NCBI GenBank assembly: GCA_028288625.1
Contig: JAQBNI010000049.1
Location: forward strand, 771-64,770
DNA length: 64,000 nt
From: Bacteroidota bacterium
GTDB taxonomy: Bacteria; Bacteroidota; Bacteroidia; Chitinophagales; JADIYW01
Direction: 5' to 3'
Shown: positions 1-64,000 of the stretch, one piece after another
How the letters are laid out: every line of letters starts with the position of its first letter
How positions within the stretch are numbered: position 1 is the stretch's first letter
The notes under the pieces: generated by a model
Database searches by the model: none
Seen by the model: the letters and a program-made list of their open reading frames with translations, nothing else
What the model was told of the DNA's origin: nothing
Position numbers and translations under genes: made by a program

Positions 1-378
1 AATTATGTGAGTATATATTGTGAATGGTACCGCAAATTCAGTTTATCATTTGCCTGTCTTGTGCTTTTGTTTGTAGGCTGCGCGATGGGGGCAATCGTGC
101 GGAAGGGCGGATTCGGCATGCCGATACTGATCGCCGTTTTATATTTTGTTGTATTCCACGTTTTAAATGTTATAGGAGAGAAGCTCGCGAAAGAGTTGAT
201 CATTCCTGCAAGTATCGGCATGTGGCTCTCCAGTATCGTATTGTTTCCACTCGCTTTATTTTTGACGTATAAAGCAAATAATGATTCAGTTATTTTCAGA
301 ACGGAATGGTATGGAGGGTTATTACAGAGTTTGAAACTAAGACTTCAGAATTTCGCAAATAGAAAAAATATTGTTTGA
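1..378 (+). CDS. LptF/LptG (YjgP/YjgQ) family LPS-export permease, C-terminal part; 5' end outside the window
   Basis: ORF is open to the window edge in frame 1. The tail has C-terminal TM helices (FACLVLLFVGCAMGAIV, MPILIAVLYFVVFHVL, MWLSSIVLFPLALFLTY) typical of this permease family. Confidence 0.6.
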   Translation, partial: NYVSIYCEWYRKFSLSFACLVLLFVGCAMGAIVRKGGFGMPILIAVLYFVVFHVLNVIGEKLAKELIIPASIGMWLSSIVLFPLALFLTYKANNDSVIFRTEWYGGLLQSLKLRLQNFANRKNIV

Positions 379-1505
379 TGATCTTGTTTTTTATATTGCT
401 CTTGTTGCTGCTGATGTACGGCTACATCTTTTACCCGATGCTGTTATCGCAAAAAGCTAAAGGAAAAATTTTTAGTTTTTTATTCTTTACTAATGACGAG
501 GAATTGCCCATGGTGTCGATCGTGATGCCTTTGCAGAATGAAGAAAAAGTAATTGAAGAAAAGCTCAATAGTATTTTAGCATCAGATTATCCCAAAGACA
601 AATTATCTGTTTACATTGGTCTTGACTGCTGCAGTGATGCGACTAAACAGATCATCGAAACAAAATTTAATTCTTCCCTTATTCATGTCATCGAATTTAA
701 TGAGCGACAAGGAAAACCGAATGTTCTGAATAAAATCATCGGGACAAATATTGTGGAGGAAGATTCAATACTCATCCTCACAGATGCAAATATCATATTT
801 ACACCCACTACAGTTTTCGAGCTTGTAAAATATTTTAAAGATCCGCAGATCGGTTTGGTGGATTCAAATATTCAGCATAAAAAAATAACAAACGATAATG
901 AAAAGGATTACTGGAATTATGAAACCGCCATCAAGCATAATGAAAGCCTTGCCTACGGAATTATTCCCGGTCCTTCCGGAGGTTGTTACGCCATTCGAAA
1001 AAATTTATATACTTCGGTCCCCGATAATTTTTTAGTGGATGATTTTTTTATCGGCTTCACGATCATCACTAAATTATATAAAGCCATTTTAAACAGGGAC
1101 GCTATTTGCTATGAAGATGTAGTAACGAACTGGTCGCAGGAATTTTCACGAAAGATCCGTATTGCCACCGGCAACTTTCAAAACTTTTGGTATTTCAAAA
1201 GGTATGCTTTTCAGTTTTTATCGCCGGTAGGACGAGTGTTTATTTCACATAAGATCCTCCGCTGGAAAAGCCCGTTCATTTTGTTGATCATGTATTATAT
1301 CCTGCTGCTGAAATTCACATTGTTTATTCTTATCGTAACTTTATTTTTACCAATAATTGACCTGCTTTTCTTTACCTTTGATATGGAATTTAAGCCCCTG
1401 CGACGGTTCAATTATTTCATCGTAATGAACATCGCAGTATTTCTGGGTTTTTTAAGATTCTGTAAAGGAGTAAAAAGCAATGTCTGGCAACCCACAACAC
1501 GATAA
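375..1505 (+). CDS. family 2 glycosyltransferase, membrane-anchored
   Basis: N-terminal TM helix, then a GT-A core ([25 protein letters not shown]) and several C-terminal TM helices. Overlaps the previous stop by 4 nt. Confidence 0.75.
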
Positions 1506-2724
1506 CAGCCGGTTAGATACCATCGAATCCGCAATCGACGCAATCAAAAATGGAAAATTAATTATTGTTGTAGATGATGAAGACCGCGAAAATGAAGGCG
1601 ACTTTATCACGGCTGCAAACAATGTAACACCGGAGATCATCAACTTTATGGCAACGCACGGCAGGGGACTTATCTGCGCGCCGCTGCTGGAAGACCGATG
1701 TGATGAATTGCAATTGGAAATGATGGTGAATTCAAATTCCTCTCATTACGATACGCCGTTTACGGTGTCCATCGATTTGATCGGTCACGGCTGCACCACG
1801 GGCATTTCCGCATCAGACAGGTCAAAAACAATAAGAGCATTAATTGATCCGGCGATTGAACCGAAAGAGTTGGCAAAGCCTGGACATATATTTCCTTTAA
1901 AAGCGAAGAGGGAGGGCGTATTGCGCCGCACAGGTCATACGGAAGCTGCAATTGATCTTGCGCGCTTGGCGGGTTTCGAACCCGCAGGAGTTCTAGTGGA
2001 GATCATGAACGAAGATGGAAGTATGGCGCGTTTACCGGATCTTTTAAAGATCGCGCAGAAGCATGATATGCGGATCATTTCAATCAAGGACCTTGTTGAG
2101 TACAGGCTTCAACACGATCGTTTGATAGAAAAAATTGTGGAGGTAAAAATGCCGACCAAGTACGGCGATTTTAAACTGGTTGCTTACAAGCAACTGACAA
2201 CAAATGAAGAACATTTTGCCTTGGTAAAAGGGGAATGGAAAAAAGATGAACCGGTGTTGGTTCGCGTCCATTCTTCATGCATTACCGGAGATATACTTGG
2301 CTCATTACGTTGCGATTGCGGCGATCAGTTACATAATGCCATGAAGATGGTAGAGCAGGAAGGAAAAGGCGTGATCCTGTATATGATGCAGGAAGGAAGA
2401 GGCATCGGCTTTATGAATAAACTGAGAGCATATAAACTGCAGGAAGAAGGGATGGATACCGTTGATGCAAACCTTGCTTTAGGATTTAAAGCCGATCAAC
2501 GTGATTTTGGTATCGGCGCGCAGATTTTGCGCGACCTGAACGTTACAAAAATGAGATTGATGACGAATAACCCGAAAAAGCGTGCAGGGTTAAGAGGTTA
2601 CGGTCTTGAGATCGTTGAAAATGTTCCTATACATACTATTCCGAATGAACACAATGAAGGTTATCTCAAAACTAAGAGAGATAAAATGGGACATGATGTA
2701 ATGAGCAGCAAGAGCAACGAGTAA
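1480..2724 (+). CDS. ribBA: bifunctional 3,4-dihydroxy-2-butanone-4-phosphate synthase / GTP cyclohydrolase II
   Basis: DHBP synthase motif [13 protein letters not shown] and GCH-II zinc motif [20 protein letters not shown], at full length. Overlaps the GT2 gene by 26 nt. Confidence 0.95.
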
Positions 2725-2747
2725 TTAAAAGGAAGATCCGAAATTTC

Positions 2748-3284
2748 TTACAATTCCGTATAAGTCATATAATCTTCATTTACCTGTTTCCATAAAATGG
2801 ATTTTATTAACTGGTGATCCAGGAATTTAAGTTGCACAAACGGATACGTATGAAAAAATTTTTCAGGACCCGTGTGAAACTGAATATAGAAGAAGCTGGA
2901 TTTGAAAGCATTTTTTTCCACGCCATCCCACATCACACCAACCGACTGATAAAATATCTGCGGAATTTTATTCGTCCTGTTTTTCTCAATCATGTATTCT
3001 TTATTATTGACAACCATTCTTATGGTTGACACTTTATAGGACTCATATTTAAAAACAATCTTTTCTGTGGTTCTGAAAACCAGTTGCGCTTCGGTGATAT
3101 TTTTCTTATGACTTTCAATATCAGCATTAATGGCGCGCAATAGTGAATCGCTTGGATTTCGTAAACTGGTGGTGTCTCCGTTTTTATATATAAATGTAAA
3201 ATACTGCGGTCTTTCCATCTTATCCTGATGGGCAGAACTCATACTCATGACGAGCATTAAGATAATTAAATTAATAAATTTCAT
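2748..3284 (-). CDS. hypothetical secreted protein
   Basis: 178-aa ORF with an N-terminal signal-like helix (MKFINLIILMLVMSMSSA). No recognisable domain. Confidence 0.5.
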   Translation of the reverse strand: MKFINLIILMLVMSMSSAHQDKMERPQYFTFIYKNGDTTSLRNPSDSLLRAINADIESHKKNITEAQLVFRTTEKIVFKYESYKVSTIRMVVNNKEYMIEKNRTNKIPQIFYQSVGVMWDGVEKNAFKSSFFYIQFHTGPEKFFHTYPFVQLKFLDHQLIKSILWKQVNEDYMTYTEL

Positions 3285-3414
3285 TTTTCGACTAGCAGTA
3301 CTCTAATATATTAAGAAAAATTTATAAGGGATATTTTTTAACATAAACTTATAAACAGCTCGTCAAGTGTAGAGCAACTCACTAATAGAAGGCTTGTAAG
3401 ATTCTGAATTGAGA

Positions 3415-6400
3415 TTACTTTTTAATAATCGAATCTTTCGCAGGTATGATCAAGATCATACTATCATTTACTTTAGAGCGAACAGAAATGGTATCCGGCA
3501 GTCGTGCAAGTTGAACCTTATCTGCTTTTTTTGGTCTTGCGAATAATTCTTTGAAATTATCAAATTCCTTCTGGAAGGAAACGGAACCACCGGTCCTGAT
3601 CTTGTCCTGGTTGATGATATCGTAATTTGCGGTTCTTGCATAGGTTTTTAAGCGGATCCGTCCATCAGGCGTTACTAAATATTCGAGTTGAAAATCGCCT
3701 GCAATAGCAGAGTTACTTGCCGGCTGACCGGCAGGCGTAGTCACTATATTGTTGTTGGTATTTCCAAAGTTGACGTTACCGCCGATTGTTAAGATAAGCC
3801 TGCTGCTGAATAATTCCTGCTTATAGCTGAAACCGAAATTTCGCGATTCCTTCGACTCCAAATCAGATAAGAGCAGATCAAGCGAAGCGCCCGGAATTAA
3901 TTTTCCTAACCCTTGAGAAAAAAGGTTGGAAAGCTGCGACGATACTAATTGTGTAACGGTATTGGATGCGCCGCTGAAGCGCTGATCGCTGGAAGTACCT
4001 GTAGGGAAAAATGTATTGAACAGCAGCAGCGCAACAGCCTGGTTGTTGATCTCATTTTCGTTTTGCGAAATTTCATCGAGCTTCCTGTTCAGCTCATCGG
4101 ATTGCGCGGAAATAGTTCCCGCAGTTGGAGTAATTAAAAACCCGATCTTAGGTGATTTCAAAGTACCCGTAATTAAAAGATTTAAATCGATAGGGAAGGT
4201 TCGGTTGCGAATACTTGAAGTACTGTCTACAATATTTCTTACAGAAGCCGCCTTTACATTATACAAGCCGATAATATTCAATTCTGCATTCAGCGGATCA
4301 CCGTTAAAACTAATATTGCTGCCCGGGCGGATATTAAATGTTTTGTTGACGACGCCCTGGAAATTGAAATCATATTTTCCGTCAATTAAATTATAAGTTC
4401 CGTCGATAGAAATATTTCCATTCTTATTCATGGTGAGGTTTAAATTTCCTTCACCTCTCGCAGTAATTTTATCGTTGGTTGTTGGATCAAGAATGATATT
4501 GATATATGCATTAGGAGTTGCAGTGATATTCATGTTTAAATTTATACCGCTGACCTTGGAAGTATACACGATCGTTTTTGTAGAATCTTTCGGATCCACA
4601 AATCTCACAAACGCATATCCTTTATCGGAACCTTTTGAATTAACAGGTAAATTGAAAACAGAATTTTTCAGCGTTTCCAGCTGGTTGACATTTATATTGA
4701 GGTTATTAAAATATCCGTCAATATCAACATCAGCGCGCGCAAAAACTTTTCCATAAAAATCCTGGTTGTCCTCGTAAGTGGTATTCATAAAATTATAGCC
4801 TGTCGGCGCACTGAGATTTACTTTCTCCGCTTTAAAATCTTTGAAGCCATTGTGCAGTAATTTCCCCGTGAGTAATGCTGTGTTGCCAAAATTATCATAC
4901 AATGTCATTTCACCAAAATCAAAACCTTTTGGAGTGAGATCGATCTCCTCATTTACCATTTTAAAAGTTGTTCCCAGGTAACGCATTTTCAATTCTGCCG
5001 TATCAATGATGGTAGCTTTTCCCGTGAGTATAGGACTGTTTAAACTTCCTGAAACATTGATCTGTCCTTTCACAAATGCATGGGGTACTAATAATTCTTT
5101 TTTCAAAACAGTTTCCAGGAATTTCAGATTTAACCGTTCGATATCGGCTTTCGCATCGAGTTGCTCTTTTCCTTTTACCTGGAAATCATAAGTACCGTCA
5201 AAAGACAATTGGTAATCGCTGTCTTCCAATGTTCCGCCGGCTTCAACAAATTTTTTACCGTCACGTCCGTATACTGCATCTAAACCAATATACCTTATTT
5301 TATAATCGAGGACCTGGAGATCATTAATAGTTACATCAACATTTGCCTGTAATTTTGTAAGGATATTTTTTAGGTTGATGGTGCCGGTGAGTGTGCCGCT
5401 TGTTACAAGATGTGCGGAGTCTACGAGCTGGTCAATATCTGCAAGATTGAGATTCTCGACATTTATCTTTGCATCTGCAAGCGTGTTGCGACCATTCTGG
5501 ATATTTATTTTTTGCGAGTCCTGGACGAGAGAAAAATTCTGCGCGATAAAGGAGCTGTCTACTAAGATCAGTTCGTTTCCTTGCTGGATCGTCCATATTT
5601 TTTTATTTACGGTTAATCTGGAATCCAGGATTCTTGCGATGATACTGTCCCCGATAAAATCAATACTGGATTGCAGGCGTATAGAATTATCGGCGGAATC
5701 TGTATTGACACTGAGATTAGATACCAACTGTTCCGGCGAACTGTTTATTCCGAGCTTAATATCCGGTATATCAGTTTTTTTGTAACGCATATTTCCGATC
5801 GTAGCATCCACGAGGAGGTTATTACCAACTATATTTCCGTTTAATAAAATATTATTGAATGGAATACCGGTGTAGTTCGCTGAATCCATTTTTGCAGACA
5901 GTTTGAAAATAGTATCAATAGTATTGATGTTGGCGTCAAGATCGAGCTCGCTGATAAATTGCAGCTGTGGAACGAAGACTTTAAATAAACCAAGATCGGA
6001 TTTTAGTTTTAACGTAATATCTAGTTGCTGTGGCTTTGCCTGCAAGCGATCTTTCTCCGTTGGCTTTATCAGTTTGGAATAATGACTCAGGAAAACTTTC
6101 ATGGAAGGATAGATCGTTGTAGCTGTGAAATTTCCTTTTGCATTTACGTTGAACTGATCCGACGTCACCGTATAGCTTTTTATCAAACCATCATTTTCCA
6201 GGTTAATATCCACATCCGCAAGTGCGAGCATATCTTTTTCATTCTGTAAAATAATATTGCTGAATTTACCTGTGCCAATAATATCATCAAGATTTTTTCC
6301 TGATCCATGCACTTCACCATCAAGAGAAACAACAAGCGTGTCTTTCGTAAGATGCAGTTTATAGAGATCCGCATTTTTTATGCTCGTTTTAAAATCATAC

Positions 6401-8262
6401 CTCGGTATCGTATCATTAAAATCAGCAGTTCCGTTAAAGTCCACAAGGAAGCAGCTATCATCAAAAAATGCTTTTCCATCAAATTTCTTTTTCTCCACCA
6501 AGCCATCCACTTTTATTTTATCAAACACAAATCCATTAAAATAAAAATTGCGTATCGTTCCTGTCAGTTTTGTATTTAGGTCCTTTGTTCCGAATCCTTG
6601 TCCATTTACTTTTAAATCGATATCTACTTTTCCCAATAGTTTATGATTGCCTGTAAGTTCCGCAAGGTTCAGGTTTGATGCGGCTATTATTCCGGAATAA
6701 ACCGCTGGTTTTCCTTTAGGGAAACTCATTTGAATGTCTGTCACGATGTTTCCCAAGTTATCCGTATTTAATGCACCCTTCGCAACAAAGTCATTAAGGA
6801 ATCCAAAGTAAGATCCTTTAAAAGAAATGTTCCCGGCTTTATCCAGTTGCGGAGGAATTTTTACAAACGTGAGCAACTGTTTGAGATCGGAAGGATTTGT
6901 TTTAAACTGGTTTACTTCAAGGTCAAATAATGTCTGGTTGACATGCGGTAAGCCTCGGATATTACCGGTAACATCTATCACCGTGTTTTTACCTGCAGAT
7001 ACATATAACTGTTCTACGCGAAGATTGGAAAGCTTACCTTTTATGGAGCCGTGCATCACCAATGATGAAGGAATATATTTTATAAATGATGGCGGAGCGA
7101 AGATGCCGATATCTTTGGCAAATATCTTCGCATCTTTTATTTCCGCCTTCAGCACAACTTTATTTTCAAAATCACTAAACGAACGCCATTCATCTTTAAA
7201 CTGTAAAGAAAAATTTCCTTTCAGCTTTGTATCATTAAAAGCGATGTCTGCATTGTCCAGGTATATGCCGTTATTATCCAAACCTGCTTTTGCATTTAAT
7301 TTTTTAAGGAAGAATTTATTATCGAGCACGGCTTCCATCTTATTCATATCAACGTGCATGCCGGTGGAATCCCATTTATAATTTTTAAAATCGAGGTTGA
7401 CACTATGAATATTCATGTGACTGATCAGGAAATTTCCTGCTGCCATACTCTTGCCCTGAAAATCCAGCTGGTGCGTTGCATTTGTCAGTATCAGGCGATC
7501 CACATTGAGGTTCATGCTTCTGCCCATTCCTTGTACATTAAATCCCTTGCTTGGTGTTTTAGGTTTGATCACCTTCGGCTTTTTATTGTAATAGGTAAGC
7601 TTGAAATACGGATCAACCAATTCCACTTGCCGCGCATCGATCTGTAAATGATAAGTATCAAAATTTCTTACATCTACATAGATCTTTTTAAAGCGTATAT
7701 CAAAACGTTCGTCCTTAAATTTATCATCCAGGAACATTATAGTATTGCTTAACGTGATCCGGTTCAGTTTTATTTTTATCGGCTTCGGCGTTTTATTCGG
7801 TTTCGGTTTTGGCTTATCCTTTGTATTAAACTGATCGAGAATAAATTGAAAATTAAAAGCGCTGTCATTGAAGTCTCTTCTTCCATAAAATCTTGTTCCA
7901 TCAAGGTCGAGATTATCTACATATATTTTACCATTCTTTAAATGCCTGATCTGATCAATGAGTGTTGTGCCGATCATTAAATCGACATTAAATTTCTTCA
8001 CGTATAAAATTGTATCGGTTTTATTTATTTTGGAGGAGAGATAAACATTATAGATCTCAATGGTTCTGAATAATTTAAGATTTACGGAATCTACGGTGAC
8101 TGTGTTGCCAAATTCTTTTGATAAATAATCACTTACTTTGTGTACGACGTAGGTTTGTACCCGGGGCTGCTGTATTAAAATGAAGATGGAAATAAATATT
8201 GCAAACAGCAATAAGAGTATCACTAAAAATGTCCGGAACGTGTATTTAAAAAATTTTTTCAA
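3415..8262 (-). CDS. tamB: translocation/assembly module TamB-like protein (DUF490 C-terminus)
   Basis: 1615-aa ORF with a single N-terminal TM anchor, a long beta-rich repetitive body and a TamB-type C-terminal region. All plus-strand ORFs inside it are short shadows. Confidence 0.75.
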   Translation of the reverse strand: MKKFFKYTFRTFLVILLLLFAIFISIFILIQQPRVQTYVVHKVSDYLSKEFGNTVTVDSVNLKLFRTIEIYNVYLSSKINKTDTILYVKKFNVDLMIGTTLIDQIRHLKNGKIYVDNLDLDGTRFYGRRDFNDSAFNFQFILDQFNTKDKPKPKPNKTPKPIKIKLNRITLSNTIMFLDDKFKDERFDIRFKKIYVDVRNFDTYHLQIDARQVELVDPYFKLTYYNKKPKVIKPKTPSKGFNVQGMGRSMNLNVDRLILTNATHQLDFQGKSMAAGNFLISHMNIHSVNLDFKNYKWDSTGMHVDMNKMEAVLDNKFFLKKLNAKAGLDNNGIYLDNADIAFNDTKLKGNFSLQFKDEWRSFSDFENKVVLKAEIKDAKIFAKDIGIFAPPSFIKYIPSSLVMHGSIKGKLSNLRVEQLYVSAGKNTVIDVTGNIRGLPHVNQTLFDLEVNQFKTNPSDLKQLLTFVKIPPQLDKAGNISFKGSYFGFLNDFVAKGALNTDNLGNIVTDIQMSFPKGKPAVYSGIIAASNLNLAELTGNHKLLGKVDIDLKVNGQGFGTKDLNTKLTGTIRNFYFNGFVFDKIKVDGLVEKKKFDGKAFFDDSCFLVDFNGTADFNDTIPRYDFKTSIKNADLYKLHLTKDTLVVSLDGEVHGSGKNLDDIIGTGKFSNIILQNEKDMLALADVDINLENDGLIKSYTVTSDQFNVNAKGNFTATTIYPSMKVFLSHYSKLIKPTEKDRLQAKPQQLDITLKLKSDLGLFKVFVPQLQFISELDLDANINTIDTIFKLSAKMDSANYTGIPFNNILLNGNIVGNNLLVDATIGNMRYKKTDIPDIKLGINSSPEQLVSNLSVNTDSADNSIRLQSSIDFIGDSIIARILDSRLTVNKKIWTIQQGNELILVDSSFIAQNFSLVQDSQKINIQNGRNTLADAKINVENLNLADIDQLVDSAHLVTSGTLTGTINLKNILTKLQANVDVTINDLQVLDYKIRYIGLDAVYGRDGKKFVEAGGTLEDSDYQLSFDGTYDFQVKGKEQLDAKADIERLNLKFLETVLKKELLVPHAFVKGQINVSGSLNSPILTGKATIIDTAELKMRYLGTTFKMVNEEIDLTPKGFDFGEMTLYDNFGNTALLTGKLLHNGFKDFKAEKVNLSAPTGYNFMNTTYEDNQDFYGKVFARADVDIDGYFNNLNINVNQLETLKNSVFNLPVNSKGSDKGYAFVRFVDPKDSTKTIVYTSKVSGINLNMNITATPNAYINIILDPTTNDKITARGEGNLNLTMNKNGNISIDGTYNLIDGKYDFNFQGVVNKTFNIRPGSNISFNGDPLNAELNIIGLYNVKAASVRNIVDSTSSIRNRTFPIDLNLLITGTLKSPKIGFLITPTAGTISAQSDELNRKLDEISQNENEINNQAVALLLFNTFFPTGTSSDQRFSGASNTVTQLVSSQLSNLFSQGLGKLIPGASLDLLLSDLESKESRNFGFSYKQELFSSRLILTIGGNVNFGNTNNNIVTTPAGQPASNSAIAGDFQLEYLVTPDGRIRLKTYARTANYDIINQDKIRTGGSVSFQKEFDNFKELFARPKKADKVQLARLPDTISVRSKVNDSMILIIPAKDSIIKK

Positions 8263-8300
8263 GTGATGGTTGCCAAATTACGGGATTTTAACTGATAATT

Positions 8301-9308
8301 ATGTCTGAAATAATCATATTAGCCATAGAATCTTCCTGCGACGATACGTCGGCTGCTGTTTGTATTAACAGCAAAGTAGTGTCTAATGTTATGGCTGATC
8401 AAAAGATACATGAGTCATACGGTGGAGTGGTACCGGAACTCGCGAGCCGTGAGCATACAAAAAATATTATTCCTGTTGTTTCTGAAGCCATAAAAAAAGC
8501 GGGCATACAAAAGAAAGATATTTCTGCAGTTGCTTTTACGCGCGGACCGGGCTTGATGGGTTCGCTGCTGGTAGGCGGAATATTTGCAAAGTCTTTTGCG
8601 CAGGCAATGAATATTCCGTTGATCGATGTGCATCATATGCGGGCACATGTGCTTGCACATTTTATAGATGAACCAAAACCTTCTTTCCCGTTTTTGTGTC
8701 TCACGGTTTCCGGTGGACACACACAGATCGTTTTGGTGAAAGACTATTTGAATATGGAAGTGATCGGGGAAACAATTGACGATGCTGCCGGTGAAGCATT
8801 TGATAAAACTGCAAAGTTGCTTGGATTTCCGTATCCGGGTGGACCGCTGATTGATAAATATGCGCAATCAGGAAATGCGGAAGCATTTCAATTTTCTATT
8901 CCTCAAATTGAAAAGCTGAATTTTTCTTTCAGCGGTTTGAAAACGAATATTCTTTATTTCATTCAAAAACAAACTAAAAAAAATCCGAAATTTATAGAAA
9001 AAAATTTAAATGATATATGTGCATCGGTTCAGGCAACGATTGTTACAATTCTGATGCGAAAATTAAAGAAAGCGGCAAAAGAAAATAATATTCATGAAGT
9101 CGCGATTTCAGGCGGGGTCAGTGCAAATTCCGGTTTAAGAGCAGCCTTAAAAAAATATGGAGAAGAATTTGGGTGGAAAACATATATCCCTGACTTCCAG
9201 TATTGTACTGATAATGCCGGAATGATCGCTATAACGGCTTATTATAAATATTTAGCGAAGGATTTTTGTGAGATCGATATTCCGATCCAAGCGAGATTGG
9301 AATTTTAG
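8301..9308 (+). CDS. tsaD: tRNA N6-adenosine threonylcarbamoyltransferase
   Basis: Kae1/TsaD signatures: ILAIESSCDDTSAAV, HMRAHV, SGGVSANSGLR. Confidence 0.95.
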   Translation: MSEIIILAIESSCDDTSAAVCINSKVVSNVMADQKIHESYGGVVPELASREHTKNIIPVVSEAIKKAGIQKKDISAVAFTRGPGLMGSLLVGGIFAKSFAQAMNIPLIDVHHMRAHVLAHFIDEPKPSFPFLCLTVSGGHTQIVLVKDYLNMEVIGETIDDAAGEAFDKTAKLLGFPYPGGPLIDKYAQSGNAEAFQFSIPQIEKLNFSFSGLKTNILYFIQKQTKKNPKFIEKNLNDICASVQATIVTILMRKLKKAAKENNIHEVAISGGVSANSGLRAALKKYGEEFGWKTYIPDFQYCTDNAGMIAITAYYKYLAKDFCEIDIPIQARLEF

Positions 9309-9424
9309 TTAATGGTCAATAGTCAATGGTGGATAGTCAGTAGATATAGAGGTAATGCATTTTTAAAGGACACAGTAGTTAATGTAGATAGTTACCATCG
9401 ACTATCGACACTAAAATCACATCT

Positions 9425-10618
9425 ATGAAAAAACAATTACTAATTCTACTCGCATTTATTTCGCTGTCAGCAACAGCTCAATATTCTATCGGCAATACAA
9501 AGATCATTTTAAAAGACAGATCCCGCGCGAGCAGAAGCATTCTCACTTTTATTTATTATCCCGCAACTGCAGATTCTACAGATGCGCCGATCATTAATGA
9601 CGGTACAAAATTTCCTGTCATTTCTTTCGGTCATGGTTTTGTGATGACGGCACTTGCATATCAATGGCTGGTGCAAGCGTTGGTTCCTTACGGATATATT
9701 ATTGGGTTTCCTTCTACGGAAGAAGGTGTTCCGCCAAACCACAGTGATTTCGGTAAGGATGAAGTTTTTGTAGCACGTGCTTTAAGAGATTATGGTGACT
9801 CTTCCAACTCTTTTCTTTTTAATAAAACAAACGGCTATACTGCAGTTGGGGGACATTCCATGGGTGGCGGCGCTACTTTTCTCGGGATGCAAAATGTTAC
9901 GGACATCACTACGTTCTTTAATTTTTCTGCAGCAGAAACATTCATTACGCAATCTGCTATTCAAACTGCAAAAAATTGTAGGCAACCGGCGCTGGTTTTT
10001 ACAGGAACAAAGGATTGTGTCGCCCCGCCTGCAACGAACAGTTTGGCTATGTATAATAACCTTGCATCGGAATATAAATTCTTTGCAAATATTCATGATG
10101 CATCACATTGCCAGTTTGGCGATCCGCATAAAACACCTTGCGAAACCGGAGAAGCATTTGCCTGCCAGGGGGAAACTTATATTACTTCACAGGATCAAAA
10201 AGCGGATGTATTTTTATTGCTGCAGTCGTGGCTGGATTTCTGGCTGAAAAGAAATTGTAATGCGATCACTTCATTTTACAGTAATGCAGGGTCGCATTTA
10301 TCAGACTTTGATACGATGCAATCAAAAGTGATCGATTGCAGTGCGTTGAGTACGGTAACAGTAGTAAAACATCACAATGCAATTAAAGCGGATATCTTTC
10401 CAAATCCTTCAAAAGGAATGTTCAATTTGGAAATCAACGATAATTATTCAAATGCTATGCTTACGCTTTCCGATCTCAGCGGAAGAACAATAGATAGTAA
10501 AATGTATAAGAATGAAAAGAGCATTTCACTCGATTATTCTTATCTTGCAAAAGGAATTTATCAATTGCAATTCAGTAGTGATAAAGGAAATTATATAGCG
10601 AAGATTGTTGTGGAATAG
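9425..10618 (+). CDS. secreted alpha/beta hydrolase (dienelactone hydrolase / PAF-acetylhydrolase-like) with T9SS C-terminal sorting domain
   Basis: Signal peptide, nucleophile elbow GHSMGGG, and a C-terminal ~80 aa Por-type CTD (IFPNPSKGMFNLEI...GIYQLQF). Confidence 0.7.
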   Translation: MKKQLLILLAFISLSATAQYSIGNTKIILKDRSRASRSILTFIYYPATADSTDAPIINDGTKFPVISFGHGFVMTALAYQWLVQALVPYGYIIGFPSTEEGVPPNHSDFGKDEVFVARALRDYGDSSNSFLFNKTNGYTAVGGHSMGGGATFLGMQNVTDITTFFNFSAAETFITQSAIQTAKNCRQPALVFTGTKDCVAPPATNSLAMYNNLASEYKFFANIHDASHCQFGDPHKTPCETGEAFACQGETYITSQDQKADVFLLLQSWLDFWLKRNCNAITSFYSNAGSHLSDFDTMQSKVIDCSALSTVTVVKHHNAIKADIFPNPSKGMFNLEINDNYSNAMLTLSDLSGRTIDSKMYKNEKSISLDYSYLAKGIYQLQFSSDKGNYIAKIVVE

Positions 10619-10674
10619 TCAGAAGTTATATGTTGTATTTTTATTCAACATTTAAAATTCAAAATTCAACATTC

Positions 10675-11070
10675 TCAAAAACCCCACATCATCGGCTCGA
10701 TGATCTCCACGCTGTGCCCATCAGGATCTCTGAAATAAAAAGATCGCTTTCCGGATTTCCAGGTGATTTCAGTTTCCATTTCAATATTATTTTCCGGTAT
10801 AAATTTTTTCCATCTTTCATAATCCTCTTCACTGCATTCAAAAGCAAAGTGTTGTATGCCTCTTGCTGCGTGTGGTGGCGGCACTTTCTGATCCTTGGTT
10901 TTATCCGTAATAAAACAAAGCAGCAAGTCTGAACCAACGCGAAAAAATATCAGGTGCTCCTCTTTTATAACGATATCTAATCCCAGAATACCGTGATAAA
11001 AATCTTCCGTTTTTTGAATATCGGTAATGTTAATTGCTGTTTCTTTTATCTTGCTTAAAACCGGTTTCAT
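10675..11070 (-). CDS. VOC (glyoxalase/bleomycin-resistance/dioxygenase) family protein
   Basis: 131 aa with paired beta-alpha-beta-beta-beta module motifs (FYHGILGL, HFAFE, YFRDPDGHSVEI). Confidence 0.7.
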   Translation of the reverse strand: MKPVLSKIKETAINITDIQKTEDFYHGILGLDIVIKEEHLIFFRVGSDLLLCFITDKTKDQKVPPPHAARGIQHFAFECSEEDYERWKKFIPENNIEMETEITWKSGKRSFYFRDPDGHSVEIIEPMMWGF

Positions 11071-11218
11071 TGTATCTTTTTTAATGGTTAGTTAAATTAC
11101 TATTATATCTTGAAATTTAGTCGATTCCGCTGAAACCAAAACTATATAAAATCTATCTTTATAAAGTACGCTGCAATTTATGCCGGCGTTATAACGCAAG
11201 AGAAATAAACTGAAATAA

Positions 11219-12844
11219 ATGCCATTTTCTGCACGAAACAGAGCTACTTATTTAAAAACAATTGAACGGGAAACTTACGATCTGATTGTTGTCGGCGGTG
11301 GTATTACCGGCGCGGGCATCGCATTGGATGCAGTGACCCGCGGCTTAAAAGTTTGTTTGGTAGAGAAAGCAGATTTTGCATCCGGCACGAGCAGCCGTTC
11401 TACAAAATTAATTCATGGGGGTTTGCGTTATCTCAAGCAACTGGAATTCGGGATTGTAAGAGAAGTAGGACAGGAGCGTGCCATCTTGTATAAAAATGCT
11501 CCGCATATCGTATTGCCGGAACGCATGCTTCTTCCGATTATTAAAGGCGGCTCGCTGGGTAAGAGAAGTACGTCGTTAGGTTTATATGTTTACGACAGGC
11601 TTGCAGGAGTTGAAAAAGAAGAGCGAAGGAATATGTTGACGAAAGAGGAAACGCTGGAAAAAGAACCGCTGCTGAACCAAGACATTTTATTAGGCGGAGG
11701 AATTTATGTGGAATACAGGAGCGATGATGCGCGTTTGGTGATCGAAGTTTTAAAGACTGCTGCTGAACGCGGTGCTTTAAGCATGAACTATATCGAATGT
11801 CAATCTTTCACGCATGACAACAAAGGAAAAATAAACGGTGCATTGTGCAAGGATATTTTTACAGGAAAAGTTTATAAGATAAAAGCAAAGAAAGCCATTA
11901 ATGCAAGCGGTCCGTGGGTGGATACGTTGAGAAAGAAAGACAATTCTTTAAAAGGAAAACATTTGCATCTCACCAAGGGCATACATATCGTGGTGAAGAA
12001 AGAAAAATTACCGGTGAAGCAGGCAGTTTATTTTGATGTGCAGGATGGAAGGATGATGTTTGCCATACCGCGCGGCAACAAAGTATATATCGGTACAACA
12101 GATACCAATTATACCGGCAGTGTCGATCATCCTTATGCAACAAAGGAAGATGTAGATTATATTTTGTCTGCAGCGAATTATATGTTTCCTACTGCAAACC
12201 TTTCCGTGGATGATGCGGAATCTTCCTGGGCGGGATTGCGACCGTTGATCCATGAAGAAGGCAAATCACCTTCGGATCTTTCGCGCAAGGATGAAATTTT
12301 TATTTCCGATTCCAATCTGATCTCTATTGCGGGAGGAAAGCTGACCGGTTACCGTAAAATGGCGGAGCGTTCCGTGAATGTTGTGTGTAAGCAATTAAAG
12401 CTGGAAGAAGGATACGAAAATAATCCATGTATAACAGATGCGATAAAACTGAGCGGCGGGAATATCGATAAAAGTCCTGAAGATTATGCGCGCGATCTGC
12501 AGGATGATTTCAAACAGTTTTATTTAGATGATATCATAGAACTCGTAAAAAAATATGGAAGTAATACGGAAATAATCCTCGCTTCTGCGCAAACCAGTTT
12601 TAAGAATAATTTATTGCTTGCAGAAGCAGATTATTGCATCGAATATGAAATGACCAACAATGCTTCTGACTTTTTCATCCGCCGTACGGGAAGATTATAT
12701 TTTGACCGTCCTAAACTAAACGGAAATATTACAGAAGTTGATAAATATTTTAATCAGCAGTTTGGTTATTCTCAGGAGATCATTTCAAAAAACCACATGG
12801 ATTTTGAAACAGAATACGAAGGCGCTGTTTCCTTCAGGAATTGA
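11219..12844 (+). CDS. glpD: FAD-dependent glycerol-3-phosphate dehydrogenase
   Basis: N-terminal dinucleotide fold DLIVVGGGITGAGIALD, SSRSTKLIHGGLRYL, and a GlpD-type C-terminal domain. Confidence 0.85.
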   Translation: MPFSARNRATYLKTIERETYDLIVVGGGITGAGIALDAVTRGLKVCLVEKADFASGTSSRSTKLIHGGLRYLKQLEFGIVREVGQERAILYKNAPHIVLPERMLLPIIKGGSLGKRSTSLGLYVYDRLAGVEKEERRNMLTKEETLEKEPLLNQDILLGGGIYVEYRSDDARLVIEVLKTAAERGALSMNYIECQSFTHDNKGKINGALCKDIFTGKVYKIKAKKAINASGPWVDTLRKKDNSLKGKHLHLTKGIHIVVKKEKLPVKQAVYFDVQDGRMMFAIPRGNKVYIGTTDTNYTGSVDHPYATKEDVDYILSAANYMFPTANLSVDDAESSWAGLRPLIHEEGKSPSDLSRKDEIFISDSNLISIAGGKLTGYRKMAERSVNVVCKQLKLEEGYENNPCITDAIKLSGGNIDKSPEDYARDLQDDFKQFYLDDIIELVKKYGSNTEIILASAQTSFKNNLLLAEADYCIEYEMTNNASDFFIRRTGRLYFDRPKLNGNITEVDKYFNQQFGYSQEIISKNHMDFETEYEGAVSFRN

Positions 12845-12921
12845 CACGTTAGGGTAATTTATTTTCTATTGGCTTTTATAGAAAATTAAAACTGTTTTTC
12901 TTCGATAGTGTTATTCTAATT

Positions 12922-13527
12922 ATGAAACAATCAAAAAAAGTATTACTTATTGATACACATTTGACTTATCCAAATTGGACAGAAGGAAAACTCAATAATT
13001 CATTTTATAAAATAGCGCATGATTTTTTTAAATCCAGAAATTATGAGGTCTTGGAAACTAAAGTTGAAAAAGGTTATAATGCTGAAGAGGAAGTAGAAAA
13101 GCATTTGGTGGCGGACGTTGTTATTCTCCAAATGCCAGTAAATTGGTTCGGTGCTCCCTGGATATACAAAAAATATGTTGACGAAGTTTTTAATAGCGCT
13201 TTACATAGTAAAAAATTACTTTCGGGCGATGGGAGATCGAGAGAGGATATATCAAAACAATATGGAACAGGTGGAAATATGCATGGAAGAAAGTTTATGA
13301 TTTGTGCTACATGGAATGCTCCTGAAGAAGCATTTAATAATCCCACACAACAACTAATGAAAGGCAAAACCCCCTCAGATCTTTTCCTTAATATAACCAG
13401 TAATTATAGTTTTTGTGGTTATGATATTTTGCCGGAATATAATTGTTTTGATATTTTCAAAAGTCCGCATATACAGAAGGACTTAGAAAATTATCCTAAA
13501 CATTTAGAAAAAGTCTTGAATCTATAA
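12922..13527 (+). CDS. mdaB: NAD(P)H:quinone oxidoreductase, flavodoxin-like fold (MdaB type)
   Basis: Alignable by eye along its length to E. coli MdaB (ILQMPVNWFGAPWIYKKYVDEVF, GRSREDISKQYGTGG, KFMICATWNAPEEAF). Confidence 0.75.
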   Translation: MKQSKKVLLIDTHLTYPNWTEGKLNNSFYKIAHDFFKSRNYEVLETKVEKGYNAEEEVEKHLVADVVILQMPVNWFGAPWIYKKYVDEVFNSALHSKKLLSGDGRSREDISKQYGTGGNMHGRKFMICATWNAPEEAFNNPTQQLMKGKTPSDLFLNITSNYSFCGYDILPEYNCFDIFKSPHIQKDLENYPKHLEKVLNL

Positions 13528-13698
13528 TCAAAGAAAATTAAAACAATAACTAACCTGACTAAGGACAAGCGGTTAATATATGTGGTTTTATATTTGTGTT
13601 AGCCAACTACGCCTGCTTGCAAAACGCTGCAACAACTGATATTCAACTTTTAAATACTAACTTTGTTTCAGTTATTGAATATTCTTTAATAATCTGTT

Positions 13699-15336
13699 AT
13701 GCCAAATAAGATCGCACAAATACCGATGCCGCAAAACGAGCCTATTATGGGTTATATGCCTGGCAGCAAGGAACGTAAGGAGTTGAAAGATGAATTGAAA
13801 AGGAGGAAGTCAATGGTGATTGATATCCCGATGTTCATCAACGGAAAGGAAGTTCATACGCAGGATACTGTTGAAATATTTCCACCCCATGATCTCTCTC
13901 ATAAAATTGCAACTTGCCACAAAGGAAAAAGTGAGCATGTTTCAAAAGCGATCGAAGCTGCGTTAAATGCGCGGGAGAAATGGGCGAACATGCATTGGGA
14001 AGATCGCGCAAGTATTTTTTTAAAAGCGGCGGATCTCATTTCAGGTCCATATCGCTCTTCGATCAATGCGGCAACGATGCTCGGTCAATCCAAAAATGTT
14101 TACCAGGCAGAAATTGATGCGGTATGCGAGCTCGCCGATTTCTTGCGATTCAATGTTTACTTTGCTTCAAAGATCTACAGCGAACAACCCGTCTCTGCAC
14201 CCAACATCCGCAATACCTTAGAATACAGACCTCTTGAAGGATTTGTATATGCGGTGACGCCATTTAATTTTACGGCAATTTCCGGAAACTTACCCGCAGC
14301 GCCTGCAATCATGGGAAATGTGGTGGTGTGGAAGCCATCTTCCGTGCAGGTTTATTCTGCATGGACGATCATGCAAATTTTGCGTGAAGCGGGATTGCCG
14401 GATGGCGTGATCAATATGATCTCTACCAATGCAGCAGAAACTTCCAACATCATTTTATCTCACCCTGATTTTGCAGGGGTACATTTTACAGGCTCTACAC
14501 CGGTGTTTAATGGTATCTGGAAAACAGTTGGAGATAATATCAGCTTGTATAAAAATTTTCCGCGTATTGTTGGAGAAACCGGCGGAAAAGATTTTATTCT
14601 TGCACATAAAAGCGCGGATATAGATGTCCTCGCGACTGCCATACTTCGCGGCGCATTTGAGTACCAGGGACAAAAATGCAGTGCGTGTTCACGCGCGTAT
14701 ATTCCAAAATCGATCTGGGATCAGACATGGGAAAAAATGTATGAAGCATTGAAGACTTTTAAAGTAGGAGATGTGGAAGATTTTTCAGTGATGATGGGCG
14801 CAGTGATCTCTGAAGATGCGTACAAAAAAATAACAAGATATATTATAGATGCAAAAGCAAACCCGAATAATATTATTATGTACGGCGGCGGATATGATAA
14901 AAAGAAAGGCTATTTCATTGAGCCGACAGTTATACTAACGAAGGATCCGAAATCCATTACGATGGTGGAAGAAATATTTGGTCCGGTGCTGACGATATAT
15001 GTTTATGATGATGCAGAAGTAAGCATGGATAGTATTTTGCATTTAGTGGATACTACATCAAACTTCGCACTCACCGGTGCGATCATTGCGCAAGACAGGT
15101 ACGCGCTGGAAAAAATGAAAAATGCATTGACAAACAGCGCGGGTAATTTCTACATCAACGATAAGTGTACAGGCGCAGTAGTTGGACAGCAACCCTTCGG
15201 AGGCGCCCGTAAAAGCGGTACGAACGACAAATCAGGCAGCCAGTGGAATTTATTGCGATGGGTATCTATCCGTTCCGTGAAAGAAAACTTTGTGCCGCCA
15301 AAATATTACACCTATCCTTACATGAGCGAGGAATAA
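13699..15336 (+). CDS. pruA: L-glutamate gamma-semialdehyde (1-pyrroline-5-carboxylate) dehydrogenase
   Basis: Aldehyde dehydrogenase catalytic motifs (GETGGKD, GQKCSACSR) in a 545-aa PruA-length protein. Confidence 0.88.
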   Translation: MPNKIAQIPMPQNEPIMGYMPGSKERKELKDELKRRKSMVIDIPMFINGKEVHTQDTVEIFPPHDLSHKIATCHKGKSEHVSKAIEAALNAREKWANMHWEDRASIFLKAADLISGPYRSSINAATMLGQSKNVYQAEIDAVCELADFLRFNVYFASKIYSEQPVSAPNIRNTLEYRPLEGFVYAVTPFNFTAISGNLPAAPAIMGNVVVWKPSSVQVYSAWTIMQILREAGLPDGVINMISTNAAETSNIILSHPDFAGVHFTGSTPVFNGIWKTVGDNISLYKNFPRIVGETGGKDFILAHKSADIDVLATAILRGAFEYQGQKCSACSRAYIPKSIWDQTWEKMYEALKTFKVGDVEDFSVMMGAVISEDAYKKITRYIIDAKANPNNIIMYGGGYDKKKGYFIEPTVILTKDPKSITMVEEIFGPVLTIYVYDDAEVSMDSILHLVDTTSNFALTGAIIAQDRYALEKMKNALTNSAGNFYINDKCTGAVVGQQPFGGARKSGTNDKSGSQWNLLRWVSIRSVKENFVPPKYYTYPYMSEE

Positions 15337-17283
15337 TTATAGTTTCACAAACGATCTTATTGCTTCACTATTTTTTCTTGTGTATTTAAAGAAGTAAACT
15401 CCTGCAGGAAGTGCTGCTACATTAATTTGTGTGGATCCGGGCTTTTCAATTCCCGATAACATTTCATCACCCAGATCATTAAAAATTTTCCAGCTACTTT
15501 CCGCATAAAAATTTCCGCTCGTTGTTAAAGTTAAGATCGAAGAAACAGGATTGGGAAATAAACGGATGTCAACATCAGCAATATTATTTCTCACTCCAAT
15601 AATAGTTCCCATACGCACCGTATCATTTTTAGATAAGATTCTAATATCAGGATCGAATACAATTTCATTCACTAAATACGGAAGATGGAAGGTGAAGACT
15701 TGTCCATTGACTGTATGTTCAACGCGGATAATCGTATCCACGCCATTCGCTTTAATTTCTATAGGCAGCGGCATTTCATAAAAAGAAACGCTGGGATGGG
15801 AAGTAGTTTGATTAATCTGTATGGATAAAATGCTGTCTGCCGTTTGTTGCCATATGATCTTGTAAGAAGGATAGCCCTGACCTTCATACCAATCCCTGAA
15901 ATATTCAGCGAGATCAACACCCGAAGCTGCTTGCAATTCTGCAATTAATTGCGGTGTCCTTGCAAATCCATATTTATAATCATTCAGATAATTTCTCAAT
16001 CCGCGAAATAAAACAGTATCCCCTAATTTCCAACGCAGCATATGTAAGATAAAAGCGCCCTTTGCATAAGAAAGATCTCCGTCAAAGATTCGGTTCACAT
16101 TTGTTGTATCATTTACTTTTACAGACCCCGAAGTGGGAAAGGTAGCAGAATTCCGGTTTGCAGTTTTCCAACCCATCCATTCACTTTGTGAATGAAAATG
16201 TTCATGTGTCAATCCTTCAAGAAATGTAGCAAAGCCTTCGTTTAACCAGATGTCTTCCCAGCTCCCGCAGGTAACCAAATCGCCAAACCATTGGTGACCT
16301 AATTCGTGAACCAATAAACTCCAGTTAAAGTTGGTGACAAAGCTCATCGTCTGGTGTTCCATACCGCCACCCCAGCTAAACTGCGCGTTTCCGTATTTCT
16401 CTTTATAAAATCCGTAATTAATAAATAAGCTATCATAGAATTCCAAAACTCCAACAAGGTCATGTGTGCCGGGTCGCGCATCTGTGCTTTCAGGATATAC
16501 ATAATTTGTCATAGGCATTACAACACCGTTGCTTAAATGAACGGTGTCGGAATAAACATCGTAGTTAGTGACCGCAATGCCAATTAAATAAGGCGCTATG
16601 GCGTATGTGTGTTTCCAGTGATAAGTTGTAAATGTATCAACAGTGTACTGTTCCTTTAACACGCCGTTTGTTGCGGCGGTATATCTTGAAGGTGTAGTGA
16701 TGTATACATCGATGCTGTCGATCTTATCAGTTAAACCATTCTTGCATGGCCACCAGTCCTGCGAGCCAAAAGGTTCTGAAAGCGTCCAAAGAACAGGAAT
16801 ATTATTATGATTAAAAATTGTGAAAGTGCCGAAGCCGTTGGAAGGCGGCACACCGTGATAACTTATACTGACGCTGTCGATAATATTTGCAGGCAAAGTA
16901 CCTGGCAGCGTAATCGTAAGATCATACGAACCCGTTTGAGAGAAAGTAATATTATTGCCATGATAGTTTACGCTATCAACCGTAAGCTGCGTCGATAAAC
17001 TGTAATGCAAAGTTTTCAGATTGCTGATATTGCTTTTAAAATAACTGGTCGCACTTCCGCTAATCGAATCATGGTTAGGATCCACCTTCCATTGGAAACG
17101 GTAATACTTCAGATCAAAGTTTATATCATCTGAAGCGACAAAATTTATTGCGGACAACCTGTTGCCGGATTGATATTGATAAGTTTCTTTACAGATCAGC
17201 TCGTTCAGTTTTTCTTCATCCTGTCCGAAAAATAATTTAGGCAGCAGTGCAACAAAAAACAGTAGTGTAAATTTTATATTCAT
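15337..17283 (-). CDS. M1 family zinc metallopeptidase (aminopeptidase N-like) with T9SS C-terminal sorting domain
   Basis: GGMEHQT and HELGHQWFGD...WLNEGFA zinc site, plus CTD LFPNPVSSILTL...GVYFFKY. Start moved to the internal MNIKFTLLFF signal peptide (ATG at 17283). Confidence 0.85.
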   Translation of the reverse strand: MNIKFTLLFFVALLPKLFFGQDEEKLNELICKETYQYQSGNRLSAINFVASDDINFDLKYYRFQWKVDPNHDSISGSATSYFKSNISNLKTLHYSLSTQLTVDSVNYHGNNITFSQTGSYDLTITLPGTLPANIIDSVSISYHGVPPSNGFGTFTIFNHNNIPVLWTLSEPFGSQDWWPCKNGLTDKIDSIDVYITTPSRYTAATNGVLKEQYTVDTFTTYHWKHTYAIAPYLIGIAVTNYDVYSDTVHLSNGVVMPMTNYVYPESTDARPGTHDLVGVLEFYDSLFINYGFYKEKYGNAQFSWGGGMEHQTMSFVTNFNWSLLVHELGHQWFGDLVTCGSWEDIWLNEGFATFLEGLTHEHFHSQSEWMGWKTANRNSATFPTSGSVKVNDTTNVNRIFDGDLSYAKGAFILHMLRWKLGDTVLFRGLRNYLNDYKYGFARTPQLIAELQAASGVDLAEYFRDWYEGQGYPSYKIIWQQTADSILSIQINQTTSHPSVSFYEMPLPIEIKANGVDTIIRVEHTVNGQVFTFHLPYLVNEIVFDPDIRILSKNDTVRMGTIIGVRNNIADVDIRLFPNPVSSILTLTTSGNFYAESSWKIFNDLGDEMLSGIEKPGSTQINVAALPAGVYFFKYTRKNSEAIRSFVKL

Positions 17284-17408
17284 ATAGATTCTTGTATAAA
17301 GATAGACAGTTCTTTCCGCCAATTGTTCATGCATTTAAATAACGTTAATTTATAACTCTCTTTTTTTGATTCTCCTCAAACAATGATATATTAAAGGAAA
17401 TTTAAAAG

Positions 17409-18713
17409 ATGCAAAAACTGGGTACCTTATTTCTTCTGATTACTTTATTTTTTACTTCTAAGGCTACTGAAACCTACCTCGTTAGCTATGACCTGATAAG
17501 GGCGCATACAAAGGGAGAATTAAAGGCTTTATGGAAATCGCATAAGATCCCAAAGATCATGCTTCCGGTTCACCACGGCGTGGATATTTATGAAATTATT
17601 TATAATGCGAAATGGATCGACGGTTCTTTCAGGAAAGCTTCAGGAATTGTTTATGTCCCGAAAATGCGTGCCGGGAAAACGATGCCCACGGTAATGTATG
17701 GTCACGGTACAGAATTATACAAAGGCAGGAAAATTACAGATAATGATGCTCAGCAAGGCATTTGCGTGGGCTTTGCTACGGATGGATATCTCGCATTGTA
17801 TCCTGATTATTTCGGATTAGGAAAAGGAGAGGGAAATCATTTATACCAGCATTCTGAAAGTGAAGCCAATGCATATATTTATATGTTGTATGCCGTAGAA
17901 GAATTAAAAGCAAAGATCAATATTAAAACCAACGGACAATTATTTTTAACGGGTTATTCGCAGGGAGGTCATTCATCTTTTGCCGCGCAGAAATATATAG
18001 AAGCCTTGAACGATCCGCGTTTTAAAGTTACCGCGAGTTCGCCGATGAGCGGCGCTTATGACATGACAGGCGAACAGGAAAAATATATGTTCCAGGAATA
18101 TCCGCGTCCTTTCTACCTGCCATATTTGCTGGTGTCATACCAGGAAGCGTACCATGTGTTGAATGTTGACAATATTTATAAGATATTTAAATCTCCTTTT
18201 GATACGCTCTTGCCGAAATATTATACCAACAATTATGATAAATCTTTAGATGACCTCGATAAGATCATGCCGAAGATTCCTAAAGATGTCGTCCTGGATT
18301 CCTTAGTACAGGTTTATAAAACGTCACCTGATTTTCTTTTTACAAAAAAATTAAAAGAGAATTGTTTAACAGACTGGAAGCCGCAAGCCCCGGTACAATT
18401 GTGTTATTGTAAAGGTGATCGTGAAGTGAATTATAAAAATTCAGAAGTGGCATACAACAATATGAAAGCGCTTGGTGTCAATCACATCAAATTGAATAAC
18501 CTGAGCGATCATCTCGATCACAATACTTGCGCATTGTTTGCCGTGCTTGCGACAAAATATTTTTTCGACCGGTATAAAAAACATGGCGATAATCCGAAGA
18601 TGAGGGATGTTCCTCGATTTAAAAAAGCACTGGCTAGCATAGTAAAGAAAAAAGAGGAAGCAAAATATATGCATTTTCACAACGACACGAATTATGTTGA
18701 CGCCAGGAAATAA
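17409..18713 (+). CDS. secreted alpha/beta hydrolase, lipase-like
   Basis: Signal peptide and serine nucleophile elbow GYSQGGH. 434 aa. Confidence 0.55.
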   Translation: MQKLGTLFLLITLFFTSKATETYLVSYDLIRAHTKGELKALWKSHKIPKIMLPVHHGVDIYEIIYNAKWIDGSFRKASGIVYVPKMRAGKTMPTVMYGHGTELYKGRKITDNDAQQGICVGFATDGYLALYPDYFGLGKGEGNHLYQHSESEANAYIYMLYAVEELKAKINIKTNGQLFLTGYSQGGHSSFAAQKYIEALNDPRFKVTASSPMSGAYDMTGEQEKYMFQEYPRPFYLPYLLVSYQEAYHVLNVDNIYKIFKSPFDTLLPKYYTNNYDKSLDDLDKIMPKIPKDVVLDSLVQVYKTSPDFLFTKKLKENCLTDWKPQAPVQLCYCKGDREVNYKNSEVAYNNMKALGVNHIKLNNLSDHLDHNTCALFAVLATKYFFDRYKKHGDNPKMRDVPRFKKALASIVKKKEEAKYMHFHNDTNYVDARK

Positions 18714-18752
18714 TTTCACTGCACAATTTCTGAATCTTTATCTTTGATCTGC

Positions 18753-19418
18753 ATGAAAGTAAAAATTTGCGGAATGAAATATCCGGAGAATATCCGCGAT
18801 GTTGCGGCTTTACAGCCGGATTATATGGGCTTTATTTTTTATAAAGTTTCAAAAAGATTTATTAACGATTCACAATCTGAAGAATTTTACAATTGCATTA
18901 GCGAGCTTTCATCTGTGAACCGTGAACTAAAGAAAGTGGGTGTGTTCGTTGATGAACCGATAAAAAATGTGATCAGCCTGGCGACACAAAATGAAATGGA
19001 TATGTTGCAGCTGCATGGCAATGAATCACCTGAATACTGTGAAAACCTGAGGTTGCTGGATTTTAAAATTATTAAAGCATTTGGAATAGACGCAGGTTTT
19101 GATTTTTCTATTCTATCAGAATACAGCGATTACTGTGATTATTTTTTGTTCGATGTGAAGTCTGAAAAGTTTGGCGGTACAGGTCAGAAGTTTGACTGGA
19201 ATTTATTAAAGCAGTACAATAATTTAAAACCCATTTTCTTGTCAGGAGGTTTGGAAGCCGGGGATATTCCTACTATTTACGATTTGTTAAAAGACATAAA
19301 CATTCATGCATTGGATTTTAACAGTAAATTGGAACTTGAGCCCGCTTTAAAAGATGTGGAAAAATGCAGGGAGGTGATTCATTTAACCCATTCCGTGTTT
19401 TCTTCACGCGAAAATTAA
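18753..19418 (+). CDS. trpF: phosphoribosylanthranilate isomerase
   Basis: MKVKICGM N-terminus and the TrpF barrel motifs (MGFIFY, LQLHGNE, LSGGL). ATG at 18753 preferred over the TTG at 18744. Confidence 0.9.
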   Translation: MKVKICGMKYPENIRDVAALQPDYMGFIFYKVSKRFINDSQSEEFYNCISELSSVNRELKKVGVFVDEPIKNVISLATQNEMDMLQLHGNESPEYCENLRLLDFKIIKAFGIDAGFDFSILSEYSDYCDYFLFDVKSEKFGGTGQKFDWNLLKQYNNLKPIFLSGGLEAGDIPTIYDLLKDINIHALDFNSKLELEPALKDVEKCREVIHLTHSVFSSREN

Positions 19419-19433
19419 AGCCCTCAATTTAAA

Positions 19434-20627
19434 ATGAAAAACGATTCAAAATACCAGGTTGATGACAAAGGTTATTACGGTCAATTCGGCGGTGCATATA
19501 TTCCCGAAATGCTTCACCGTAATATCGAGGAATTGCAACTGCGTTACCTGGAAATTATTTACGACGAAACTTTTCAGAAAGAATTTCAATCGCTGCTGAA
19601 AGATTATGTTGGTCGACCCACTCCGCTCTATTTTGCAAAGCGCATATCCGATCATTTCAATACAAATATTTATTTAAAGAGAGAAGATCTTTGCCACACA
19701 GGCGCACATAAGATCAACAATACTGTTGGGCAGATCCTGTTGGCAAAGAGGTTGGGTAAAACACGGATCATCGCGGAAACAGGCGCAGGTCAGCATGGCG
19801 TAGCAACAGCAACGGTTTGCGCATTGATGGGTATGCCGTGCATCGTCTATATGGGTGAAGTGGATATTGAAAGACAATCGGCAAATGTGAAGCGTATGAA
19901 AATGCTTGGAGCAGAAGTGCGACCTGCAACAAGCGGCAGCAAAACTTTAAAAGATGCAACAAATGAAGCTATGCGCGACTGGATCGCGAATCCCGTGGAT
20001 ACGCATTATATCATCGGCAGCGTAGTGGGACCGCATCCTTTTCCCGATATGGTGGCGCGTTTTCAAAGTGTGATCAGCGAAGAAATTAAAAAACAGTTAC
20101 TCGAAAAAACAGGAAATGAAAATCCAAATTTTGTGGTAGCCTGTGTTGGCGGCGGAAGCAATGCTGCGGGCGCTTATTATCATTTTTTGGATAACGAAGA
20201 TGTGAAAATTGTTGCCGTTGAAGCAGCGGGTCATGGCGTAAATTCAGGCAAGAGCGCCGCGACTACAATTCTGGGAAAGCCCGGCGTTTTACATGGAAGT
20301 AAAACTTTGTTTATGCAAACAGAAGATGGACAAGTGGTAGAGCCGCATTCTATTTCTGCAGGATTGGATTATCCGGGCATTGGTCCGGTGCATGCAAATT
20401 TATTTGAATCAAAGCGAGGAATATTTTTGAGCGCTACTGATGATGAATCGTTGCAGGCAGCGATGTTGTTGTCAAAACTCGAAGGAATTATTCCTGCATT
20501 GGAAACTGCGCATGCAATTGCGGTTATAGATAGAATAGGAGCGAAGAAAGACGACGTCGTTGTGGTGAATCTTTCGGGAAGAGGAGATAAAGATCTTGAT
20601 ACCTACGTCAGGGAATTAAATTTATAG
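19434..20627 (+). CDS. trpB: tryptophan synthase beta chain
   Basis: [19 protein letters not shown] (PLP lysine), GGGSNAAG. Confidence 0.97.
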
Positions 20628-20639
20628 AGCAGAACAGCG

Positions 20640-21413
20640 ATGAACCGGATAAATAATTTATTTCAAACTAAACAAAAAAATATACTGAGTGTGTTTTGCA
20701 CTGCAGGCTTCCCGGAATTAAATTCCATCGTTCCTGTTTTGGAAGAATTGCAGAATAACGGTGTGGATATGGTGGAGATCGGTATGCCGTTTTCAGATCC
20801 TACTGCTGACGGACCGGTTATACAGTATTCAAATAATATTGCCATCAATAATGGCATGTCGTTGAAAATATTATTCGAACAATTAAAAGGAGTGAGGGCA
20901 AAGATCCATATTCCGCTGGTGTTAATGGGTTATATCAATCCTGCATTACAGTATGGAATAGATAATTTTTTGCGAGACACACACGCTTGCGGTATCGATG
21001 GAATTATTATACCTGATCTGCCGATGTATGAATACGAAAATTTTTACAAAAATAGATTTGATGAGCATCATTTAAAAAATATTTTCCTTGTTACACCGCA
21101 AACGTCGAAAGAAAGGATTAGAAGAATTGATGCAGTATCTGATGCTTTCATATATATCGTGTCTTCCAATGCGATTACCGGCGGCAGTGCAAATATAGAA
21201 GAAGAACAAAAAGAATATTTTAGTCGCATAAAAAAGATGGAATTAAAAAACCCATTAGTAATTGGTTTTGGGATCCGCGATAAAAAAACATTTGACACCG
21301 CTTGCAATTTCGCAAACGGCGCTATCATCGGCACTGCATTTATTAACGCGATCGACAAATCAAAAAACTTAAAAGAAGATATTCAGCATTTCATTCAATC
21401 CATAAAAAATTGA
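20640..21413 (+). CDS. trpA: tryptophan synthase alpha chain
   Basis: VEIGMPFSDPTADGPVIQ and GFGI motifs. 257 aa. Confidence 0.95.
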   Translation: MNRINNLFQTKQKNILSVFCTAGFPELNSIVPVLEELQNNGVDMVEIGMPFSDPTADGPVIQYSNNIAINNGMSLKILFEQLKGVRAKIHIPLVLMGYINPALQYGIDNFLRDTHACGIDGIIIPDLPMYEYENFYKNRFDEHHLKNIFLVTPQTSKERIRRIDAVSDAFIYIVSSNAITGGSANIEEEQKEYFSRIKKMELKNPLVIGFGIRDKKTFDTACNFANGAIIGTAFINAIDKSKNLKEDIQHFIQSIKN

Positions 21414-22003
21414 ATTTAGTTGTTATAAAATATAATGCAGGGAACACGAAAAGTGTTGAACATACGTTGAGCAGGCTGGGCGTGCAGGCTGTTATTACTG
21501 ATGATGCTGAACAAATTCAAAATGCGGATAAAGTGATCTTTCCCGGTGTTGGTCATGCAGAAGCCACGATGAAGTATTTAAAGGAAAAGAACCTCGATAA
21601 AGTAATTAAAAATATTACACAGCCATTTTTAGGCATTTGCCTCGGTCAACAACTCATGTGTGCTCATAGTGAAGAGGGCGATGTGGATTGCCTCGGCATT
21701 TTCCCTGTTAAAGTGAAAAAATTTAAATCGGCGGATAACCACATCAAGATCCCGCAAATGGGCTGGAATAATCTGTATGATTTGAAATCGCCTTTATTCA
21801 AAAATATTCCGGATCTATCATTTGTATATTTTGTGCACAGCTATTACAGCGAGGTCAATGAAAATACAATTGCCACTTGCGATTATATACATCCCTTTTC
21901 CGCAGCGTTGCAAAAAGATAATTTTTATGCGACGCAATTTCACCCGGAAAAAAGTGCAGATGCAGGACAAAAGATCATACAAAATTTTATTGAACTATGC
22001 TGA
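21410..22003 (+). CDS. hisH: imidazole glycerol phosphate synthase, glutamine amidotransferase subunit
   Basis: GICLGQQL catalytic Cys and FHPEKS. The TTG start overlaps the trpA stop (TTGA at 21410-21413). Confidence 0.92.
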
Positions 22004-22713
22004 TCATTCCTGCAATAGATATTATCGACGGGAAATGTGTCCGTCTTACAAAAGGAGATTACGATACCAAGAAGATCTATAATGAGAATCCACTTGAAGT
22101 TGCTAAAGATTTTGAAGCAAATGGATTTACACATGTGCATCTGGTTGATCTCGATGGCGCGAAAAAAGGTTCAGTAGTGAATTGGAAGGTTTTAGAAAAC
22201 ATCGCAGGTCAAACGGGTTTGCATGTTGATTTTTCAGGCGGGATAAAAACAAGACAAGCCGCGCAACAAGCCTTTGATCTGGGTGCGAAGCAGATTACTG
22301 TAGGCAGTCTTGCGGTAAAAAACCCCAAAGAATTTGTAGATTGGATATGGGCGTTCGGTGAAGAGAAACTGATCCTTGGCGCGGATGTCATCAACGAAAA
22401 AATTGCAGTGAATGGCTGGCAGGAAAGCAGTGGAAAAGATATTTATGCTTATCTCGATTATTATTTTGAAGAAGGTATCGATTATGTTTTGTGTACAGAT
22501 GTTTCAAAAGATGGCATGCTGAACGGACCATCTATCGATCTCTATAAAAATATTATTGAAGAATATAAGGAAATAAACCTGATCGCTTCTGGCGGCGTTT
22601 CCTCTATGGAAGATCTTCAGCAATTAAAAGAAATTGGCTGTTATGCGGCTATTGTTGGTAAAGCGATTTATGAAGGGAGAATAACTTTGAAACAATTATC
22701 GGATTTTAATTAA
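21997..22713 (+). CDS. hisA: ProFAR isomerase
   Basis: [25 protein letters not shown] motifs. Overlaps hisH by 7 nt. Confidence 0.93.
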
Positions 22714-22794
22714 TTATGGCAAAGAAATCTATACAAGAAAAATTGCATTAATCATTCAACATTCATCATTCATCATTCAACATAACATTAACCA

Positions 22795-23547
22795 TTGCTC
22801 ACTAAGCGCATCATACCATGTTTGGATATTAAGAACGGACAAACCGTTAAGGGTGTCAATTTTGTAAATTTAATTCATGCAGGCGATCCTGTAGAGCTTG
22901 CACAGGCTTATGTACTGCAAGGCGCCGATGAACTGGTTTTCCTGGATATTACGGCGACTGTAGAGAATCGTAAAACATTGATAGAGCTAGTGGAAAGAGT
23001 TGCAGCTGCTATCAACATTCCGTTTACGGTTGGCGGTGGCATTTCCACGATACAGGACGTAGATGCACTCTTAAACGCGGGAGCTGATAAAGTTTCCATC
23101 AACTCATCAGCAGTCAAAGACCCATCATTGATCAACAATTTATCAGATCGCTTTGGATCGCAGTGTATAGTTGTTGCGATCGACACACGCAAGGAAGACG
23201 ACTGGAAAGTATATACGCACGGCGGGAGAAATGCGACGGCGATGTACACAAAACAATGGGTGAAAGAAATTGAAGAGCGTGGCGGCGGTGAAATACTGCT
23301 TACTTCCATGGATCACGACGGAACAAAAAACGGCTTTGCATTGGATATTACAAAATGGTGTACGGATAATTTATCCATACCTGTAATTGCAAGCGGCGGC
23401 GCCGGAAACAATGCTCATTTTGCGGATGTATTTAATTTTGCCAATGCTGATGCAGCGCTTGCAGCGAGTGTATTTCACTTTGGAGAAATTAAAATTCCGG
23501 ATCTGAAAATGTATTTAAAAGATCACAATGTTCCTGTAAGACTTTAA
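22795..23547 (+). CDS. hisF: imidazole glycerol phosphate synthase, cyclase subunit
   Basis: [34 protein letters not shown] start at 22795. Confidence 0.95.
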
Positions 23548-23585
23548 ATTCACTAATTTTGCAACTCTATAATTCTAAATTATTC

Positions 23586-24179
23586 ATGCAACCAGACTTC
23601 AATAAAGAAAATGGACTACTACCGGCGATCATCCAGGATTACCGCACAGGAAAAGTATTGATGCTGGGTTACATGAATGAAGAAAGCTTAGCTAAAACAA
23701 AGGAAACCGGGAAAATCACTTTTTATTCGCGCAGCAAAAAAAGATTATGGACGAAGGGAGAGGAGAGCGGAAATTTCTTGCAGCTGAAAGAAATTAAACT
23801 GGATTGCGACAATGATACTTTTTTAATTAAAGCGGATCCGCTGGGACCGGTTTGTCATAAAGGAACTGATACTTGCTGGGATGAAAAAAATGAGGAAACA
23901 TTTTCTTTTTTACATCAGCTCGAAGATGTAATTCAGGATAGAAAGAAAAATCCGAAAGAAGGTTCGTACACAAATCAGTTGTTTAATAAAGGCTTAAATA
24001 AAATTGCCCAGAAGGTTGGAGAAGAAGCCGTAGAGGTGGTTATCGAAGCAAAAGATACCAACGACGAATTGTTTAAGAATGAATCCGCAGACCTTTTGTT
24101 CCATCTTTTGGTGTTATTTACGGAGAAAGGTATTCCACTAAATGAGGTCATTAAAATATTAAGGGAAAGGCACAAATAA
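23586..24179 (+). CDS. hisIE: bifunctional phosphoribosyl-AMP cyclohydrolase / phosphoribosyl-ATP pyrophosphatase
   Basis: HisI motifs (LLPAIIQDY, WTKGEESGN, CHKGTDTCW) followed by a HisE helical domain (KVGEEAVE, LLFHLL). ATG at 23586 preferred over the upstream alternative start. Confidence 0.9.
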   Translation: MQPDFNKENGLLPAIIQDYRTGKVLMLGYMNEESLAKTKETGKITFYSRSKKRLWTKGEESGNFLQLKEIKLDCDNDTFLIKADPLGPVCHKGTDTCWDEKNEETFSFLHQLEDVIQDRKKNPKEGSYTNQLFNKGLNKIAQKVGEEAVEVVIEAKDTNDELFKNESADLLFHLLVLFTEKGIPLNEVIKILRERHK

Positions 24180-24336
24180 CAGCCTGTTTCATTGGTTTCT
24201 ATATAATAAGTTTATTCCTCATTTCACCTTATTATTTTCACTCTTAAAATGTGTTAATCATGAACCTTTTCGTGCTTGAGATTTGTTTTATATATAGATC
24301 AGGAAGTTGAGGAAATGTGAAAACGAACAATGAATT

Positions 24337-24380
24337 GAAATTGTAAACTTTAAAATTTAATCCAATGTAGCAACAGGAAA
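24337..24380 (+). repeat. direct repeat copy 1 (GAAATTG..AAATTAATCCAATGTAGCAA core)
   Basis: Shares ~45 nt with 24422-24467, including the identical 17-mer TTAATCCAATGTAGCAA. Copies are 85 nt apart in a purine-rich intergenic region. Confidence 0.7.
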
Positions 24381-24421
24381 TTAAATAGATCGAAACCAGA
24401 AAATGAAAATGTGATAATAGA

Positions 24422-24467
24422 GAAATTGAAAATAATTAAAATTAATCCAATGTAGCAATACAGAAAA
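24422..24467 (+). repeat. direct repeat copy 2
   Basis: See copy 1. Confidence 0.7.
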
Positions 24468-24511
24468 GAATATTAGCGGCAGCTATTTCAGGGTTTTTAT
24501 GTTTCTTAGTA

Positions 24512-24539
24512 AGACCGTCCTTCAGGACGGTTTTTTTTA
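24512..24539 (+). terminator. intrinsic terminator, plus-strand oriented
   Basis: ACCGTCC-TTCA-GGACGGT stem-loop followed by T8. On the minus strand no U-tract follows the hairpin. Confidence 0.75.
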
Positions 24540-25385
24540 TTCGTGATTTTTTGCCAGCAGGAACTTTTGTTTGAATGTAGATTTTTCAAAAAGGGTCGCA
24601 TGATCAATTTCAGCAGTATTTCCATAACTATGATTGCCGCCGCCATGACCACCGCCACCTCTTTGTCCGCCGCCGCCTTTATCAAATCCACCAAATCCAT
24701 CACTTTTATGTTTATAGCCTTCATCGCCCCGACTTACAATTGCAGTTTTATCAAGTGCGTTCACGGTAACATTTAATTGCAACTCTTTTACATCAAATAA
24801 ATCATTAGTGGAAAGTTCACTTAATGGTATTGCAAATTCAAAAACAATATTCTCTCCATTATTACCTATGCCTGCTTTAATTCCCGTACTATTATTTACA
24901 GATAAGGTGCCATTTTGTGTAGTAAAGCCTTTCGTACTTATATTAGAAAGACGTAAGCGGTAAGAATCGATCATTTCATTAATATCAAATTTTCCTTTTT
25001 TACTTTCTACTGAGCCTGCGCTATAATCAGTTTTATTGTGTCCGCTATTGTTCATTTGTCCCGCAATAGCAGGAAATATTATAGTTGAAGTAAATTTTGC
25101 TTTTTTATCTTTCGATGACAGCTCAAGATCCCAGCCTGCATGCATAAGCTTATGCATTTTTTGCTTTTCGTTTGCTTCAAAACATATATAGAGACTCTTA
25201 TTGTCATTCGCTATTGAAAACAACAAGCCGGTATTAGTATTATAAAGGTGAAGTGGTTTCTCCCAATCTTTATCATCTCCATCTATTGACACAGGCATAG
25301 ACTGCCAATGCGATTGATGAACTTGTGCGTTTGAAATAATTGTGAATAGGAAAAAGGGTAGGATGAAAAACAGTTTTATTTTCAT
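24537..25385 (-). CDS. hypothetical secreted protein with Gly-rich C-terminal tail
   Basis: Signal peptide MKIKLFFILPFFLFTIISNAQ. C-terminal GGFDKGGGGQRGGGGHGGGNH tract. Confidence 0.55.
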   Translation of the reverse strand: MKIKLFFILPFFLFTIISNAQVHQSHWQSMPVSIDGDDKDWEKPLHLYNTNTGLLFSIANDNKSLYICFEANEKQKMHKLMHAGWDLELSSKDKKAKFTSTIIFPAIAGQMNNSGHNKTDYSAGSVESKKGKFDINEMIDSYRLRLSNISTKGFTTQNGTLSVNNSTGIKAGIGNNGENIVFEFAIPLSELSTNDLFDVKELQLNVTVNALDKTAIVSRGDEGYKHKSDGFGGFDKGGGGQRGGGGHGGGNHSYGNTAEIDHATLFEKSTFKQKFLLAKNHE

Positions 25386-25442
25386 GTAAAGTTTTATGTT
25401 AGACTAAAATTTCGGAGAGAAGTTTAAAACCGAAAAAATAAA

Positions 25443-26723
25443 TTATTCTTTTCGCTTAAACGGTCTGATAATTAATCGCAGGGTGCGATCATATGTAAAA
25501 TAATTATAGATCCAGCCGAGGGTAACTACTATTTTATTTCTGAAACCGATCAATGTAAGTACATGAACGAATAACCACGCCAGCCATGCAATAAACCCAC
25601 CCATTCTGATGCCGTTGCTTTCCAGCACTGCTTTGTTTCTGCCAACCGTTGCCATAATACCTTTATCAAAATATTTGAACGGTTTCACTTCCTTTCCTTT
25701 TGACCGGCGGATAATATTTTTCGCCACAAGTTCTCCTTGCTGTATTGCCACCGGTGCAACCATTGGGTGTCCCTTCGGATATTTTTCCTGCACCAGCATT
25801 GCTACATCACCAATCGCAAAAATGTTTTCGTAACCTTTCACCCTGCAATGCTCATCTATTGCAATGCGGTTATTTACAATAGCTTCAGCAACAAAACCAT
25901 TTATAGGATTTCCTTTTACGCCGGCAGTCCATATAACAGTATCGGTGCGGACTGTTTTTCCGTTATTCAAAAATATTTGGTTGCCGTCATAATCCGTAAC
26001 AATAGTATTCAGCCATACATTCACACCAAAATCTTTTACGTACTTCAATGACTTTGCAGAATTTTCAGGATGCATTGCACCAAGCAATCTATCGCCTGAT
26101 TCAAATAAATGGATCTGCATTTTACTAAAATCAAGTTCCGGATAATCTTTCGGTAGGATTGTTTTTCGCATTTCTCCGATCGCGCCTGCTAACTCAACAC
26201 CTGTTGGTCCTCCGCCAACGATTGCTATATTGATCAGTTCTTCCTTTAATTCTTCATCAAATGTGATCAGGGCTTTTTCAAAGTTTTCAAGAATAAAACT
26301 TCGTAGATCCAATGCCTGGGGAATATCTTTCATCTGCATCATTTTTGTAGATGCCTCTTTGGGAAATTTAAAAAAATTAGTAGTGCTGCCCGTTGCAATA
26401 ATCAGGAAGTCATAATGCAGATCGCCTATATCAGTATGGATCTTCTGCATTGCTGTATCCACGTTTTTTACTTCCGCCATTCTGAAAACACCATTCGGAA
26501 TATCCTGCATTAATTTTCGCAATGGATATGCAATACTCCCTGGCTCGAGTCCACCTGTTGCTACCTGGTACAACAAAGGCTGAAAGGTGTGATAATTGTG
26601 TTTGTCGATTAATACGACCTGAAGATTTTCACGTTTCAATCGCTTAGCGATCTCAATGCCGCCGAAGCCGCCTCCAATGATCACAATCCGCTTTTGTGTT
26701 GTTGCCGGAATTTTTAAATCCAT
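25443..26723 (-). CDS. ndh: type II NADH:quinone oxidoreductase (NDH-2)
   Basis: Two dinucleotide folds (IVIIGGGFGG, IAIVGGGPTGVELAG), IGDVA, and a C-terminal membrane-anchoring helix. Confidence 0.88.
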   Translation of the reverse strand: MDLKIPATTQKRIVIIGGGFGGIEIAKRLKRENLQVVLIDKHNYHTFQPLLYQVATGGLEPGSIAYPLRKLMQDIPNGVFRMAEVKNVDTAMQKIHTDIGDLHYDFLIIATGSTTNFFKFPKEASTKMMQMKDIPQALDLRSFILENFEKALITFDEELKEELINIAIVGGGPTGVELAGAIGEMRKTILPKDYPELDFSKMQIHLFESGDRLLGAMHPENSAKSLKYVKDFGVNVWLNTIVTDYDGNQIFLNNGKTVRTDTVIWTAGVKGNPINGFVAEAIVNNRIAIDEHCRVKGYENIFAIGDVAMLVQEKYPKGHPMVAPVAIQQGELVAKNIIRRSKGKEVKPFKYFDKGIMATVGRNKAVLESNGIRMGGFIAWLAWLFVHVLTLIGFRNKIVVTLGWIYNYFTYDRTLRLIIRPFKRKE

Positions 26724-26863
26724 GGTAGATGGTTAATGCTTATTTAAGCCATCAAAAGTAAACCATAATTTTTATATAAGGTTTAAATTGATATTATATA
26801 CTTCTGTAATTTATTATCTTTGAGATAACACATCATTCAACATTCAACATTCATCATTATCCC

Positions 26864-27628
26864 ATGGCGCATATTCATTTGATAAAAAAAGAAAATTACG
26901 GAATTATCCAAATGGACCGTGACAGGGCAAATCCGATGAACCATGAGTTTGTGGCTGAATTGAGGATTGCGCTGAAGAATTTTTCCGAAGATGATAATAT
27001 ACAAGGTGCGATCATCAATGGTAAGGATAATTTTTTTACTGCAGGGTTGGACATTCCTGAATTATATACTTATGATGAAAGACAATTTGAAAAATTCTGG
27101 AGAAATTTTATGGATCTGATCTCTGATCTTGTTGCATTTGATAAACCGTTGATTGCATCCATTACAGGTCATTCTCCTGCAGGAGGATGCGTTCTTGCGA
27201 TTTGCTGCGATTATCGTGTGATGGCGGAAGGAAATTTTAAAATAGGATTAAATGAGATACCAATCGGTCTTATCGTACCACGTGGAATATTTGATATTTA
27301 CAGCTATTGGGTGGGAAGAAAAATTGCATTTCAATATTTGATGGAAGGTAAAATGGTTTCTCCGGAACAAGCTAAAGAAATTGGTCTTGTTGATGAAGTT
27401 GTTCCTGCGGATAAAGTTCTTGAAACAGCGGAAAAGAAATTGAAACAGTATCTGCAATATGAGCAACACGGATGGCGCATCACAAAGAGACAGCTTAAGC
27501 AGGATCAGCTGCGTTCCATTAGTTCCACTTCTGAATTTGAAACCAAAACATTCCTGCAACAGTGGTGGAGTGAACCTGTGAGGACAATCGCCGCGAATTT
27601 TGTTGAACAATTGAAAAAGAAAAAATAG
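26864..27628 (+). CDS. enoyl-CoA hydratase/isomerase (crotonase) family protein
   Basis: Crotonase fold motifs (FFTAGLDI, ITGHSPAGGCVLA). Confidence 0.8.
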   Translation: MAHIHLIKKENYGIIQMDRDRANPMNHEFVAELRIALKNFSEDDNIQGAIINGKDNFFTAGLDIPELYTYDERQFEKFWRNFMDLISDLVAFDKPLIASITGHSPAGGCVLAICCDYRVMAEGNFKIGLNEIPIGLIVPRGIFDIYSYWVGRKIAFQYLMEGKMVSPEQAKEIGLVDEVVPADKVLETAEKKLKQYLQYEQHGWRITKRQLKQDQLRSISSTSEFETKTFLQQWWSEPVRTIAANFVEQLKKKK

Positions 27629-27647
27629 AAATTTATTTCAACTGGTT

Positions 27648-28676
27648 ATGGAAAATAAGTTTCTTTCGTTTGAAAACCGCTTAGCTAAAGTATATAAGCA
27701 CATTTCTAAAATAGCACGCAAGCAACAGCTTTCTTGCTTCCGCGTGTATAATGTTGATCTTCCCGAATTTCCTTTTATTATTGATGTTTACAAGGATCTT
27801 GTATATGTTGCGGAATACAAAAGCAAGCATAAATTATCGGAAGAAGAATATGCTGAATGGCTAAGCACATCACTTAAAATTATTGAGAAAGTATTTGCAA
27901 CAGATGAAGCTCATGTTTTTCTGAAGGTGCGCGAACGGCAGAAAGGAGAGCAACAGTACGCTAAGCTCAACACTGCGAAAAAAGAAATGATCGTTGACGA
28001 GATCTCAATTAACAAGTATACAAGGCAAACCGAAGATAAAATGGAGATACTTTCTTCTCCTGTAAAAAATTCATCTGATGAAGAAAATTATAAGCTGAGC
28101 TTTATTGTAAATCTTTCAGATTACCTGGATACCGGTTTGTTTTTAGATCATCGCATCACCCGTCAGATCGTAAAAGAAACATCAAATGATAAACGCGTGT
28201 TGAATTTATTTTCGTATACAGGAAGTTTCAGCATTTATGCCGCTGCAGGCAATGCCTCTAAGGTTACAACAATCGATCTTTCCAAAACGTATATCAATTG
28301 GGCAAAGCGCAACATGCAGTACAATAAATTATTCGATGTAAAGAAGCATGAATTTATACAGGATGATGTACTGCAATATTTAAATTCTATTCCTCCGGCT
28401 TCTTATGATCTTATTATTTTAGATCCGCCCACATTTTCAAACAGCAAGCGCATGCAGGATGTTCTCGACATTCAAAATGATCACGTACAAATGATAAATC
28501 AATGTCTTGATATTCTTGCAGACAATGGAATTTTGTTGTTCAGCACAAATCACCGGAACTTTATTCTTGCACAGGATGAAATCCATGCACATATTATAAA
28601 AGACATTACAAAGCAAACCACTCCATTTGATTTTGAAGGGAAATTAAAGCGAAAATGTTATTGGATAGAAAAGTAG
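27648..28676 (+). CDS. class I SAM-dependent RNA methyltransferase (RlmK/RlmI-like)
   Basis: LNLFSYTGSFSIYAA (motif I), DLS.TYINWAKRN, ILDPPTFSNSK (motif IV). Confidence 0.72.
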   Translation: MENKFLSFENRLAKVYKHISKIARKQQLSCFRVYNVDLPEFPFIIDVYKDLVYVAEYKSKHKLSEEEYAEWLSTSLKIIEKVFATDEAHVFLKVRERQKGEQQYAKLNTAKKEMIVDEISINKYTRQTEDKMEILSSPVKNSSDEENYKLSFIVNLSDYLDTGLFLDHRITRQIVKETSNDKRVLNLFSYTGSFSIYAAAGNASKVTTIDLSKTYINWAKRNMQYNKLFDVKKHEFIQDDVLQYLNSIPPASYDLIILDPPTFSNSKRMQDVLDIQNDHVQMINQCLDILADNGILLFSTNHRNFILAQDEIHAHIIKDITKQTTPFDFEGKLKRKCYWIEK

Positions 28677-29144
28677 CTACTGTTCCTTTATGCCGTACTT
28701 CTTGAGATAAGCATCTTCAGCAGCATTAAATTTTTCGTCGTAAGGTTTTTCTTTAACGGAAATATCTTTGAATAATGCCTGTATCTTTTCTTTGTATTCC
28801 TTGTTGTCAATATCCGGATCTTCTACATATTTCAGCAGCTGCCTGTATTGTTTCTCACTCACACTTAAAAAGTATTTAAACAGTTCAACAGTAGCTTTTT
28901 TTAATTGTACTTCATTATTGTATGCGGGAATACTGTCCATAATCGCAATGCTTTTGCGTATCTGGAAATTCAGGATATTTAAATTCAGCTGAGAAACCCT
29001 GTTCTTGAAAAAATATATTTCCTTGCCGATATTTCCCTGTTCCGTTTTGATCGTTTGGTAATACGTGTTCGCCGCAATATTATTTTCGGAAAAAATATTG
29101 CAGTAGGAGATGGTCAACAAAAAGAAACTCAGGATAAATTTCAA
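28677..29144 (-). CDS. hypothetical secreted protein
   Basis: 155-aa ORF with signal-like N-terminus, helical. Its stop abuts the convergent methyltransferase stop. Confidence 0.5.
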   Translation of the reverse strand: MKFILSFFLLTISYCNIFSENNIAANTYYQTIKTEQGNIGKEIYFFKNRVSQLNLNILNFQIRKSIAIMDSIPAYNNEVQLKKATVELFKYFLSVSEKQYRQLLKYVEDPDIDNKEYKEKIQALFKDISVKEKPYDEKFNAAEDAYLKKYGIKEQ

Positions 29145-29223
29145 TAGAAAATTAATTCAGTTCTATAATAGTACAAAAATTGATAATACTAATAACTAAT
29201 AACTCTTAACTCATAACTTCCAC

Positions 29224-30045
29224 TCAATGCTTCATCATCTTTAACTCATGGATCATATCGGCAAAATATTGTTTTGCATCAAATTTTGTATTACCAAAGA
29301 ACTGTGTCAACCCAACCATATCAGCATGACTCACGGAGCTTGCAGCCTCTGTTTCGATAAGCCCCCGGTAATTTCCCCACTTGCACGATTCAATCCCGAC
29401 CATGCCGTCATTTTTTCCTTCATAAGGTCGGATAATATATGCGATTGTCTTCCATAAAATATTCGGATAATCCTTATTCACGTGGCTCGCATAACTCTGG
29501 TAGTACACTTTCGACGAATCAGGAACTTCCTCATTAAATTGTTTCATTCCTTCCGTAGTAACCTGTACCACCGCGCGCAAACTATCCGGTCTTTTATCAC
29601 CCATTAATGTTGCGTATAAATTCACTAACCGCGCAGTTGCAAATTTTGGCAACGGCAATCTTCCTAAAATAATATCTGCAAGATGTGTGCCACGATGTGG
29701 TGAACCGAGCGTGGTCACACTCGAAATATGTTCGTCCATCTGCAACCTGCTCGCCAGGTAACGCGCTTCCAGCCCACCCTTGGAATGACCTATAATATTG
29801 ATCTTATCTTTTTTTGTTTTTTCAAGAATATCGAGTATTCTGAACTTCAATTTTATCGCATTATCCGGGATAGAAATAAATGCTTCCTGTTGCGCGGTAT
29901 ACACATCACAGCCATGAAGTTTTAAGAAATCGGGAATACCCGTCCAGTAATTCAATAACCGGCTTTGGTCATGAAATCCCAATCCACTCACAAGGATCAC
30001 GGGGTATTTTGTGTCGCAATAAGATAATTTCTTTTCTGGAGTCAT
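29224..30045 (-). CDS. triacylglycerol lipase-like alpha/beta hydrolase
   Basis: PVILVSGLGF oxyanion region, nucleophile elbow GHSKGG, and family I lipase-like layout. Confidence 0.75.
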   Translation of the reverse strand: MTPEKKLSYCDTKYPVILVSGLGFHDQSRLLNYWTGIPDFLKLHGCDVYTAQQEAFISIPDNAIKLKFRILDILEKTKKDKINIIGHSKGGLEARYLASRLQMDEHISSVTTLGSPHRGTHLADIILGRLPLPKFATARLVNLYATLMGDKRPDSLRAVVQVTTEGMKQFNEEVPDSSKVYYQSYASHVNKDYPNILWKTIAYIIRPYEGKNDGMVGIESCKWGNYRGLIETEAASSVSHADMVGLTQFFGNTKFDAKQYFADMIHELKMMKH

Positions 30046-30185
30046 AAATTAGTTCGGAAGCAGGAATGCAATTTTAGGTTATGTCTTTAAATAAACAAAT
30101 CATTTTATATTAAGTTTGTTGTTTAACCATGAATTAATACGAAAATAGTTGCATTTTAAAATTATTCTATTTTAATTTGTAAACA

Positions 30186-30230
30186 ATGAATAACACATTT
30201 TTCTACGGCTATTATTTTTTTCGCACATAA
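30186..30230 (+). CDS. candidate leader peptide MNNTFFYGYYFFRT of the aromatic amino acid operon
   Basis: 14 codons, of which 4 are Phe and 3 Tyr, clustered at codons 5-12. Sits 74 nt upstream of pheA and just upstream of a terminator. Confidence 0.6.
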   Translation: MNNTFFYGYYFFRT

Positions 30231-30270
30231 GCGGGACGAATCATACTGTAGCAAATTAAATAGTATAACA

Positions 30271-30298
30271 AGTCTCGAGTAAATCGGGACTTTTTTTA
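30271..30298 (+). terminator. attenuator terminator upstream of pheA
   Basis: AGTCTCG-AGTAAAT-CGGGACT (7 bp including one G-U) followed by T7. The 5' arm can alternatively pair with CGGGAC at 30232-30237, immediately after the leader stop codon. Confidence 0.6.
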
Positions 30299-30303
30299 TA
30301 ATA

Positions 30304-31140
30304 ATGAGATCGAAAATAGCCATACAGGGATTTGAAGCATCCTTTCATGAAATTGCCGCGTTACAGTTTTTCGGGAAGGATATAGAAACAGTGGAATGTG
30401 CCACTTTTCATAAGCTATTTGATGTGATGGAAAAGAACGAAGCAGGCTATGCAATTTGTGCGATAGAAAATTCTTTGGCTGGATCAATATTGCCGAATTA
30501 TGCATCGCTGAGAAATTCTGACCTGGAAATATTCGGTGAAGTTTACCTGCACATTGAAATGAATTTAATGGCGTTGCCGGGACAAAAGATAGAACACATT
30601 GAAGAAGTGCATTCTCATCCGATGGCGCTTTTGCAATGCACAGGATTTTTCGAAAATTATTCGAACATACAATTGGTGGAATCCAGCGATACGGCTTTAA
30701 GTGCAAAAGATATAAAACAAAATCATATCAAGCATCGCGGCGCAGTAGCGAGCAAGCGTGCAGCTGAATTATTTGAACTGGAAATTATTGCAGAAGATAT
30801 TCACGATAACAAAAGAAATTTTACACGTTTCCTGGCGTTGCGCAAACAGAACAATCAAAATTCGCGGAACGAGGATTTCAATAAATCATCAATTAGTTTT
30901 CGCTCGCATCATACACCGGGCAGTCTTGCAAAAGTTTTAACCGCAATTGGCGAACATAATATAAATCTTACAAAGATTCAGTCGCTGCCGGTTATAGGAG
31001 AAGAATGGCAATATTATATGTATGCCGACCTCGAGTTTGAAAATAAGGATGAGTTTGAAAAAATGCTGAATGAAATTGAACCGCTGACAAGAGAACTGAA
31101 AATTTTAGGAAAGTATAAACAGGGAGAAAAGATTCTGTAA
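30304..31140 (+). CDS. pheA: prephenate dehydratase
   Basis: PDT domain (IAIQGFEASFHE, ENSLAGSI, TRFL) plus C-terminal ACT domain (ESRP-like region, NLTKIQSLP). Confidence 0.9.
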   Translation: MRSKIAIQGFEASFHEIAALQFFGKDIETVECATFHKLFDVMEKNEAGYAICAIENSLAGSILPNYASLRNSDLEIFGEVYLHIEMNLMALPGQKIEHIEEVHSHPMALLQCTGFFENYSNIQLVESSDTALSAKDIKQNHIKHRGAVASKRAAELFELEIIAEDIHDNKRNFTRFLALRKQNNQNSRNEDFNKSSISFRSHHTPGSLAKVLTAIGEHNINLTKIQSLPVIGEEWQYYMYADLEFENKDEFEKMLNEIEPLTRELKILGKYKQGEKIL

Positions 31141-31309
31141 TGTTGAATGTTGAATGATGAATGTTGAATGATGAATTAACGTTATTCTGAGCGTGCGAAG
31201 AATCTGTTTTATAAAATTTAAAATATTGAATTAGAAAATGCAATTCCTTTTAGAATAGGAGTCTGAAAAAAATACAAAATACAACATACAAAATACAACA
31301 TAACAAAAC

Positions 31310-32476
31310 ATGATCATCGACGCTGCAAATAAATTACAACACATCAACGAATACTATTTCTCTTCGAAGCTGAAAGAGATTGCAGCGATGCGTGCAACAG
31401 GTAAAGATATTTTGAATTTAGGTATCGGAAATCCAGATCAGCCGCCATCACAACAAACCATTGATGCATTAAAATTCTCGGCTGATAATCCGAAAAATCA
31501 TGGCTACCAGAGTTATATTGGTATTCCTGCATTACGTAATGCAATCAGTGAATGGTATAAGAATACGTATGATGTTGAACTGGATCCTGTTTCCGAAATA
31601 TTGCCGTTGCTTGGATCGAAGGAAGGCATATCACATATATCGAATGCGTTTTTAAATCCCGGTGATAAAGTTCTAATTCCAAATCCCGGTTACCCAACTT
31701 ATACTTCGGCTACTTATTTGGCAGGAGCGGAGCCTGTATATTTTGATTTGGATGAAAGAAATGATTGGGCGCCTGATCTCATCAATATTCCCGCTGTTGT
31801 TTTGCGTGAAGTGAAAATACTCTGGATAAATTATCCGAATATGCCGACCGGTGCACCGGGCAATCACAAACTTTTTGAACGGTTAGTGGAGATCGCCAAC
31901 GAATTCAAAATTTTAATTGTAAACGATAATCCGTATAGTCTGGTGTTGAATGAAGACAAACCGGTTTCAATTTTCCAGGTGAAGGGTGCGAAGGATGTTT
32001 GTCTTGAATTAAATTCATTAAGTAAATCTCATAACCTTGCAGGTGCGAGAATTGGAATGGTTGCAGGAAATAAAGAATTGCTCGATACTATTTTAAAAGT
32101 GAAGAGTAATGTCGACAGCGGCATGTACCTTCCGTTGCAGGATGCAGCAATTGCTGCACTTTCAAACGATGATAAATGGCACCGTGAACGAAATAAAGTG
32201 TATGAAGAGCGGCGCGAATATGCATGGCAGATCATGGATGTTTTAGGTTGTGTGTATGAAAAGAACCAGGTGGGAATGTTTATCTGGGCGAAGATCCCGG
32301 ATGAGTTTAAGAATGCAGAAGAGCTTACGGAAAAAGTATTGCACGAAGCAAATGTTTTTATCACACCGGGTTTTATTTTCGGAAGTAACGGCGAAAGGTA
32401 TGTAAGGATCTCTTTATGCAGTCCCGTTGAAGATTTGAAAACTGCATTGCAAAGAATTAAACTAATGAAATATTGA
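31310..32476 (+). CDS. class I/II pyridoxal-phosphate-dependent aminotransferase (probable aromatic/prephenate aminotransferase)
   Basis: NPGYPTY, NYPNMPTG, SLSKSHNLAGARIG (PLP lysine). Operon context between pheA and tyrA. Confidence 0.85.
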   Translation: MIIDAANKLQHINEYYFSSKLKEIAAMRATGKDILNLGIGNPDQPPSQQTIDALKFSADNPKNHGYQSYIGIPALRNAISEWYKNTYDVELDPVSEILPLLGSKEGISHISNAFLNPGDKVLIPNPGYPTYTSATYLAGAEPVYFDLDERNDWAPDLINIPAVVLREVKILWINYPNMPTGAPGNHKLFERLVEIANEFKILIVNDNPYSLVLNEDKPVSIFQVKGAKDVCLELNSLSKSHNLAGARIGMVAGNKELLDTILKVKSNVDSGMYLPLQDAAIAALSNDDKWHRERNKVYEERREYAWQIMDVLGCVYEKNQVGMFIWAKIPDEFKNAEELTEKVLHEANVFITPGFIFGSNGERYVRISLCSPVEDLKTALQRIKLMKY

Positions 32477-32559
32477 ATGAAAAATTTACGATTTACGATT
32501 TACAATTTTTTACCGTGGACAGTGGACTGTCGTCCGTGGACAAAATATAAACAAAACTA

Positions 32560-33402
32560 ATGAAGCTTGCAATTTTCGGCATAGGATTAATTGGTGGTTC
32601 GGTAGCAAAAGACCTGCGGTCATCAGATTTTGCCGGTGAGATCTTAGGCGTTGGCAGGAGTCAAAAGAATTGTGATTTGGCTTTGCAGTTAGGATTGGTC
32701 GATAAGATCGTTTCAAAAGAAGAAGCAGTTAAAAATGCCGATTTAATTATTCTGACAGTTCCTGTCAATTATTTAGTGGAAGAACTAATTTATATTCTCG
32801 ATCATATTCAATTACACCAGGTGGTTACAGATATGGGATCAACAAAAGGAATTATTATCGACGCGATCAAGGATCATCCGAACCGCAAGCAATATGTTTC
32901 TTCGCATCCAATGGCAGGTACAGAAAATTCAGGTCCGTCTGCGGCGATCAGCAATTTATTCCGGGATAAGGTTTGTATTATCTGCGATAAGGAAAAAAGT
33001 AATGAAGATGCAGTTTCACTCGTTGAAAAAATGTACGGCATGTTAGGAATGCGCATAAAATATATGGATGCACACCAGCATGATATGCATGCTGCGTACA
33101 TCTCGCATATCTCGCATATCAGTTCGTTTGTATTAGCTGCAACGGTACTGGAAAAAGAAAAAGATGAAGAAGCGATCCTGGAAATGGCAGGCGGTGGTTT
33201 TGAAAGCACGGTAAGGCTTGCAAAAAGCTCTCCTGAAATGTGGGCGCCTATCTTCCAGCAAAATAAAAATTATTTACTCGAAGTGATGGATACTTATATT
33301 GAGAAGATGTATCACTTCAGGAATCTCATCAATAAAAATAAAAATGAAGAGTTGAAAAATTTTATGATGGAGGCGAATGAAATACGAAAAATATTGAAAT
33401 AG
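32560..33402 (+). CDS. tyrA: prephenate dehydrogenase
   Basis: Rossmann IFGIGLIGGS, SSHPMAG catalytic region, HDMHAAYISHISH. Confidence 0.9.
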   Translation: MKLAIFGIGLIGGSVAKDLRSSDFAGEILGVGRSQKNCDLALQLGLVDKIVSKEEAVKNADLIILTVPVNYLVEELIYILDHIQLHQVVTDMGSTKGIIIDAIKDHPNRKQYVSSHPMAGTENSGPSAAISNLFRDKVCIICDKEKSNEDAVSLVEKMYGMLGMRIKYMDAHQHDMHAAYISHISHISSFVLAATVLEKEKDEEAILEMAGGGFESTVRLAKSSPEMWAPIFQQNKNYLLEVMDTYIEKMYHFRNLINKNKNEELKNFMMEANEIRKILK

Positions 33403-33501
33403 TACTTAGTAGTTAGTACTTAGTATTTAGAAATAAAATTGTAATCTGAAATTAACTCATAACTCATAATTCTTAACTCTTAACTTATAACATACACAAC
33501 A

Positions 33502-34593
33502 ATGAGTAACTTAAACATCGTGCCTCTGAAAGACTGGGGCTTCAACTTCGAACGACCGGTAATTATTTCCGGTCCATGCTCCTGCGAAACAGAAGAGCAA
33601 ATGATGGAAACTGCAAAACGTCTTGCAAATAAAGGGATAGACATGTTACGCGCAGGAATATGGAAACCGCGCACACGTCCCGGCATGTTTGAAGGTATCG
33701 GCAAGGAAGGGCTTTCATGGCTCGTGAATGCCGGGAAGGAGATAGGTAAACCTACAACTGTGGAAGTAGCGACTGCGCAGCACGTAGAAGAATCTCTTGA
33801 AGCAGGCGTTGATATTTTATGGATCGGCGCACGTACAACCGTGAATCCGTTTTCCGTTCAGGAAATTGCAGACGCATTGCGCGGTGTTGATATTCCCGTG
33901 CTTGTAAAAAATCCAATCAATCCCGATCTGCAGTTGTGGCTCGGCAGTATGGAACGTTTAAATGCTGTTGGCATTACAAAACTCGGCGCTATTCATCGCG
34001 GTTTTTCTGCTTACGAAAAATCTAAGTATCGTAATATTCCGATGTGGGAATTGCCGATCGAAATGCGACGCTTATATCCATCCATTCCGATCATTGTAGA
34101 TCCTTCACACATTTGTGGTTCAAGAGAATTACTATTATCCGTTTCTCAGAAAGCGCTCGATCTTGATTTCGATGGATTGATGATCGAATCTCACCGTGAT
34201 CCGGACAATGCATGGAGCGATGCAGCACAACAGGTAACACCTGAACGTCTCGGCGAAATAATTTCTACGTTGATCGTGCGAAGCAGTAAGCTTACAGACT
34301 TTGCAGAAAATAAATTGGAAGTATTGCGCGCGCAGATCGACAGGATAGACAACTATATGCTGGAGATCATGGGAGAAAGAATGGACATTGCACGCAAGAT
34401 CGGCGAGTTTAAACGTGATAATGGAATTACCATCCTGCAAACAAATCGCTGGGATGAGATCATCAACGATAGAGTAAAGAAAGCAGCTAAAAAAGATCTG
34501 ACTGAAGACTTCGTAAAGGATATGATGGAAGCGATACACCAGGAATCGATCCGTCACCAGACAAAAATTATGAACAATATTTTAGCCGAATAG
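33502..34593 (+). CDS. bifunctional 3-deoxy-7-phosphoheptulonate (DAHP) synthase (type I-beta) / chorismate mutase type II
   Basis: KDO8P/DAHP-synthase barrel motifs (ISGPCSCE, RAGIWKPRT, VDPSH) and a C-terminal AroQ helix bundle (LRAQIDRIDNYMLEIMGERMDIARKIGEFK). Confidence 0.9.
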   Translation: MSNLNIVPLKDWGFNFERPVIISGPCSCETEEQMMETAKRLANKGIDMLRAGIWKPRTRPGMFEGIGKEGLSWLVNAGKEIGKPTTVEVATAQHVEESLEAGVDILWIGARTTVNPFSVQEIADALRGVDIPVLVKNPINPDLQLWLGSMERLNAVGITKLGAIHRGFSAYEKSKYRNIPMWELPIEMRRLYPSIPIIVDPSHICGSRELLLSVSQKALDLDFDGLMIESHRDPDNAWSDAAQQVTPERLGEIISTLIVRSSKLTDFAENKLEVLRAQIDRIDNYMLEIMGERMDIARKIGEFKRDNGITILQTNRWDEIINDRVKKAAKKDLTEDFVKDMMEAIHQESIRHQTKIMNNILAE

Positions 34594-34612
34594 GTCATAA
34601 AGAAGACAAAAA

Positions 34613-34661
34613 GCTAATAATCAACCCTTTGATAAATTGTTGAATTGTTAGCTTTTTTTTT
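34613..34661 (+). terminator. intrinsic terminator of the aromatic operon
   Basis: GCTAATAATCAAC ... GTTGAATTGTTAGC imperfect 13-bp stem followed by T9. Confidence 0.6.
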
Positions 34662-34754
34662 GTTTCGCGTGGCTCATTGGGAAAATATAGGCTTTATACG
34701 GTATTCTTTATTAAATTTGGCGCATTAGTTATTCATCAATTAAAATTTATAAAA

Positions 34755-34961
34755 ATGGACAAAACAAAAATGATCAAGGCATATTGCCTTAAGACAAAGG
34801 AGAAAGATGTGCCTATGCTTGATGCAGTTGTTACTAAAACAGCAAGAGGTGGCTATATGGCAACAGGAAACGATGGCAAAGGAAATAAAATGGCTGCTAT
34901 CATGGGTGAAGCAAAAGCTTTACAGGCAATTAAAGACGGCGTAGCAAAAAAAGGATTCTAA
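34755..34961 (+). CDS. small Lys-rich hypothetical protein (68 aa)
   Basis: ATG at 34755 (MDKTKMIKAY...). Bracketed by two intrinsic terminators, so it is a monocistronic unit. Confidence 0.5.
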   Translation: MDKTKMIKAYCLKTKEKDVPMLDAVVTKTARGGYMATGNDGKGNKMAAIMGEAKALQAIKDGVAKKGF

Positions 34962-34987
34962 TCTCCAACGGAATTTAAAATCTAAAA

Positions 34988-35015
34988 GGTCAGCGATAAA
35001 CGCTGACCTTTTTTT
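34988..35015 (+). terminator. intrinsic terminator
   Basis: GGTCAGCG-ATAAA-CGCTGACC followed by T7. Confidence 0.85.
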
Positions 35016-35114
35016 ATTGGAAGATTCTCCATGATTAAATCCATCAAAAATCCTACATTTATAAATGAATTCTTGTTGTGCTTACCTTTCGGATATCCAA
35101 CTGAAGATAATAAG

Positions 35115-35660
35115 ATGATAAACAAAATGAAAAAAACCAAATTATTTACAACTGCCACTATTGGAATATGGCTGTTAGTTTTAATTACAAGTTGTAAAAG
35201 CGAACCATCACAGGAATGCATCCCGTTAAAGACAGCCAATGAACAATTGGCAGCAAACCTTAAAATGTATGAAACAACCTGGAATGAAATTATCAACAAA
35301 GGAAAACTTGACTTGATAAACGAAACCAATTTCGATAAAAGCATTACACTTATCAGCAGTCCTAAAAAAATAGTGGGTATAGAAGGATTCAAGGCGTATT
35401 ACAAAAACTATCTTACTGGATTTTCAAATATTACATTTACTATTGTAGACGCCTTTGGACAAGGTGATAAAATTGTAAAACATTGGAATTTCAAGGGTAA
35501 ACATACAGGAGATTTTTTTGGAATTCCTGCGACTGGTAAAGATGTAAATGTTGATGGCGTAACACTAGTAAGAATGAAAAACGGAAAAATTGCACAGGAA
35601 CAGGATTTCCTGGACAATTTAGAATTTATGCAACAACTTGGAATTATTCCAAGACAGTAG
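35115..35660 (+). CDS. SnoaL-like ester cyclase family lipoprotein
   Basis: Lipobox LVLITSC after MINKMKKTKLF. C-terminal ester-cyclase core (VKHWNFKGKHTGDFFGIPATGKDVNVDGVTLVRMKNGKI). Confidence 0.7.
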   Translation: MINKMKKTKLFTTATIGIWLLVLITSCKSEPSQECIPLKTANEQLAANLKMYETTWNEIINKGKLDLINETNFDKSITLISSPKKIVGIEGFKAYYKNYLTGFSNITFTIVDAFGQGDKIVKHWNFKGKHTGDFFGIPATGKDVNVDGVTLVRMKNGKIAQEQDFLDNLEFMQQLGIIPRQ

Positions 35661-35691
35661 AATAAAAACTACAGCTAACAGCAGCTAAGCT

Positions 35692-35753
35692 CTAAAAATT
35701 TGTAAATTTATTATTGCGTTTATTCGCCTGCGCCTAGCCGCAACCGTTAGTAG
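35692..35753 (+). repeat. intergenic element E1 (CTAAAAAT..GTAAATTTA..TTGCGTTTA..CCGCAACC-GTTAG)
   Basis: About three quarters of positions match E2 at 36845-36904 by eye. Contains a TTGCG/CGCAA stem and ends in GTTAGTA. Confidence 0.65.
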
Positions 35754-35806
35754 TCATTGTAAAAAGACAGTAACAAACCATAGACAACAATAAAACATGG
35801 AACTAT

Positions 35807-36376
35807 ATGAGAAAAATAATTTCATTTATGCACATATCGCTTGACGGTTTTGTAGCAGGATTGAACGGAGAAATGGACTGGATTAAGGTTGATGAAGAAA
35901 TTTTTGATCATGTCGGTAAGCGGATAAGCGAAGGCGACACTGCATTATATGGACGGGTAACTTTTCAGATGATGGAAAATTACTGGCCTACCGCAGCAGA
36001 CAAGCCGACCGCAAGCAAGCACGACATTGAACATTCAAAGTGGTATAGCAAAGTTCACAAAATTGTTTTATCAAAAACAATGAAAGACGCGGATTTGAAG
36101 AACACAACAATTATTAGCGACAACCTTTCGGACAGCATAAATGAAATAAAACAACAGGCAGGTGAAGACATCTTGCTTTTTGGTAGCCCGACAGCAACAC
36201 ATTCACTTATTCAACTGAACTTAATTGACGGCTACTGGCTATTTGTTAATCCAATTATTCTTGGACGAGGCATTCCATTGTTTGCAGACATCAAAGATAA
36301 AATAAAACTAAAGCTATTGAGTACCCGACAATTTACTTGCGGGGTAACTGAACTGAATTACATAGTAGAAGCTTAA
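35807..36376 (+). CDS. dihydrofolate reductase family protein (RibD C-terminal domain type)
   Basis: ISLDGFVAG..GEMDW, YGRVTFQMM, LLFGSPT, LNLIDGYWLFVNPIILG. Confidence 0.8.
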   Translation: MRKIISFMHISLDGFVAGLNGEMDWIKVDEEIFDHVGKRISEGDTALYGRVTFQMMENYWPTAADKPTASKHDIEHSKWYSKVHKIVLSKTMKDADLKNTTIISDNLSDSINEIKQQAGEDILLFGSPTATHSLIQLNLIDGYWLFVNPIILGRGIPLFADIKDKIKLKLLSTRQFTCGVTELNYIVEA

Positions 36377-36386
36377 AGGATAAACA

Positions 36387-36839
36387 ATGACAAAAAACAA
36401 ATTATTAAGAATGGACAACGTCGGCATCGTTGTAGAATCTCTCGATGACGCTATCTCTTTTTTCGAGGAAATAGGCTTGACGCTTGAAGGGCGAGCGAAG
36501 GTCGAAGGGGAATGGGCTGGTCGAGTTACCGGATTGGGCAATCAATCTGTAGAGATTGCTATGATGGTTACCCCGGATGGTCATAGCCGTCTCGAACTTT
36601 CGCGATTTTTAACCCCTCTTACCATCTCTGACCACCGAAATGCCCCTGTGAACTCTCTCGGCTACCTACGCGTCATGTTTACTGTTCAAGACATTGACGA
36701 AATGGTATCCAGACTTATCAAACATGGTGCTCAACTCGTTGGAGAAGTAGTTCAGTATGAGAACTCCTATCGGCTATGTTACATTCGCGGACCCGAAGGG
36801 CTTCTTGTTGGACTTGCAGAAGAACTCGGCAAAAAATGA
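36387..36839 (+). CDS. VOC family protein, visibly more G+C-rich than neighbouring genes
   Basis: Glyoxalase-fold motifs (DNVGIVVESLDDAISFF, YIRGPEGLLVGL). Codon usage richer in G/C-ending codons than its neighbours (by eye). Confidence 0.8.
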   Translation: MTKNKLLRMDNVGIVVESLDDAISFFEEIGLTLEGRAKVEGEWAGRVTGLGNQSVEIAMMVTPDGHSRLELSRFLTPLTISDHRNAPVNSLGYLRVMFTVQDIDEMVSRLIKHGAQLVGEVVQYENSYRLCYIRGPEGLLVGLAEELGKK

Positions 36840-36844
36840 GTAGG

Positions 36845-36904
36845 CTAAAAATCCGTAAATTTAATTTGTTGCGTTTAGTGTCGCCAGTCCGCAACCATTA
36901 GATG
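36845..36904 (+). repeat. intergenic element E2
   Basis: Paralog of E1. Imperfect palindrome CCGTAAATTTA..GTTGCG-loop-CGCAAC..TTAGATGTATACCGG with unpaired bases in the 3' arm. Confidence 0.65.
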
Positions 36905-36944
36905 TATACCGGCAATCAATAGCCAACCCCATAAATAACAAAAA

Positions 36945-37268
36945 GTGAAAGTATTATTTGTTTGCAGTAGAAATCAATGGCGAAGTCCGACTGCTGAAAA
37001 TATTTATAAAAAATACAACCACTTACAAGTAAGATCTGCCGGAACAGAACCTTCAGCCCGCGTTAAGCTCACTGCAAAAACAATTATATGGGCGGATATT
37101 ATATTCGCAATGGAAAAAAGACATAAGCTTAGAATACAAGAAAAATTTCCTATCGAAGCTCAATTAAAAGAAATAATTGTACTTGACATTGCAGACGAAT
37201 ATAAATATATGGATGAAGAATTAATTCGCGAAATACAAAGTAAGGTGGACCATCATCTGGGATTTTAA
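36945..37268 (+). CDS. low-molecular-weight protein-tyrosine-phosphatase-like protein
   Basis: P-loop VLFVCSRNQWRSPTAE at the N-terminus. GTG start. 107 aa. Confidence 0.65.
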   Translation: MKVLFVCSRNQWRSPTAENIYKKYNHLQVRSAGTEPSARVKLTAKTIIWADIIFAMEKRHKLRIQEKFPIEAQLKEIIVLDIADEYKYMDEELIREIQSKVDHHLGF

Positions 37269-37318
37269 TTGTACAATGCTGTCGGATGCTTTATCCGTCA
37301 GAAACTAATTAAATAAAA

Positions 37319-37501
37319 TTATTTATCGTTCCGTACCTGTCGGATACCAATGTAATAGGTGACGCAAGCAGAGATCAGCAAAGCAACGAATCCATAGTTC
37401 TGTGCATTGGTTAAAGGGGCATCCAGCCGGAACATAATGAGGCTGATAATGATCGTTGGTATAACCCATCCAATTAACGGCAACCAGTATTTAAATTTCA
37501 T
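37319..37501 (-). CDS. small membrane protein (2 TM)
   Basis: 60 aa with two hydrophobic helices. Confidence 0.4.
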   Translation of the reverse strand: MKFKYWLPLIGWVIPTIIISLIMFRLDAPLTNAQNYGFVALLISACVTYYIGIRQVRNDK

Positions 37502-37544
37502 CTTGATGATTAAGTGGAATGAAGATAAATCTTTTTTAATGGCT

Positions 37545-38051
37545 TTAAAATTTATCTTTTGAAAGATAAAATGGTTCGCGTTGATTTTTTTTCATTCTTT
37601 CATCAATCTGTTCCGCCATCCATTGAAAATATTCCGCTGAATAAGGATCAGATTGTTCCTCCCTGATCAGCAACATTAGAGGTTTATACTTTTCCCATGA
37701 AGAAGTTACAAAAGAACCCAGTGTTTTATCTACCAGATCAAAATTAATGACTTTGATTGCTAACAAAATCCCCAGGGATTCCATTTGCTGCGCTAACTGT
37801 ATAAAACAAACCTGTTCATTTTTTGTCCAGGAAAGGTATTTCTCATAAGTTTCAGGAAATGTTACATTGGTTATAAAATTTATCAACTCTGCAAATTCTC
37901 TTGTCTGGAAGTTCCGCAAAGCGTCTAAAGTCAGTCTTTCCTGTCGGTCGCGGTTTGACATCTTCACCTGTGCAATACCAAAAATAAGCGCTACAACTAC
38001 TGATAAAGTGAGTGCAAGGTTTGCGAGTAACGCAATAAATTCCGTTGTCAT
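37545..38051 (-). CDS. hypothetical protein with N-terminal TM helix
   Basis: 168 aa. Stop-start abutting the upstream ADH gene (38053). Confidence 0.5.
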   Translation of the reverse strand: MTTEFIALLANLALTLSVVVALIFGIAQVKMSNRDRQERLTLDALRNFQTREFAELINFITNVTFPETYEKYLSWTKNEQVCFIQLAQQMESLGILLAIKVINFDLVDKTLGSFVTSSWEKYKPLMLLIREEQSDPYSAEYFQWMAEQIDERMKKNQREPFYLSKDKF

Positions 38052-38052
38052 T

Positions 38053-39111
38053 TTATTTTTTTAGTGATGCCATATCAATGACAAAGCGATAACGAACATC
38101 ACTTTTAAGCATCCTTTCATAAGCTTCATTAATATCCTGCATATTGATGATCTCGATTTCCGAAACAATATTGTGTTCTCCGCAGAAGTCAAGCATTTCC
38201 TGTGTTTCTGCAATACCGCCAATCAAAGAACCTGCAACGGCTTTTCTCCCCATGATCATTGGAACCGTAAATAAAAATGGTTCGAGTCCTCCTAAATAAC
38301 CCACTAAAACCAATGTGCCGTTGATATTTAAAGTAGGAATATAAGGATTCACATCATGGACATACGGAACAGTATTAATAATTAAATCGAATTTTCCTTT
38401 TACTGAATTCATGTGATTTTCGTCCGTAGAAATGATGACAGCATCTGCTCCTAAATCCAATGCATCTTTTTCTTTTGATGGGGTTCTTGAAAACAGCGTA
38501 ACTTCTGCGCCTAATCCTTTTGCGAGTTTTATTGCCATGTGTCCAAGCCCGCCTAAACCAACCACTGCAACTTTACTGTCTTTGCCAACTTTCCAGTGAC
38601 GTAGTGGCGACCATGTAGTAATGCCTGCACAAAGAAGGGGAGCAGTTGCTGCGAGGTCGAGATTGGAAGGAATTTTTAAAACGAAATGTTCATCCACTAC
38701 AATTTTTTCAGAATAACCGCCGAACGTTCTTCCTCCTAAATGTTTGTCCTTGCCATTGTATGTTCCGGTAAATCCCGTTAAACAATATTGTTCAAGGTCC
38801 TGCCTGCAGCTTTTACATTCCATACAGGAATCTACCAAACAACCAACACCGGCAAAATCTCCAACTTTTAGTTTTGAAACTTCACTTCCTACCCTTGTCA
38901 CTTTGCCTACAATTTCATGACCCGGAATTGCAGGATAAACTGTGCCGCCCCAATCGTTTCTTGCTGTGTGCAAATCAGAATGACAAACACCGCAATACAA
39001 AATTTCTATTTCAATATCTTTTGAAGTGATCTCTCTGCGTGAGATATCCATTTGTTTCAAAGGAGCATCTGCGGCTTCCGTGCCGTATGCTTTTACATTT
39101 GTTGTTTCCAT
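38053..39111 (-). CDS. zinc-dependent NAD(P)-dependent alcohol dehydrogenase (YahK/cinnamyl-alcohol DH type)
   Basis: GVCHSDLH, GHEIVG, structural zinc CMECKSCRQDLEQYC, and GLGGLGH Rossmann motif. Confidence 0.9.
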   Translation of the reverse strand: METTNVKAYGTEAADAPLKQMDISRREITSKDIEIEILYCGVCHSDLHTARNDWGGTVYPAIPGHEIVGKVTRVGSEVSKLKVGDFAGVGCLVDSCMECKSCRQDLEQYCLTGFTGTYNGKDKHLGGRTFGGYSEKIVVDEHFVLKIPSNLDLAATAPLLCAGITTWSPLRHWKVGKDSKVAVVGLGGLGHMAIKLAKGLGAEVTLFSRTPSKEKDALDLGADAVIISTDENHMNSVKGKFDLIINTVPYVHDVNPYIPTLNINGTLVLVGYLGGLEPFLFTVPMIMGRKAVAGSLIGGIAETQEMLDFCGEHNIVSEIEIINMQDINEAYERMLKSDVRYRFVIDMASLKK

Positions 39112-39162
39112 TTTTATAGAATTGATTATTAGTTTGACTATATAAAATTTAAAGTTAGAACT

Positions 39163-39573
39163 TTAAGCGTGAACACTGTTATATTCTTCATCGGTTACCG
39201 GAGCCAACCAAATAACAGCGCCTTCAGCAGTACTATTGGTGATAGCGATATGCGTTAAGTTTCTATCGCGTGTTGCTCCGTGCCAATGTTCTGTATTTGA
39301 CGGGATGACGACCACATCGCCCTTCGAAAGTGATCGTGCAGATTTACCTTTTTCCTGGTAGAATCCCTGTCCATCAGTGATTAGCAGAATTTGTCCTGCA
39401 GGATGTGTATGCCAGTTATTTCTGCAACCCGGCTCAAATACAATATCGCCTACTGCATAAGTTCCTGTTTCATCCTTTGGCACTAAAATATTTACCCATG
39501 CAGTTCCGGTAAAATAATCTGCCGGAGCTTTTTCGCCTTTGTGAAAAATGGCATTTTCATTTTCTGTATTCAT
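39163..39573 (-). CDS. cupin domain protein
   Basis: Cupin motifs NNWHTHPAGQILL and VVIPSNTEHWHGA. Confidence 0.8.
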   Translation of the reverse strand: MNTENENAIFHKGEKAPADYFTGTAWVNILVPKDETGTYAVGDIVFEPGCRNNWHTHPAGQILLITDGQGFYQEKGKSARSLSKGDVVVIPSNTEHWHGATRDRNLTHIAITNSTAEGAVIWLAPVTDEEYNSVHA

Positions 39574-39575
39574 TT

Positions 39576-40223
39576 CTATAAATTTATATTCAATCCAAAA
39601 AATGCAGCAAATAGCATTGGTCGTTTAATATCTCCTTTTCTTACAGATGTTAAGCTGCCGTGATATACCATACCGGTTTCAACAGAAATAAACTTAATTA
39701 AATTTACACCCATACCGGCGCGTGCTTCCAGCATGAAAGAAACTGTTTTTACAGATGTAAATACATTTTTAATATTGAATTGCGGTCCGATTGCAAGTGA
39801 AACTAAAGGATACAACCTGTGCTTTTGTTGTCCGTATTTAAAAGCTACTCCCACGGGAATAGTTATAGAGCGGTATTTCACGTGCTCCTGCCTGATGGAA
39901 TCAGTGGTAACAAATGTCCTGAAGTTTTCACGGTCCGTGATCTCCGTATAGGAAAGACCTGAGAATATAGTAAAAGCACCAAAGCTCTTTTCAAACATAC
40001 CGGTGAAGCCATAAGCTATTACACCTGAATTACCATTAGGCAAATAAGAAGCGCCAAGATTAGCCTGCAGGGTTAGCGTTTTGCTCTTGCTGAAATCGTG
40101 TTGTTTTTTTTCTTTTGCCTGCGGTGCTGTTGTCGCAGTTTCCGGTTCCGGTTCAGTTGCTGTTTCCTGGGCGAAACTAAAAGAAATAAATAGAATGAAA
40201 AAGATAAGAAGGATTGTTTTCAT
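39576..40223 (-). CDS. outer-membrane beta-barrel (porin-family) protein
   Basis: Signal peptide, alternating beta-strand pattern, and an aromatic-rich C-terminal end (FFGLNINL). Confidence 0.6.
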   Translation of the reverse strand: MKTILLIFFILFISFSFAQETATEPEPETATTAPQAKEKKQHDFSKSKTLTLQANLGASYLPNGNSGVIAYGFTGMFEKSFGAFTIFSGLSYTEITDRENFRTFVTTDSIRQEHVKYRSITIPVGVAFKYGQQKHRLYPLVSLAIGPQFNIKNVFTSVKTVSFMLEARAGMGVNLIKFISVETGMVYHGSLTSVRKGDIKRPMLFAAFFGLNINL

Positions 40224-40327
40224 AGTGTAAATGTAAATGTTATAATGGTTACAAAATAAAAAATAGTTTATAAGGCTAAATGTTCATGAAACATAAACGC
40301 AACATCATACATTTGTATAAAAATATT

Positions 40328-40756
40328 ATGCGGATATGGTCGATCCATCCCCAATATCTCGATTCTAAAGGCTTGGTAGCGCTTTGGAGAGAAACACTTT
40401 TAGCAAAACATGTTTTAGAAGGAAAAACAAAAGGGTACAAAAATCATCCACAATTAAAAAGATTTAAAGATTTAAGCAATCCTGTAAATGCTATTCATCA
40501 ATATTTAGGCAAAGTGTATGACGAAGCGATATTGCGCGAATATAATTTTGATGAGAATAAATTTATTGCATTGCGACAGAAAATTGTGCTCACTGTTACT
40601 GAAGGGCAGATAGAATATGAATGGAGACATCTGCTTGGTAAACTGAAAATAAGAGATGAGAAGTTATATAAGCAACTGAAGAAGATTAATAATTGTGATG
40701 TTCATCCGATTTTCCGTGTGGTTAAGGGGCCGGTTGAAGATTGGGAAATTCTATGA
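40328..40756 (+). CDS. pyrimidine dimer DNA glycosylase / endonuclease V (T4 DenV-like) family
   Basis: MRIWSIHPQYLDSKGLVALWRE..LLA N-terminus is characteristic. ATG at 40328 preferred. Confidence 0.8.
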   Translation: MRIWSIHPQYLDSKGLVALWRETLLAKHVLEGKTKGYKNHPQLKRFKDLSNPVNAIHQYLGKVYDEAILREYNFDENKFIALRQKIVLTVTEGQIEYEWRHLLGKLKIRDEKLYKQLKKINNCDVHPIFRVVKGPVEDWEIL

Positions 40757-40766
40757 TTATAAAACA

Positions 40767-40797
40767 AAGAGAGTCGTAGTATTACAACGACTCTCTT
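40767..40797. terminator. hairpin between convergent genes (U-tract only on the minus strand)
   Basis: Perfect 11-bp stem AAGAGAGTCGT / ACGACTCTCTT with a 9-nt loop. Confidence 0.65.
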
Positions 40798-40844
40798 CAT
40801 ACAAATCAAAAGTATATAATAGATCCCTTTCCGGGAGAGAATGG

Positions 40845-41216
40845 TTATTGGTAAGGAATTATTTTTTTTACAAACCACAACGCTTCTTCTTTTTCCATTT
40901 TGTCTGTCACCAGCAACTCTTCGCTGATGTGATGCATCACCTTGCTGTCTTTAATTTCTTTTTGTAAATGATATTTGGATTCAGCAGGACCAAAGATCAA
41001 AATGCGGTGTGCCTTTTCCAGCTTTGCAATTATTGATCTGCAAAAGTTTTTTATATTGTCGTTACTTCTTACGTGGATTCGTTTTTTATCGTTCGCATTT
41101 TTATCAGTGTTTCCATCAATAGATTCTTCATGTATCACATTATTCAGCGCAATAATAAAAGAACGTTTATGATCTATATAGATGCCGTAATTCATAAAGT
41201 CTTTTCTTGTTTTCAT
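40845..41216 (-). CDS. small host-attachment / eRF1-like (baeRF-type) family protein
   Basis: C-terminal pattern HRILIFGPAESKYHLQKEI...LVTDKM resembles the LvLvApp..lG.Lr...DLt core of host-attachment proteins. This is weak, by-eye evidence. Confidence 0.4.
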   Translation of the reverse strand: MKTRKDFMNYGIYIDHKRSFIIALNNVIHEESIDGNTDKNANDKKRIHVRSNDNIKNFCRSIIAKLEKAHRILIFGPAESKYHLQKEIKDSKVMHHISEELLVTDKMEKEEALWFVKKIIPYQ

Positions 41217-41285
41217 CTTTTTTATTTTAGGTTATATGAATCTCTCGTTTACATGGTAAAGATGCCATGATCTCTTCCTTGTCGT

Positions 41286-41322
41286 GTTATACGATTATTT
41301 AAATAAGTTACATTATTTACAC
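41286..41322 (-). promoter_or_regulatory. stress-island motif M1 (minus-strand reading GTGTAAATAA-TGTAAC-N13-CGTATAAC)
   Basis: One of six copies with identical box spacing. 70 nt upstream of the 40845-41216 start. Confidence 0.55.
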
Positions 41323-41352
41323 ATCGGGGAAACACAGGCACTTTGGACAGAA

Positions 41353-42246
41353 TTATTTTTTATTCTTTTCCTTCAATAATTCTTTTTTTGCCTTATTCAT
41401 AAAAATTGCTTCCTTCCTGTCGAGTGGTGGGAATGTCGGGTTCATCTCATCCAGTTTCTCGCGAACGATCTTGCCAATAAGCAAGTGTGCATACCATTTC
41501 TGATCTGCTGGAATTACGTACCATGGCGCATCCTTTGTGTGCGTATGTTTAAGTGCATCTTTATATGCGTCCTGGTATTTATCCCAATATTGTCGTTCTG
41601 TAATATCTGCTGCAGAAAACTTCCAGTGCTTGTCTTTATTTTGTACGCGATCTAAAAAACGTTCGCATTGTTCTTCTTTTGAAATGTGTAGAAAGAATTT
41701 AATGATATGTGTTCCGGTTTGTGTAATGATCTTTTCAAACTCATTGATCTGCTGATAGCGTTCTTCCCAGAATTTTTTATCCACTTGGTCTATCTTATTT
41801 ATTCCCGGAATTCTTTCTGCAAGTACAATTTCCGGATGCACTTTTGATATCAATACATTTTCATAATGAGACCGGTTAAAAATTCCAATCTGCCCCTGTT
41901 CAGGAAAATAGAGATAGTGGCGCCATAAATAATCATGTTTTAATTCCTGGTCATTAGGATGCTTAAAACTGTGCAATACGACACCTTGCGGGTTTATTCC
42001 GCCTACAAGATATTTAATCACCCCGTCCTTGCCTGAACTATCCATGCCCTGGAGAATAATAAGTAACGACTGCGTATTTTCAGCATATAATTTATATTGC
42101 AGATCAGCAAGTTTCTCCGTAGTTTCTACCATCATTTCGCTTAATACAAGCTGTTCCGGTTTTTTATATTTGGATGAGGTTTTAAATTTAGAAAAATTAA
42201 AATCTTTTCCGGATTTAACTTTGTAATCGTTGGTGTGTAGCTTCAT
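41353..42246 (-). CDS. ppk2: polyphosphate kinase 2 family protein
   Basis: Walker A ILQGMDSSGKDG, PPK2 lid and RxxxxR regions. 297 aa. Confidence 0.9.
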   Translation of the reverse strand: MKLHTNDYKVKSGKDFNFSKFKTSSKYKKPEQLVLSEMMVETTEKLADLQYKLYAENTQSLLIILQGMDSSGKDGVIKYLVGGINPQGVVLHSFKHPNDQELKHDYLWRHYLYFPEQGQIGIFNRSHYENVLISKVHPEIVLAERIPGINKIDQVDKKFWEERYQQINEFEKIITQTGTHIIKFFLHISKEEQCERFLDRVQNKDKHWKFSAADITERQYWDKYQDAYKDALKHTHTKDAPWYVIPADQKWYAHLLIGKIVREKLDEMNPTFPPLDRKEAIFMNKAKKELLKEKNKK

Positions 42247-42315
42247 TTGTTTGAAATTATTTTAGGGACAGGAAGAACCTGTTCAATATCCTGTAATAAA
42301 GATGTCGAAATATTT

Positions 42316-42645
42316 TTATTTATTATTTACGTCGGCGTCATTTTCTTCCAGATCATTGTGATTATCTCCGCCGATACTGTAGTAGTTATTTTCTTCATCT
42401 TCTGCGCCGATCATTTCGTTTTCATCATCTAATTCCGCACCAGGCACATCGAGATCTTCTCCTGATTCATCTTCCTTCCAGTCTTTTTCATTCCACTGAT
42501 CGGGATTCTTGTTTATCTCTTTTTTTTCTAAAAGATCTTCGGGATCCAGATCAGGAATTTCCTTTGCCTGGTTATAGATATCTTCTGATGCAGGATAATC
42601 AAAATTTTCAAGCTCATCCTGTGATTTTTTTGGATTCGTTTTCAT
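42316..42645 (-). CDS. highly acidic hypothetical protein
   Basis: ATG at 42645 (MKTNPKKSQDELENF). Asp/Glu-rich throughout. Confidence 0.5.
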   Translation of the reverse strand: MKTNPKKSQDELENFDYPASEDIYNQAKEIPDLDPEDLLEKKEINKNPDQWNEKDWKEDESGEDLDVPGAELDDENEMIGAEDEENNYYSIGGDNHNDLEENDADVNNK

Positions 42646-42671
42646 AAAATTTAATTTAATTGTATATAAAA

Positions 42672-42722
42672 GGAACACGGCGGACCATATGAAGTACTTT
42701 TTAAACCTTCCGCCGGTGTTCC
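42672..42722 (-). terminator. intrinsic terminator downstream of the SDR gene
   Basis: GGAACACCGGCGG / CCGCCGTGTTCC 12-bp stem (one bulge), followed on the minus strand by TTTTATAT. Confidence 0.65.
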
Positions 42723-42784
42723 ATAATTTGTATAATCTTTCAAGTATTTTAGTTTAAGTGAAATGCCAATGTGCATGATTTTTT

Positions 42785-43786
42785 TTAAGGATATCCTTTA
42801 CCTCCTGAAGAACCATAAATTTGTCCGGTTGCATAACTTGCATCGCTCGCTGCCAGCTGCACATAAATCGAGGCTAATTCCGCAGGCTGACCAGGTCTTC
42901 CCAGCGGAGTGTCGCCGCCAAACTTCACTAATTTTTCCTGCGTTGCTCCTCCGCTTACTTGCAACGGCGTCCAGATGGGACCGGGTGCTACACCATTTAC
43001 GCGTATACCTTTTGGTGCTAATTGTTTTGCAAGTGATTTTACATAATTCATTGTTGCAGCCTTCGTTTGTGCATAGTCGTACAAATCTCCCGAAGGATCA
43101 TAAGCCTGCTCAGATGCTGTTCCGATAATTACGGAACCCGGCTTTAAATGGGGAAGAGCGGCTTTAATGATCCAGAAAGGCGCATAGATATTTGTTTTCA
43201 TCGTAGCATCAAATTCTTCTGTAGAGATATCAAGAATTGATGAATGCGTTTGTTGCCGCGCTGCATTATTCACTACGATATCCAAACCGCCGAGACTACT
43301 TATTGCATCATCAACTAATTTTTTACAAAAACTTTCATCCCGAAGATCGCCGGGAATTGCAACCGCTTTTCTTCCTGCTGCTTTGATCAGGTCAACCACT
43401 TCTTTTGCATCAGGTTCTTCTGTTGGAAAATAATTTATCGCAACATCTGCGCCTTCACGTGCATAAGCAATTGCCGCTGCGCGACCCATTCCCGAATCGC
43501 CTCCGGTAATTAATGCTTTGCGACCTGCTAAACGACCTGAACCTTTATACGTTTTTTCGCCATGATCAGGTCTTGGATCCATTTTACTTGCCAAACCTGG
43601 CCACGGTTGTTTCTGGCTGGGAAATGGTGGCTTTGGATATTTTTCTTTTGGGTCTTCCAAGCCAACTGGCGGAGTCTGTGATTCAGGTTTAGAAACTCCA
43701 ATTGCAGGCGACATTGCCAGTGTTGCCAAGCCTGCACCGAAATATTTCAGTACATTTCTTCTTCCAATTTTATTCGCTTCATTCAT
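42785..43786 (-). CDS. SDR family oxidoreductase (YhdF/YghA general-stress type) with N-terminal twin-arginine signal
   Basis: TGGDSGMGRAAA and YxxxK SDR core. N-terminal GRRNVLKYFGAGLATLAMSPAIG precedes the usual YghA-type N-terminus. Confidence 0.85.
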   Translation of the reverse strand: MNEANKIGRRNVLKYFGAGLATLAMSPAIGVSKPESQTPPVGLEDPKEKYPKPPFPSQKQPWPGLASKMDPRPDHGEKTYKGSGRLAGRKALITGGDSGMGRAAAIAYAREGADVAINYFPTEEPDAKEVVDLIKAAGRKAVAIPGDLRDESFCKKLVDDAISSLGGLDIVVNNAARQQTHSSILDISTEEFDATMKTNIYAPFWIIKAALPHLKPGSVIIGTASEQAYDPSGDLYDYAQTKAATMNYVKSLAKQLAPKGIRVNGVAPGPIWTPLQVSGGATQEKLVKFGGDTPLGRPGQPAELASIYVQLAASDASYATGQIYGSSGGKGYP

Positions 43787-43825
43787 AGTTGCAAACGTTG
43801 TTTTTAATTTTGTATGATCAGCATA

Positions 43826-43889
43826 AAAAGGAACAAAGCGAGAGCAGAAATAAATACAATTTTCAAAACCAACTTCGCCTTGTTCTTTT
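43826..43889 (-). terminator. intrinsic terminator downstream of the Cys-rich protein gene
   Basis: AAAAGAACAAGGCGAAG ... CTCGCTTTGTTCCTTTT imperfect long stem, then a T-run on the minus strand. Confidence 0.5.
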
Positions 43890-43897
43890 ATTATTTA

Positions 43898-44215
43898 TTA
43901 TACAAGCATGCTGTTACACTCATTTTCACATTGCCTGCATGCTTCGGCGCATAAGATACAATGTGCATCTGCATGCATCTCACATTCCTGTGCACATGCA
44001 CCGCAAGACTCAGCGCATTCCCGTATTAAACCGGAATCTATATTTGAGTTGTTAGATGCCTCTGCAATAAATTTCTCACATTCATCAGCACAGGCGCGGC
44101 ATAGGCGCTCACATTCTGTTCGCCCTTCCATCCTGCAATGTTCCGCACATATTGCACACTGACTCGCGCATTTTGTGCAAAGTGCTATGCATTTATTCAA
44201 ATGCTCTTTGTCCAT
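43898..44215 (-). CDS. four-helix-bundle Cys-rich copper-binding protein (DUF326 type)
   Basis: Repeated CxxxC/CxxC pattern on four predicted helices (CIALCTKCASQCAICAEHC, CRACADEC, CAESCGACAQEC, CAEACRQCENEC). Confidence 0.8.
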   Translation of the reverse strand: MDKEHLNKCIALCTKCASQCAICAEHCRMEGRTECERLCRACADECEKFIAEASNNSNIDSGLIRECAESCGACAQECEMHADAHCILCAEACRQCENECNSMLV

Positions 44216-44219
44216 TATA

Positions 44220-45002
44220 TTACTTTGTTTCGGGTGTGTTTTTAGGAGGAAGCTTATTAATTATACTTCCATTTTTTCCTACACGCTGACCGTTGGTTAA
44301 TTTTGTTTCTTTTCCATCCTTGGTTTTAACCGTACCATCCGTCATTAAAACTGTACCGTTATCGAACGTTACATCCTTTGTAATAGCTGAGGACTTACCG
44401 CTTTCAAGATGCACTACTTTCCCATTTCTATATACATACGCTTCATGCGAAGTGGTAGAACCCGGATTCATTTTACCGGTAGAGCTTGTATTGCTTTTTC
44501 CTGTAGTACCAGCCGATGTTTTTCCTGTAGAACCTCCGTACGAACCATTATTTGAACCGGATTTATTCGTTCCCATAGAATGGTTGGAATTGCCGGTGCC
44601 TTTATTCATTGATCCGTTAGTTCCATTCATAGAACCATTTGTTCCATTCATTGAGCCGCTGTTTCCTGTGTTTCGATTTGTACCGTTCATATTCGAACCG
44701 CTGTTTCCATTCATATTTTTGGTCGGACTGTTTGTCCCGCTATAATTCTGGTTGCCGATATTATTGCCGGAAGTATTTGTATTCACACCACTTCCGGTAC
44801 CATTGGTTCCGCTTGTCCCGGTATTAATTTGTCCTGTATTACTTACACCGGTTGGTGTGTTTGATCCTGCATTCCCGCCGTTCGTTCCAGTTGTTCCGTT
44901 AGTGCCCTGCGTTCCGATAAAGGAGCTATCCCATGTACGCGAGGTTTGTGCAAATGCAGTTATTCCTGCCGCAATTGCCACTGTTAAAAAAAACTTTTTC
45001 AT
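44220..45002 (-). CDS. secreted low-complexity Asn/Gly/Thr/Ser-rich protein with a structured C-terminal domain
   Basis: Signal peptide, ~150 aa of NGT/NGS repeats, then the YVYRNGKVVHLE...DGTVKTKDG domain. Its stop is 4 nt from the next start. Confidence 0.55.
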   Translation of the reverse strand: MKKFFLTVAIAAGITAFAQTSRTWDSSFIGTQGTNGTTGTNGGNAGSNTPTGVSNTGQINTGTSGTNGTGSGVNTNTSGNNIGNQNYSGTNSPTKNMNGNSGSNMNGTNRNTGNSGSMNGTNGSMNGTNGSMNKGTGNSNHSMGTNKSGSNNGSYGGSTGKTSAGTTGKSNTSSTGKMNPGSTTSHEAYVYRNGKVVHLESGKSSAITKDVTFDNGTVLMTDGTVKTKDGKETKLTNGQRVGKNGSIINKLPPKNTPETK

Positions 45003-45089
45003 TTGTATTAGATTTAGTGTTTAAAAAAAAATTGATGCGATCAATTACTTAATCATGTATCAAATATCAATACGTTTTGAAGAATGTAT

Positions 45090-45126
45090 GTTATAGAATT
45101 TGTTCATTAACTTATATCATTCACAT
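45090..45126 (-). promoter_or_regulatory. stress-island motif M5 (ATGTGAATGA-TATAAG-N13-TCTATAAC)
   Basis: Same box spacing as M1-M4. 88 nt upstream of the 44220-45002 start. Confidence 0.5.
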
Positions 45127-45168
45127 CTAATAATACATATAACCAAGGGCTTAGGAAATTACTTCAAT

Positions 45169-45199
45169 AAAAAAATCCCGTCTTATGTGAGGCGGGATT
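45169..45199 (-). terminator. intrinsic terminator downstream of PepSY-like gene
   Basis: 9-bp stem AATCCCGCC / GACGGGATT followed on the minus strand by T7. Confidence 0.75.
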
Positions 45200-45234
45200 A
45201 AAAGTGAAAAGAGTTTAGTATCGAATTTTATAAT

Positions 45235-45675
45235 TCATAAGGTAAAACTATCTTTTAATAGTTTACCGTCCTGGCTGAATAGTAAACTCTTTTTACTATC
45301 ACTTTTAGCTATTATAACACGGTATTGTGTTATCATGCCAGGTAAAAAAAGAATATATGCCTGTTTAATATTCCATTGTGAAAAATCAGATTTGGATAAA
45401 TTACTTTTTATAGCAGCAGGTAAAGCGTCGATCTGTATATCTCTTTGTGATATTTTCCAATCACCGTTGTTATTGAATTTTGCTTCATACCTATCTCCGT
45501 CGGCATTAAACGCCACTTTATATTCGTTGCCCTGATTATTCCATTGTACGTTTTGCGCAGTAGGATATTTTGTACTAAATGCAGTTGAAACTAACGGTGG
45601 TAATTTAACGCCTTGACCAAAAAGGATACTTCCTGTAAACAGAATAAGAACAGTCAATTTATTTTTTAAATGCAT
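45235..45675 (-). CDS. PepSY-like (putative beta-lactamase-inhibitor-like, DUF2874 type) periplasmic protein
   Basis: Signal peptide and two repeats of the LP..V...F...YP.A....W motif pattern. Paralog at 46740-47186. Confidence 0.65.
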   Translation of the reverse strand: MHLKNKLTVLILFTGSILFGQGVKLPPLVSTAFSTKYPTAQNVQWNNQGNEYKVAFNADGDRYEAKFNNNGDWKISQRDIQIDALPAAIKSNLSKSDFSQWNIKQAYILFLPGMITQYRVIIAKSDSKKSLLFSQDGKLLKDSFTL

Positions 45676-45753
45676 AATTAAAGTTACATGTTAATTATAA
45701 TGTTGTTGTTATACTGAAAGGGATATTTATTATATAATTTCCCTTTCTTCTAT

Positions 45754-45779
45754 AAAAAGACCGGTTTTCACCGGTCTTT
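45754..45779 (-). terminator. intrinsic terminator
   Basis: GACCGGT-GAAA-ACCGGTC followed on the minus strand by T5. Confidence 0.7.
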
Positions 45780-45799
45780 CGTTGTCTTAAAAGAATTGA

Positions 45800-46237
45800 T
45801 CACTTCATTACGATATCTGTGTTGTTAGATAAGTTTATCTCTTCGCTTTCCTTCGAAAAGATAACATGATTAAAATTTTGTCCCAGAACGAGATCATGGT
45901 CTAAAAAGAAATAATCTACATTTACAGCGTAATTAATAGTGTTATAAGATATTTTTATTTTCTCTCCTACGGTTTTCCACTGACCCGTAAGTACTTTTAT
46001 AATTTCTCCCTTATCATTTATAAATTCATGCCTGAATTTATGATTAGGTTCGAAAATAAAAGACTCTGAATGAGTTTGTAAATTTTTTGAGTTCAATACG
46101 AATTGGAAATCATTTTTTATGCTTTGGTTTTTGTATTTCCATGTTCCGATTATTGGGTTGGTTCTTTCATTGTTTTTTGTTGCCCTCATGTAACTTATGT
46201 TTGCAAAGAAGGCTAGTAGTAAAATTAGCGTTTTCAT
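45800..46237 (-). CDS. hypothetical secreted (lipocalin-like) protein
   Basis: ATG at 46237 gives the signal peptide MKTLILLLAFFANISY. GTWKY motif shortly after the signal peptide. Confidence 0.5.
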   Translation of the reverse strand: MKTLILLLAFFANISYMRATKNNERTNPIIGTWKYKNQSIKNDFQFVLNSKNLQTHSESFIFEPNHKFRHEFINDKGEIIKVLTGQWKTVGEKIKISYNTINYAVNVDYFFLDHDLVLGQNFNHVIFSKESEEINLSNNTDIVMK

Positions 46238-46297
46238 AGGGTAAAATTTAGAAGTTAAAGAACTATTGTAAAGTTGTACTTTATATGATACCACTGC

Positions 46298-46334
46298 ATT
46301 ACATTTTTTAATTTTAAGTTTACATGTATCACAC
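46298..46334 (-). promoter_or_regulatory. stress-island motif M6, degenerate (GTGTGATACA-TGTAAA-N13-AATGTAAT)
   Basis: Same spacing. 61 nt upstream of the 46237 start. Confidence 0.4.
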
Positions 46335-46413
46335 GTTATCGAAAACTACTATGTAACTTATCGGAAATGCTAATAAATAAAGGGAGAGAGATGATGTTGA
46401 TATAAAAAAGTAC

Positions 46414-46447
46414 AAAAAAAATGATCTGCAGAACAGATCATTTTTTT
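46414..46447. terminator. bidirectional intrinsic terminator
   Basis: ATGATCTG-CAGAA-CAGATCAT flanked by A8 and T7. Confidence 0.75.
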
Positions 46448-46449
46448 GT

Positions 46450-46653
46450 TTAATGTGTTTTTTCGTATCTCCGGAGAATTACTTTGAGTGATTCAAGATA
46501 ATCCTTTAAGTGTTTAATTTTGACTTCCGGTGCTAATGTATTAGGAACAGTGATCGGTACTTCATGAAGCGTTTCATATACTTCCGGATGAAGTTGTTTT
46601 ATTTGTTCCGTAATCTGTAAGATGTCGCTGTTTAGCTGTTCTTCCGTTTGCAT
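46450..46653 (-). CDS. small hypothetical protein (67 aa)
   Basis: ORF sits between motif M4 and a strong terminator. Confidence 0.45.
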   Translation of the reverse strand: MQTEEQLNSDILQITEQIKQLHPEVYETLHEVPITVPNTLAPEVKIKHLKDYLESLKVILRRYEKTH

Positions 46654-46701
46654 AAATGATGGTTTAATTCATATAAAGTTCGGCATACCTTATTAAAAAT
46701 A

Positions 46702-46738
46702 ATTATATAAACAGGCGAAAAAATTACAACATTCACAC
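46702..46738 (-). promoter_or_regulatory. stress-island motif M4 (GTGTGAATGT-TGTAAT-N13-TATATAAT)
   Basis: 49 nt upstream of the 46653 start. Confidence 0.5.
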
Positions 46739-46739
46739 G

Positions 46740-47186
46740 TTATAATTTCATGGAGAAATTATCTTTCAATAATTTTCCTACAGCATTATATAAGAGGCTT
46801 TTTTTATTCTGTTCGTCTTTTGCAATAATTACCTGGTATTTTTTTACATAAGGATAGATCAATTCATAAACTGATTTGATATTCCAGCTTGCATATTCAC
46901 CGCTTAATAATTGATTTCTTACCAGGTCAGGTAATGAAGCTAGAGTTATTTCCTTCTCTGCCTTTTTCCATTCTCCGCTCTTATTAAATTCCGTCTCATA
47001 CTTATAGCCGTCCAATTCAAAATTTGCTATAAAAGCATTCGGCTCTTCTTTCCATGAAATATTTTTTGCGCCCGGGTATTTCGCATCAAACGTATATGAT
47101 AAATATTTAGGAATATTCTCACCTTTTATGCTTTGTGTAAAAGAGATCAATGCTATAAATAGCATGAGGAAGTAACTGTTTTTCAT
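46740..47186 (-). CDS. PepSY-like (DUF2874 type) periplasmic protein, paralog
   Basis: ATG at 47186 gives the signal peptide MKNSYFLMLFIALISF. Alignable to 45235-45675 (YKYETEFNKSGEWK versus DRYEAKFNNNGDWK; YQVIIAKD versus YRVIIAKS). Confidence 0.65.
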   Translation of the reverse strand: MKNSYFLMLFIALISFTQSIKGENIPKYLSYTFDAKYPGAKNISWKEEPNAFIANFELDGYKYETEFNKSGEWKKAEKEITLASLPDLVRNQLLSGEYASWNIKSVYELIYPYVKKYQVIIAKDEQNKKSLLYNAVGKLLKDNFSMKL

Positions 47187-47280
47187 AACCGTATTATTGT
47201 AGATTAATAATACTGTAAATATGGACCGTATTTTAATAACAGCCATTATATTAAGGTTAAAAAAAGTTACAATATTTACA

Positions 47281-48210
47281 TTACTGAGGTTTAGTCTTTT
47301 TAGGCTTCTCAGGCTCTGTTTTTTCGATCTCTACAGAATAAGAATAAGGAATGATTTTTCTTCTGTGAAAAAGCAGGTATGACTTTGTAAACTCTGCACC
47401 GAAATAGAGGATAATGGCGGAGTAATATACCCATGCGAGAATCAATATTACTGACCCTGCTGCGCCATACGTGGAAGCAACTTTAGAACTTCCTAAGTAT
47501 GCTCCTATAGCAAATTTACCAATCATAAATAAAACAGCAGTAATTGATGCGCCTATCAGCGAATCTTTCCATCCGATCTTTCCATCGGGAAGTGATTTAA
47601 AAATGATGGCGAAGAGTAGGGTGATGATTAAAAATACGATCGCTACATTTATAACGTAAAATACATAAACAGTAACATCAGGAAAGCGTGTCATGATCCT
47701 GTTGCTGAGCAGATCCAGCAAAGTATTAATCATTAAACTCACCAGCAATAAAAATGCAACCGAACCGATCATAGAAAAGGACATTAACCTGTTCTTTAGA
47801 AATTTTACCAGTCCTTGCTTTGGCTTTGCTTTTAATCCCCAGATATAATTCAGAGAGCTTTGCAATTCACTAAACACACCTGATGCACCAATAAGAAGAA
47901 GAATAATTCCGATAATTGAAGCAAGTGTATTGCTTCCCGAGATCGTTACATTTTTTAAGATCTCCTGTATTTGTTTTGCAGCATCATTTCCGACAAAACC
48001 ATTTATTTGCTTAAAAACCTGACCTCTCACGGCTTCATCACCAAAAAATATTCCGCAAATAGAAATGATAATGATCAGCAAGGGTGGGAGCGCAAATGTT
48101 GTATAATAGGAGAGCGATGCACTTAATCTCAATACGTCATCATCCATAAAGGCATTGAACGTTTTTTTTAAAATCGTCCATGCATTTTTGCTGACCACTT
48201 TTAATTTCAT
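47281..48210 (-). CDS. YihY/BrkB (virulence factor BrkB) family membrane protein
   Basis: Six TM helices and family motifs (LSASLSYYTTFALPPLL, VASTYGAAGSVILILAWVYYSAIILYFGAEFT). Confidence 0.85.
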   Translation of the reverse strand: MKLKVVSKNAWTILKKTFNAFMDDDVLRLSASLSYYTTFALPPLLIIIISICGIFFGDEAVRGQVFKQINGFVGNDAAKQIQEILKNVTISGSNTLASIIGIILLLIGASGVFSELQSSLNYIWGLKAKPKQGLVKFLKNRLMSFSMIGSVAFLLLVSLMINTLLDLLSNRIMTRFPDVTVYVFYVINVAIVFLIITLLFAIIFKSLPDGKIGWKDSLIGASITAVLFMIGKFAIGAYLGSSKVASTYGAAGSVILILAWVYYSAIILYFGAEFTKSYLLFHRRKIIPYSYSVEIEKTEPEKPKKTKPQ

Positions 48211-48228
48211 AATGGTTGGTTCAATTCA

Positions 48229-48762
48229 CTATTTTGTTCCTGCAGGTTTTACTCCGCCATAATTTGCAGGGTTAGGTGCAGGTTTTACGGGCGTCGCTGT
48301 TCTGTTCACAGGTGTTCCGGTAGCCGCCGGTGCAGGCTTCACACCACCATAATTTGCAGGATTCGGTGAAGTTTTCACAGGCGCTGCTGTTCTGTTCACA
48401 GGTGTTCCGGTAGCCGCCGGTGCAGGTTTCACACCACCATAATTTGCAGGATTTGGCGCAGGCTTAACTGTCGTTGTGGTTCTGGTAACTGTCGCAGGTC
48501 TTGTGCCGCCATACCGGTTAGGATTATAGTGTTTTTTTGATTTCGTTTTATATTTGTTAGAATGATAAGTTTTTGTACCACCATAATTAGCAGGGTTCGG
48601 TTTTTTCGCTTTTGCTTCATCATCATCTTTTTCTTTATTTTCCCTTCCAGCTTTTGATCGCATTCCACCATAATTAGCAGGGTTATGTGCCAATGCTTTT
48701 ATTGAAAAAAGTATACAGATCATTAGTATAACCGATGCTCCAAAGATTTTTATTGTTTTCAT
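48229..48762 (-). CDS. secreted repeat protein with six NP(A/N)(N/R)YGG motifs
   Basis: Signal peptide. NPANYGG x5 plus NPNRYGG. The C-terminal half is a 30-aa tandem repeat. Confidence 0.6.
   Translation of the reverse strand: MKTIKIFGASVILMICILFSIKALAHNPANYGGMRSKAGRENKEKDDDEAKAKKPNPANYGGTKTYHSNKYKTKSKKHYNPNRYGGTRPATVTRTTTTVKPAPNPANYGGVKPAPAATGTPVNRTAAPVKTSPNPANYGGVKPAPAATGTPVNRTATPVKPAPNPANYGGVKPAGTK
48254..48450. repeat. 90-nt tandem repeat (about 2.2 copies) inside the repeat-protein gene
   Basis: CC(G/A)CCATAATTTGCAGG recurs at 48254, 48344 and 48434, with near-identical intervening sequence. Confidence 0.85.
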
Positions 48763-48798
48763 TTTTTTATTTATTTATTCAAGTTTATAATAATCATT

Positions 48799-49995
48799 TT
48801 ATTTTCCGGGTCCTCCGGGTCTTGCTCCGCCATAGTTAGCGGGGTTTGGTGCTCTTTGCTGCGGTTGCGGCGCAGGTGCCCTGTTTACCGGTGCAGGTGA
48901 CGGTGACGGTGACGGTCGTGACCCACCATAATTAGAGGGCGCCGGTTCCCGTTGCGGTGCGGGTTCCCTGATCACAGGCGTCTGTTCAGTTCTCTTCACA
49001 GGCGCCGGTTGTCTTGTAACTGGTGCCGGTTGTGAGATCACCGGGGCAGGTCTTGTTCCACCATAATTTGCAGGGTTAGGACTTTGACTCGGTTGAGTTC
49101 TGGTTCCGCTGTTTCCATTTGTATTTGTTCCGCCGGGTGTTGCCCCGCCATAATTCCTTGGGTTAGGAGAAGATTTTGGCTGAGTTCTTGTGCCAGGATT
49201 TGTATTTGTATTTGTTCCGCCCGGTTTTGTTCCACCGTAATTTGCGGGATTAGGAGAAGTTTTTGGGGGAGTCTTAATTGCACTCGCCGGTTTTACGCCA
49301 CCATAATTTGCAGGGTTTGGTTTTGCATCACCGGTTTTGTCAACACGCGGACGATAGATATTCCATTTACCATTACTCATCAGTTGACCCGGTTTATCAC
49401 GTTCATAAATTGTAACCGGTGTAAAATTTCTGCCTGTTACGTGGCGAACTTCAACAACATTCGGTCCATTGTATCGCGTCGAATTTCTATAGATCGTCTG
49501 GTTGTTTGTAGCATAATAACGGTACATGTCTTGTCTTCCGAAATAAGTATTTCTTACAAACCTGCAGCGGTAATAATCATCGATGTCAGATCTTACACCC
49601 ATCGGTTCCCAACCATAATAACCGGGAGAGTTTCTCCAGGTCACCCATGCCGGTCCCCATTCTGTATCAGGGATCCAGAACCATCCGTATAATGGATCAT
49701 AATCCCATCGGCCATAGTGAAATGGCGCCCAACCCCATACATAATTGGAGTACCATGACCATCCTGCATCTGTATACACCCAATTACCATTTGTTCCGTA
49801 AGGAAAAAAATTCGGTCCAGCATCAGGTATCCATACGTATCCGTAATCCGGGTATGTAATCCACTGTCCGTATGGACCGAGCTGATCATAAAATACCTGC
49901 ATGCTTACAGATTGTGCTGAAGCTTTTTGCGGCAATAGCCATGACGATGCAGTTAATGCAATCACAAGGCTTATCATTTTAATATATGTTCTCAT
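48799..49995 (-). CDS. secreted protein: Trp/Tyr-rich YxWGxW-type N-terminal domain plus Pro-rich tail with six NPANYGG-type motifs
   Basis: Signal peptide. The N-terminal ~215 aa are rich in W/Y/G (YVWGWAPFHYGRW, GWFWIPDTEWGPAWVTW). The tail has NPANYGG x4, NPRNYGG and PSNYGG. Confidence 0.6.
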   Translation of the reverse strand: MRTYIKMISLVIALTASSWLLPQKASAQSVSMQVFYDQLGPYGQWITYPDYGYVWIPDAGPNFFPYGTNGNWVYTDAGWSWYSNYVWGWAPFHYGRWDYDPLYGWFWIPDTEWGPAWVTWRNSPGYYGWEPMGVRSDIDDYYRCRFVRNTYFGRQDMYRYYATNNQTIYRNSTRYNGPNVVEVRHVTGRNFTPVTIYERDKPGQLMSNGKWNIYRPRVDKTGDAKPNPANYGGVKPASAIKTPPKTSPNPANYGGTKPGGTNTNTNPGTRTQPKSSPNPRNYGGATPGGTNTNGNSGTRTQPSQSPNPANYGGTRPAPVISQPAPVTRQPAPVKRTEQTPVIREPAPQREPAPSNYGGSRPSPSPSPAPVNRAPAPQPQQRAPNPANYGGARPGGPGK

Positions 49996-50005
49996 TGCTG
50001 TTTTT

Positions 50006-50479
50006 TTATTTTGATGAATGTTCCCTCGTGGGAATAATAAATAGCGGGATGTCTGAATCTTTTAAAACTTTTTCCGCTACACTTCCGATTAAAATCTTTT
50101 CGAGTCCGCGCCGGCTGTGTGAACCCATTACAATAATATCTGCATGTACTTCTTTTGCAGTTTCTAAAATTGATGATGCAAAATCACCTTCCTTTACTAT
50201 AGTATCAATGGTTTCCTCTTTGAGATGCTGTTTCGTTTTATCCAGGAAACTCTGTGCAGCAGCTGTTATTTTACTGTTGTCCGTTACCTGCATAATATCT
50301 GAAGGATTTAAACCTGTATAACCCATAATAGGAGAGTACATGGAAGAATAATAAGTAGCGTCAACAATTACGTGTAACAAAACTGCTTCGGCTTTCATCG
50401 CTTTGGCGAGCTTCAATCCGGTTTCCGCGATCTTTTGAGCGCTGGGATTATAATCTAGTGCGATAAGTATTTTTTTCAT
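50006..50479 (-). CDS. universal stress protein (UspA family)
   Basis: MKKILIALD, VIVMGSHSRRGLEKILIGSVAEKV (ATP-binding G-2x-G-9x-GS). Confidence 0.85.
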   Translation of the reverse strand: MKKILIALDYNPSAQKIAETGLKLAKAMKAEAVLLHVIVDATYYSSMYSPIMGYTGLNPSDIMQVTDNSKITAAAQSFLDKTKQHLKEETIDTIVKEGDFASSILETAKEVHADIIVMGSHSRRGLEKILIGSVAEKVLKDSDIPLFIIPTREHSSK

Positions 50480-50576
50480 AAGATGAAATTAATAAAACCG
50501 TTTTTTTGAAAATCCGGTAATACAAAATTGTCATAATAGTGACTATGCAAATTTGATACCGTTTAAAAGGATAAGT

Positions 50577-50613
50577 GTTATATAACTCATAAAAAGAGTT
50601 ACATGATTCACAC
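50577..50613 (-). promoter_or_regulatory. stress-island motif M3 (GTGTGAATCA-TGTAAC-N13-TATATAAC)
   Basis: 98 nt upstream of the USP start. Heads the USP / NPANYGG x2 / YihY / PepSY gene string. Confidence 0.55.
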
Positions 50614-50694
50614 TAACCATATAAAAGAATGTTAAATAGAAGGAGTTACGACTATAATAAAAAGGTTTTAGTAATTACAGCGGAACAGTGATAA

Positions 50695-51615
50695 TTATTC
50701 TACAGTCTTTTCCGGTTCGATCTCTACTTTAACGGCTTCAATTTCTACCGCATATTCATTTGGAATAATTTTTTCTCCGTGTGCATGTGCATACACCTTT
50801 GTAAGTTCTGCACCGAAATAAAGAATATTCGCAGAGTAATATACCCATACTAAGATCACGATGAGAGAACCGGCAGCACCGTATACAGAAGCCAGGGAGG
50901 AATGACCAATGTATGCGCTTATCGCAAATTTACCAAGCATAAAAAGAAGAGAAGTGACCGAAGAGCCAATGATCGCATCCTTCCAGGAAATTTTCCCATC
51001 GGGAAGCGTTTTAAAAATCAATGTAAATAATAGTGTGACGAGAGCAAACAAAATAATGTGATTGAGATAAAATAAATATACAGCAATATGCGGAAAATGT
51101 GCAACCAGACGATTACTGATCAGGTCGAATAAAGTATTGACCATTAAACTCACCAGCAATAAAAAACCGAGACAGCCCACCATGGAAAACGACAGGATCC
51201 TGTTCTCTATGAATTTGAGAAACCTTCTTTTTGGTTTTGCATCCAGTCGCCATATAAAATTTATAGAGCTCTGCATCTCTGAGAAAACCCCGGTGGCTCC
51301 AATCAACAGCATAACTACTCCAAGCAGATTTGCAAAGAAGTTACTGTGAGACAGCGTTACATTTTTCAATGTATTTTGTATTTGGAGGGCGGCATCATTG
51401 CCCACGAATTTATTGATCTGTCCAAAAATTTCACCGCGAATGGCATCGGCACCGAAAAATATTCCGCATGTGGAAATGATCACGATCAGCAGTGGCGGCA
51501 AGGAAAAGATCGTATAATAGGAGAGGGAAGCGCTTAATTTTATTCCATTATCGTCAATGTATTCACTTATGGTTTCAGATAGAATTGACCAAATATTTTT
51601 CATCAATATTTTCAT
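50695..51615 (-). CDS. YihY/BrkB family membrane protein, paralog
   Basis: Collinear with 47281-48210 along the whole length (LSASLSYYTIFSLPPLL, ASVYGAAGSLIVILVWVYYSANILYFGAELT). Confidence 0.85.
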   Translation of the reverse strand: MKILMKNIWSILSETISEYIDDNGIKLSASLSYYTIFSLPPLLIVIISTCGIFFGADAIRGEIFGQINKFVGNDAALQIQNTLKNVTLSHSNFFANLLGVVMLLIGATGVFSEMQSSINFIWRLDAKPKRRFLKFIENRILSFSMVGCLGFLLLVSLMVNTLFDLISNRLVAHFPHIAVYLFYLNHIILFALVTLLFTLIFKTLPDGKISWKDAIIGSSVTSLLFMLGKFAISAYIGHSSLASVYGAAGSLIVILVWVYYSANILYFGAELTKVYAHAHGEKIIPNEYAVEIEAVKVEIEPEKTVE

Positions 51616-51684
51616 AAGAAATGCATTTCTGACTCAAAGGTAAGTTCCAAAGATAAGAAGTTATGGAGTATTATAAGTAAGTAA

Positions 51685-51909
51685 CTATCCTGCTGTCCTG
51701 TTATTTTTTGTACCTGCGACGGGCACTTGTAATTTATGGATATGCTTATGGGTTTTCTCGATTTCCGGTAGCGGTTCTTCCTCTTCCATAATTCTTTCCC
51801 TTTCCCGTTTTGTACTTTGTTTCTTTTTCGGCGGAAGTTCAGGGATAATTTTTTCTTCCTTATTTATTACAGGCTTTACTGTTTGTTTTTTTGTGATATC
51901 CGTTTTCAT
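51685..51909 (-). CDS. small basic hypothetical protein (74 aa)
   Basis: Lys/Glu/Pro-rich ORF between topoisomerase IB and YihY. Confidence 0.4.
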   Translation of the reverse strand: MKTDITKKQTVKPVINKEEKIIPELPPKKKQSTKRERERIMEEEEPLPEIEKTHKHIHKLQVPVAGTKNNRTAG

Positions 51910-52011
51910 TTTATTGTTTTTGAAGTGAACAATTAAAAAGCGACCTTATTATAAAACTCCATAGGTAAATAAATGTTCTTTGTCTTTCATTCAACATTCA
52001 TCATTTATTCT

Positions 52012-53091
52012 TCAGTTTGTTTCAAGAATCTTTAACAGCAATTCCTCTTCAGGAGACAATCCCGCTATTCCCGCTTCTGACTCGTTTAATTGTTCCAGGT
52101 ATTTACCAAGTTTTTTTTCTTCATATAATTTCACCACGATGGGATGGACATAATATTTTTTACAAACCGTTCTTGTATTGCCCAGCTGTTTGGCGACCAT
52201 ATCATATACAGCAACGATTTTCCGGTTCTTTTCCGTTTCTGATTCAAAATTTTCAACTTCTTTAAAACCTAAAATTGCCTGTACAGTGCCAGCCCATGTA
52301 CGGAAATCTTTTGCAGTAAAATCGCCGCTTGAAATAGTACGAATATATTCATTCACCATACCGGATTCCACATTATGCACGGCTCCGTTTTCATCGAGGT
52401 AGGTAAATAATTCTTTACCGGGAATTTCTTTGCATCCTTTTACAATGTTTGCCAGGCGCCGGCTTCTAAGGTCGATCTGGTGTTGCACTCCTTTTTTACC
52501 TTTAAAGGTGAAGACGATCTTCGTTCCATTTACTTGTACGTGGCGGTTCTTCATTGTCGAAAGTCCAAAAGAACCGTAAAGCTTTTCATAAAAAGAATTT
52601 CCTATCCTGATCTTGGTTCGTTCCAGTAAACTCACTACAGCGGCTAAAACTTTTTCGCGGGGAAAGCCGGAAAGCGATAAATGTTTTTCCAACTGCTTAC
52701 GCATCACCGGCAACTGTTTTCCGAATTCGAGCAGCCTGTAAAATTTAGTGTGGTTTCGTACCGTATTCCATGACGGATGATAACGGTATTGTTTTCTTCC
52801 CAGCTTATCAGTTCCCGTTACCTGAAGGTGACCATTCTCTAATTTGCATATCCATACATTTTCCCAGGCAGGCGGAATCACCAGTTTTTTTATACGCGCC
52901 AGCTGATCTTTATCAGTTAATTTCTGATCTCCCTCCATATAATAAAAAGATGCTCCATCACGTAGTCGCACAAAACCTTCGTCCTGATCGCTGACATATA
53001 CGAGGTTAACTGCCTTTGCAGATTTTGCAGGATCTTTAATTCCTGCACGGAGTGTGCGCTTATTTACACTGATCTCACCTTCCAGAACCAT
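52012..53091 (-). CDS. DNA topoisomerase IB (poxvirus-type bacterial TopIB)
   Basis: IPPAWENVWI, GHLQVTGTDKLGRKQYRYH, and C-terminal catalytic region (TVCKKYYVHP). Confidence 0.85.
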   Translation of the reverse strand: MVLEGEISVNKRTLRAGIKDPAKSAKAVNLVYVSDQDEGFVRLRDGASFYYMEGDQKLTDKDQLARIKKLVIPPAWENVWICKLENGHLQVTGTDKLGRKQYRYHPSWNTVRNHTKFYRLLEFGKQLPVMRKQLEKHLSLSGFPREKVLAAVVSLLERTKIRIGNSFYEKLYGSFGLSTMKNRHVQVNGTKIVFTFKGKKGVQHQIDLRSRRLANIVKGCKEIPGKELFTYLDENGAVHNVESGMVNEYIRTISSGDFTAKDFRTWAGTVQAILGFKEVENFESETEKNRKIVAVYDMVAKQLGNTRTVCKKYYVHPIVVKLYEEKKLGKYLEQLNESEAGIAGLSPEEELLLKILETN

Positions 53092-53133
53092 CTCATAATT
53101 TATTCAAAGATCTGTTGAATAATATCATCTCTT

Positions 53134-53170
53134 GTTATACGACTCTATTAAAGAATTATATCATTTACAC
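53134..53170 (-). promoter_or_regulatory. stress-island motif M2 (GTGTAAATGA-TATAAT-N13-CGTATAAC)
   Basis: 43 nt upstream of the topoisomerase IB start. Confidence 0.55.
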
Positions 53171-53354
53171 TTAATTTTCACTACCCGGAAAAGAGGATGT
53201 ACATATTTATTAAACATACTGTGAACTAAATCCTATTCCTGGTGTTTCTATTATATTCCCCCTAAAAACTACAGTTTCACAAAATATTGTGGCGGTTTAT
53301 TACGAATTGTTCTATATTTAAGTGATTAAGTCATCCTCCAACTCGACTAAATAC

Positions 53355-53372
53355 GTTCATAACATTATGAAC
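53355..53372. promoter_or_regulatory. perfect 8+2+8 palindrome GTTCATAA-CA-TTATGAAC upstream of kinase 1
   Basis: Read directly. 57 nt upstream of the 53429 start. Confidence 0.4.
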
Positions 53373-53428
53373 AGCCGTAAATAATAAAACATCGTTGTTT
53401 TATTTTTCTAAACAATAATTAATTCTTC

Positions 53429-55228
53429 ATGAGGATGAGACATACTATTCATGAAAGTATAACGGGTATTCAAAAAAAGATGATCACTTCCGGTGAATCA
53501 GCGGCGATCTTTGAAAGGATCTCTGATGGATTTTTGATGTTGGATAAAAAATTCCGTTATACATACGCGAACAGGCAGGTAGCAAGAATGACCGGGCGCG
53601 ACGTGGAATCTCTCATTGGAAAATGCTTATGGGAAGTATTTCCCGATATCCAGGATACTTCAACTTTCAAAGCTATTCAAAAGGCTATGAAGGAAAATCG
53701 TTACGTCACAAATACTGAATATTATGCGCCTTTGAAGATCTGGCAGGAAAATCATATTTATCCAACTTCCAGTGGGCTGTCTATACTTATCCGCGATTTA
53801 ACTGCAACCCGTAAGGCACGACAGGAAATAAACGATTCGGAAAAAAAACATAAAGATCTTTTTGATCACAACCCATTGCCGTTGTGGATATATGACCTGG
53901 ATACTTGCCGGTTCCTCGAAGTAAACCATGCTGCTATAAAGCATTACGGATATTCACGAAAGGAGTTTTTAAATATGACTTTGTATGACATCAGGTCCAG
54001 GAACAATTCGAATAAGCTTAAGGAGTATTTTAAAGGGGATTACTATCACGAGACAAAAGTATGGGAACATATAAAAAAGAACGGGGAAACAATTTTTGTT
54101 GAAATTCATTCACACCCTATAAAATATAATGACCATAGCGCAAGGCTCGTTTCTATAAACGATATCACTTTCAAGAAAAAATTTGAAGACGCGCTGCAAA
54201 CAAGTGAACAGCGGTACAGACGAATTGTAGAAACTGCGCAGGAAGGTATATGGACAATAGATGAAAATAACCAAACGAATTTCGTCAATAAAAAAATATG
54301 CGAGATGCTTGAATATCCTTCGGATCAAATTATGGGAGAGAGCTTTCATAATTTTATGGATGCACAAGGCAAACGAATTGCTTCTGCTTTTTTAGTCAAA
54401 GGGAAAAAAGAACAGAATTACAGGTTCGATTTCCGGTTTATATCAAAAAAAGGAAATGTGATATGGACCTCTATTGCAACGAATCCTATTATTGACGACA
54501 AAGGCAAATACAAGGGCAGTCTGGCAATGATCACAGATATTACGGAAAGAAAAAAAGTAGAATTGGAATTACTCCAGCTGAATGATCAGCTTCATCATCT
54601 CAATTCACATTTGCAAACCATCCGCGAAGAAGAGCGGACTAATATTGCCCGTGAAATTCATGATGAACTCGGTCAGCAGTTAACAGGAATAAAAATTCAG
54701 ATCGGTCGGTTAAAAAAAGCAAAATCAGATCAGCCTGAAATTATAGAAAAATCAAATCATATGATCGGTATGGTGGATAATGCAATACGTACCGTTAGAA
54801 AAATAGTAACTGAATTACGACCGGGCATATTGGATGACCTGGGACTTGAAGCAGCCATTGAATGGCAGGCAAAAGAATTTACGGAACGGTTCGGGATCAC
54901 GTGTGTAGTAAAAGCAAATCTTACGCACGAAAATTTTTCTAAAGAAATTAAAACAGCTGTGTTCAGGATATTCCAGGAATCTTTAACGAATGTGGCGCGG
55001 CATGCCAATGCGACGCACGTAGATGTCTGGCTTTATGAAAGTAAAAAGAACCTGTTACTTGAAGTAACGGATAATGGGAGAGGAATAACTCAGGAACAAA
55101 TAAATAACAGTGTTTCATTCGGTATACTCGGGATGAAAGAAAGAGCTGCAATATTGAAAGGTGATTTTTTTATTGAGGAATGTCCGGAAGGCGGAACTTG
55201 TGTAATCTTAAAAATACCTTTGCCATGA
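53429..55228 (+). CDS. multi-PAS sensor histidine kinase (HisKA_3 / HATPase_c, NarL-partner type)
   Basis: Three PAS-like blocks, H-box EEERTNIAREIHDELGQQLTG, N and G boxes (ESLTNVARHA, DNGRGI, GILGMKERA). Confidence 0.88.
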   Translation: MRMRHTIHESITGIQKKMITSGESAAIFERISDGFLMLDKKFRYTYANRQVARMTGRDVESLIGKCLWEVFPDIQDTSTFKAIQKAMKENRYVTNTEYYAPLKIWQENHIYPTSSGLSILIRDLTATRKARQEINDSEKKHKDLFDHNPLPLWIYDLDTCRFLEVNHAAIKHYGYSRKEFLNMTLYDIRSRNNSNKLKEYFKGDYYHETKVWEHIKKNGETIFVEIHSHPIKYNDHSARLVSINDITFKKKFEDALQTSEQRYRRIVETAQEGIWTIDENNQTNFVNKKICEMLEYPSDQIMGESFHNFMDAQGKRIASAFLVKGKKEQNYRFDFRFISKKGNVIWTSIATNPIIDDKGKYKGSLAMITDITERKKVELELLQLNDQLHHLNSHLQTIREEERTNIAREIHDELGQQLTGIKIQIGRLKKAKSDQPEIIEKSNHMIGMVDNAIRTVRKIVTELRPGILDDLGLEAAIEWQAKEFTERFGITCVVKANLTHENFSKEIKTAVFRIFQESLTNVARHANATHVDVWLYESKKNLLLEVTDNGRGITQEQINNSVSFGILGMKERAAILKGDFFIEECPEGGTCVILKIPLP

Positions 55229-55854
55229 TGAAGATTTTAATTGCAGACGACCATGCTGTTGTACGAAAAGGATTAGCCGGTGTGTTAAACGAAGCATTGC
55301 TGGAAGCAGAAATTTATGAAGCTATAGATGGCATAGACGCCATTGAAAAGATCCGTAATGATTTCTGGGATCTTATCCTGCTTGATATTTCTATGCCGGG
55401 AAGAAACGGGATAGAAACTTTAAAGCAATTGCGTGCAGAAGGAATTAAAACGCCTATTTTAATATTGAGTATGCATCCGGAAAATCAATATGCCATTCGT
55501 GTTTTAAAAGCAGGGGCATCAGGGTTTCTGAATAAAGACAGTGCAACGGAAGAACTGATCACTGCAGTACACAAAGTATTGTCAGGAAGAAAATATGTAT
55601 CGGCATCTATCGCGGAAAAATTAGCGGAGTGCATGGACGACAGCGGAGGCAAGGCTTCACATGAGTTGTTGTCTGACAGGGAAATGCAGGTACTGCAATT
55701 AATTGCCTCCGGTAAAACTATATCGGATATCGCTTCTGAAATTTCGCTAAGCGTAAATACAATAAGTACCTATCGCACGCGTATTCTCGAAAAACTTGCG
55801 CTTCACAATAGCGCAGAGCTTACAAGGTATGCCATGGATAACGGTTTAGTATGA
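55225..55854 (+). CDS. NarL/LuxR-family response regulator (REC + GerE HTH)
   Basis: MMKILIADDH..LLDISMPGRNG..K receiver plus LSDREMQVLQLIASGKTISDIASEISLSVNTISTYRTRI HTH. ATGA overlap with the kinase stop. Confidence 0.9.
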   Translation: MMKILIADDHAVVRKGLAGVLNEALLEAEIYEAIDGIDAIEKIRNDFWDLILLDISMPGRNGIETLKQLRAEGIKTPILILSMHPENQYAIRVLKAGASGFLNKDSATEELITAVHKVLSGRKYVSASIAEKLAECMDDSGGKASHELLSDREMQVLQLIASGKTISDIASEISLSVNTISTYRTRILEKLALHNSAELTRYAMDNGLV

Positions 55855-55858
55855 GGCT

Positions 55859-55878
55859 TTGTAGTTGTGTTACTACAA
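55859..55878. promoter_or_regulatory. palindromic operator copy 1 (TTGTAGT-N6-ACTACAA)
   Basis: Starts 5 nt after the regulator stop. The only copy with a 6-nt spacer. Confidence 0.55.
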
Positions 55879-55943
55879 GAGACCATCATATTCATTACAA
55901 AACTTTCACACTTCCAACTATTTTATTTGCTTTATCCCTGGTC

Positions 55944-55951
55944 TATCTTTG
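55944..55951 (+). promoter_or_regulatory. Bacteroidota -7 promoter box TATCTTTG
   Basis: Matches TAnnTTTG. The identical octamer and flanks (TATCTTTGCAAT) recur at 56367. Confidence 0.45.
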
Positions 55952-55954
55952 CAA

Positions 55955-56050
55955 TAGAAATTCCGGAAGATAAAATTGCTGGAAACATAAATCCCCTTCT
56001 TGATTACCCCAACAAAAACAGCGCTGTCTCACAGCGCTGTTTTATTTTTT
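55955..56050 (+). ncRNA. candidate small RNA (about 95 nt) between promoter box and terminator
   Basis: No ATG in the interval. Upstream operator plus -7 box, downstream strong terminator. The 5' end is inferred, not observed. Confidence 0.3.
56018..56050 (+). terminator. intrinsic terminator
   Basis: ACAGCGCTGT-CTC-ACAGCGCTGT 10-bp stem followed by TTTATTTTTT. Confidence 0.85.
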
Positions 56051-56281
56051 AGTCGTCCGACTTATTAGATCTCAATCAAGTTGCTGATGAATGTAATTTG
56101 GCGGGATGGGCGGCTTTTTTGCCGCCATCTCGCCTTGAATCTGCTCATCCTGAACTTGATTTAGGATCTAAAATCTATATTTATGAAAAGTGATTCTGCA
56201 GTCGTGCGACCGCTAAGTAAGATAAGCGCAGGAAGCGATCAGTACGACTTAAGTGAGAGTATTGAATTGCTTCGTAGATCA

Positions 56282-56301
56282 TTGTAGTGGTTCATACTAC
56301 A
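56282..56301. promoter_or_regulatory. palindromic operator copy 2 (TTGTAGT-N7-ACTACA)
   Basis: 113 nt upstream of the 49-codon ORF. Confidence 0.55.
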
Positions 56302-56366
56302 CATGCTTGTTATTAAACTACATTTCTTTCACATTTTCTACTATTTTTTACGGGCATTTAGCACTT

Positions 56367-56374
56367 TATCTTTG
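56367..56374 (+). promoter_or_regulatory. Bacteroidota -7 promoter box TATCTTTG
   Basis: TAnnTTTG match 41 nt upstream of the ATG at 56415. Confidence 0.45.
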
Positions 56375-56414
56375 CAATGCAATTAAATACTAAACATCAT
56401 TAAAAACAACTGAC

Positions 56415-56564
56415 ATGACCAAGTTAAGAAAAATCATCAGAGACATTGTTCGACAGCAATTCGAGTTACAGCAACTGCAACCGCAAATGATACCGGTTAA
56501 ACGCAACGGTGAAAAATTAAACACACCCGTCAATTCCCGAAAGACATTTCCAAAAAACTTCTAG
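56415..56564 (+). CDS. candidate small basic protein, 49 aa (MTKLRKIIRDIVRQQFELQQLQPQMIPVKRNGEKLNTPVNSRKTFPKNF)
   Basis: Below the ORF-track cutoff. Has its own operator, -7 box and two downstream terminators. Confidence 0.4.
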   Translation: MTKLRKIIRDIVRQQFELQQLQPQMIPVKRNGEKLNTPVNSRKTFPKNF

Positions 56565-56606
56565 AAAAATACCCCCACTACCCTTCACAGGAACATGATC
56601 ATCCTT

Positions 56607-56653
56607 AAGTAAGGGAACATGAAAACCCATCAAACTCCTTACTTATTTTTTTT
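56607..56653 (+). terminator. possible first terminator (AAGTAAGG / CCTTACTT, 22-nt loop, T8)
   Basis: 8-bp stem with a large loop, followed by ATTTTTTTT. Confidence 0.4.
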
Positions 56654-56689
56654 ACTGAACAACACAACGGTGTTGTTCAGTTTTTTTTC
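56654..56689 (+). terminator. intrinsic terminator
   Basis: CTGAACAACAC-AACG-GTGTTGTTCAG 11-bp stem followed by T8. Confidence 0.85.
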
Positions 56690-56727
56690 TTCATTAATGA
56701 CCGATGTAATATGCAAAAAATAATAAA

Positions 56728-56747
56728 TTGTAGTATAAACCACTACA
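56728..56747. promoter_or_regulatory. palindromic operator copy 3 (TTGTAGT-N7-ACTACA)
   Basis: 116 nt upstream of the receiver-only gene. Confidence 0.55.
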
Positions 56748-56863
56748 CCATTTTCACAGTATACCCTATTTTTTACCACGCAACGTTGCATTATATTGCA
56801 TAACCCCCACATGACTTAACTGCAGGCTTAACTGCAGGTTAAACCATCACCAAAAGTTGAATA

Positions 56864-57250
56864 ATGAAGATATTAATCGCAGACGACCATGACATCGTAA
56901 GGAAGGAACTAACAGGCTTGCTACAGGAAGAATTTTTTTCTGCGGAGATCCATGAAGTAACTAACGGTACAGATGCTATCGATATGGTGAGAAAAAATAC
57001 GTGGGATCTTATACTTTTGGATATCTCCATGCCATTTAAGAATGGAATTGATACGCTTAAACAAATCCGTGCGGAAGGAATAACTACCCCGGTATTGATT
57101 GTCAGCATGCAGCCATCAGAACAGTATGCGTTGCGGCTGTTAAATGCAGGCGCTTCCGGTTACCTGAATAAAGAGAGTATTACCGATGCATTGATTGCTG
57201 CCGTTCACCGCGTGCTATCCGGACGTAAATACATTTCACAGGCGCATTAG
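56864..57250 (+). CDS. receiver-only paralog of the NarL-type regulators (HTH domain missing)
   Basis: Collinear with 55225-55854 and 63111-63734 up to ...VLSGRKYIS, then stops (QAH*). No HTH remnant is visible downstream. Confidence 0.75.
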   Translation: MKILIADDHDIVRKELTGLLQEEFFSAEIHEVTNGTDAIDMVRKNTWDLILLDISMPFKNGIDTLKQIRAEGITTPVLIVSMQPSEQYALRLLNAGASGYLNKESITDALIAAVHRVLSGRKYISQAH

Positions 57251-57354
57251 GATTAATAAATTCTGTATCTTACATAGTTCGCTTTTTTACAAAGAGAAAT
57301 ACTTTGTCTGCAATTGGCGCGTTTATTGTATATAGTATCGTGAATGATATTTAA

Positions 57355-57738
57355 ATGAGCACAAAAAGAACATTTTTACTGGTAGATGACGATGCCGATG
57401 ACCGGGATCTGTTTTGCGATGCATTAGACGGAATATTAACGTGCGACTGTTACACCGCTATTAACGGTGAAGATGCACTTGATCTCATGCGCAACCAGCT
57501 CAGGGAATTACCGGAAATTATTTTTCTCGATCTTTCTTTACCGCGCATGAATGGCTGGGATTTTCTCCGTACCGTGAAAGAAGATGAAACGTTTAAACAT
57601 ATACCTGTTATTATATATTCGGGCTCTTCCAGTGATGACGACAGGGAATATAGTTTAAACCTCGGTGCCATTCATTATATAACAAAGCCCTCTGATTTTA
57701 ATGAGCTTCGGAACAGGCTGGCAGCCGTACTTGCCTGA
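57355..57738 (+). CDS. CheY-like single-domain response regulator
   Basis: LLVDDDADDRDL, LDLSLPRMNG, ITKP receiver residues. 127 aa. Confidence 0.85.
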   Translation: MSTKRTFLLVDDDADDRDLFCDALDGILTCDCYTAINGEDALDLMRNQLRELPEIIFLDLSLPRMNGWDFLRTVKEDETFKHIPVIIYSGSSSDDDREYSLNLGAIHYITKPSDFNELRNRLAAVLA

Positions 57739-57739
57739 A

Positions 57740-57759
57740 TTGTAGTACTAACAACCACA
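57740..57759. promoter_or_regulatory. palindromic operator copy 4, degenerate (TTGTAGT-N7-ACCACA)
   Basis: One mismatch in the right arm. 108 nt upstream of the next start. Confidence 0.45.
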
Positions 57760-57867
57760 TCAATTTATTAAAATATACTTATTTTTAGCGAGGATATACG
57801 ATAAATAAAAGTCGTATATTAGTACTACTGACGCTACTTTTTATTTTAATTTATTTTTAATCGATCC

Positions 57868-58311
57868 ATGAAGAAAAAGGATATTTATTATATTGTCTTG
57901 GCTGATGATGATGCAGATGATCGTGAATTGTTTCGCGAAGCATTGAATGAAACCCATAAGACAAACTTTAAAACTGCAAAGGATGGTTTATCGTTGATGC
58001 AGTTACTCAAAGATAGTAAGGAATTGCCTGATGCGATTTTCCTGGATCTGAACATGCCGCGCATGGACGGACATGCATGTTTGAAAGAAATAAAAAAAGA
58101 TAAAAAACTTCACGATATACCTGTGGTAATTTATTCCACTTCAAAAAGCCCGCAATATATTGAAGAAACATATAAAGACGGAGCAAGCTTATATATTACC
58201 AAGCCGGATTCTTTTACAAAACTTAAGAAAGTAATGGAAAAGGTCTTTTCCCTCGATTGCGATCATTATGTTCCGCAGCCTCCGAAAAATGAATTTGTGC
58301 TGGCTGTGTAA
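57868..58311 (+). CDS. CheY-like single-domain response regulator
   Basis: VLADDDADDRELF, LDLNMPRMDG, ITKP. 147 aa. Confidence 0.85.
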   Translation: MKKKDIYYIVLADDDADDRELFREALNETHKTNFKTAKDGLSLMQLLKDSKELPDAIFLDLNMPRMDGHACLKEIKKDKKLHDIPVVIYSTSKSPQYIEETYKDGASLYITKPDSFTKLKKVMEKVFSLDCDHYVPQPPKNEFVLAV

Positions 58312-58353
58312 CATACTCCACTAATCCAAACATTCGTGATATTCTCCATTGAT

Positions 58354-58373
58354 GTGTAGTATAAATTACTACA
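58354..58373. promoter_or_regulatory. palindromic operator copy 5 (GTGTAGT-N7-ACTACA)
   Basis: 82 nt upstream of the Crp/Fnr-family gene. Confidence 0.55.
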
Positions 58374-58455
58374 TACCTTTCATAATTTACTCTATTCTTC
58401 TGTAGTTACGGTTAGTATACCTTTGATTAATAATTAACAGTATTAATTTCTAAAA

Positions 58456-59100
58456 ATGGATCATACACAAAAAAATGAAAAGGTCAGAACTTCGAAGTTA
58501 TCACGCAGTCCTAATATCATATTTTCTTATTTTAAAGAGTATTTAACCCGCTATGAAGATTTCAATACTGACGAAATGAATGGACTTGATAAATATTGGA
58601 GTGTAAAGGTCATAAACAAGAGCAATTATTTTTTTAAGGAAGGCGACAATATAGACACTTTTGGTTTCATCATCAGGGGAGCTATGAAATTGATCAGCAC
58701 TTACAAAGATAAAGATGTAGTAACTGCTTTATTAACGGAAGGAAGTTCCTGCAACATGAAAAAAGATTTTAATCCGGGATTTGTATCTGCTGAAAATGCT
58801 TTCTGTATAGAACACACCATTCTCGTAACAATTAAGCATCAGAACATATCAAAACTGATAACTCAATATCCGGTGTTTTCACATTTCTTTTCAGAACAAA
58901 ATGAAAAGACCGGAATATTTTTACAGGAACGCTTGCGCGCTTTCCAGGTAATGTCAGCAAAAGAACGATATGATGAATTCTTTATTCATCATCATGAATT
59001 ATTAAACCGTTTCAATTTGCAGAATATTGCCAGTTACTTAGGCATGAAAGGCGAAACACTGAGCCGGATTAGGAGCGCATCATTTAAAAAAGCCAGTTAG
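58456..59100 (+). CDS. Crp/Fnr family transcriptional regulator
   Basis: cNMP-binding beta-roll (FFKEGDNIDTFGFIIRGAMKL) and C-terminal HTH (LQNIASYLGMKGETLSRIR). Confidence 0.75.
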   Translation: MDHTQKNEKVRTSKLSRSPNIIFSYFKEYLTRYEDFNTDEMNGLDKYWSVKVINKSNYFFKEGDNIDTFGFIIRGAMKLISTYKDKDVVTALLTEGSSCNMKKDFNPGFVSAENAFCIEHTILVTIKHQNISKLITQYPVFSHFFSEQNEKTGIFLQERLRAFQVMSAKERYDEFFIHHHELLNRFNLQNIASYLGMKGETLSRIRSASFKKAS

Positions 59101-59134
59101 TAAAAATATTTTTTAAACGTATAAACCCACAGTC

Positions 59135-59527
59135 ATGAAAACGAAAATCCTCATCTTAAGCATGTTTTTTTTATTTTCCGGAAAAATGAAAGCCGAAAAT
59201 GATCTTCTTACACTAAATACAGAAGTTTTAAAAAGAAACATACCTGATATATCCAGATCAGCGGAAGACCAAAAATTTAGTATTGTTTCTTTTATAGAAC
59301 ATGGTACTAATAATACATCCCGAGTAAAAATCAATTGTGCAGATGATCAATTGTTGAAAATAAGAGTATTTAATATGAATGGAGAAATGGCACGCGAAGA
59401 ATCCTATTTATTGCATGGTGGAGAGTCAGATTTTCAATTTGATTTTAATAATCTTCCAAGTGGTCATTACATGGTCCAGTTTTATACAAAGGATGGCAGT
59501 GCTGTCCGTAGATTTATAAAAATGTAA
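59135..59527 (+). CDS. miniature T9SS-sorted protein (signal peptide + ~45-aa cargo + Por C-terminal domain)
   Basis: MKTKILILSMFFLFSGKMKA signal and CTD LKIRVFNMNGEM...LPSGHYMVQFYTKDG. Confidence 0.65.
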   Translation: MKTKILILSMFFLFSGKMKAENDLLTLNTEVLKRNIPDISRSAEDQKFSIVSFIEHGTNNTSRVKINCADDQLLKIRVFNMNGEMAREESYLLHGGESDFQFDFNNLPSGHYMVQFYTKDGSAVRRFIKM

Positions 59528-59557
59528 TTCAAATGTTTTAAAACCATAGAACTTCTG

Positions 59558-59583
59558 AGCTGACCATATTGGTCAGCTTTTTA
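59558..59583 (+). terminator. intrinsic terminator
   Basis: AGCTGACCA-TAT-TGGTCAGCT followed by TTTTT. Confidence 0.8.
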
Positions 59584-59772
59584 TATATTATTTCTATTTA
59601 TTAAGGTTCTTTATGATATTATATGACTATTGTCACACTCTGCCCATTTAATAAGGCTTACCTTGGTGTTGAAGCATTTTCAAAAATCATTTGGTTTCAG
59701 GTGCAATAGAAATTTCCGGTATGAATACCGGCAAGTAATATTTAAACCGATACAAAAACTAAAACCCCAATC

Positions 59773-62700
59773 ATGAACGAAAAATTGCGAATACTTATCC
59801 TTGAAGATGAAGCATCTGATGCGGACATTATAAAGTGGGAATTGGAAAAAGGCAAAATTCAATTTGAATCTTTAGTTGTTGAAACCAGGACTGAATTTGA
59901 GATAGCGTTAGGCGAATTTCAACCGAATATTATTCTTTCAGACCATTCTCTTCCGGCTTTTAACTCTCTCGAAGCATTGAAACTGGTGAGAAAGATGGAA
60001 GTTAAAATTCCCTTTATACTCACTACAGGAAATGTTTCAGAAGAATATGCAGTAGAAGTTATGCGTTCAGGTGCGGATGATTATATTCTGAAAGACAGGC
60101 TGCAGCGTTTGCCATCTGCCATAAAAAATGTTTTGGAAAAATACCGCTTGGCACATGAGAAAAGCATAGCGGAACAAAGAACGAGGGAAAGAGATGCGAA
60201 TCTTCATGCTATCATTAATAATACAAACGATGTTCTCTTTTCTGTGGATCGAAGTCATCACCTGCTTTGCTTTAATAAAGTATATTCAGATACTGTCTTT
60301 GCAATTACCGGGGTAAGAATAAATGAAGGAGATACCTTTTTTATCTGGGAATCCAATGATACAATTTTAAAAGAATGGGGGCAGTATATTAAAAGAGGAT
60401 TGGATGGAGAGCAATTTGTAACAGAAACCTCCTACGTGTTCAAAGATAAGGTCTTCTTTTATGAAATAGCTATAAACCCTATCCGCAAAGAAAATGAAGT
60501 AATTGGGGTCGGCTGTTTTTCAAGAGATATTACCGAAAGAAAAAATGCGCAACAACAGCAAGCCTTATTATCATCCATTATTAATTCATCAGATGATGCA
60601 ATTATAAGCAAAACCTTAGATGGTATCATCACATCCTGGAACAAAGGCGCACAAATACTTTTTGGCTATACGGAAAAAGAAACAATGGGTCAACATATTT
60701 CTCTGATCATTCCGGCTGACCGGGTAAATGAAGAGGGGGAGATCATTCAAAAAATTAAAAACGGGGGACATGTAAGCCATTATGAAACGGTAAGAAAAAG
60801 AAAAGACAATAGTTTGATCCAGGTATCGCTGACAGTTTCCCCTATTATAGGAAAGACAGGAATTATTACCGGCGCATCAAAGATCACCAGGGATATTACC
60901 AATCAAAAGGAAGCTGAAGAAAAGCTGAAAAACAGTGAAGAAAGATTTCGTGCACTTATGGAGAATAATTACGACGGGATAACATTAAGAGATGAAAATT
61001 TTTCCATCGTATACAGGAACCCTGCTGCCATTACTATGCTGGGATATACAGAAAAAGAAAGTATAAGCAGATCCTTACTGGCTACTGCACATCCCGATGA
61101 TATGATAAGCATTAACACTGCCTTGCAGGCAGTGATGCATAACATAGGAAAGCCTGTTCCGATCACTTTCCGAACGAGGCACAAAGACGGACATTATATC
61201 TGGATGGAAGGAGTAATGACAAACATGCTTCATGATAAAAGCGTAAAAGCGATTGTTTCTAATTTCAGGGATATTACCGAGGCAAGGATGTCTGACCGGG
61301 CATTGCAAAAAAGTGAAGAACGTTACAGGCAAATTGTAGAAACCGCTCAGGAGGGTATCTGGACGGTGGATGAACAGAACATCACTACATTCGTAAACAA
61401 GAAATTATTCGAAATACTCGGATACACACCGGAAGAAATGCTCGGTAAGCCGGCTTTTGATTTCATGGGTGATGAAGCGAATAAACTCGTAACCTCTTAC
61501 ATTGAAAGATGGATACAAGGGATAAGAGAGAATTATGAATTCAGCTATATCACTAAAAACGGGAAAAAAATATGGATCAATGTATCAGCCAATCCGATAT
61601 TAAATTATGAAGGTAAATACAAAGGAGCGCTGGCAATGGTGACCGACATCACACACAGGAAAGAGATGGAAAAGGAACTGGAAAAGACCCTGTATAATTT
61701 CAACATGCTTATTTCCAATATCAATGAAGGATTTTTCTCCATTGATGTAGCTGATAATTTCAAGCCCCTTATCATTTCAAATACATTTGCTGAAATGTAT
61801 GGATATCCTGCCGCTGATTTTTATAATAATTCTAACCTTTGGTTTGAACACATCCATGAGGACGACAAGAAGAAAACACAGGAAAATCTCCGGCTTCTTC
61901 ACAATGGACAAAGTAACTACCATGAACACCGCATTATAAGAAAGGATAAAAGTATTATGTGGGTATCAGGAAATGTAACGCCTACATTAAATGCAGATGG
62001 AATTCTTATCCGCCTTGATGGCGTTATTTCTGATATTACAGAGCGCAAAACAGCAGAAGATAAATTAAAAAAGAGTGAAGCAGCATTGTCGGAAGCGCAG
62101 CGTGTAGCAAAATATGGCAACTGGAATTTTGATGTTATTTCAGATGATCTTACCTGGTCAGAGGAACTTTACAATGTATTCGGTACCGATAAGGATGTAT
62201 TCATTGAAACCCATAAATCTTTTCTTCATTTAGTGGACGAGGAAGACCGTGATTTTGCGCGTCAAACCAGCCTTCATACGCAAAAGACCGGACAGCCATT
62301 CGATATCAATTATCATATTACGACGCCGCAGGGAGAAAAGCGCATCATCCATGAACTCGGGTATGCTGAATGCGATAAGGAAGGCAAGGTTATTCGTTTA
62401 TACGGCACGGCACAGGATATTACGGATCGTAAAAAAGCGGAAACCGAACTACTTGCACTCAACGAACAATTCCGGAATCTTTCCGCGCATTTGCAAACCG
62501 TACGCGAAGAAGAACGCACCAATATCGCACGTGAAGTTCATGATGAATTAGGACAACAATTGACCAGCCTGAAAATGGATATCGCCTCATTGAAAATTAA
62601 GTATGAAAAAGAATTACCGGATATTGGAAGCAAGACAGGATCTATGATAGAGATGGTGAATGAAGCCATCAGTACTGTCAGAAAAATAGTGATCGCCTTA

Positions 62701-63114
62701 CGTCCCGGAATCCTTGATGATCTCGGACTGGAAGCTGCGATAGAATGGCAGGCGAAAGATTTTGAACAGCGCACAGGAATACCATGTGTTTTTACAACAT
62801 CTATTGACAGTGACCGAAAAGATTTTTCACCCCAGGTTAATATCACAGTATTCAGAATTTTCCAGGAGTCACTGACCAACGTGATGCGTCATGCAAATGC
62901 TACTCAGGTTATTGCAACCCTTGAAGAAAATAATAGTACGCTCATGATGGAAATTACGGACAATGGAGTTGGCATTAGTGATGAAAGAAAAAATAACAAA
63001 ACATCGTTCGGATTGCTGGGTATGAAGGAGAGGGCAGCCATGTTACATGGTGAGCTCAAAGTATTTAAAATGCCCGTGCAGGGGACTAAGGTAAATTTAA
63101 AAATTCCACTATGA
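59773..63114 (+). CDS. REC-multi-PAS sensor histidine kinase (N-terminal receiver, HisKA_3 / HATPase_c)
   Basis: N-terminal receiver (ILILEDEASDADI..LSDHSLP), at least five PAS-like blocks, H-box EEERTNIAREVHDELGQQLTS. One PAS block and the kinase core are close paralogs of 53429-55228. Confidence 0.9.
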   Translation: MNEKLRILILEDEASDADIIKWELEKGKIQFESLVVETRTEFEIALGEFQPNIILSDHSLPAFNSLEALKLVRKMEVKIPFILTTGNVSEEYAVEVMRSGADDYILKDRLQRLPSAIKNVLEKYRLAHEKSIAEQRTRERDANLHAIINNTNDVLFSVDRSHHLLCFNKVYSDTVFAITGVRINEGDTFFIWESNDTILKEWGQYIKRGLDGEQFVTETSYVFKDKVFFYEIAINPIRKENEVIGVGCFSRDITERKNAQQQQALLSSIINSSDDAIISKTLDGIITSWNKGAQILFGYTEKETMGQHISLIIPADRVNEEGEIIQKIKNGGHVSHYETVRKRKDNSLIQVSLTVSPIIGKTGIITGASKITRDITNQKEAEEKLKNSEERFRALMENNYDGITLRDENFSIVYRNPAAITMLGYTEKESISRSLLATAHPDDMISINTALQAVMHNIGKPVPITFRTRHKDGHYIWMEGVMTNMLHDKSVKAIVSNFRDITEARMSDRALQKSEERYRQIVETAQEGIWTVDEQNITTFVNKKLFEILGYTPEEMLGKPAFDFMGDEANKLVTSYIERWIQGIRENYEFSYITKNGKKIWINVSANPILNYEGKYKGALAMVTDITHRKEMEKELEKTLYNFNMLISNINEGFFSIDVADNFKPLIISNTFAEMYGYPAADFYNNSNLWFEHIHEDDKKKTQENLRLLHNGQSNYHEHRIIRKDKSIMWVSGNVTPTLNADGILIRLDGVISDITERKTAEDKLKKSEAALSEAQRVAKYGNWNFDVISDDLTWSEELYNVFGTDKDVFIETHKSFLHLVDEEDRDFARQTSLHTQKTGQPFDINYHITTPQGEKRIIHELGYAECDKEGKVIRLYGTAQDITDRKKAETELLALNEQFRNLSAHLQTVREEERTNIAREVHDELGQQLTSLKMDIASLKIKYEKELPDIGSKTGSMIEMVNEAISTVRKIVIALRPGILDDLGLEAAIEWQAKDFEQRTGIPCVFTTSIDSDRKDFSPQVNITVFRIFQESLTNVMRHANATQVIATLEENNSTLMMEITDNGVGISDERKNNKTSFGLLGMKERAAMLHGELKVFKMPVQGTKVNLKIPL

Positions 63115-63734
63115 AAATATTAATAGCAGATGATCACGCGATCGTAAGGAAAGGTGTTATAGAATTATTGCGGAAAGAATTTCCAGGCGCGGAGATATGT
63201 GAAATTTCCGATGGCGCTGAAGCTATAAATAAAGCCAGGGACAACACGTGGGATATTATATTGATGGATATTTCCATGCCGGGAAGAAGCGGAATAGAAG
63301 CGCTTAAACAGATACGGGCGGACGGTGTAAAAACGCCTGTCCTGATGTTGAGCATGCAGCCCGAAGACCAGTATGCCATCCGTGTATTAAAAGCAGGAGC
63401 TTCCGGCTATGTGAATAAGGATTGTGCCACGGCGGAATTGATCGCAGCTGTACATAAAGTATTAGCAGGTCGCAAATATATTTCCCCTGCAGTGAGTGAA
63501 AAATTAGCTGTATCCATAAATGATACCGGAAAGACAGGACATGAATTACTTTCAGACAGGGAAATGCAGGTACTTGAACTAATCGCTAACGGAAAAACTC
63601 TTTCGGAAATCGGTAACGAGATCTCTCTAAGCGTAAATACGATCAGTACTTACCGAGCCCGTATCCTTGTAAAACTGGAACTTCATAACAACGGAGAACT
63701 TACCCGTTATGCGCTGGATAACAATTTGGTCTGA
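63111..63734 (+). CDS. NarL/LuxR-family response regulator, paralog
   Basis: MKILIADDHAIVRKG..MDISMPGRSG plus LSDREMQVLELIANGKTLSEIGNEISLSVNTISTYRARI. ATGA overlap with the kinase stop. Confidence 0.9.
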   Translation: MKILIADDHAIVRKGVIELLRKEFPGAEICEISDGAEAINKARDNTWDIILMDISMPGRSGIEALKQIRADGVKTPVLMLSMQPEDQYAIRVLKAGASGYVNKDCATAELIAAVHKVLAGRKYISPAVSEKLAVSINDTGKTGHELLSDREMQVLELIANGKTLSEIGNEISLSVNTISTYRARILVKLELHNNGELTRYALDNNLV

Positions 63735-63736
63735 TT

Positions 63737-63756
63737 TTGTAGTTAGAATGACTACA
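63737..63756. promoter_or_regulatory. palindromic operator copy 6 (TTGTAGT-N7-ACTACA)
   Basis: 3 nt after the regulator stop and 109 nt upstream of the next regulator start. Confidence 0.55.
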
Positions 63757-63865
63757 CGATTTTGATCATTTGCTCTATTTACATTATTCCGGTAAATATG
63801 TTTCTTTACCTGCAGAACATTCCCCTTGATTTTATTATAGAACTATCTTAAACTTACTTCTAATT

Positions 63866-64000
63866 ATGAAGATTTTAATTGCGGATGATCATGCTATCGT
63901 AAGACAGGGAGTAATGGAATTGCTGCGAACTGAATTTGTTTCTACGGAAATACATGAGGCATCACACGGGGGAGAAGCGCTGGATAAGATAAAGGATGGA
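63866..64000 (+). CDS. NarL-type response regulator paralog, N-terminal 45 codons (3' end outside the window)
   Basis: Manual translation MKILIADDHAIVRQGVMELLRTEFVSTEIHEASHGGEALDKIKDG. Open to the window edge. Confidence 0.8.
   Translation, partial: MKILIADDHAIVRQGVMELLRTEFVSTEIHEASHGGEALDKIKDG

Follow-up and report, generated by a model that had tools for sequence, protein, structure and literature searches.

The pheA operon and its leader region

The window analysed here is a 64,000-nt stretch of DNA from a Bacteroidota bacterium (GCA_028288625.1 JAQBNI010000049.1:771-64770), in which all positions are counted from the first letter of the stretch. An operon of four genes is found on its plus strand: pheA, encoding prephenate dehydratase (30304-31140), a gene for a PLP-dependent class I aminotransferase (31310-32476), tyrA, encoding prephenate dehydrogenase (32560-33402), and a gene for DAHP synthase fused to chorismate mutase (33502-34593). 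The identity of pheA is based on the NCBIfam prephenate dehydratase models (E = 2.6e-60) together with PF00800 and the ACT domain in its homologues, and tyrA matches NF006307 with 358 bits vs a cutoff of 295. The domain and NCBIfam models return the same operon content as was given in an earlier note on this DNA. The products of the operon are exactly Phe and Tyr, which are also the amino acids specified by the leader codons described below. The nearest PheA proteins, with 82% identity, come from Chitinophagales metagenome-assembled genomes (MAGs), and the DNA of the stretch itself was matched in one soil metagenome run only.

Upstream of pheA lies a leader ORF of 14 codons, MNNTFFYGYYFFRT followed by a stop codon, which occupies 30186-30230 on the plus strand with its ATG at 30186 and its TAA at 30228-30230. 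The pheA ATG at 30304 is located 73 nt past this stop codon. Direct reading of the sequence confirms that seven of the eight central codons specify Phe or Tyr; these regulatory codons (F5, F6, Y7, Y9, Y10, F11 and F12, with G8 between them) occupy 30198-30221 and are marked out by codon conservation and by the footprint-constrained folds. When all six frames of the 64 kb were examined, only two windows with at least seven Phe or Tyr in eight codons were observed, where 0.13 would be expected under a first-order Markov model. The other one, at 58107 on the minus strand, was set aside as the antisense frame of an ORF.

The leader ORF is followed by an intrinsic terminator with the arms AGUCUCG (30271-30277) and CGGGACU (30285-30291), which had already been recognized in the earlier note and which extends to 9 bp (30270-30278 with 30284-30292), with a hairpin energy of -11.0 kcal/mol. 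The run of T behind the terminator does comprise seven residues as was reported before, but it ends at 30297 and not at 30298; the U7 tract (30291-30297) therefore stops 6 nt before the pheA ATG. This terminator is one of just two strong terminator-like sites on the plus strand between 29000 and 35500, and it is not attributable to the upstream gene because the gene 5' of the element runs divergently.

Some other features were observed in and around the operon. The strongest terminator of the region scanned (29000-35500) is a 12-bp hairpin at 34984-35012, located 3' of a small ORF that follows the operon (34756-34961, about 68 amino acids from the ATG at 34756) and is without an NCBIfam match. 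A short tandem repeat, TGTTGAATGTTGAATGATGAATGTTGAATGATGAAT, is found directly after the pheA stop codon and is followed by CGTTATTCTGAGCGTGCGAAGAATCTG (31139-31205). Many metatranscriptome contigs with unrelated flanks match residues 31139-31176, with a summed depth of 86, and since these contigs differ in their flanks the segment is considered to be a dispersed repeat. No further candidate leader-peptide attenuator was found in the 64-kb window besides the pheA element.

Alternative pairings and their conservation

Folding of residues 30180-30303 (124 nt) gave a minimum free energy (MFE) of -28.2 kcal/mol vs -13.0 +/- 2.6 kcal/mol for shuffled sequences (z = -5.9), with none of the 200 shuffles being as good. 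The full MFE structure consists of the terminator and of a second hairpin, missed by the earlier note, in which 30203-30224 pairs with 30231-30251 to form an interrupted helix of 19 bp (-15.1 kcal/mol). This hairpin overlaps the Phe/Tyr codons and completes the classic 1:2 / 2:3 / 3:4 layout of an attenuator. Segment 1 (30203-30224), which is supported by the MFE pairs, by conservation and by RNAalifold, forms the 5' arm of the putative anti-antiterminator or pause hairpin 1:2. Segment 2 (30231-30251) is the partner of segment 1, or, through its residues CGGGAC (30232-30237), of segment 3, the terminator 5' arm (30270-30278), where GUCUCG (30272-30277) forms the alternative pairing as had been suggested before. 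Segment 4 (30284-30297) comprises the terminator 3' arm at 30284-30292 plus the U7 tract and is supported by the fold and by conservation. All of these segments are read on the plus strand.

An inner helper hairpin, AUACUGU / AUAGUAU (30243-30266, plus strand), belongs to the antiterminator conformer and was obtained in the MFE structure with segment 1 masked. The helper stem described earlier does exist, although its ATACT arm is located at 30243-30247 instead of 30244-30248, and it extends to 7 bp (30243-30249 with 30260-30266). When segment 1 was masked and segment 4 was absent, the MFE structure was indeed the antiterminator that had been claimed, together with its helper hairpin (-12.8 kcal/mol). 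The antiterminator core is formed by 6 bp only, and with segment 4 present the terminator conformer (-15.0 kcal/mol) is favoured by about 2 kcal/mol over the antiterminator conformer (-12.9 kcal/mol). Since the terminator conformer is more stable once segment 4 exists, the switch must act kinetically, and a kinetic decision is usual for attenuator switches of this type.

The folds were also constrained with a ribosome footprint of 13 nt beyond the A-site. With a stall at F5-Y7, the top of hairpin 1:2 (UUUCGC/GCGGGA) was observed to survive, whereas a stall at Y9 or later released segment 2. A ribosome on the stop codon was found to mask segment 2. Because the stalls at F5-Y7 leave the top of hairpin 1:2 intact and those from Y9 onward do not, the effective sensing codons are probably Y9, Y10, F11 and F12, that is, two Tyr and two Phe codons.

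The element was recovered in 34 related loci and pheA was observed to be the next gene in every locus with downstream sequence. When GTDB species genomes were searched with a PheA alignment, 33 pheA loci were obtained, and 23 of them carry the same element. In a second, unbiased scan, metagenome contigs were searched with a pattern taken from the leader itself; this gave 10 loci, and all nine of those with downstream sequence run into pheA and the operon. The F/Y-rich mini-ORF and terminator that were sought upstream of pheA in relatives are thus found there, with the alternative pairing conserved. A canonical intrinsic terminator, formed by a hairpin and then U6-U9, is present in 34/34 copies. 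The covariance model R1 gave a single match per leader-bearing locus (68-130 bits) without any further match in 332 kb, and its one match in the 64-kb window covers 30186-30297 with 118 bits.

Pairing was counted on an alignment of 24 sequences (A2). In the terminated conformer 92.7% of the cells are paired, whereas a shift of the partners by 1-3 columns leaves 40-48%. Hairpin 1:2 (19 bp in the relatives) has 90% of its cells paired and the terminator stem has 98%, while the corresponding figures are 93.5% for the antiterminator core and 77.5% for the inner helper hairpin. Compensatory changes were observed in five pairs of hairpin 1:2 and two-sided changes in six pairs of the terminated conformer; as the relatives are close (effective sequence number of 1.98 in the model), few independent events underlie these changes. 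RNAalifold independently yields hairpin 1:2 and the terminator. We noticed that alignment column 93, which is part of segment 3, covaries with its partner in segment 4 (CG 9, UA 8, UG 6) and also with its partner in segment 2 (AU 13, GC 7). This dual covariation is read as the mark of two pairings that exclude each other.

Conservation also extends to the coding content of the leader. Across 21 unique ORFs of the relatives, codons 5-7 and 9-12 were observed to be exclusively Phe or Tyr, and codon 5, which is not part of any helix, reads Phe in 10 and Tyr in 11 of them. The third codon positions differ synonymously in these ORFs (TTT/TTC, TAT/TAC and GGC/GGA/GGT), codons 2-4 are free to vary, and the differences in ORF length are always multiples of 3. 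Swaps between Phe and Tyr alter the paired second base of the codon yet preserve the amino-acid class. The peptide core YGYYFFR is strongly conserved among the relatives. The codon pattern points to selection on codon identity and hence argues for translation of the leader ORF.

Several departures from this arrangement were observed. L011 is the sole relative in which the leader starts with GTG (at 2517) and not with ATG; initiation may be weaker there if the mRNA is leaderless. A one-base deletion has removed the leader stop codon of L009 (2882-2935), where the alignment has TT-GG for TAAG, and the leader ORF gains three codons that cross segment 2 before a TAA is reached (MNTMFYYGYYFFRSWRD). 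A ribosome at this new stop codon would still cover segment 2. The distance between the U-tract and the pheA ATG, which is 6 nt in the window, is 11-25 nt in many relatives. Insertions of 60-160 nt are found between the U-tract and pheA in L004 (2088-2186), L010, L011, L036 and L041 as well as in L008, L016 and L043, and the insertions carry a palindromic element of the GTCATTGCGAG...CGAAGCAATC type and a AAAGTCCCTTTAGGGATTTAG hairpin. Because these insertions separate the U-tract from pheA, the terminator need not abut the pheA start.

The loci L020-L022, whose PheA is 72% identical, have neither a leader ORF nor a terminator in the region about 120 nt upstream of pheA. The attenuator has been lost or replaced in these loci and, since it is absent from them, the element is dispensable. 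A different ORF of 34 codons, rich in F, G and Y (MNLTPNNKNFNTVNAFGFFFGYFGYYFKLPKRRF), is found in L028 and L033 (2761-2919 in each) accompanied by a hairpin 1:2 and a terminator, and the 3' arm of this terminator, CGACGGUC, repeats segment 2 (CGACGGU). Both loci are among the MAGs labelled Pyrinomonadaceae (Acidobacteriota), in which PheA is 65-72% identical to that of the window. With 17.8 bits, R1 detected no homology in the Pyrinomonadaceae leader. The same design may be realised here in an independent attenuator, and a transfer of the operon from one phylum to another is a possibility.

Promoter elements and the transcript 5' end

A scan for sigma-70 promoters gave sites that were no commoner than in shuffled sequences, and sigma-70 is the wrong model for Bacteroidota. 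The promoter was read instead with the Bacteroidota consensus from the literature, TTG / TAnnTTTG (PMC9723704). A -33 element TTG of the Bacteroidota sigma-A type is located at 30149-30151 on the plus strand, with the -7 box following 19-21 nt downstream. The -7 element TAATTTGT (30173-30180, plus strand) matches TAnnTTGY; when the region is read as TTAATTTG (30172-30179), it is one letter off TAnnTTTG. The 66 nt 5' of the leader AUG were observed to be highly conserved, with TAnTTTG (30173-30179) and TTG being invariant, and no conserved RNA structure was detected in these 66 nt (alifold empty; z = -0.9).

The invariant TTTG is located just 4-6 nt before the leader start in 24/24 sequences. 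A previous study has shown that the sigma-A -7 box TAnnTTTG of Flavobacterium psychrophilum occupies -12 to -5 (PMC9723704). Because a -7 box normally takes this position, the spacing of 4-6 nt between TTTG and ATG would place +1 on the AUG or 1-2 nt before it. A contig from a plant-associated metatranscriptome (X6; 151 nt, which equals the read length, depth 6.2) spans 30185-30335 and runs through the terminator. Promoter spacing and the start of this contig give a predicted transcription start at 30185-30186 on the plus strand, with a 5' UTR of 0-1 nt. The leader ORF might then be leaderless, with +1 on the AUG or 1 nt before it, and we regard the chances of this as about balanced. In B. thetaiotaomicron 3.7% of the 5' UTRs are shorter than 10 nt, and leaderless mRNAs, at about 4-6%, are rare in the phylum, with 5.5% in F. 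psychrophilum (PMC9723704).

Two observations speak against a leaderless start. A contig of X26, a wastewater library labelled 'METAGENOMIC RNA-Seq', is identical to the relative L025 and extends to 43 nt 5' of the AUG, the rest of the intergenic region being uncovered. A perfect Bacteroidota -7 box, TAAGTTTG, is found at 30111-30118, some 70 nt 5' of the leader AUG; it was observed to be conserved in about half of the relatives only. This box could be a second upstream promoter with a start near 30124, which could also explain the upstream coverage of L025. The runs X10-X18 on L007 and X28-X34 on L025 gave patchy contigs without informative 5' ends, and X11, which covers the entire intergenic region, may contain DNA. 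Two X26 contigs that are about 80% identical over 36 nt of the promoter and have unrelated flanks were considered as a recurring promoter cassette and possibly a second leaderless mini-ORF. This reading was rejected because, as a rough estimate, about a hundred chance matches at 80% would occur for an AT-rich 36-mer in a library of 3.4 Gb.

An upstream box, TTAACCATGAATTAATA, is located at 30123-30139 on the plus strand (-63 to -47 from the leader AUG) and forms a TTAAC-N6-TTAAY direct repeat whose spacing equals one helical turn. Among 22 aligned promoters it hardly varies, and one copy is present per locus, the window likewise having one. The box looks like a transcription-factor site and is thus a candidate for a second layer of control. 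The loci L020-L022 keep this box and TTG/TAATTTG at identical spacing despite having no leader ORF, and such a promoter geometry fits a promoter and a factor-binding site that would act at the DNA level. Like the lack of conserved RNA structure in the 66 nt and the start of the X6 contig, it speaks for a leaderless start.

Proposed attenuation mechanism and related systems

Clustered cognate codons, an intrinsic terminator, an exclusive antiterminator and a 1:2 hairpin that overlaps the codons are all present in this element. In agreement with the earlier note, it is most probably a ribosome-mediated (leader-peptide) transcription attenuator of the pheA-aminotransferase-tyrA-DAHP synthase/chorismate mutase operon, a reading supported by the folds, by the conservation of the ORF, its codons and its stop, and by three helices with compensatory changes. 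From these sequence features we infer translation of the ORF, stalling of the ribosome, the position of the transcription start and regulated readthrough.

The inputs of the sensor would be charged tRNA-Phe and tRNA-Tyr. Transcription is predicted to start from the sigma-A promoter (TTG 30149-30151, TAATTTG 30173-30179) at the AUG at 30186 or 1 nt before it, and a ribosome would then translate the 14-codon ORF. When Phe and Tyr are both plentiful, the ribosome at the UAA (30228-30230) would cover CGGGAC (30232-30237) and segments 3 and 4 would pair; the terminator (30270-30292) and U7 would then release a leader RNA of about 112 nt. In the case of no translation, or once the ribosome is gone, hairpin 1:2 (-15 kcal/mol) would sequester segment 2 and lead again to termination. 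When Phe-tRNA or Tyr-tRNA is scarce, the ribosome would stall at Y9-F12 and cover segment 1, leaving segment 2 free. The nascent segment 3 would then pair with segment 2 (-12.8 kcal/mol), no terminator would form and the polymerase would read into pheA.

The same switch might also work mainly on translation, where the choice between the 3:4 and 2:3 pairings opens or closes the initiation region of pheA and either replaces termination or adds to it. Initiation in Bacteroidota depends on unstructured, A-rich start regions. In the window, the terminator hairpin ends 12 nt and the U-tract 6 nt before the pheA AUG, with the U-tract at 11-25 nt in many relatives, and translation initiation in Bacteroidota is independent of the Shine-Dalgarno sequence (PMC9723704), all of which would suit control at the start codon. 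We nevertheless consider this unlikely, as the element is fully conserved in L004, L010, L011, L008 and L016 with 62-160 nt between the U-tract and pheA, and the hairpin with U6-U9 has the form of a canonical intrinsic terminator in every one of the 34 copies.

Very little probability is given to a reading in which the ORF is untranslated and the terminator and antiterminator respond to a protein or a ligand, for example through an RNA-binding attenuation protein or a riboswitch of unknown type, and in which the Phe/Tyr codons are a by-product of a U/A-rich stem. Segment 1 does span codons 6-13 and pairing alone would constrain much of the ORF; however, the helix-free codon 5 never departs from Phe or Tyr although its neighbours, codons 2-4, vary freely, and the Phe/Tyr swaps change a paired base and keep the amino-acid class. 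Start, stop and frame are also conserved with indels in multiples of 3. There is no Rfam riboswitch or T-box match, since models of these classes gave no hit in 29900-30500 at E up to 10, nor at gathering thresholds across the window. The idea that the terminated leader RNA (about 112 nt) or else the peptide of 14 residues acts in trans, as with rnTrpL/peTrpL of Sinorhizobium, and that control of pheA is secondary, seems more improbable still. The element is confined to the region before pheA, and codon identity together with pairing fully account for the conservation. This weighs against the high conservation of the peptide core and the precedent for attenuator-derived sRNAs and functional leader peptides (PMC7298713, PMC7968998).

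Ribosome-mediated attenuation of the operon is therefore the preferred reading, and the element can be placed among systems of this kind. The Rfam model RF01859 (Phe_leader) aligns end to end with 30185-30299 at 24.9 bits vs a gathering score of 55 (E = 0.075), and because its score is lower than 55 the element lies outside Phe_leader by the Rfam criterion. No Rfam family was observed at its gathering score anywhere in the 64-kb window. The pheL-pheA system of E. coli resembles the window element in its ORF of 14-15 codons, its dense regulatory codons, its 1:2/2:3/3:4 pairings and its terminator before pheA. In contrast to the mixed Phe and Tyr codons of the window leader, pheL has Phe codons only. 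The window operon also adds tyrA, the aminotransferase and DAHP synthase/chorismate mutase to pheA, and its promoter is of the Bacteroidota type and probably without a 5' UTR or a Shine-Dalgarno sequence.

Candidate attenuators in Bacteroidetes/Chlorobi are said to have been reported in the attenuator survey of Vitreschak et al. 2004. In F. psychrophilum, pheA-aspC3 is preceded by a Phe/Tyr-rich leader, MNTNNTFYSNNSFYFYWNIGRDCYMVI, for which leader-peptide attenuation has been proposed (Guérin 2021, PMC9723704, Table S7). The novelty that the earlier note saw in a dual Phe+Tyr leader in Bacteroidota is weaker on account of this F/Y leader before pheA. A transcription start has been mapped upstream of pheA in F. 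psychrophilum, and its hisG, pheA and trpE operons show condition-dependent readthrough with expression being highest in minimal nutrient media (PMC9723704). The same authors noted that Flavobacteriaceae conserve the pheA element and that Rfam does not include it. It has in common with the window element the phylum, an F/Y leader, a terminator before pheA-aminotransferase and the same pairing logic, where GGGAUUGU is able to pair with the terminator 5' arm in the manner of segment 2. The F. psychrophilum leader has 27 codons, a Trp codon included, and is preceded by roughly 20 nt of 5' UTR, whereas the window leader has 14 codons; segment 2 is found within the ORF in F. psychrophilum and just past the stop codon in the window family. 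An nhmmer comparison of the A2 profile with the published 170-nt F. psychrophilum element gave 2.4 bits from terminator letters only and detected no homology. Being below the Phe_leader threshold and without similarity to the F. psychrophilum leader, the element is considered to be a new family.

The Bacteroidetes tryptophan peptide leader RNA, an earlier in silico finding in Bacteroidetes genomes (PMC9723704 supplement), is another Bacteroidota leader-peptide attenuator of an aromatic amino-acid operon. It has Trp codons and precedes the trpE operon, whereas the window element has Phe/Tyr codons and precedes pheA, and a search of the 64-kb window gave no match to it. With respect to the AUG at the 5' end, leaderless polycysteine short ORFs of mycobacteria are reported to affect operonic gene expression (bioRxiv 10.1101/834739), and leaderless leader peptides are described for Deinococcus deserti (PMC4007540). 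In these cases a regulatory short ORF at a 5'-terminal AUG reportedly tunes its operon by the supply of the encoded amino acid. These cases are from other phyla and sense another amino acid, and the leaderless status of the window element is a predicted one.

On the basis of the comparative data, the element is regarded as an uncatalogued family of a known attenuator kind in Chitinophagales of soil and wastewater. The new points are the family itself, the three-way covariation seen in it and an AUG that is probably 5'-terminal. With the alignment, the consensus structure and the covariance model, the family could enter RNA family databases and genome annotation. The three-way covariation is also part of the comparative support now provided for leader-peptide attenuation in Bacteroidota, which was earlier based mostly on single-genome predictions. 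The family is predicted to govern Phe/Tyr biosynthesis in uncultured Chitinophagales of soil and wastewater. It might be a leaderless 112-nt sensor that extends from the first nucleotide to the U-tract and is conserved in a Chitinophagales clade, with the TTAAC-N6-TTAAY box adding protein-based control, a proposal that stands at roughly even odds in our view. If true, this would be a minimal attenuator that is obligatorily coupled to the 5' end and the first such in Bacteroidota. If the leaderless start holds, the element would offer a compact system for transcription-translation coupling with non-canonical promoters and no Shine-Dalgarno recognition.

Follow-up and report, generated by a model that had tools for sequence, protein, structure and literature searches.

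A 64,000-nucleotide stretch of a Bacteroidota genome (hereafter the window) carries a repeated, rigidly spaced motif upstream of genes with stress- or dormancy-type annotations, raising the question of whether these copies are genuine promoter elements and which factor would act on them.

Eight motif copies precede genes in the window

The initial annotation had described six minus-strand copies (M1–M6), all of which were recovered in place, and two more, M7 and M8, raised the number to eight, each directed toward a gene (Table 1); no further copies were found elsewhere in the 64 kb. The pattern proposed at that time, GTGTRAAT-NN-TRTAAY-N13-YRTATAAY, described M1 to M4 exactly, but M5 (ATGTGAAT..TATAAG..TCTATAAC) and M6 (GTGTGATA..TGTAAA..AATGTAAT) deviated at a few positions while keeping the spacing. 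The motif-to-start distance, given as 43–98 nt, agreed with the 42–97 nt measured from box 3 to the ATG. A fourth box, nAnnTTT[GA], ended 28–29 nt past box 3 in 8/8 copies, with the distance fixed in orthologous copies too, and in every copy the start codon lay 3–68 nt past box 4 and never ahead of it.

The repeated motif is real. The four-box pattern had five exact matches in the window versus none in 100 shuffles, and a leave-one-out PWM placed each copy within the top 8 of 127,868 positions. When a PWM built from other genomes only (the foreign PWM) was applied, seven window copies scored 23–54 bits and M8 scored 8.7, the maximum in 20 shuffles being 10. All window copies are intergenic.

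Table 1. Motif promoters, transcription units and the neighbouring two-component pair in the window
Feature	Coordinates	Boxes 1–3	Strand	Boxes or genes	Foreign PWM (bits)	Target
M1 promoter	41257..41322	41286-41322	-	GTGTAAAT-aa-TGTAAC-N13-CGTATAAC-N21-CATCTTTA	47	123-aa gene
M2 promoter (conserved in L001)	53105..53170	53134-53170	-	GTGTAAAT-ga-TATAAT-N13-CGTATAAC-N21-GATCTTTG	38	topoisomerase IB
M3 promoter	50548..50613	50577-50613	-	GTGTGAAT-ca-TGTAAC-N13-TATATAAC-N21-CAAATTTG	54	USP-led unit
M4 promoter	46673..46738	46702-46738	-	GTGTGAAT-gt-TGTAAT-N13-TATATAAT		67-aa gene
M5 promoter	45061..45126	45090-45126	-	ATGTGAAT-ga-TATAAG-N13-TCTATAAC-N21-GATATTTG	36	DUF6799/DUF326 pair
M6 promoter	46269..46334	46298-46334	-	GTGTGATA-ca-TGTAAA-N13-AATGTAAT-N21-CAACTTTA	27	145-aa gene (earlier labelled lipocalin-like)
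M7 promoter (newly found)	47216..47281	47245-47281	-	ATGTAAAT-at-TGTAAC-N13-AATATAAT-N21-CATATTTA		PepSY-like gene
M8 promoter (newly found, weakest)	45679..45744	45708-45744	-	AGGGAAAT-ta-TATAAT-N13-AGTATAAC-N21-TAACTTTA	8.7	second PepSY-like gene
M1 unit	40845..41216		-	123-aa protein
M2 unit	51685..53091		-	topoisomerase IB 52012-53091; probably 74-aa ORF 51685-51909
M3 unit	47281..50479		-	USP 50006-50479; DUF6600 48799-49995; 177-aa ORF 48229-48762; BrkB/YihY 47281-48210
M4 unit	46450-46653		-	67 aa, single gene; terminator 46415-46447
M5 unit	43898..45002		-	DUF6799 protein 44220-45002; Cys-rich DUF326 protein 43898-44215
M6 unit	45800-46237		-	145 aa, single gene; hairpin 45756-45779
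M7 unit	46740-47186		-	PepSY-like, single gene
M8 unit	45235-45675		-	PepSY-like, single gene
Two-component pair	53429-55228; 55180-55854			PAS/HisKA_3 kinase; NarL/LuxR response regulator; divergent from topoisomerase IB

M3 is the window copy nearest to the phylum consensus derived below, and the gene order of its unit is identical in contig L001, the closest relative found. What had been taken for a five-gene string led by USP is split, because M7 sits ahead of the PepSY-like gene, whose likely ATG at 47186 gives a protein of 148 aa, the length also called in L001. In M2, box 4 is followed by 13 nt and then the topoisomerase IB ATG; the adjacent BrkB gene (50695-51615) is probably under its own sigma-A promoter, because exact TAnnTTTG boxes lie 19 and 32 nt upstream. 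Box 4 of M4 reads gAACTTTA and is 1 nt out of register. Box 1 of M8 is degenerate; this copy is conserved in L001, and its box 4 lies only 3 nt before the PepSY-like ATG, so that the predicted mRNA would be leaderless. The four single-gene units (M7, M4, M6 and M8) together span 45235..47186. Downstream of the M5 unit, no separate motif was found ahead of the SDR gene (42785-43786), a 120-aa ORF or PPK2 (41353-42246). The label "eRF1-like" for the 123-aa protein was not confirmed, and neither Pfam nor NCBIfam gave a match; the protein belongs to a family of ~125 aa with members at 8 of the 120 listed motif loci.

The motif is conserved in relatives and spread across Bacteroidota

Between the window and L001, where topoisomerase IB is 90% identical, identity was 94% in boxes 1–3 versus 68% in the spacers (Fisher p = 5e-11); the L001 copy of M7 has a 1-nt deletion in box 1. 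Orthologous genes are preceded by the motif in L001 and in L003, whose topoisomerase IB gene lies outside the island; topoisomerase IB of the more distant Chitinophagales L004, L005 and L006 has no motif.

We then scanned the four-box pattern across 185,579 species genomes, and at least 120 genomic stretches matched, ~114 of them labelled Bacteroidota; many 8-kb blocks among the listed matches carry 2–3 hits. The consensus of the listed sites, AATG-TGTGAAT-nA-TGTAAC-N10-AATTR-TGTAAC-N21-yAnCTTTG, is a direct repeat with a 21-bp period in which box 3 repeats the TGTAAC of box 2. Positions left free by the pattern were also conserved among 153 listed sites, namely A at -2 (93%), A at the second position of box 4 (97%) and AATT before box 3. 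An ORF started within 250 nt past box 4 in 143/156 listed sites (median 38 nt), and the downstream families at the listed loci included CsbD, YtxH, USP, BrkB, OmpA/glycine-zipper, cupin, DUF5670, DUF6600 and sll1863-like proteins. The window motif is the local version of a Bacteroidota-wide promoter design preceding stress-protection genes. This supports the regulon idea: the proposed co-regulation of stress and dormancy units by a factor not encoded beside each of them agrees with both the conservation at orthologues and the phylum-wide position ahead of general-stress families. The initial interpretation as a whole is partly supported. In the window, the targets of this general-stress or dormancy-type regulon would include topoisomerase IB, USP, BrkB, DUF6600, the PepSY-like proteins, DUF6799/DUF326 and the 123-aa protein.

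The fourth box resembles a housekeeping -7 element

Box 4 resembles the -7 box of Bacteroidota sigma-A promoters, TAnnTTTG, the flavobacterial version of which has a published position of -12..-5 (PMC9723704). If box 4 is the -7 element, transcription would start ~5 nt downstream of it and boxes 1–3 would fall at about -70 to -34. The motif had been described as unlike the Bacteroidota housekeeping promoter, which is true of boxes 1–3 only; the -7-like box 4 had been overlooked. Compared with the sigma-A promoter of this phylum (TTG at -33, TAnnTTTG at -7), the motif promoters share nAnnTTTG at one fixed position and a start-codon distance that fits the short leaders common in the phylum, but they lack a TTG at -33, where a 19-nt spacing would place it, and carry three added upstream boxes. 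Box 4 also appears to be a degenerate -7 box, because its first position is T in only ~36% of sites and often C or G.

A small HMA-AraC protein is linked to the motif

At the listed loci, only one DNA-binding protein was enriched beside the motif, a 179–198-aa protein whose HMA-like N-terminal domain is joined to an AraC DNA-binding domain, forming one tight family present at 30 of the 120 loci. Among the listed loci, the motif lay directly downstream of 22/35 HMA-AraC genes, in 20 loci in an identical register that places the stop codon TGA of the gene within box 1 (TGTGAAT), and upstream of the HMA-AraC gene in 6/30. The upstream placement is consistent with autoregulation, and several genes so preceded head an operon of AraC, hybrid histidine kinase and receiver-domain proteins. 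In the reverse test, five distinct loci were fetched through the HMA-AraC protein alone and then scored with the PWM; all five (Chitinophaga, Niastella, a Chitinophagaceae metagenome contig, Perlabentimonas and Algoriphagus) had a scoring site directly downstream, that of Algoriphagus being weak (12.9 bits). An AF2 model (pLDDT 87.7) showed a beta-alpha-beta-beta-alpha-beta fold followed by a 7-helix AraC DNA-binding domain, and Foldseek matched it to MarA, SoxS, AdpA and HMA metallochaperones. The family is ~80% identical across orders, which is in keeping with a conserved DNA site. No HMA-AraC gene was found in the window by tblastn.

A model for motif-dependent transcription and its alternatives

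These observations point to a model, to which we assign a probability of about 0.6, in which the motif copies are sigma-A-type promoters of a general-stress-like regulon activated by the small, uncharacterised and highly conserved HMA-AraC candidate. Each copy would be an activator-dependent promoter of the Bacteroidota housekeeping type, with box 3 in the place of the usual -33 TTG and boxes 1–3 as predicted binding sites of one transcription factor: two half-sites AATnR-TGTAAC, repeated directly with a period of 21 bp at about -60..-55 and -39..-34, of which the distal one bears the added TGTGAAT box at about -69..-63. The binder is most likely the phylum-conserved small regulator, with its HMA-like N-terminus (ferredoxin-fold, often CxxC) and two-helix-turn-helix AraC domain. 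Two head-to-tail copies of it would recruit RNA polymerase, the promoter-proximal copy contacting the -33 region in the manner of class II AraC/XylS activators. AraC, XylS and RhaS sites classically show this arrangement, with direct repeats of 21-bp period and a proximal site that adjoins the -35 region. Several observations count against this model: the proximal half-site has no clear partner for the TGTGAAT box; MarA recognition elements are ~10.5 bp apart, versus 9 bp for the distal motif boxes; box 4 is degenerate as a -7 element; topoisomerase IB of L004, L005 and L006 has no motif; tblastn found no HMA-AraC gene in the window; and this lineage conserves a PAS histidine kinase and NarL-type regulator pair next to the island.

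Genomic linkage is association only, and the HMA-AraC gene could be a conserved regulon member or mere neighbour while another, unlinked binder of 21-bp-period direct repeats, such as a LytTR response regulator, occupies the boxes. LytTR proteins recognise 9-bp direct repeats separated by 12-bp spacers, and histidine kinases and receiver-domain proteins rank first among the enriched motif neighbours (39 of the 120 loci listed). However, neither LytTR nor any other DNA-binding output domain is among the enriched neighbours of these 120 loci, the boxes presumably fit the LytTR consensus poorly, and the AraC stop codon is embedded exactly in box 1 at the 20 loci mentioned above, most simply suggesting a regulator and target pair. 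We therefore consider such a binder unlikely.

An alternative sigma factor, ECF-type or other, would read box 3 (TGTAAC/TATAAC) as its -35 element and find its -10 at box 4 or in adjacent bases, leaving boxes 1–2 as an upstream enhancer or second site. GTAAC does resemble ECF -35 elements, an ECF sigma gene lies directly upstream of one Niastella motif site (L128), and ECF-like genes occur at 4 of the 120 loci listed; yet this is no enrichment, and the motif neighbourhoods in this set are not enriched for any sigma gene family. Box 3 plainly repeats box 2, there is no conservation 16–17 nt past AAC, and the conserved downstream element, yAnCTTTG, lies 21 nt off at a fixed position and is of the sigma-A -7 type. 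The earlier ECF reading "AAC...CGT" fails because CGT is not conserved: it is peculiar to box 3 of M1 and M2, and logo positions 29–30 are T and A/G among 153 listed sites. An ECF-sigma promoter is thus not supported, and alternative sigma factors in general appear improbable.

The neighbouring two-component system might instead bind the boxes in this lineage and govern a DosR-like dormancy regulon. Its divergent transcription from topoisomerase IB speaks for this. In L001 the pair and single receiver-domain proteins are likewise retained next to the island, and a contig from a 70%-identical relative carries a similar pair; tripartite sites are also known for the NarL-family protein ComA. On the other hand, NarL-type sites are usually inverted repeats, the LuxR helix-turn-helix part had no protein match in the 120 motif loci listed, where only receiver domains matched, and the 10.5-kb contig of L003 carries the motif at topoisomerase IB but no kinase-regulator pair, which makes this assignment quite improbable. 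Binding of TGTGA-N6-TAACT as a degenerate CRP site by a Crp/Fnr-type regulator, for example that at 58456-59100, is very improbable: the left half matches TGTGA, and the window, L001, L127 and L129 encode cNMP-binding proteins no more than a few kb away, but the boxes are direct repeats, with TAAC(T) as the right half in place of a palindromic TCACA, a CRP dimer site would not accommodate the third copy 21 bp off, and Crp-like genes occur at only 2 of the 120 loci listed. Neither the nearby NarL/LuxR response regulators nor the Crp-like protein is associated with the motif elsewhere in the listed loci, whereas the HMA-AraC protein is.

Comparison with known regulatory systems

Like the DosR/DevR regulon of Mycobacterium, the window has USP-rich dormancy-type genes adjoining a HisKA_3 kinase and NarL-type regulator pair, but DosR boxes are 20-bp palindromes, unlike the motif here, and the NarL-type regulator of the window shows no linkage with the motif elsewhere (120 loci listed from other genomes). 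The regulons of sigma-B (Bacillus), sigma-S (Proteobacteria) and EcfG/PhyR (Alphaproteobacteria) resemble the present one in gene content (CsbD, YtxH, USP, YhdF-type SDR, OmpA/glycine-zipper and BrkB/YihY-type membrane proteins) and in the histidine kinases and single receiver-domain proteins that here cluster with the candidate regulator. They depend, however, on an alternative sigma factor with its own -35 and -10 elements, whereas here the -7 element is housekeeping-like and specificity apparently comes from an activator.

MarA/SoxS/Rob of Enterobacteria are also small AraC-family proteins with a multi-gene stress regulon (proposed here), a degenerate asymmetric box and fixed core-promoter distances, and the modelled DNA-binding domain of the HMA-AraC protein superposes on all three. 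The marbox is a single 20-bp site bound by a monomer, while the motif has two or three tandem boxes; sequence, phylum and sigma context differ as well, and the HMA-like domain is extra. Class II AraC/XylS sites (AraC I1-I2 at araBAD, XylS at Pm, RhaS/RhaR and MelR) differ in that the core promoter here belongs to the Bacteroidota sigma-A class and has only the -7 box, the ~180-aa candidate has an HMA-like N-terminus instead of the classic cupin/sugar-binding domain, and its predicted control extends to dozens of scattered stress genes instead of a single catabolic operon. They share with the motif two direct-repeat half-sites of 21-bp period, a promoter-proximal half-site that abuts or replaces the -35/-33 element, a two-helix-turn-helix AraC domain in the (here candidate) regulator, and a regulator gene adjoining a target promoter.

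Motif copies and transcription units in the window

The initial annotation had described six minus-strand copies (M1–M6) of a tripartite motif, and at all six positions the three boxes and their spacing were confirmed in the minus-strand reading. Six, though, was not the full number: regular-expression and PWM scans of the whole 64-kb window added M7 and M8, making eight (see table). In a leave-one-out test all eight ranked in the top 8 of 127,868 positions, and no further close copy was found in the 64 kb, where the next-best PWM score was 6 bits versus 27–46 for the seven training copies. Every copy is intergenic (8/8), lies on the minus strand (8/8) and is aimed at a start codon (8/8), and the distance from box 3 to the ATG measured 42–97 nt for the first six, in agreement with the 43–98 nt originally reported. 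M7 sits within what had been taken as a single USP-led five-gene string, which is therefore two units. Recent duplication of a promoter cassette was ruled out, because the spacers differ among the copies and the boxes alone are conserved between the window and L001, the closest relative contig found.

Motif copies, their downstream units and the divergent signalling cluster
Feature	Position	Strand	Boxes 1–3	Found by	Genes
M1		minus			123-aa protein
M2		minus			topoisomerase IB, probably with a 74-aa ORF
M3		minus			USP, DUF6600, 177-aa ORF, BrkB/YihY
M4		minus			67-aa protein
M5		minus			DUF6799 and Cys-rich DUF326 protein
M6		minus			145-aa protein
M7	47245–47281	minus	ATGTAAAT-at-TGTAAC-N13-AATATAAT	regular expression/PWM scan	PepSY-like protein
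M8	45708–45744	minus	AGGGAAAT-ta-TATAAT-N13-AGTATAAC	regular expression/PWM scan	PepSY-like protein
Signalling cluster	53429–63734	plus			divergent from topoisomerase IB

Window genes were annotated by Pfam and NCBIfam. Several of the single-gene units are set apart by terminator-like hairpins; between the M5 and M1 units, a YhdF-type SDR, a 120-aa ORF and PPK2 each lack a motif copy, and genes of housekeeping metabolism make up the left 37 kb of the window. The M1 gene product (123 aa; 40845–41216, minus strand) had been labelled eRF1-like, a name that no Pfam or NCBIfam match bears out. It belongs to a ~125-aa family with a conserved ..LFGPtdAK.. segment, present at 8 of the 120 motif loci among the matches listed in the phylum-wide scan described below. 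The signalling cluster contains a PAS/HisKA_3 kinase, a NarL/LuxR response regulator, a second LuxR-type regulator, a Crp-like protein, a T9SS-tail protein, three single receiver-domain proteins (128, 127 and 147 aa) and a 1113-aa PAS-domain protein that matches receiver domains at its N-terminus.

Boxes 1–2 alone (ATGTAAAT-gt-TATAAT) also occur on the plus strand at 40231–40267, 13 nt 5' of a pyrimidine-dimer DNA glycosylase gene (40280–40756) and in the 56 nt that separate this gene from a divergent outer-membrane-like gene; since box 3 and box 4 are absent there, this candidate, which may be chance or a remnant, was left out of the count. M8 contains a short inverted repeat, AGGGA...TCCCT (45716–45744, minus strand), which in L001 has undergone a compensatory change to AGGGG...CCCCT (17315–17343). 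The repeat may form a hairpin across box 1, or be a coincidence. A search for RNA elements gave no Rfam match anywhere in the window.

A fourth box resembling the housekeeping −7 element

Gap-free alignment of the copies beyond box 3 revealed a conserved nAnnTTT(G/A), ending 29 nt past box 3 (28 nt in M4), with the versions CATCTTTA, GATCTTTG, CAAATTTG, AACTTTA, CATATTTA, GATATTTG, CAACTTTA and TAACTTTA. nAnnTTT[GA] stands at this fixed position in 8/8 copies, and exact four-box matches number 5 in the window versus 0 in 100 shuffles. The start codon never precedes box 4 and follows it by 3, 13, 19, 29, 31, 40, 58 or 68 nt, the M7 distance being taken from the ATG at 47186.

Box 4 resembles the sigma-A −7 box of Bacteroidota, TAnnTTTG, an element whose mapped position in Flavobacterium psychrophilum is −12 to −5 (PMC9723704). 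Were box 4 this element, transcription would start ~5 nt past it, placing box 3 at −41 to −34, box 2 at −60 to −55 and box 1 at −70 to −63. The usual −33 TTG is absent, 19 nt upstream of box 4 reading C-A-C, C-A-A or similar, and on this placement the −33 region is taken up by box 3. Exact TAnnTTTG is about twofold enriched between genes in the window (19 of 66 occurrences in the 13% of sequence that is intergenic). A scan of the island for sigma-70-type −35/−10 sites was uninformative (51 versus 47.7 expected). When six box-3 strings were compared with experimental transcription starts in the F. psychrophilum promoter tables, no promoter had the right geometry; the sole candidate checked by hand, THC0290_T_0932, has TGTAAC 14 nt from the −7 box versus the 21 nt expected. 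Two exact TAnnTTTG boxes also lie 19 and 32 nt upstream of the start of the BrkB gene at 50695–51615 (minus strand; boxes within 51616–51684), which probably has a housekeeping promoter of its own, not dependent on M2.

Conservation of the motif in relatives

Judged by the homologues of its topoisomerase IB, the window belongs to Chitinophagales-like Bacteroidota. L001, whose topoisomerase IB is 90% identical, has the same island, including the signalling cluster, with the motif at every corresponding promoter; M8 is present and M7 has a 1-nt deletion in box 1. Boxes 1–3 are 94% identical between the two contigs versus 68% for the spacers (Fisher p = 5e-11), which reads as a clear phylogenetic footprint. 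The topoisomerase IB gene of L003 (73% identical protein) stands in a different neighbourhood and still carries ATGCAAAA-ga-TATAAC-N13-TGTGTAAC-N21-CATTTTTG, so the motif goes with the gene and not with the island. The motif is absent at topoisomerase IB in the more distant Chitinophagales examined, L004 and the Ilyomonas loci L005 and L006. The two Ilyomonas loci share a different upstream element, TACCAnnnTGGTA then TTCCCATT (L005 ~9830–9900, L006 ~9850–9920), so topoisomerase IB may answer to another regulator in such genomes.

Distribution across the phylum and a refined consensus

The pattern TGTRAAT-NN-TRTAA-N16-TRTAAY-N25-TTTR was run against 185,579 species, each represented by one genome, and matched at least 120 stretches; by our own base-composition estimate, chance alone would yield a few tens of matches over all these genomes. 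By record title, ~114 of the matches listed are Bacteroidota (Bacteroidales, Chitinophagales, Flavobacteriales, Cytophagales and Saprospirales); non-Bacteroidota titles are an Ignavibacteriae MAG, an FCB-group MAG, one Polyangiaceae MAG and one Woesearchaeota MAG, and two titles carry no taxon. Among the matches listed, many 8-kb blocks hold two or three sites, and an ORF starts no more than 250 nt past box 4 at 143 of 156 sites (median 38 nt).

The logo of 153 sites from the matches listed gives the consensus AATG-TGTGAAT-nA-TGTAAC-TTTTT...AATTR-TGTAAC-AC-N19-yAnCTTTG. Positions left free by the pattern are strongly conserved in these sites (counted from the T of TGTGAAT): AATG directly 5' of box 1, its A at −2 being present in 93%; position 9, which is A in 83%; AATT at 26–29; and, in box 4, A at the second position in 97%, unconstrained by the search, and C at the fourth in 71%. 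The first position of box 4 is T in only 36%. AATnA-TGTAAC at 5–15 recurs as AATTR-TGTAAC at 26–36, a direct repeat with a period of ~21 bp, and the AATT of the second copy lies outside the search pattern. Box 3 is thus box 2 with its AAT leader again, 21 bp downstream, so that the 'tripartite' motif is a direct repeat plus an extra distal box. Set beside this consensus, the TATAAC and CGTATAAC forms of the window are lineage variants.

Among the matches listed, the Pfam families found most often in the first ORFs downstream of 119 sites were CsbD (8), DUF5670 (6), OmpA (5), Cupin_2 (5) and DUF6600 (4), with Ice_binding, YtxH, BrkB and glycine-zipper domains also frequent, and clustering of the neighbours added USP, an sll1863-family stress protein, MlaE/F/D, a P-type ATPase, a 788-aa glycosyltransferase and GH130. 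This gene content is that of a general stress response and resembles the sigma-B regulon of Bacillus. The co-regulation originally proposed for the window's units is supported. A trio of YtxH, a ~115-aa membrane protein (holin_3_6-like in L004) and a ~137-aa protein is conserved near motif sites (L014, L092, L095; L004 4727–5716) and resembles a core stress operon for Bacteroidota.

A candidate regulator encoded next to the motif

When all 803 ORFs of the 120 motif loci among the matches listed were clustered, histidine kinases and receiver-domain proteins formed the commonest neighbour family (39/120 loci), followed by a tight AraC-domain family of 179–198 aa, the HMA-AraC protein (35 genes in 30/120 loci). 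LuxR-type, OmpR-type and LytTR regulators showed no enrichment near the motif in these loci. The motif lies immediately downstream of 22 of the 35 HMA-AraC genes among the matches listed, and 20 of the 22 share an identical register (..AAT GTG TGA AT), in which the gene's stop codon coincides with the TGA of TGTGAAT, and ...AATGTG supplies the codons for the C-terminal ...ENV or ...DDV; these 20 loci span several orders (for example L008, L015, L022, L025 and L073, L127 at 6553–6561 and L129 at 6532–6540). With the stop embedded in box 1, the C-terminal codons and the presumed binding site constrain each other. In 6 of 30 loci among the matches listed the motif is upstream of the gene, several of these heading an operon of AraC, hybrid kinase and a 143–144 aa receiver-domain protein, an arrangement that suggests autoregulation.

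The association also held in reverse: in loci fetched by the protein alone, a PWM-scoring site lay just downstream in 5/5 distinct loci, from Chitinophaga nivalis, Niastella caeni (six sites in 12.5 kb), a Chitinophagaceae metagenome contig, Perlabentimonas gracilis (Bacteroidales) and Algoriphagus persicinus (Cytophagales; nearest site weak, 12.9 bits). A conserved order in Chitinophagaceae is AraC, motif, 121-aa cupin, DUF5670, motif and 260-aa HisKA kinase. The regulator appears to have two subtypes (L035, L037, L038, L057, L075, L083, L087, L095). The first, of 179–186 aa, ends in ..ENV/..DDV and is followed by the motif and then the 121-aa cupin; the second, of 181–196 aa, extends further at the C-terminus, and in many cases the motif precedes its gene while a hybrid PAS kinase of ~1000 aa and a 143–144 aa receiver-domain protein come after it. 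tblastn found no HMA-AraC homologue in the 64-kb window, and L137, a 5.2-kb contig that carries the window's last gene, yielded only more two-component genes.

HMA-AraC is ~80% identical across orders and bears only generic names in the source databases. Its C-terminal part matches Pfam HTH_18 and HTH_AraC, and residues 73–176 align with the complete DNA-binding domains of MarA, SoxS, Rob and YesN-type proteins. An AlphaFold2 model (pLDDT 87.7) has an N-terminal beta-alpha-beta-beta-alpha-beta domain with a CxxC before helix 1, then a seven-helix AraC domain. Foldseek matched the C-terminal part to MarA, SoxS and AdpA (TM-score 0.7–0.83). By these three comparisons the C-terminal part is an AraC/XylS domain of ~100 aa with two helix-turn-helix motifs. 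The N-terminal part matched the heavy-metal-associated (HMA) metallochaperones GolB, Atx1 and HAH1 (TM-score 0.6–0.7, with weak E-values of 0.03–0.1), and Pfam returned no HMA match there. The CxxC is not family-wide, many members having MVCIRCK and others MVSLRCK or MVSNRCK.

A proposed activator-dependent promoter and the alternatives

An AraC-type activator working on sigma-A promoters is, in our judgement, the best explanation of the motif (probability roughly 0.6). The promoters would be of the sigma-A type, lacking a −33 element and dependent on HMA-AraC, two copies of which would bind head-to-tail on two half-sites, with the proximal copy contacting RNA polymerase. AraC at araBAD, XylS at Pm and RhaS have the same tandem half-site layout; in the motif the rigid spacing spans ~66 bp. 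Class II sites of the AraC/XylS type have their proximal half-site overlapping or next to the −35 region, and box 3 would fall at −39 to −34 were box 4 the −7 box at −12 to −5. Binding of HMA-AraC to the motif, activation there and an inducing signal are what we infer. The abundance of PAS kinases and single receiver-domain proteins nearby, those of the window included, suggests a phosphorelay input; the candidate regulator itself has no receiver domain.

A NarL-type regulator encoded beside the window's motif copies might be the binder in this lineage, an unlikely reading that is unsupported beyond it: in the 120 loci among the matches listed, the window's two LuxR-type regulators match receiver domains only. 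The two identities suggested by the initial annotation did not hold up. As an ECF-sigma promoter, the motif would need 16–17 nt where AAC and 'CGT' are 13 nt apart; CGT occurs in M1 and M2 only, the logo of the matches listed having T and A/G there, and its 153 sites show no conservation 16–17 nt past AAC. ECF-like ORFs occur in 4/120 of the motif loci listed and are absent from the enriched neighbour clusters. A CRP/FNR site fares no better, the boxes being direct repeats (TGTGAAT / TGTAAC / TGTAAC), not palindromic half-sites, with a right half of TAACT, not TCACA; Crp-like genes occur in 2/120 of the loci listed. LytTR proteins are not among the enriched neighbours of the matches listed, and the boxes appear to fit the LytTR consensus poorly.

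Implications and relation to known systems

A lead to the AraC-type reading in a model organism comes from F. psychrophilum, where many of the genes that fall in the lowest quarter of expression in all 64 samples (PMC9723704, Table S4) lie in one region, THC0290_1129–1210. This region has a 179-aa AraC-family gene (THC0290_1150), a 144-aa response regulator, a 'ribonuclease BN', a 778-aa glycosyltransferase, a PH1107-type glycosidase, UspA, an ABC permease and ATPase, and outer-membrane proteins (PMC9723704). These families are those that adjoin the motif elsewhere. 'Ribonuclease BN' we take to be an old name for the BrkB/YihY family. The region may be an instance of the motif regulon, which, if so, would be silent under 32 laboratory conditions. 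The 179-aa AraC gene is not among the best 120 homologues of HMA-AraC.

Bacteroidota are not known to have a sigma-S, sigma-B or EcfG-type system, and the general stress or dormancy response of the phylum is still undefined, a gap on which the motif bears. It provides a precise promoter architecture of 66–70 nt with which any Bacteroidota genome can be searched, a named family of candidate regulators and a predicted regulon with many proteins of unknown function, namely DUF6600, DUF5670, DUF6799, PepSY-like proteins and the 123-aa family, alongside USP, BrkB, CsbD, YtxH, topoisomerase IB and PPK2. It would also supply an inducible, activator-dependent promoter for genetic tools, which are scarce in the phylum. 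More tentatively, and at somewhat less than even odds, the motif and HMA-AraC would be the master switch of a phylum-wide general stress or dormancy response, a functional counterpart of sigma-S, sigma-B or EcfG that works through an activator and the housekeeping sigma factor. Its inputs would be hybrid histidine kinases and single receiver-domain proteins, and perhaps a redox- or metal-sensitive CxxC in the HMA-like domain, and it may be silent in standard laboratory conditions.

The promoter motifs reported for Bacteroides thetaiotaomicron (PM2) and F. psychrophilum (SM1–6) differ from this one, and a full-text literature search found no description of the motif or of the HMA-AraC regulator. 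An AraC-type activator with tandem direct repeats is a well-known kind of system; its HMA-AraC/motif member, the spread through the phylum and the stress-regulon content appear to be new.

Follow-up and report, generated by a model that had tools for sequence, protein, structure and literature searches.

Lux boxes are single sites at -42.5. The upstream activating sequence (UAS) of GacA, TGTAAG-N6-CTTACA, is located at -75 of rsmY (PMC4950607). At PfhaB, the BvgA sites are located at -88.5, -66.5, and -44.5; the best of the three lies most upstream, and the weakest is next to the -35 element (PMC9708447). Here we analyze a 64,000-nt stretch of DNA (the window) that carries a 19-bp palindrome, TGTAGT-N7-ACTACA, among kinase and response-regulator genes. 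The comparisons below make it likely that the palindrome is a high-affinity operator (UAS) for a GacA/UvrY-like NarL-family response regulator, and activation is predicted.

Results

The cluster and its palindromes

The palindrome occurs six times in the last 9 kb of the window (0.05 expected from shuffles). A pattern search of the window finds it without mismatch at 56283, 56729, 58355, and 63738, with one mismatch (ACCACA) at 57741, and in an N6 version at 55860. TGTAGT-N6/7-ACTACA is absent from the first 55 kb, where a search allowing at most one mismatch and spacers of N4-N10 returns a single unrelated N4 match at 15042. With at most two mismatches, the remaining matches in the window equal the shuffle background (9 vs ~11). 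The search agrees with the original prediction, which placed six copies late in the window only. The genes of the cluster are:

53429-55228, forward strand, HK1, cytoplasmic histidine kinase, PAS x3 - HisKA_3 - HATPase_c (Pfam)
55225-55854, forward strand, RR1, REC + GerE (NarL/FixJ-type) response regulator (Pfam)
55956-56050, forward strand, candidate small RNA unit, non-coding, ~95 nt, from the inferred start to the terminator
56415-56564, forward strand, 49-aa protein gene (ORF), with a terminator after it at 56654-56681
56864-57250, forward strand, receiver-only protein, truncated RR1/RR2 paralogue with no HTH (Pfam, alignment)
57355-57738, forward strand, CheY-like single-domain receiver 1 (Pfam)
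57868-58311, forward strand, CheY-like single-domain receiver 2 (Pfam)
58456-59100, forward strand, Crp/Fnr-like regulator, cNMP-binding domain (Pfam, 25.2 bits, just below the cut-off)
59135-59527, forward strand, 130-aa protein with a T9SS C-terminal sorting domain (Pfam Por_Secre_tail, 28.4 bits)
59773-63114, forward strand, HK2, hybrid kinase, REC - PAS x5 - HisKA_3 - HATPase_c (Pfam)
63111-63734, forward strand, RR2, REC + GerE regulator, 70% identical to RR1
63866-64000, forward strand, RR3, third REC + GerE regulator, 65% identical to RR1

Copies start 4 nt past the stop of RR1 (55225-55854), 1 nt past that of 57355-57738, 42 nt past that of 57868-58311, and 2 nt past that of RR2 (63111-63734). 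They end 113, 116, 108, 82, and 109 nt before the next ATG (56415, 56864, 57868, 58456, and 63866, respectively), and the stop and start-codon distances quoted earlier are correct. Neither the HK1-RR1 nor the HK2-RR2 operon has a palindrome site, and none is found upstream of HK2 within two mismatches.

The domain calls made earlier agree with Pfam. The stop of HK1 overlaps the start of RR1 (ATGA). The C-terminal half of HK1 is paralogous to HK2, the shared part of which comprises the last PAS and the kinase core; the PAS block reported as common to both kinases is real. The NarL-type regulators had been called near-identical, but the three are 65-70% identical, i.e. paralogues. RR3 continues beyond the window edge, and a complete copy is present in L001:3316-3939. 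The receiver-only protein is 66% identical to the RR1 receiver. Homologues of the Crp/Fnr-like regulator carry Crp/Fnr family names, and a terminator at 59557-59579 closes the unit that holds the 130-aa protein. The 49-aa protein has no Pfam match. The ~95-nt unit has no ATG-initiated ORF and no Rfam match, and is ended by an intrinsic terminator at 56015-56043 plus a T-run (terminator scan and fold). It is a candidate small RNA under operator control, with a predicted transcript.

Promoter geometry

A block with the pattern TTTCACA-N8-CTATTTT follows C1, C2, C3, and C5, and is weak behind C6. The block had been noted before and is real; with a position matrix derived from other genomes, it scores far above background. 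The copies and their promoter modules are:

C1, 55859-55878, no strand assigned, TTGTAGT-TGTGTT-ACTACAA (N6)
C1 promoter module, 55904-55951, forward strand, TTTCACA (55904-55910), CTATTTT (55918-55924), -7 box TAtcTTTG (55944-55951)
C2, 56282-56301, no strand assigned, TTGTAGT-GGTTCAT-ACTACA, spacer in reverse orientation
C2 promoter module, 56317-56374, forward strand, remnant arm ACTACA (56317-56322), TTTCACA (56327-56333), CTATTTT (56341-56347), -7 box TAtcTTTG (56367-56374)
C3 palindrome and module, 56728-56799, forward strand, TTGTAGT-ATAAACC-ACTACA, TTTCACA (56752-56758), CCTAT (56765-56769), -7 box TATATTGC (56792-56799)
C4, 57740-57759, no strand assigned, TTGTAGT-ACTAACA-ACCACA, one mismatch
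C5 palindrome and module, 58354-58425, forward strand, GTGTAGT-ATAAATT-ACTACA, TTTCATA (58378-58384), TCTATT (58391-58396), perfect -7 box TAccTTTG (58418-58425)
C6 palindrome and module, 63737-63808, forward strand, TTGTAGT-TAGAATG-ACTACA, TTTTGATC, CTCTATT (63774-63780), -7-like TTTCTTTA (63801-63808)

C3 is the window copy closest to the phylum consensus; its module scores 8.7 at the canonical offset (background maximum, 4.1). TAnnTTGY has been described as a variant -7 box (PMC9723704). The geometry of C5 is fully canonical, and the modules of C5 and C6 score 21.1 and 14.9 at offset 0. The conserved module fits C1 at +22 nt (score 33.8) and C2 at +21 (31.9), which would center these palindromes at about -88 and -87, respectively. 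In the C1 module, a remnant right arm, ATTACA, occupies the canonical -66 place. C4 has no canonical promoter module downstream (best module score, -7.4).

The same arrangement is found in ~40 Bacteroidota genomes. There, RR1 orthologues (63-72% identity) carry the palindrome just downstream, mostly 3-15 nt past the stop of the NarL-type regulator gene, followed without gaps by TTTCAYA-N8-CCTATT and then by a stand-alone receiver gene, which often precedes a REC-PAS kinase. In 1.27 Mb from 80 loci encoding RR1 relatives, N7 spacers give 45 matches, N6 spacers 3, and N8 spacers 1. In the 49 loci whose regulator reaches 63% identity or more, 38 sites are located 3-267 nt past the regulator stop, 29 of them within 15 nt. 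In an unbiased 19-mer scan of metagenomes, the full downstream module accompanies 27 of the 116 scorable matches, 24 of which sit behind a regulator orthologue; 14 further matches sit behind more distant orthologues, and the remainder score like background. The element is kept at orthologous positions in several bacterial classes. Together, these comparisons show the palindrome to be a phylum-wide cis element, conserved beside orthologous regulators across the phylum. In most Bacteroidota, the module is present once, between the regulator gene and the stand-alone receiver gene.

The main clade of the alignment (40/46 sequences) is gap-free from the palindrome to the TTTG of the sigmaA -7 box, a distance of exactly 48 nt; the distance to the ATG is 69-74 nt in most loci. 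The -7 box spans -12 to -5 (PMC9723704). With the 48-nt phasing, the palindrome would therefore span about -75 to -57. Its center is thus predicted from the -7 boxes to lie near -66, with a degenerate second site near -43. Of the non-overlapping offsets, +23 nt gives the best repeat of the arm pattern, with 6.0 of 12 positions matching.

NarL-family regulators are also able to repress. The palindrome, bound by the same regulators, might serve chiefly for repression or as a roadblock: it could, for instance, halt transcription that reads through from the regulator gene upstream, or keep the promoter downstream silent until the regulator loses its phosphate. Four copies in the window and most orthologous copies indeed begin 1-15 nt past a stop codon, and no intrinsic terminator lies between the stop codon and the palindrome. 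However, the palindrome is near the stop codon because the intergenic region is compact (~100 nt). The -66 center and strict 48-nt phasing to the -7 box form a classic activator layout, as does the non-consensus -33 region under the conserved degenerate site, and GacA and BvgA sites at such positions activate. A repressive role is accordingly unlikely.

Regulators and half-sites

Among named families, GacA/UvrY scores highest for both RR1 and RR2, at values well below the equivalog cut-off (for RR1, top NCBIfam match UvrY/SirA/GacA, 157.5 bits; cut-off, 280). RR1 shares 33% identity with E. coli UvrY. The recognition helix of RR1 (LSVNTISTYRTRIL) is also that of RR2 (LSVNTISTYRARIL); that of RR3 is LGITTISTYRAHIL. 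Regulators with LSVNT pair with TGTAGT/ACTACA half-sites, those with LSVKT pair with TGTAGG/CC(T/G)ACA in 8/8 cases, acidobacterial VSVKT regulators pair with ...GG/CCTACA, and UvrY (SPKT) pairs with TGTAAG. Thus, N or K in the recognition helix tracks T or G in the half-site, across few independent lineages; in three N-type loci, one of the two arms has G at position 6. RR1 is the proposed palindrome binder.

The CRP consensus is TGTGA-N6-TCACA. Another DNA-binding protein, such as the Crp/Fnr-like regulator of the cluster (58456-59100), might recognize the palindrome, as the Crp/Fnr family binds palindromes of the TGT-N-ACA type, the outer TGT...ACA resembles Crp sites, block 2 includes TCACA, and C5 is upstream of the Crp-like gene. 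This is quite improbable. The NarL-type regulator gene is the only DNA-binding gene that always adjoins the site (~60 independent loci), and no Crp-like gene is among the neighbors in L023 and L025. In addition, the spacing is TGT-N13-ACA, versus N10 for CRP, and the half-site changes follow the recognition helix of the NarL-type regulator.

Conservation in a syntenic relative

The syntenic locus L204 (76-81% nucleotide identity) retains five of the six sites, and conserves arms over spacers: changes affect 4/72 arm positions versus 11/41 spacer positions (Fisher p = 0.0027), and the flanks diverge. Syntenic conservation had been asked for in the original prediction. At C1, the arms are identical, the spacer is different, and the module blocks are conserved while the sequence between them diverges; the ~95-nt unit keeps its promoter, an internal segment, and its terminator in full. 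The distal C2 copy is least conserved, with its left arm degraded to CGTAGC, and its promoter module is near-fully conserved. The orthologue of the 49-aa protein (46 aa) differs by in-frame indels and three substitutions only. C3 is conserved from the palindrome onward and its upstream flank is not. C4 is a perfect palindrome in L204, and the next 60 nt are conserved too. At C5, arms, block 2, and -7 box are conserved, but spacer and flanks are not. At C6, the arms are identical, 4/7 spacer bases differ, and L204 has the canonical TTTCAT.

At the orthologous regulator-to-receiver sites, the 7-nt spacer RCAAACY is conserved as strongly as the arms, with identical orientation in 38/38. A simple symmetric dimer model therefore fails to account for the spacer. 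An RNA hairpin with a conserved loop, acting at the regulator mRNA 3' end or in the downstream leader as a terminator, stabilizer, or protein-binding hairpin, would fit this oriented, loop-like spacer. The arms are able to pair (single window hairpins, -0.1 to -8.6 kcal/mol), many single changes are of the T-to-G type and permit wobble pairing (11 UG at the pair that closes the loop), and covariation scores higher than in any shuffle. However, symmetric arm changes are expected equally of a dimer site, and a strictly phased -7 box is a feature of DNA. The consensus energy from RNAalifold is just -0.48 kcal/mol with no structure beyond the hairpin, the central A-U pair is broken in 8/46 sequences (A.G or A.C), no U-tract follows the copies, the terminator scan calls none, and Rfam gives no match. 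Moreover, the C2 spacer is inverted relative to its gene, yet the downstream module is kept. We regard the hairpin as very improbable. It is scarcely credible that the copies have no function and were left behind by a repeat or mobile element, or by regulator genes recently duplicated in segments that included their flanks: paralogues abound in the cluster (RR1/RR2/RR3, the truncated receiver, the HK1/HK2 cores), but the six intergenic regions are alike in motifs only and so are not recent duplicates, spacers and flanks but not arms diverge in L204, and several bacterial classes conserve the element. The explanations by RNA structure, a terminator, or a repeat element all fail.

Discussion

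The proposal that an operator for GerE/NarL-type regulators links the cluster has strong comparative support, from the fixed promoter geometry, the resemblance of regulator and operator to GacA/UvrY, the co-change of helix and half-site, the conservation of arms but not spacers in L204, and the phylum-wide site beside the regulators. Binding and the regulator-to-site assignment are what we infer from these sequences.

In the activator model, phosphorylated RR1 and RR2, each as a dimer, would occupy the arms TGTAGT and ACTACA; RR3 possibly binds as well. The operator would be centered ~66 bp upstream of a sigmaA promoter, and those of C1 and C2 two helical turns farther out, at about -88. The degenerate site TTTCAY...CCTATT, with the same 13-nt arm spacing and centered near -43, would stand in for a consensus -33 element, and cooperative filling of both sites would recruit RNA polymerase. 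In most Bacteroidota, the module would let a primary two-component system turn on a second signaling layer. In this genome, the operator is multiplied, and two paralogous kinase-regulator pairs would jointly drive six units: the small non-coding unit; the 49-aa protein; the truncated receiver-only paralogue with a CheY-like protein; the second CheY-like protein; the Crp-like regulator with the secreted small protein; and the third regulator. The earlier idea that the regulators control one another would hold for RR3, the truncated receiver paralogue, and the accessory genes, but not for the HK1-RR1 and HK2-RR2 operons, which have no site.

The architecture had been thought to be without precedent. 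However, the basic module of kinase, regulator, operator, and receiver is widespread, and the system would work like the GacA UAS and BvgA multi-site promoters. Unusual here are the six-fold local multiplication of the operator and the target set of a small RNA-like unit, a 49-aa protein, receiver-only proteins, and a Crp-like regulator.

NarL 7-2-7 pairs and LuxR-type lux/tra boxes are likewise 16-20 bp inverted repeats for GerE-type HTH dimers, and the NarX partner kinase of NarL is also of the HisKA_3 type, but sequence and spacing differ: the arm centers are 13 bp apart here, wider than in NarL 7-2-7 (9) or GacA (12). Bordetella BvgA, too, belongs to the NarL family and uses inverted-repeat sites at intervals of about two helical turns; its best site is the most distal one, and a weak one abuts or replaces the -35 element (PMC9708447). 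Judged from the -7 boxes, the corresponding positions here would be -88 for C1 and C2, -66 for C3, C5, C6, and every orthologue, and -43 for block 2. BvgA differs in its 14-bp heptad repeats of other sequence and in a center-to-center distance of 22 bp, versus 23 bp at canonical sites here. GacA/UvrY/SirA differs in its half-site (TGTAAG vs TGTAGT), its spacer (N6 vs N7, with N6 at C1 only), its unorthodox BarA/GacS kinases, in contrast to the HisKA_3 PAS/CHASE partner kinases here, and its Csr/Rsm RNA target, in contrast to the usual receiver protein gene here. In both systems, however, the regulator belongs to the NarL family, the recognition helix shares an S/T-Y-R-x-R core, the operator is a hexamer inverted repeat that starts with TGTA and ends with TACA, and it lies far upstream (-75 at rsmY; probably about -66/-88 here). 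As at the rsm/csr small-RNA promoters of GacA, one target here resembles a small non-coding RNA.

Palindrome copies in the signalling cluster

A pattern search of the window recovers all six palindromes of the original prediction, whose distances from the copies to the neighbouring stop and start codons are also right. TGTAGT-N7-ACTACA occurs with zero mismatches at 56283 (C2), 56729 (C3), 58355 (C5), and 63738 (C6). The copy at 57741 (C4) has one mismatch, and the copy at 55860 (C1) is an N6 version. Dinucleotide shuffles give an expectation of 0.05 matches for the pattern. No further copy is found in the first 55 kb at ≤1 mismatch with spacers N5–N10, and the additional matches in the window at ≤2 mismatches equal the shuffle background. 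In an all-against-all blastn comparison the six regions share no similarity beyond the motifs, indicating that the repeats are not remnants of recent duplication; recent duplication of entire intergenic regions is thereby ruled out.

The domains assigned earlier to the cluster are borne out by Pfam.

Features of the signalling cluster
53429-55228, HK1, PAS-HisKA_3 (+ HATPase_c) kinase (Pfam)
55225-55854, RR1, REC+GerE (Response_reg + GerE) regulator (Pfam)
55956-56050, non-coding unit, ~95 nt; good -7 box TAtcTTTG at 55944-51, strong terminator at 56015-43
56015-56043, 56654-81, and 59557-79, intrinsic terminators marking unit ends (terminator scan)
56415-56564, 49-aa ORF without family match
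56864-57250, receiver-only gene (Pfam)
59773-63114, HK2, REC-PASx5-HisKA_3 (+ HATPase_c) kinase (Pfam)
63111-63734, RR2, REC+GerE (Response_reg + GerE) regulator (Pfam)
from 63866, RR3, REC+GerE (Response_reg + GerE) regulator (Pfam)
Also in the cluster, a pair of CheY-like receivers, a Crp-like protein with a cNMP-binding domain, and a small protein carrying a T9SS sorting tail (Pfam)

The PAS block said to be common to both kinases is present, HK1 and HK2 being paralogous in their kinase cores and in the PAS domain that comes last. The regulators, described before as near-identical, share only 65–70% identity. Their full-length matches in the PDB are DesR, VraR, and NarL. As in the NarL/FixJ class (LuxR-type HTH) with HisKA_3 kinases, a receiver is joined to a C-terminal GerE HTH in RR1, RR2, and RR3, and a HisKA_3-type kinase adjoins the regulator; HisKA_3 + HATPase_c kinases are also present in the comparison loci L023 and L025. 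The receiver-only gene is a truncated paralogue of the regulator. A search for autoregulation sites 5' of HK1 and HK2 at ≤2 mismatches gives background-level matches only.

Conservation in a syntenic relative

The syntenic contigs L203 and L204, reached through a Crp-like homologue with 73% identity, preserve the gene order at a nucleotide identity of 76–81%. Conservation in such a relative had been set beforehand as a test of the palindrome. Five of the six sites are kept with conserved arms, and C4 is a perfect palindrome there. Arms differ between relative and window at 4/72 positions and spacers at 11/41 (Fisher p = 0.0027). Constant arms around freely varying spacers are characteristic of a site for a dimeric protein. 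Block 2 (TTTCAYA-N8-CCTATT) and the -7 boxes are kept as well, and the flanks 5' of C3 and C5 are unalignable. In the relative, the distal palindrome of C2 no longer has a left arm.

The promoter of the C1 unit (55956-56050), one internal segment, and the terminator are all kept in L204. This unit has two GGA motifs, no ATG-initiated ORF, and no Rfam match. We regard it as a candidate for an operator-controlled small RNA. The 49-aa ORF has a 46-aa counterpart in L204 that differs by in-frame indels and three substitutions only, a pattern of change which makes it very likely that 56415-56564 encodes a genuine small protein.

Several other features emerge from the same comparison. The region 56060-56280, between the C1 unit and C2, is poorly conserved and mostly unalignable with L204, and contains a GGCGGC-TTTTTT-GCCGCC hairpin, which lacks a T-run. 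The predicted leader of the receiver-only gene carries CTTAACTGCAGG twice as a perfect 12-nt tandem duplication (56817-56840), of which L204 has roughly a single copy. Directly 5' of the signalling cluster, 52012-53091 (minus strand) encodes a bacterial type IB topoisomerase (Pfam Topoisom_I + Top1B_N_bact), whose synteny with the cluster is kept in L203 and L204.

Conservation across other genomes

A search with RR1, taking one genome per species, yields 80 loci, mainly from Bacteroidota MAGs, with identities of 50–72% and a total length of 1.27 Mb. In this sequence the arm pattern (≤1 mismatch) occurs 45 times with N7; N6 accounts for three occurrences and N8 for one. At the 49 loci with a regulator ≥63% identical, 38 sites lie 3' of the regulator stop, 29 of them ≤15 nt away. 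The consensus is TTGTAGT-RCAAACY-ACTACAA, followed by TTTCAYA, TTT, CCTATT, and TTTG 48 nt past the palindrome. In an alignment of 46 sites, 40 sequences (the main clade) are gapless from the palindrome through TTTG. At most loci an ATG 69–74 nt past the palindrome opens a stand-alone receiver of 130–146 aa. The order in L023 and L025 is CHASE-PAS-HisKA_3 kinase, regulator, element, receiver, and last either another receiver or a REC-PAS kinase. Cultured carriers of the canonical module include Chryseosolibacter histidini PWU4 (L023) and Sphingobacterium thalpophilum (L030). An orthologue of this widespread receiver (LKVVTVDDS type) is absent from the window, where the best match is generic receiver similarity of 22–35%.

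An unbiased 19-mer scan of metagenome contigs gives 116 scorable matches with bimodal downstream-module scores. Of these, 27 are canonical, 24 of which sit 3' of a regulator orthologue, and a further 14 matches lie 3' of orthologues that are more distant and show another arrangement downstream. The remaining matches score as random sequence. About three quarters of the exact 19-mer matches lack the module, and many fall within long ORFs; we treat these as chance occurrences.

The regulator family occurs in many soil and freshwater Bacteroidota and, as a variant, in Ignavibacteriota, Spirochaetota, Nitrospirota, and Acidobacteriota. A recurrent alternative target is a secreted protein of ~470–485 aa (L036:5864, L043:10945, L112:2074, L163:4594), which begins MKK...QNIGINATG..AMLDI.STT.GLLIPRMT..QR.AI and has no Pfam match; the regulator 5' of the element appears decayed in L112 and L163. 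Occasionally the target is something else, namely a PAS protein in L130 and stretches that are apparently non-coding in L004 and L008 (Saprospiraceae). In L021, two copies in opposite orientation (1581-1599 and 1705-1723), 124 nt apart and ~8 kb from the matched regulator, would each drive their own stand-alone receiver gene divergently.

In the ancestral regulator-to-receiver site, the RCAAACY spacer (columns 15–21 of the 46-site alignment) is invariant, conserved like the arms, and in one orientation in 38/38 cases, whereas the window copies and the L204 comparison show a free spacer. Inheritance and selection for a central A-tract may account for this conservation, and an additional contact is possible. 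We dropped the idea of a third TACAA half-site because AAAC, not TACAA, are the most conserved spacer bases.

Promoter geometry

The Bacteroidota sigmaA -7 box, TAnnTTTG, is located at -12 to -5, with a median leader of 24 nt (PMC9723704). The TTTG fixed 48 nt past the palindrome thus gives the palindrome a predicted position of about -75 to -57, with its centre at -66, and the conserved CCTATT occupies the place of the -33 element. When the arm pattern is slid along 38 main-clade sequences, the best non-overlapping match is at +23 nt, where T1, T3, C15, T16, and A17 are nearly invariant. Judged by this match, block 2 resembles a second, degenerate site whose centre would lie near -43.

In the window, the module (block 2 plus -7 box) at the canonical offset scores 8.7 for C3, 21.1 for C5, and 14.9 for C6, where background scores average -39 and reach at most 4.1. 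The module is 22 nt farther at C1 (score 33.8) and 21 nt farther at C2 (31.9), and the canonical position there holds a remnant of the right arm; the perfect palindromes are accordingly near -88 relative to predicted starts. Starts are predicted 5–7 nt past the -7 boxes, at about 55956, 56379, 56804, 58430, and 63813. C4 has no recognisable promoter module. Repression or a roadblock through the regulator itself is less probable, as it agrees less well with sites at -66/-43 and with the weakness of the -33 region.

Action of the palindrome in RNA, as a hairpin, structured RNA, or terminator, is a weak explanation that we reject. A hairpin can form, but nothing folds beyond it; the consensus fold has an energy of -0.48 kcal/mol, 8/46 sequences break one of the stem pairs, and the phasing is at the DNA level. 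The terminator scan calls no copy, though it calls three real terminators in the region, and the A+T-rich stems are not followed by a U-tract. An Rfam scan of 55000-64000, searched to E = 1, gives no match at E ≤ 0.1 and three at E 0.14–0.29 far under gathering scores.

Regulator and half-site

A NarL-type regulator is the sole DNA-binding gene consistently adjoining the element, and conservation, geometry, and co-variation of helix and site indirectly support the palindrome as its putative operator. The Crp-like protein is an unlikely binder, because other loci, L023 and L025, have no such gene nearby and the palindrome is not spaced like a Crp site.

The best named family for the regulators is UvrY/SirA/GacA (NCBIfam NF007018; 157.5 bits for RR1, 164.0 for RR2, and 129.3 for RR3; cut-off 280), and a full-length comparison of RR1 with E. 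coli UvrY gives 33% identity. The recognition helix is LSVNTISTYRTRIL in RR1 and LSPKTVNSYRYRMF in UvrY. N-type helices of the orthologues pair with TGTAGT/ACTACA, the LSVKT clade with TGTAGG/CC(T/G)ACA (8/8 cases), acidobacterial VSVKT proteins with ...GG/CCTACA, and Nitrospirota LSVTT proteins with TGTCGA/ACGACA. Across these few independent lineages, helix and half-site appear to change jointly, as regulator-operator co-evolution predicts. The predicted specificity rule, in which an initial Asn or Lys in the recognition helix corresponds to T or G, respectively, at half-site position 6, ties the family to GacA/UvrY.

The Nitrospirota contigs carry the variant TGTCGA-ACAAACC-ACGACA (L063:10640-10700, L070:10650-10720), after which comes a second, inverted copy that overlaps a TAGAAT-like -10. 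The operator idea thus seems to reach beyond the Bacteroidota, to promoters of another type.

The finding is borne out and belongs to a known class of regulator-operator systems. The central interpretation in the original prediction, an operator linking the cluster, is right in kind. What stands out is the phylum-wide conservation, the precise promoter geometry, and the local six-fold multiplication here.

Implications

To our knowledge, very few transcription factor binding sites are known in Bacteroidota, apart from those of gut Bacteroides sugar regulators. A precise, testable operator is now proposed, with a defined sequence and distance to the -7 box and with a second site that is likely. 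In the common wiring, one two-component system would induce transcription of a further kinase and of a stand-alone receiver. This genome offers a case from nature in which that single site has been copied into a local regulon.

We consider a broader reading, a Gac-like global switch of Bacteroidota, improbable. Two PAS kinases with different inputs would converge through regulators of the same specificity on one operator code, which would drive a small regulatory RNA, the 49-aa protein, phosphate-sink receivers, the Crp-like regulator, and the third regulator. The outcome would be a self-contained decision circuit rich in feedback. TGTAGT-N7-ACTACA at -66 would define an earlier unrecognised regulon across several phyla, and in the ancestral site the invariant, oriented RCAAACY would indicate that an extra partner makes contact, for which the RNA polymerase alpha subunit or the receiver protein would be candidates.

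Comparison with known systems

The original prediction knew of no described system with this architecture. We find no account in the literature of the motif, the module, or a comparable Bacteroidota system, which by itself does not prove absence, yet the GacA upstream site and the BvgA layout are comparable.

GacA binds TGTAAG-N6-CTTACA, located at -75 of rsmY (PMC4950607). The element described here would act like that site, and its TGTAGT-N7-ACTACA has a related but distinct half-site and spacer. UvrY/GacA is partnered by the unorthodox kinase BarA/GacS (HisKA-REC-HPt), whereas the partners here are PAS/CHASE-HisKA_3 kinases. The direct targets of GacA are small RNAs with multiple GGA motifs that sequester CsrA/RsmA. 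Here the C1 unit is non-coding, has a terminator, and contains two GGA motifs, and the target elsewhere in the present family is usually a receiver gene. The regulators do not belong to the UvrY/GacA equivalog, given their scores under the cut-off, their HisKA_3 kinases, and the other half-site and spacer.

At PfhaB, BvgA occupies sites at -88.5, -66.5, and -44.5, the best being distal and the weakest abutting the -35 (PMC9708447). On predicted starts, the present element may compare with this layout of sites ~22 bp apart in its arm-pattern peak at +23 nt and in the shifts of +22 and +21 nt at C1 and C2.
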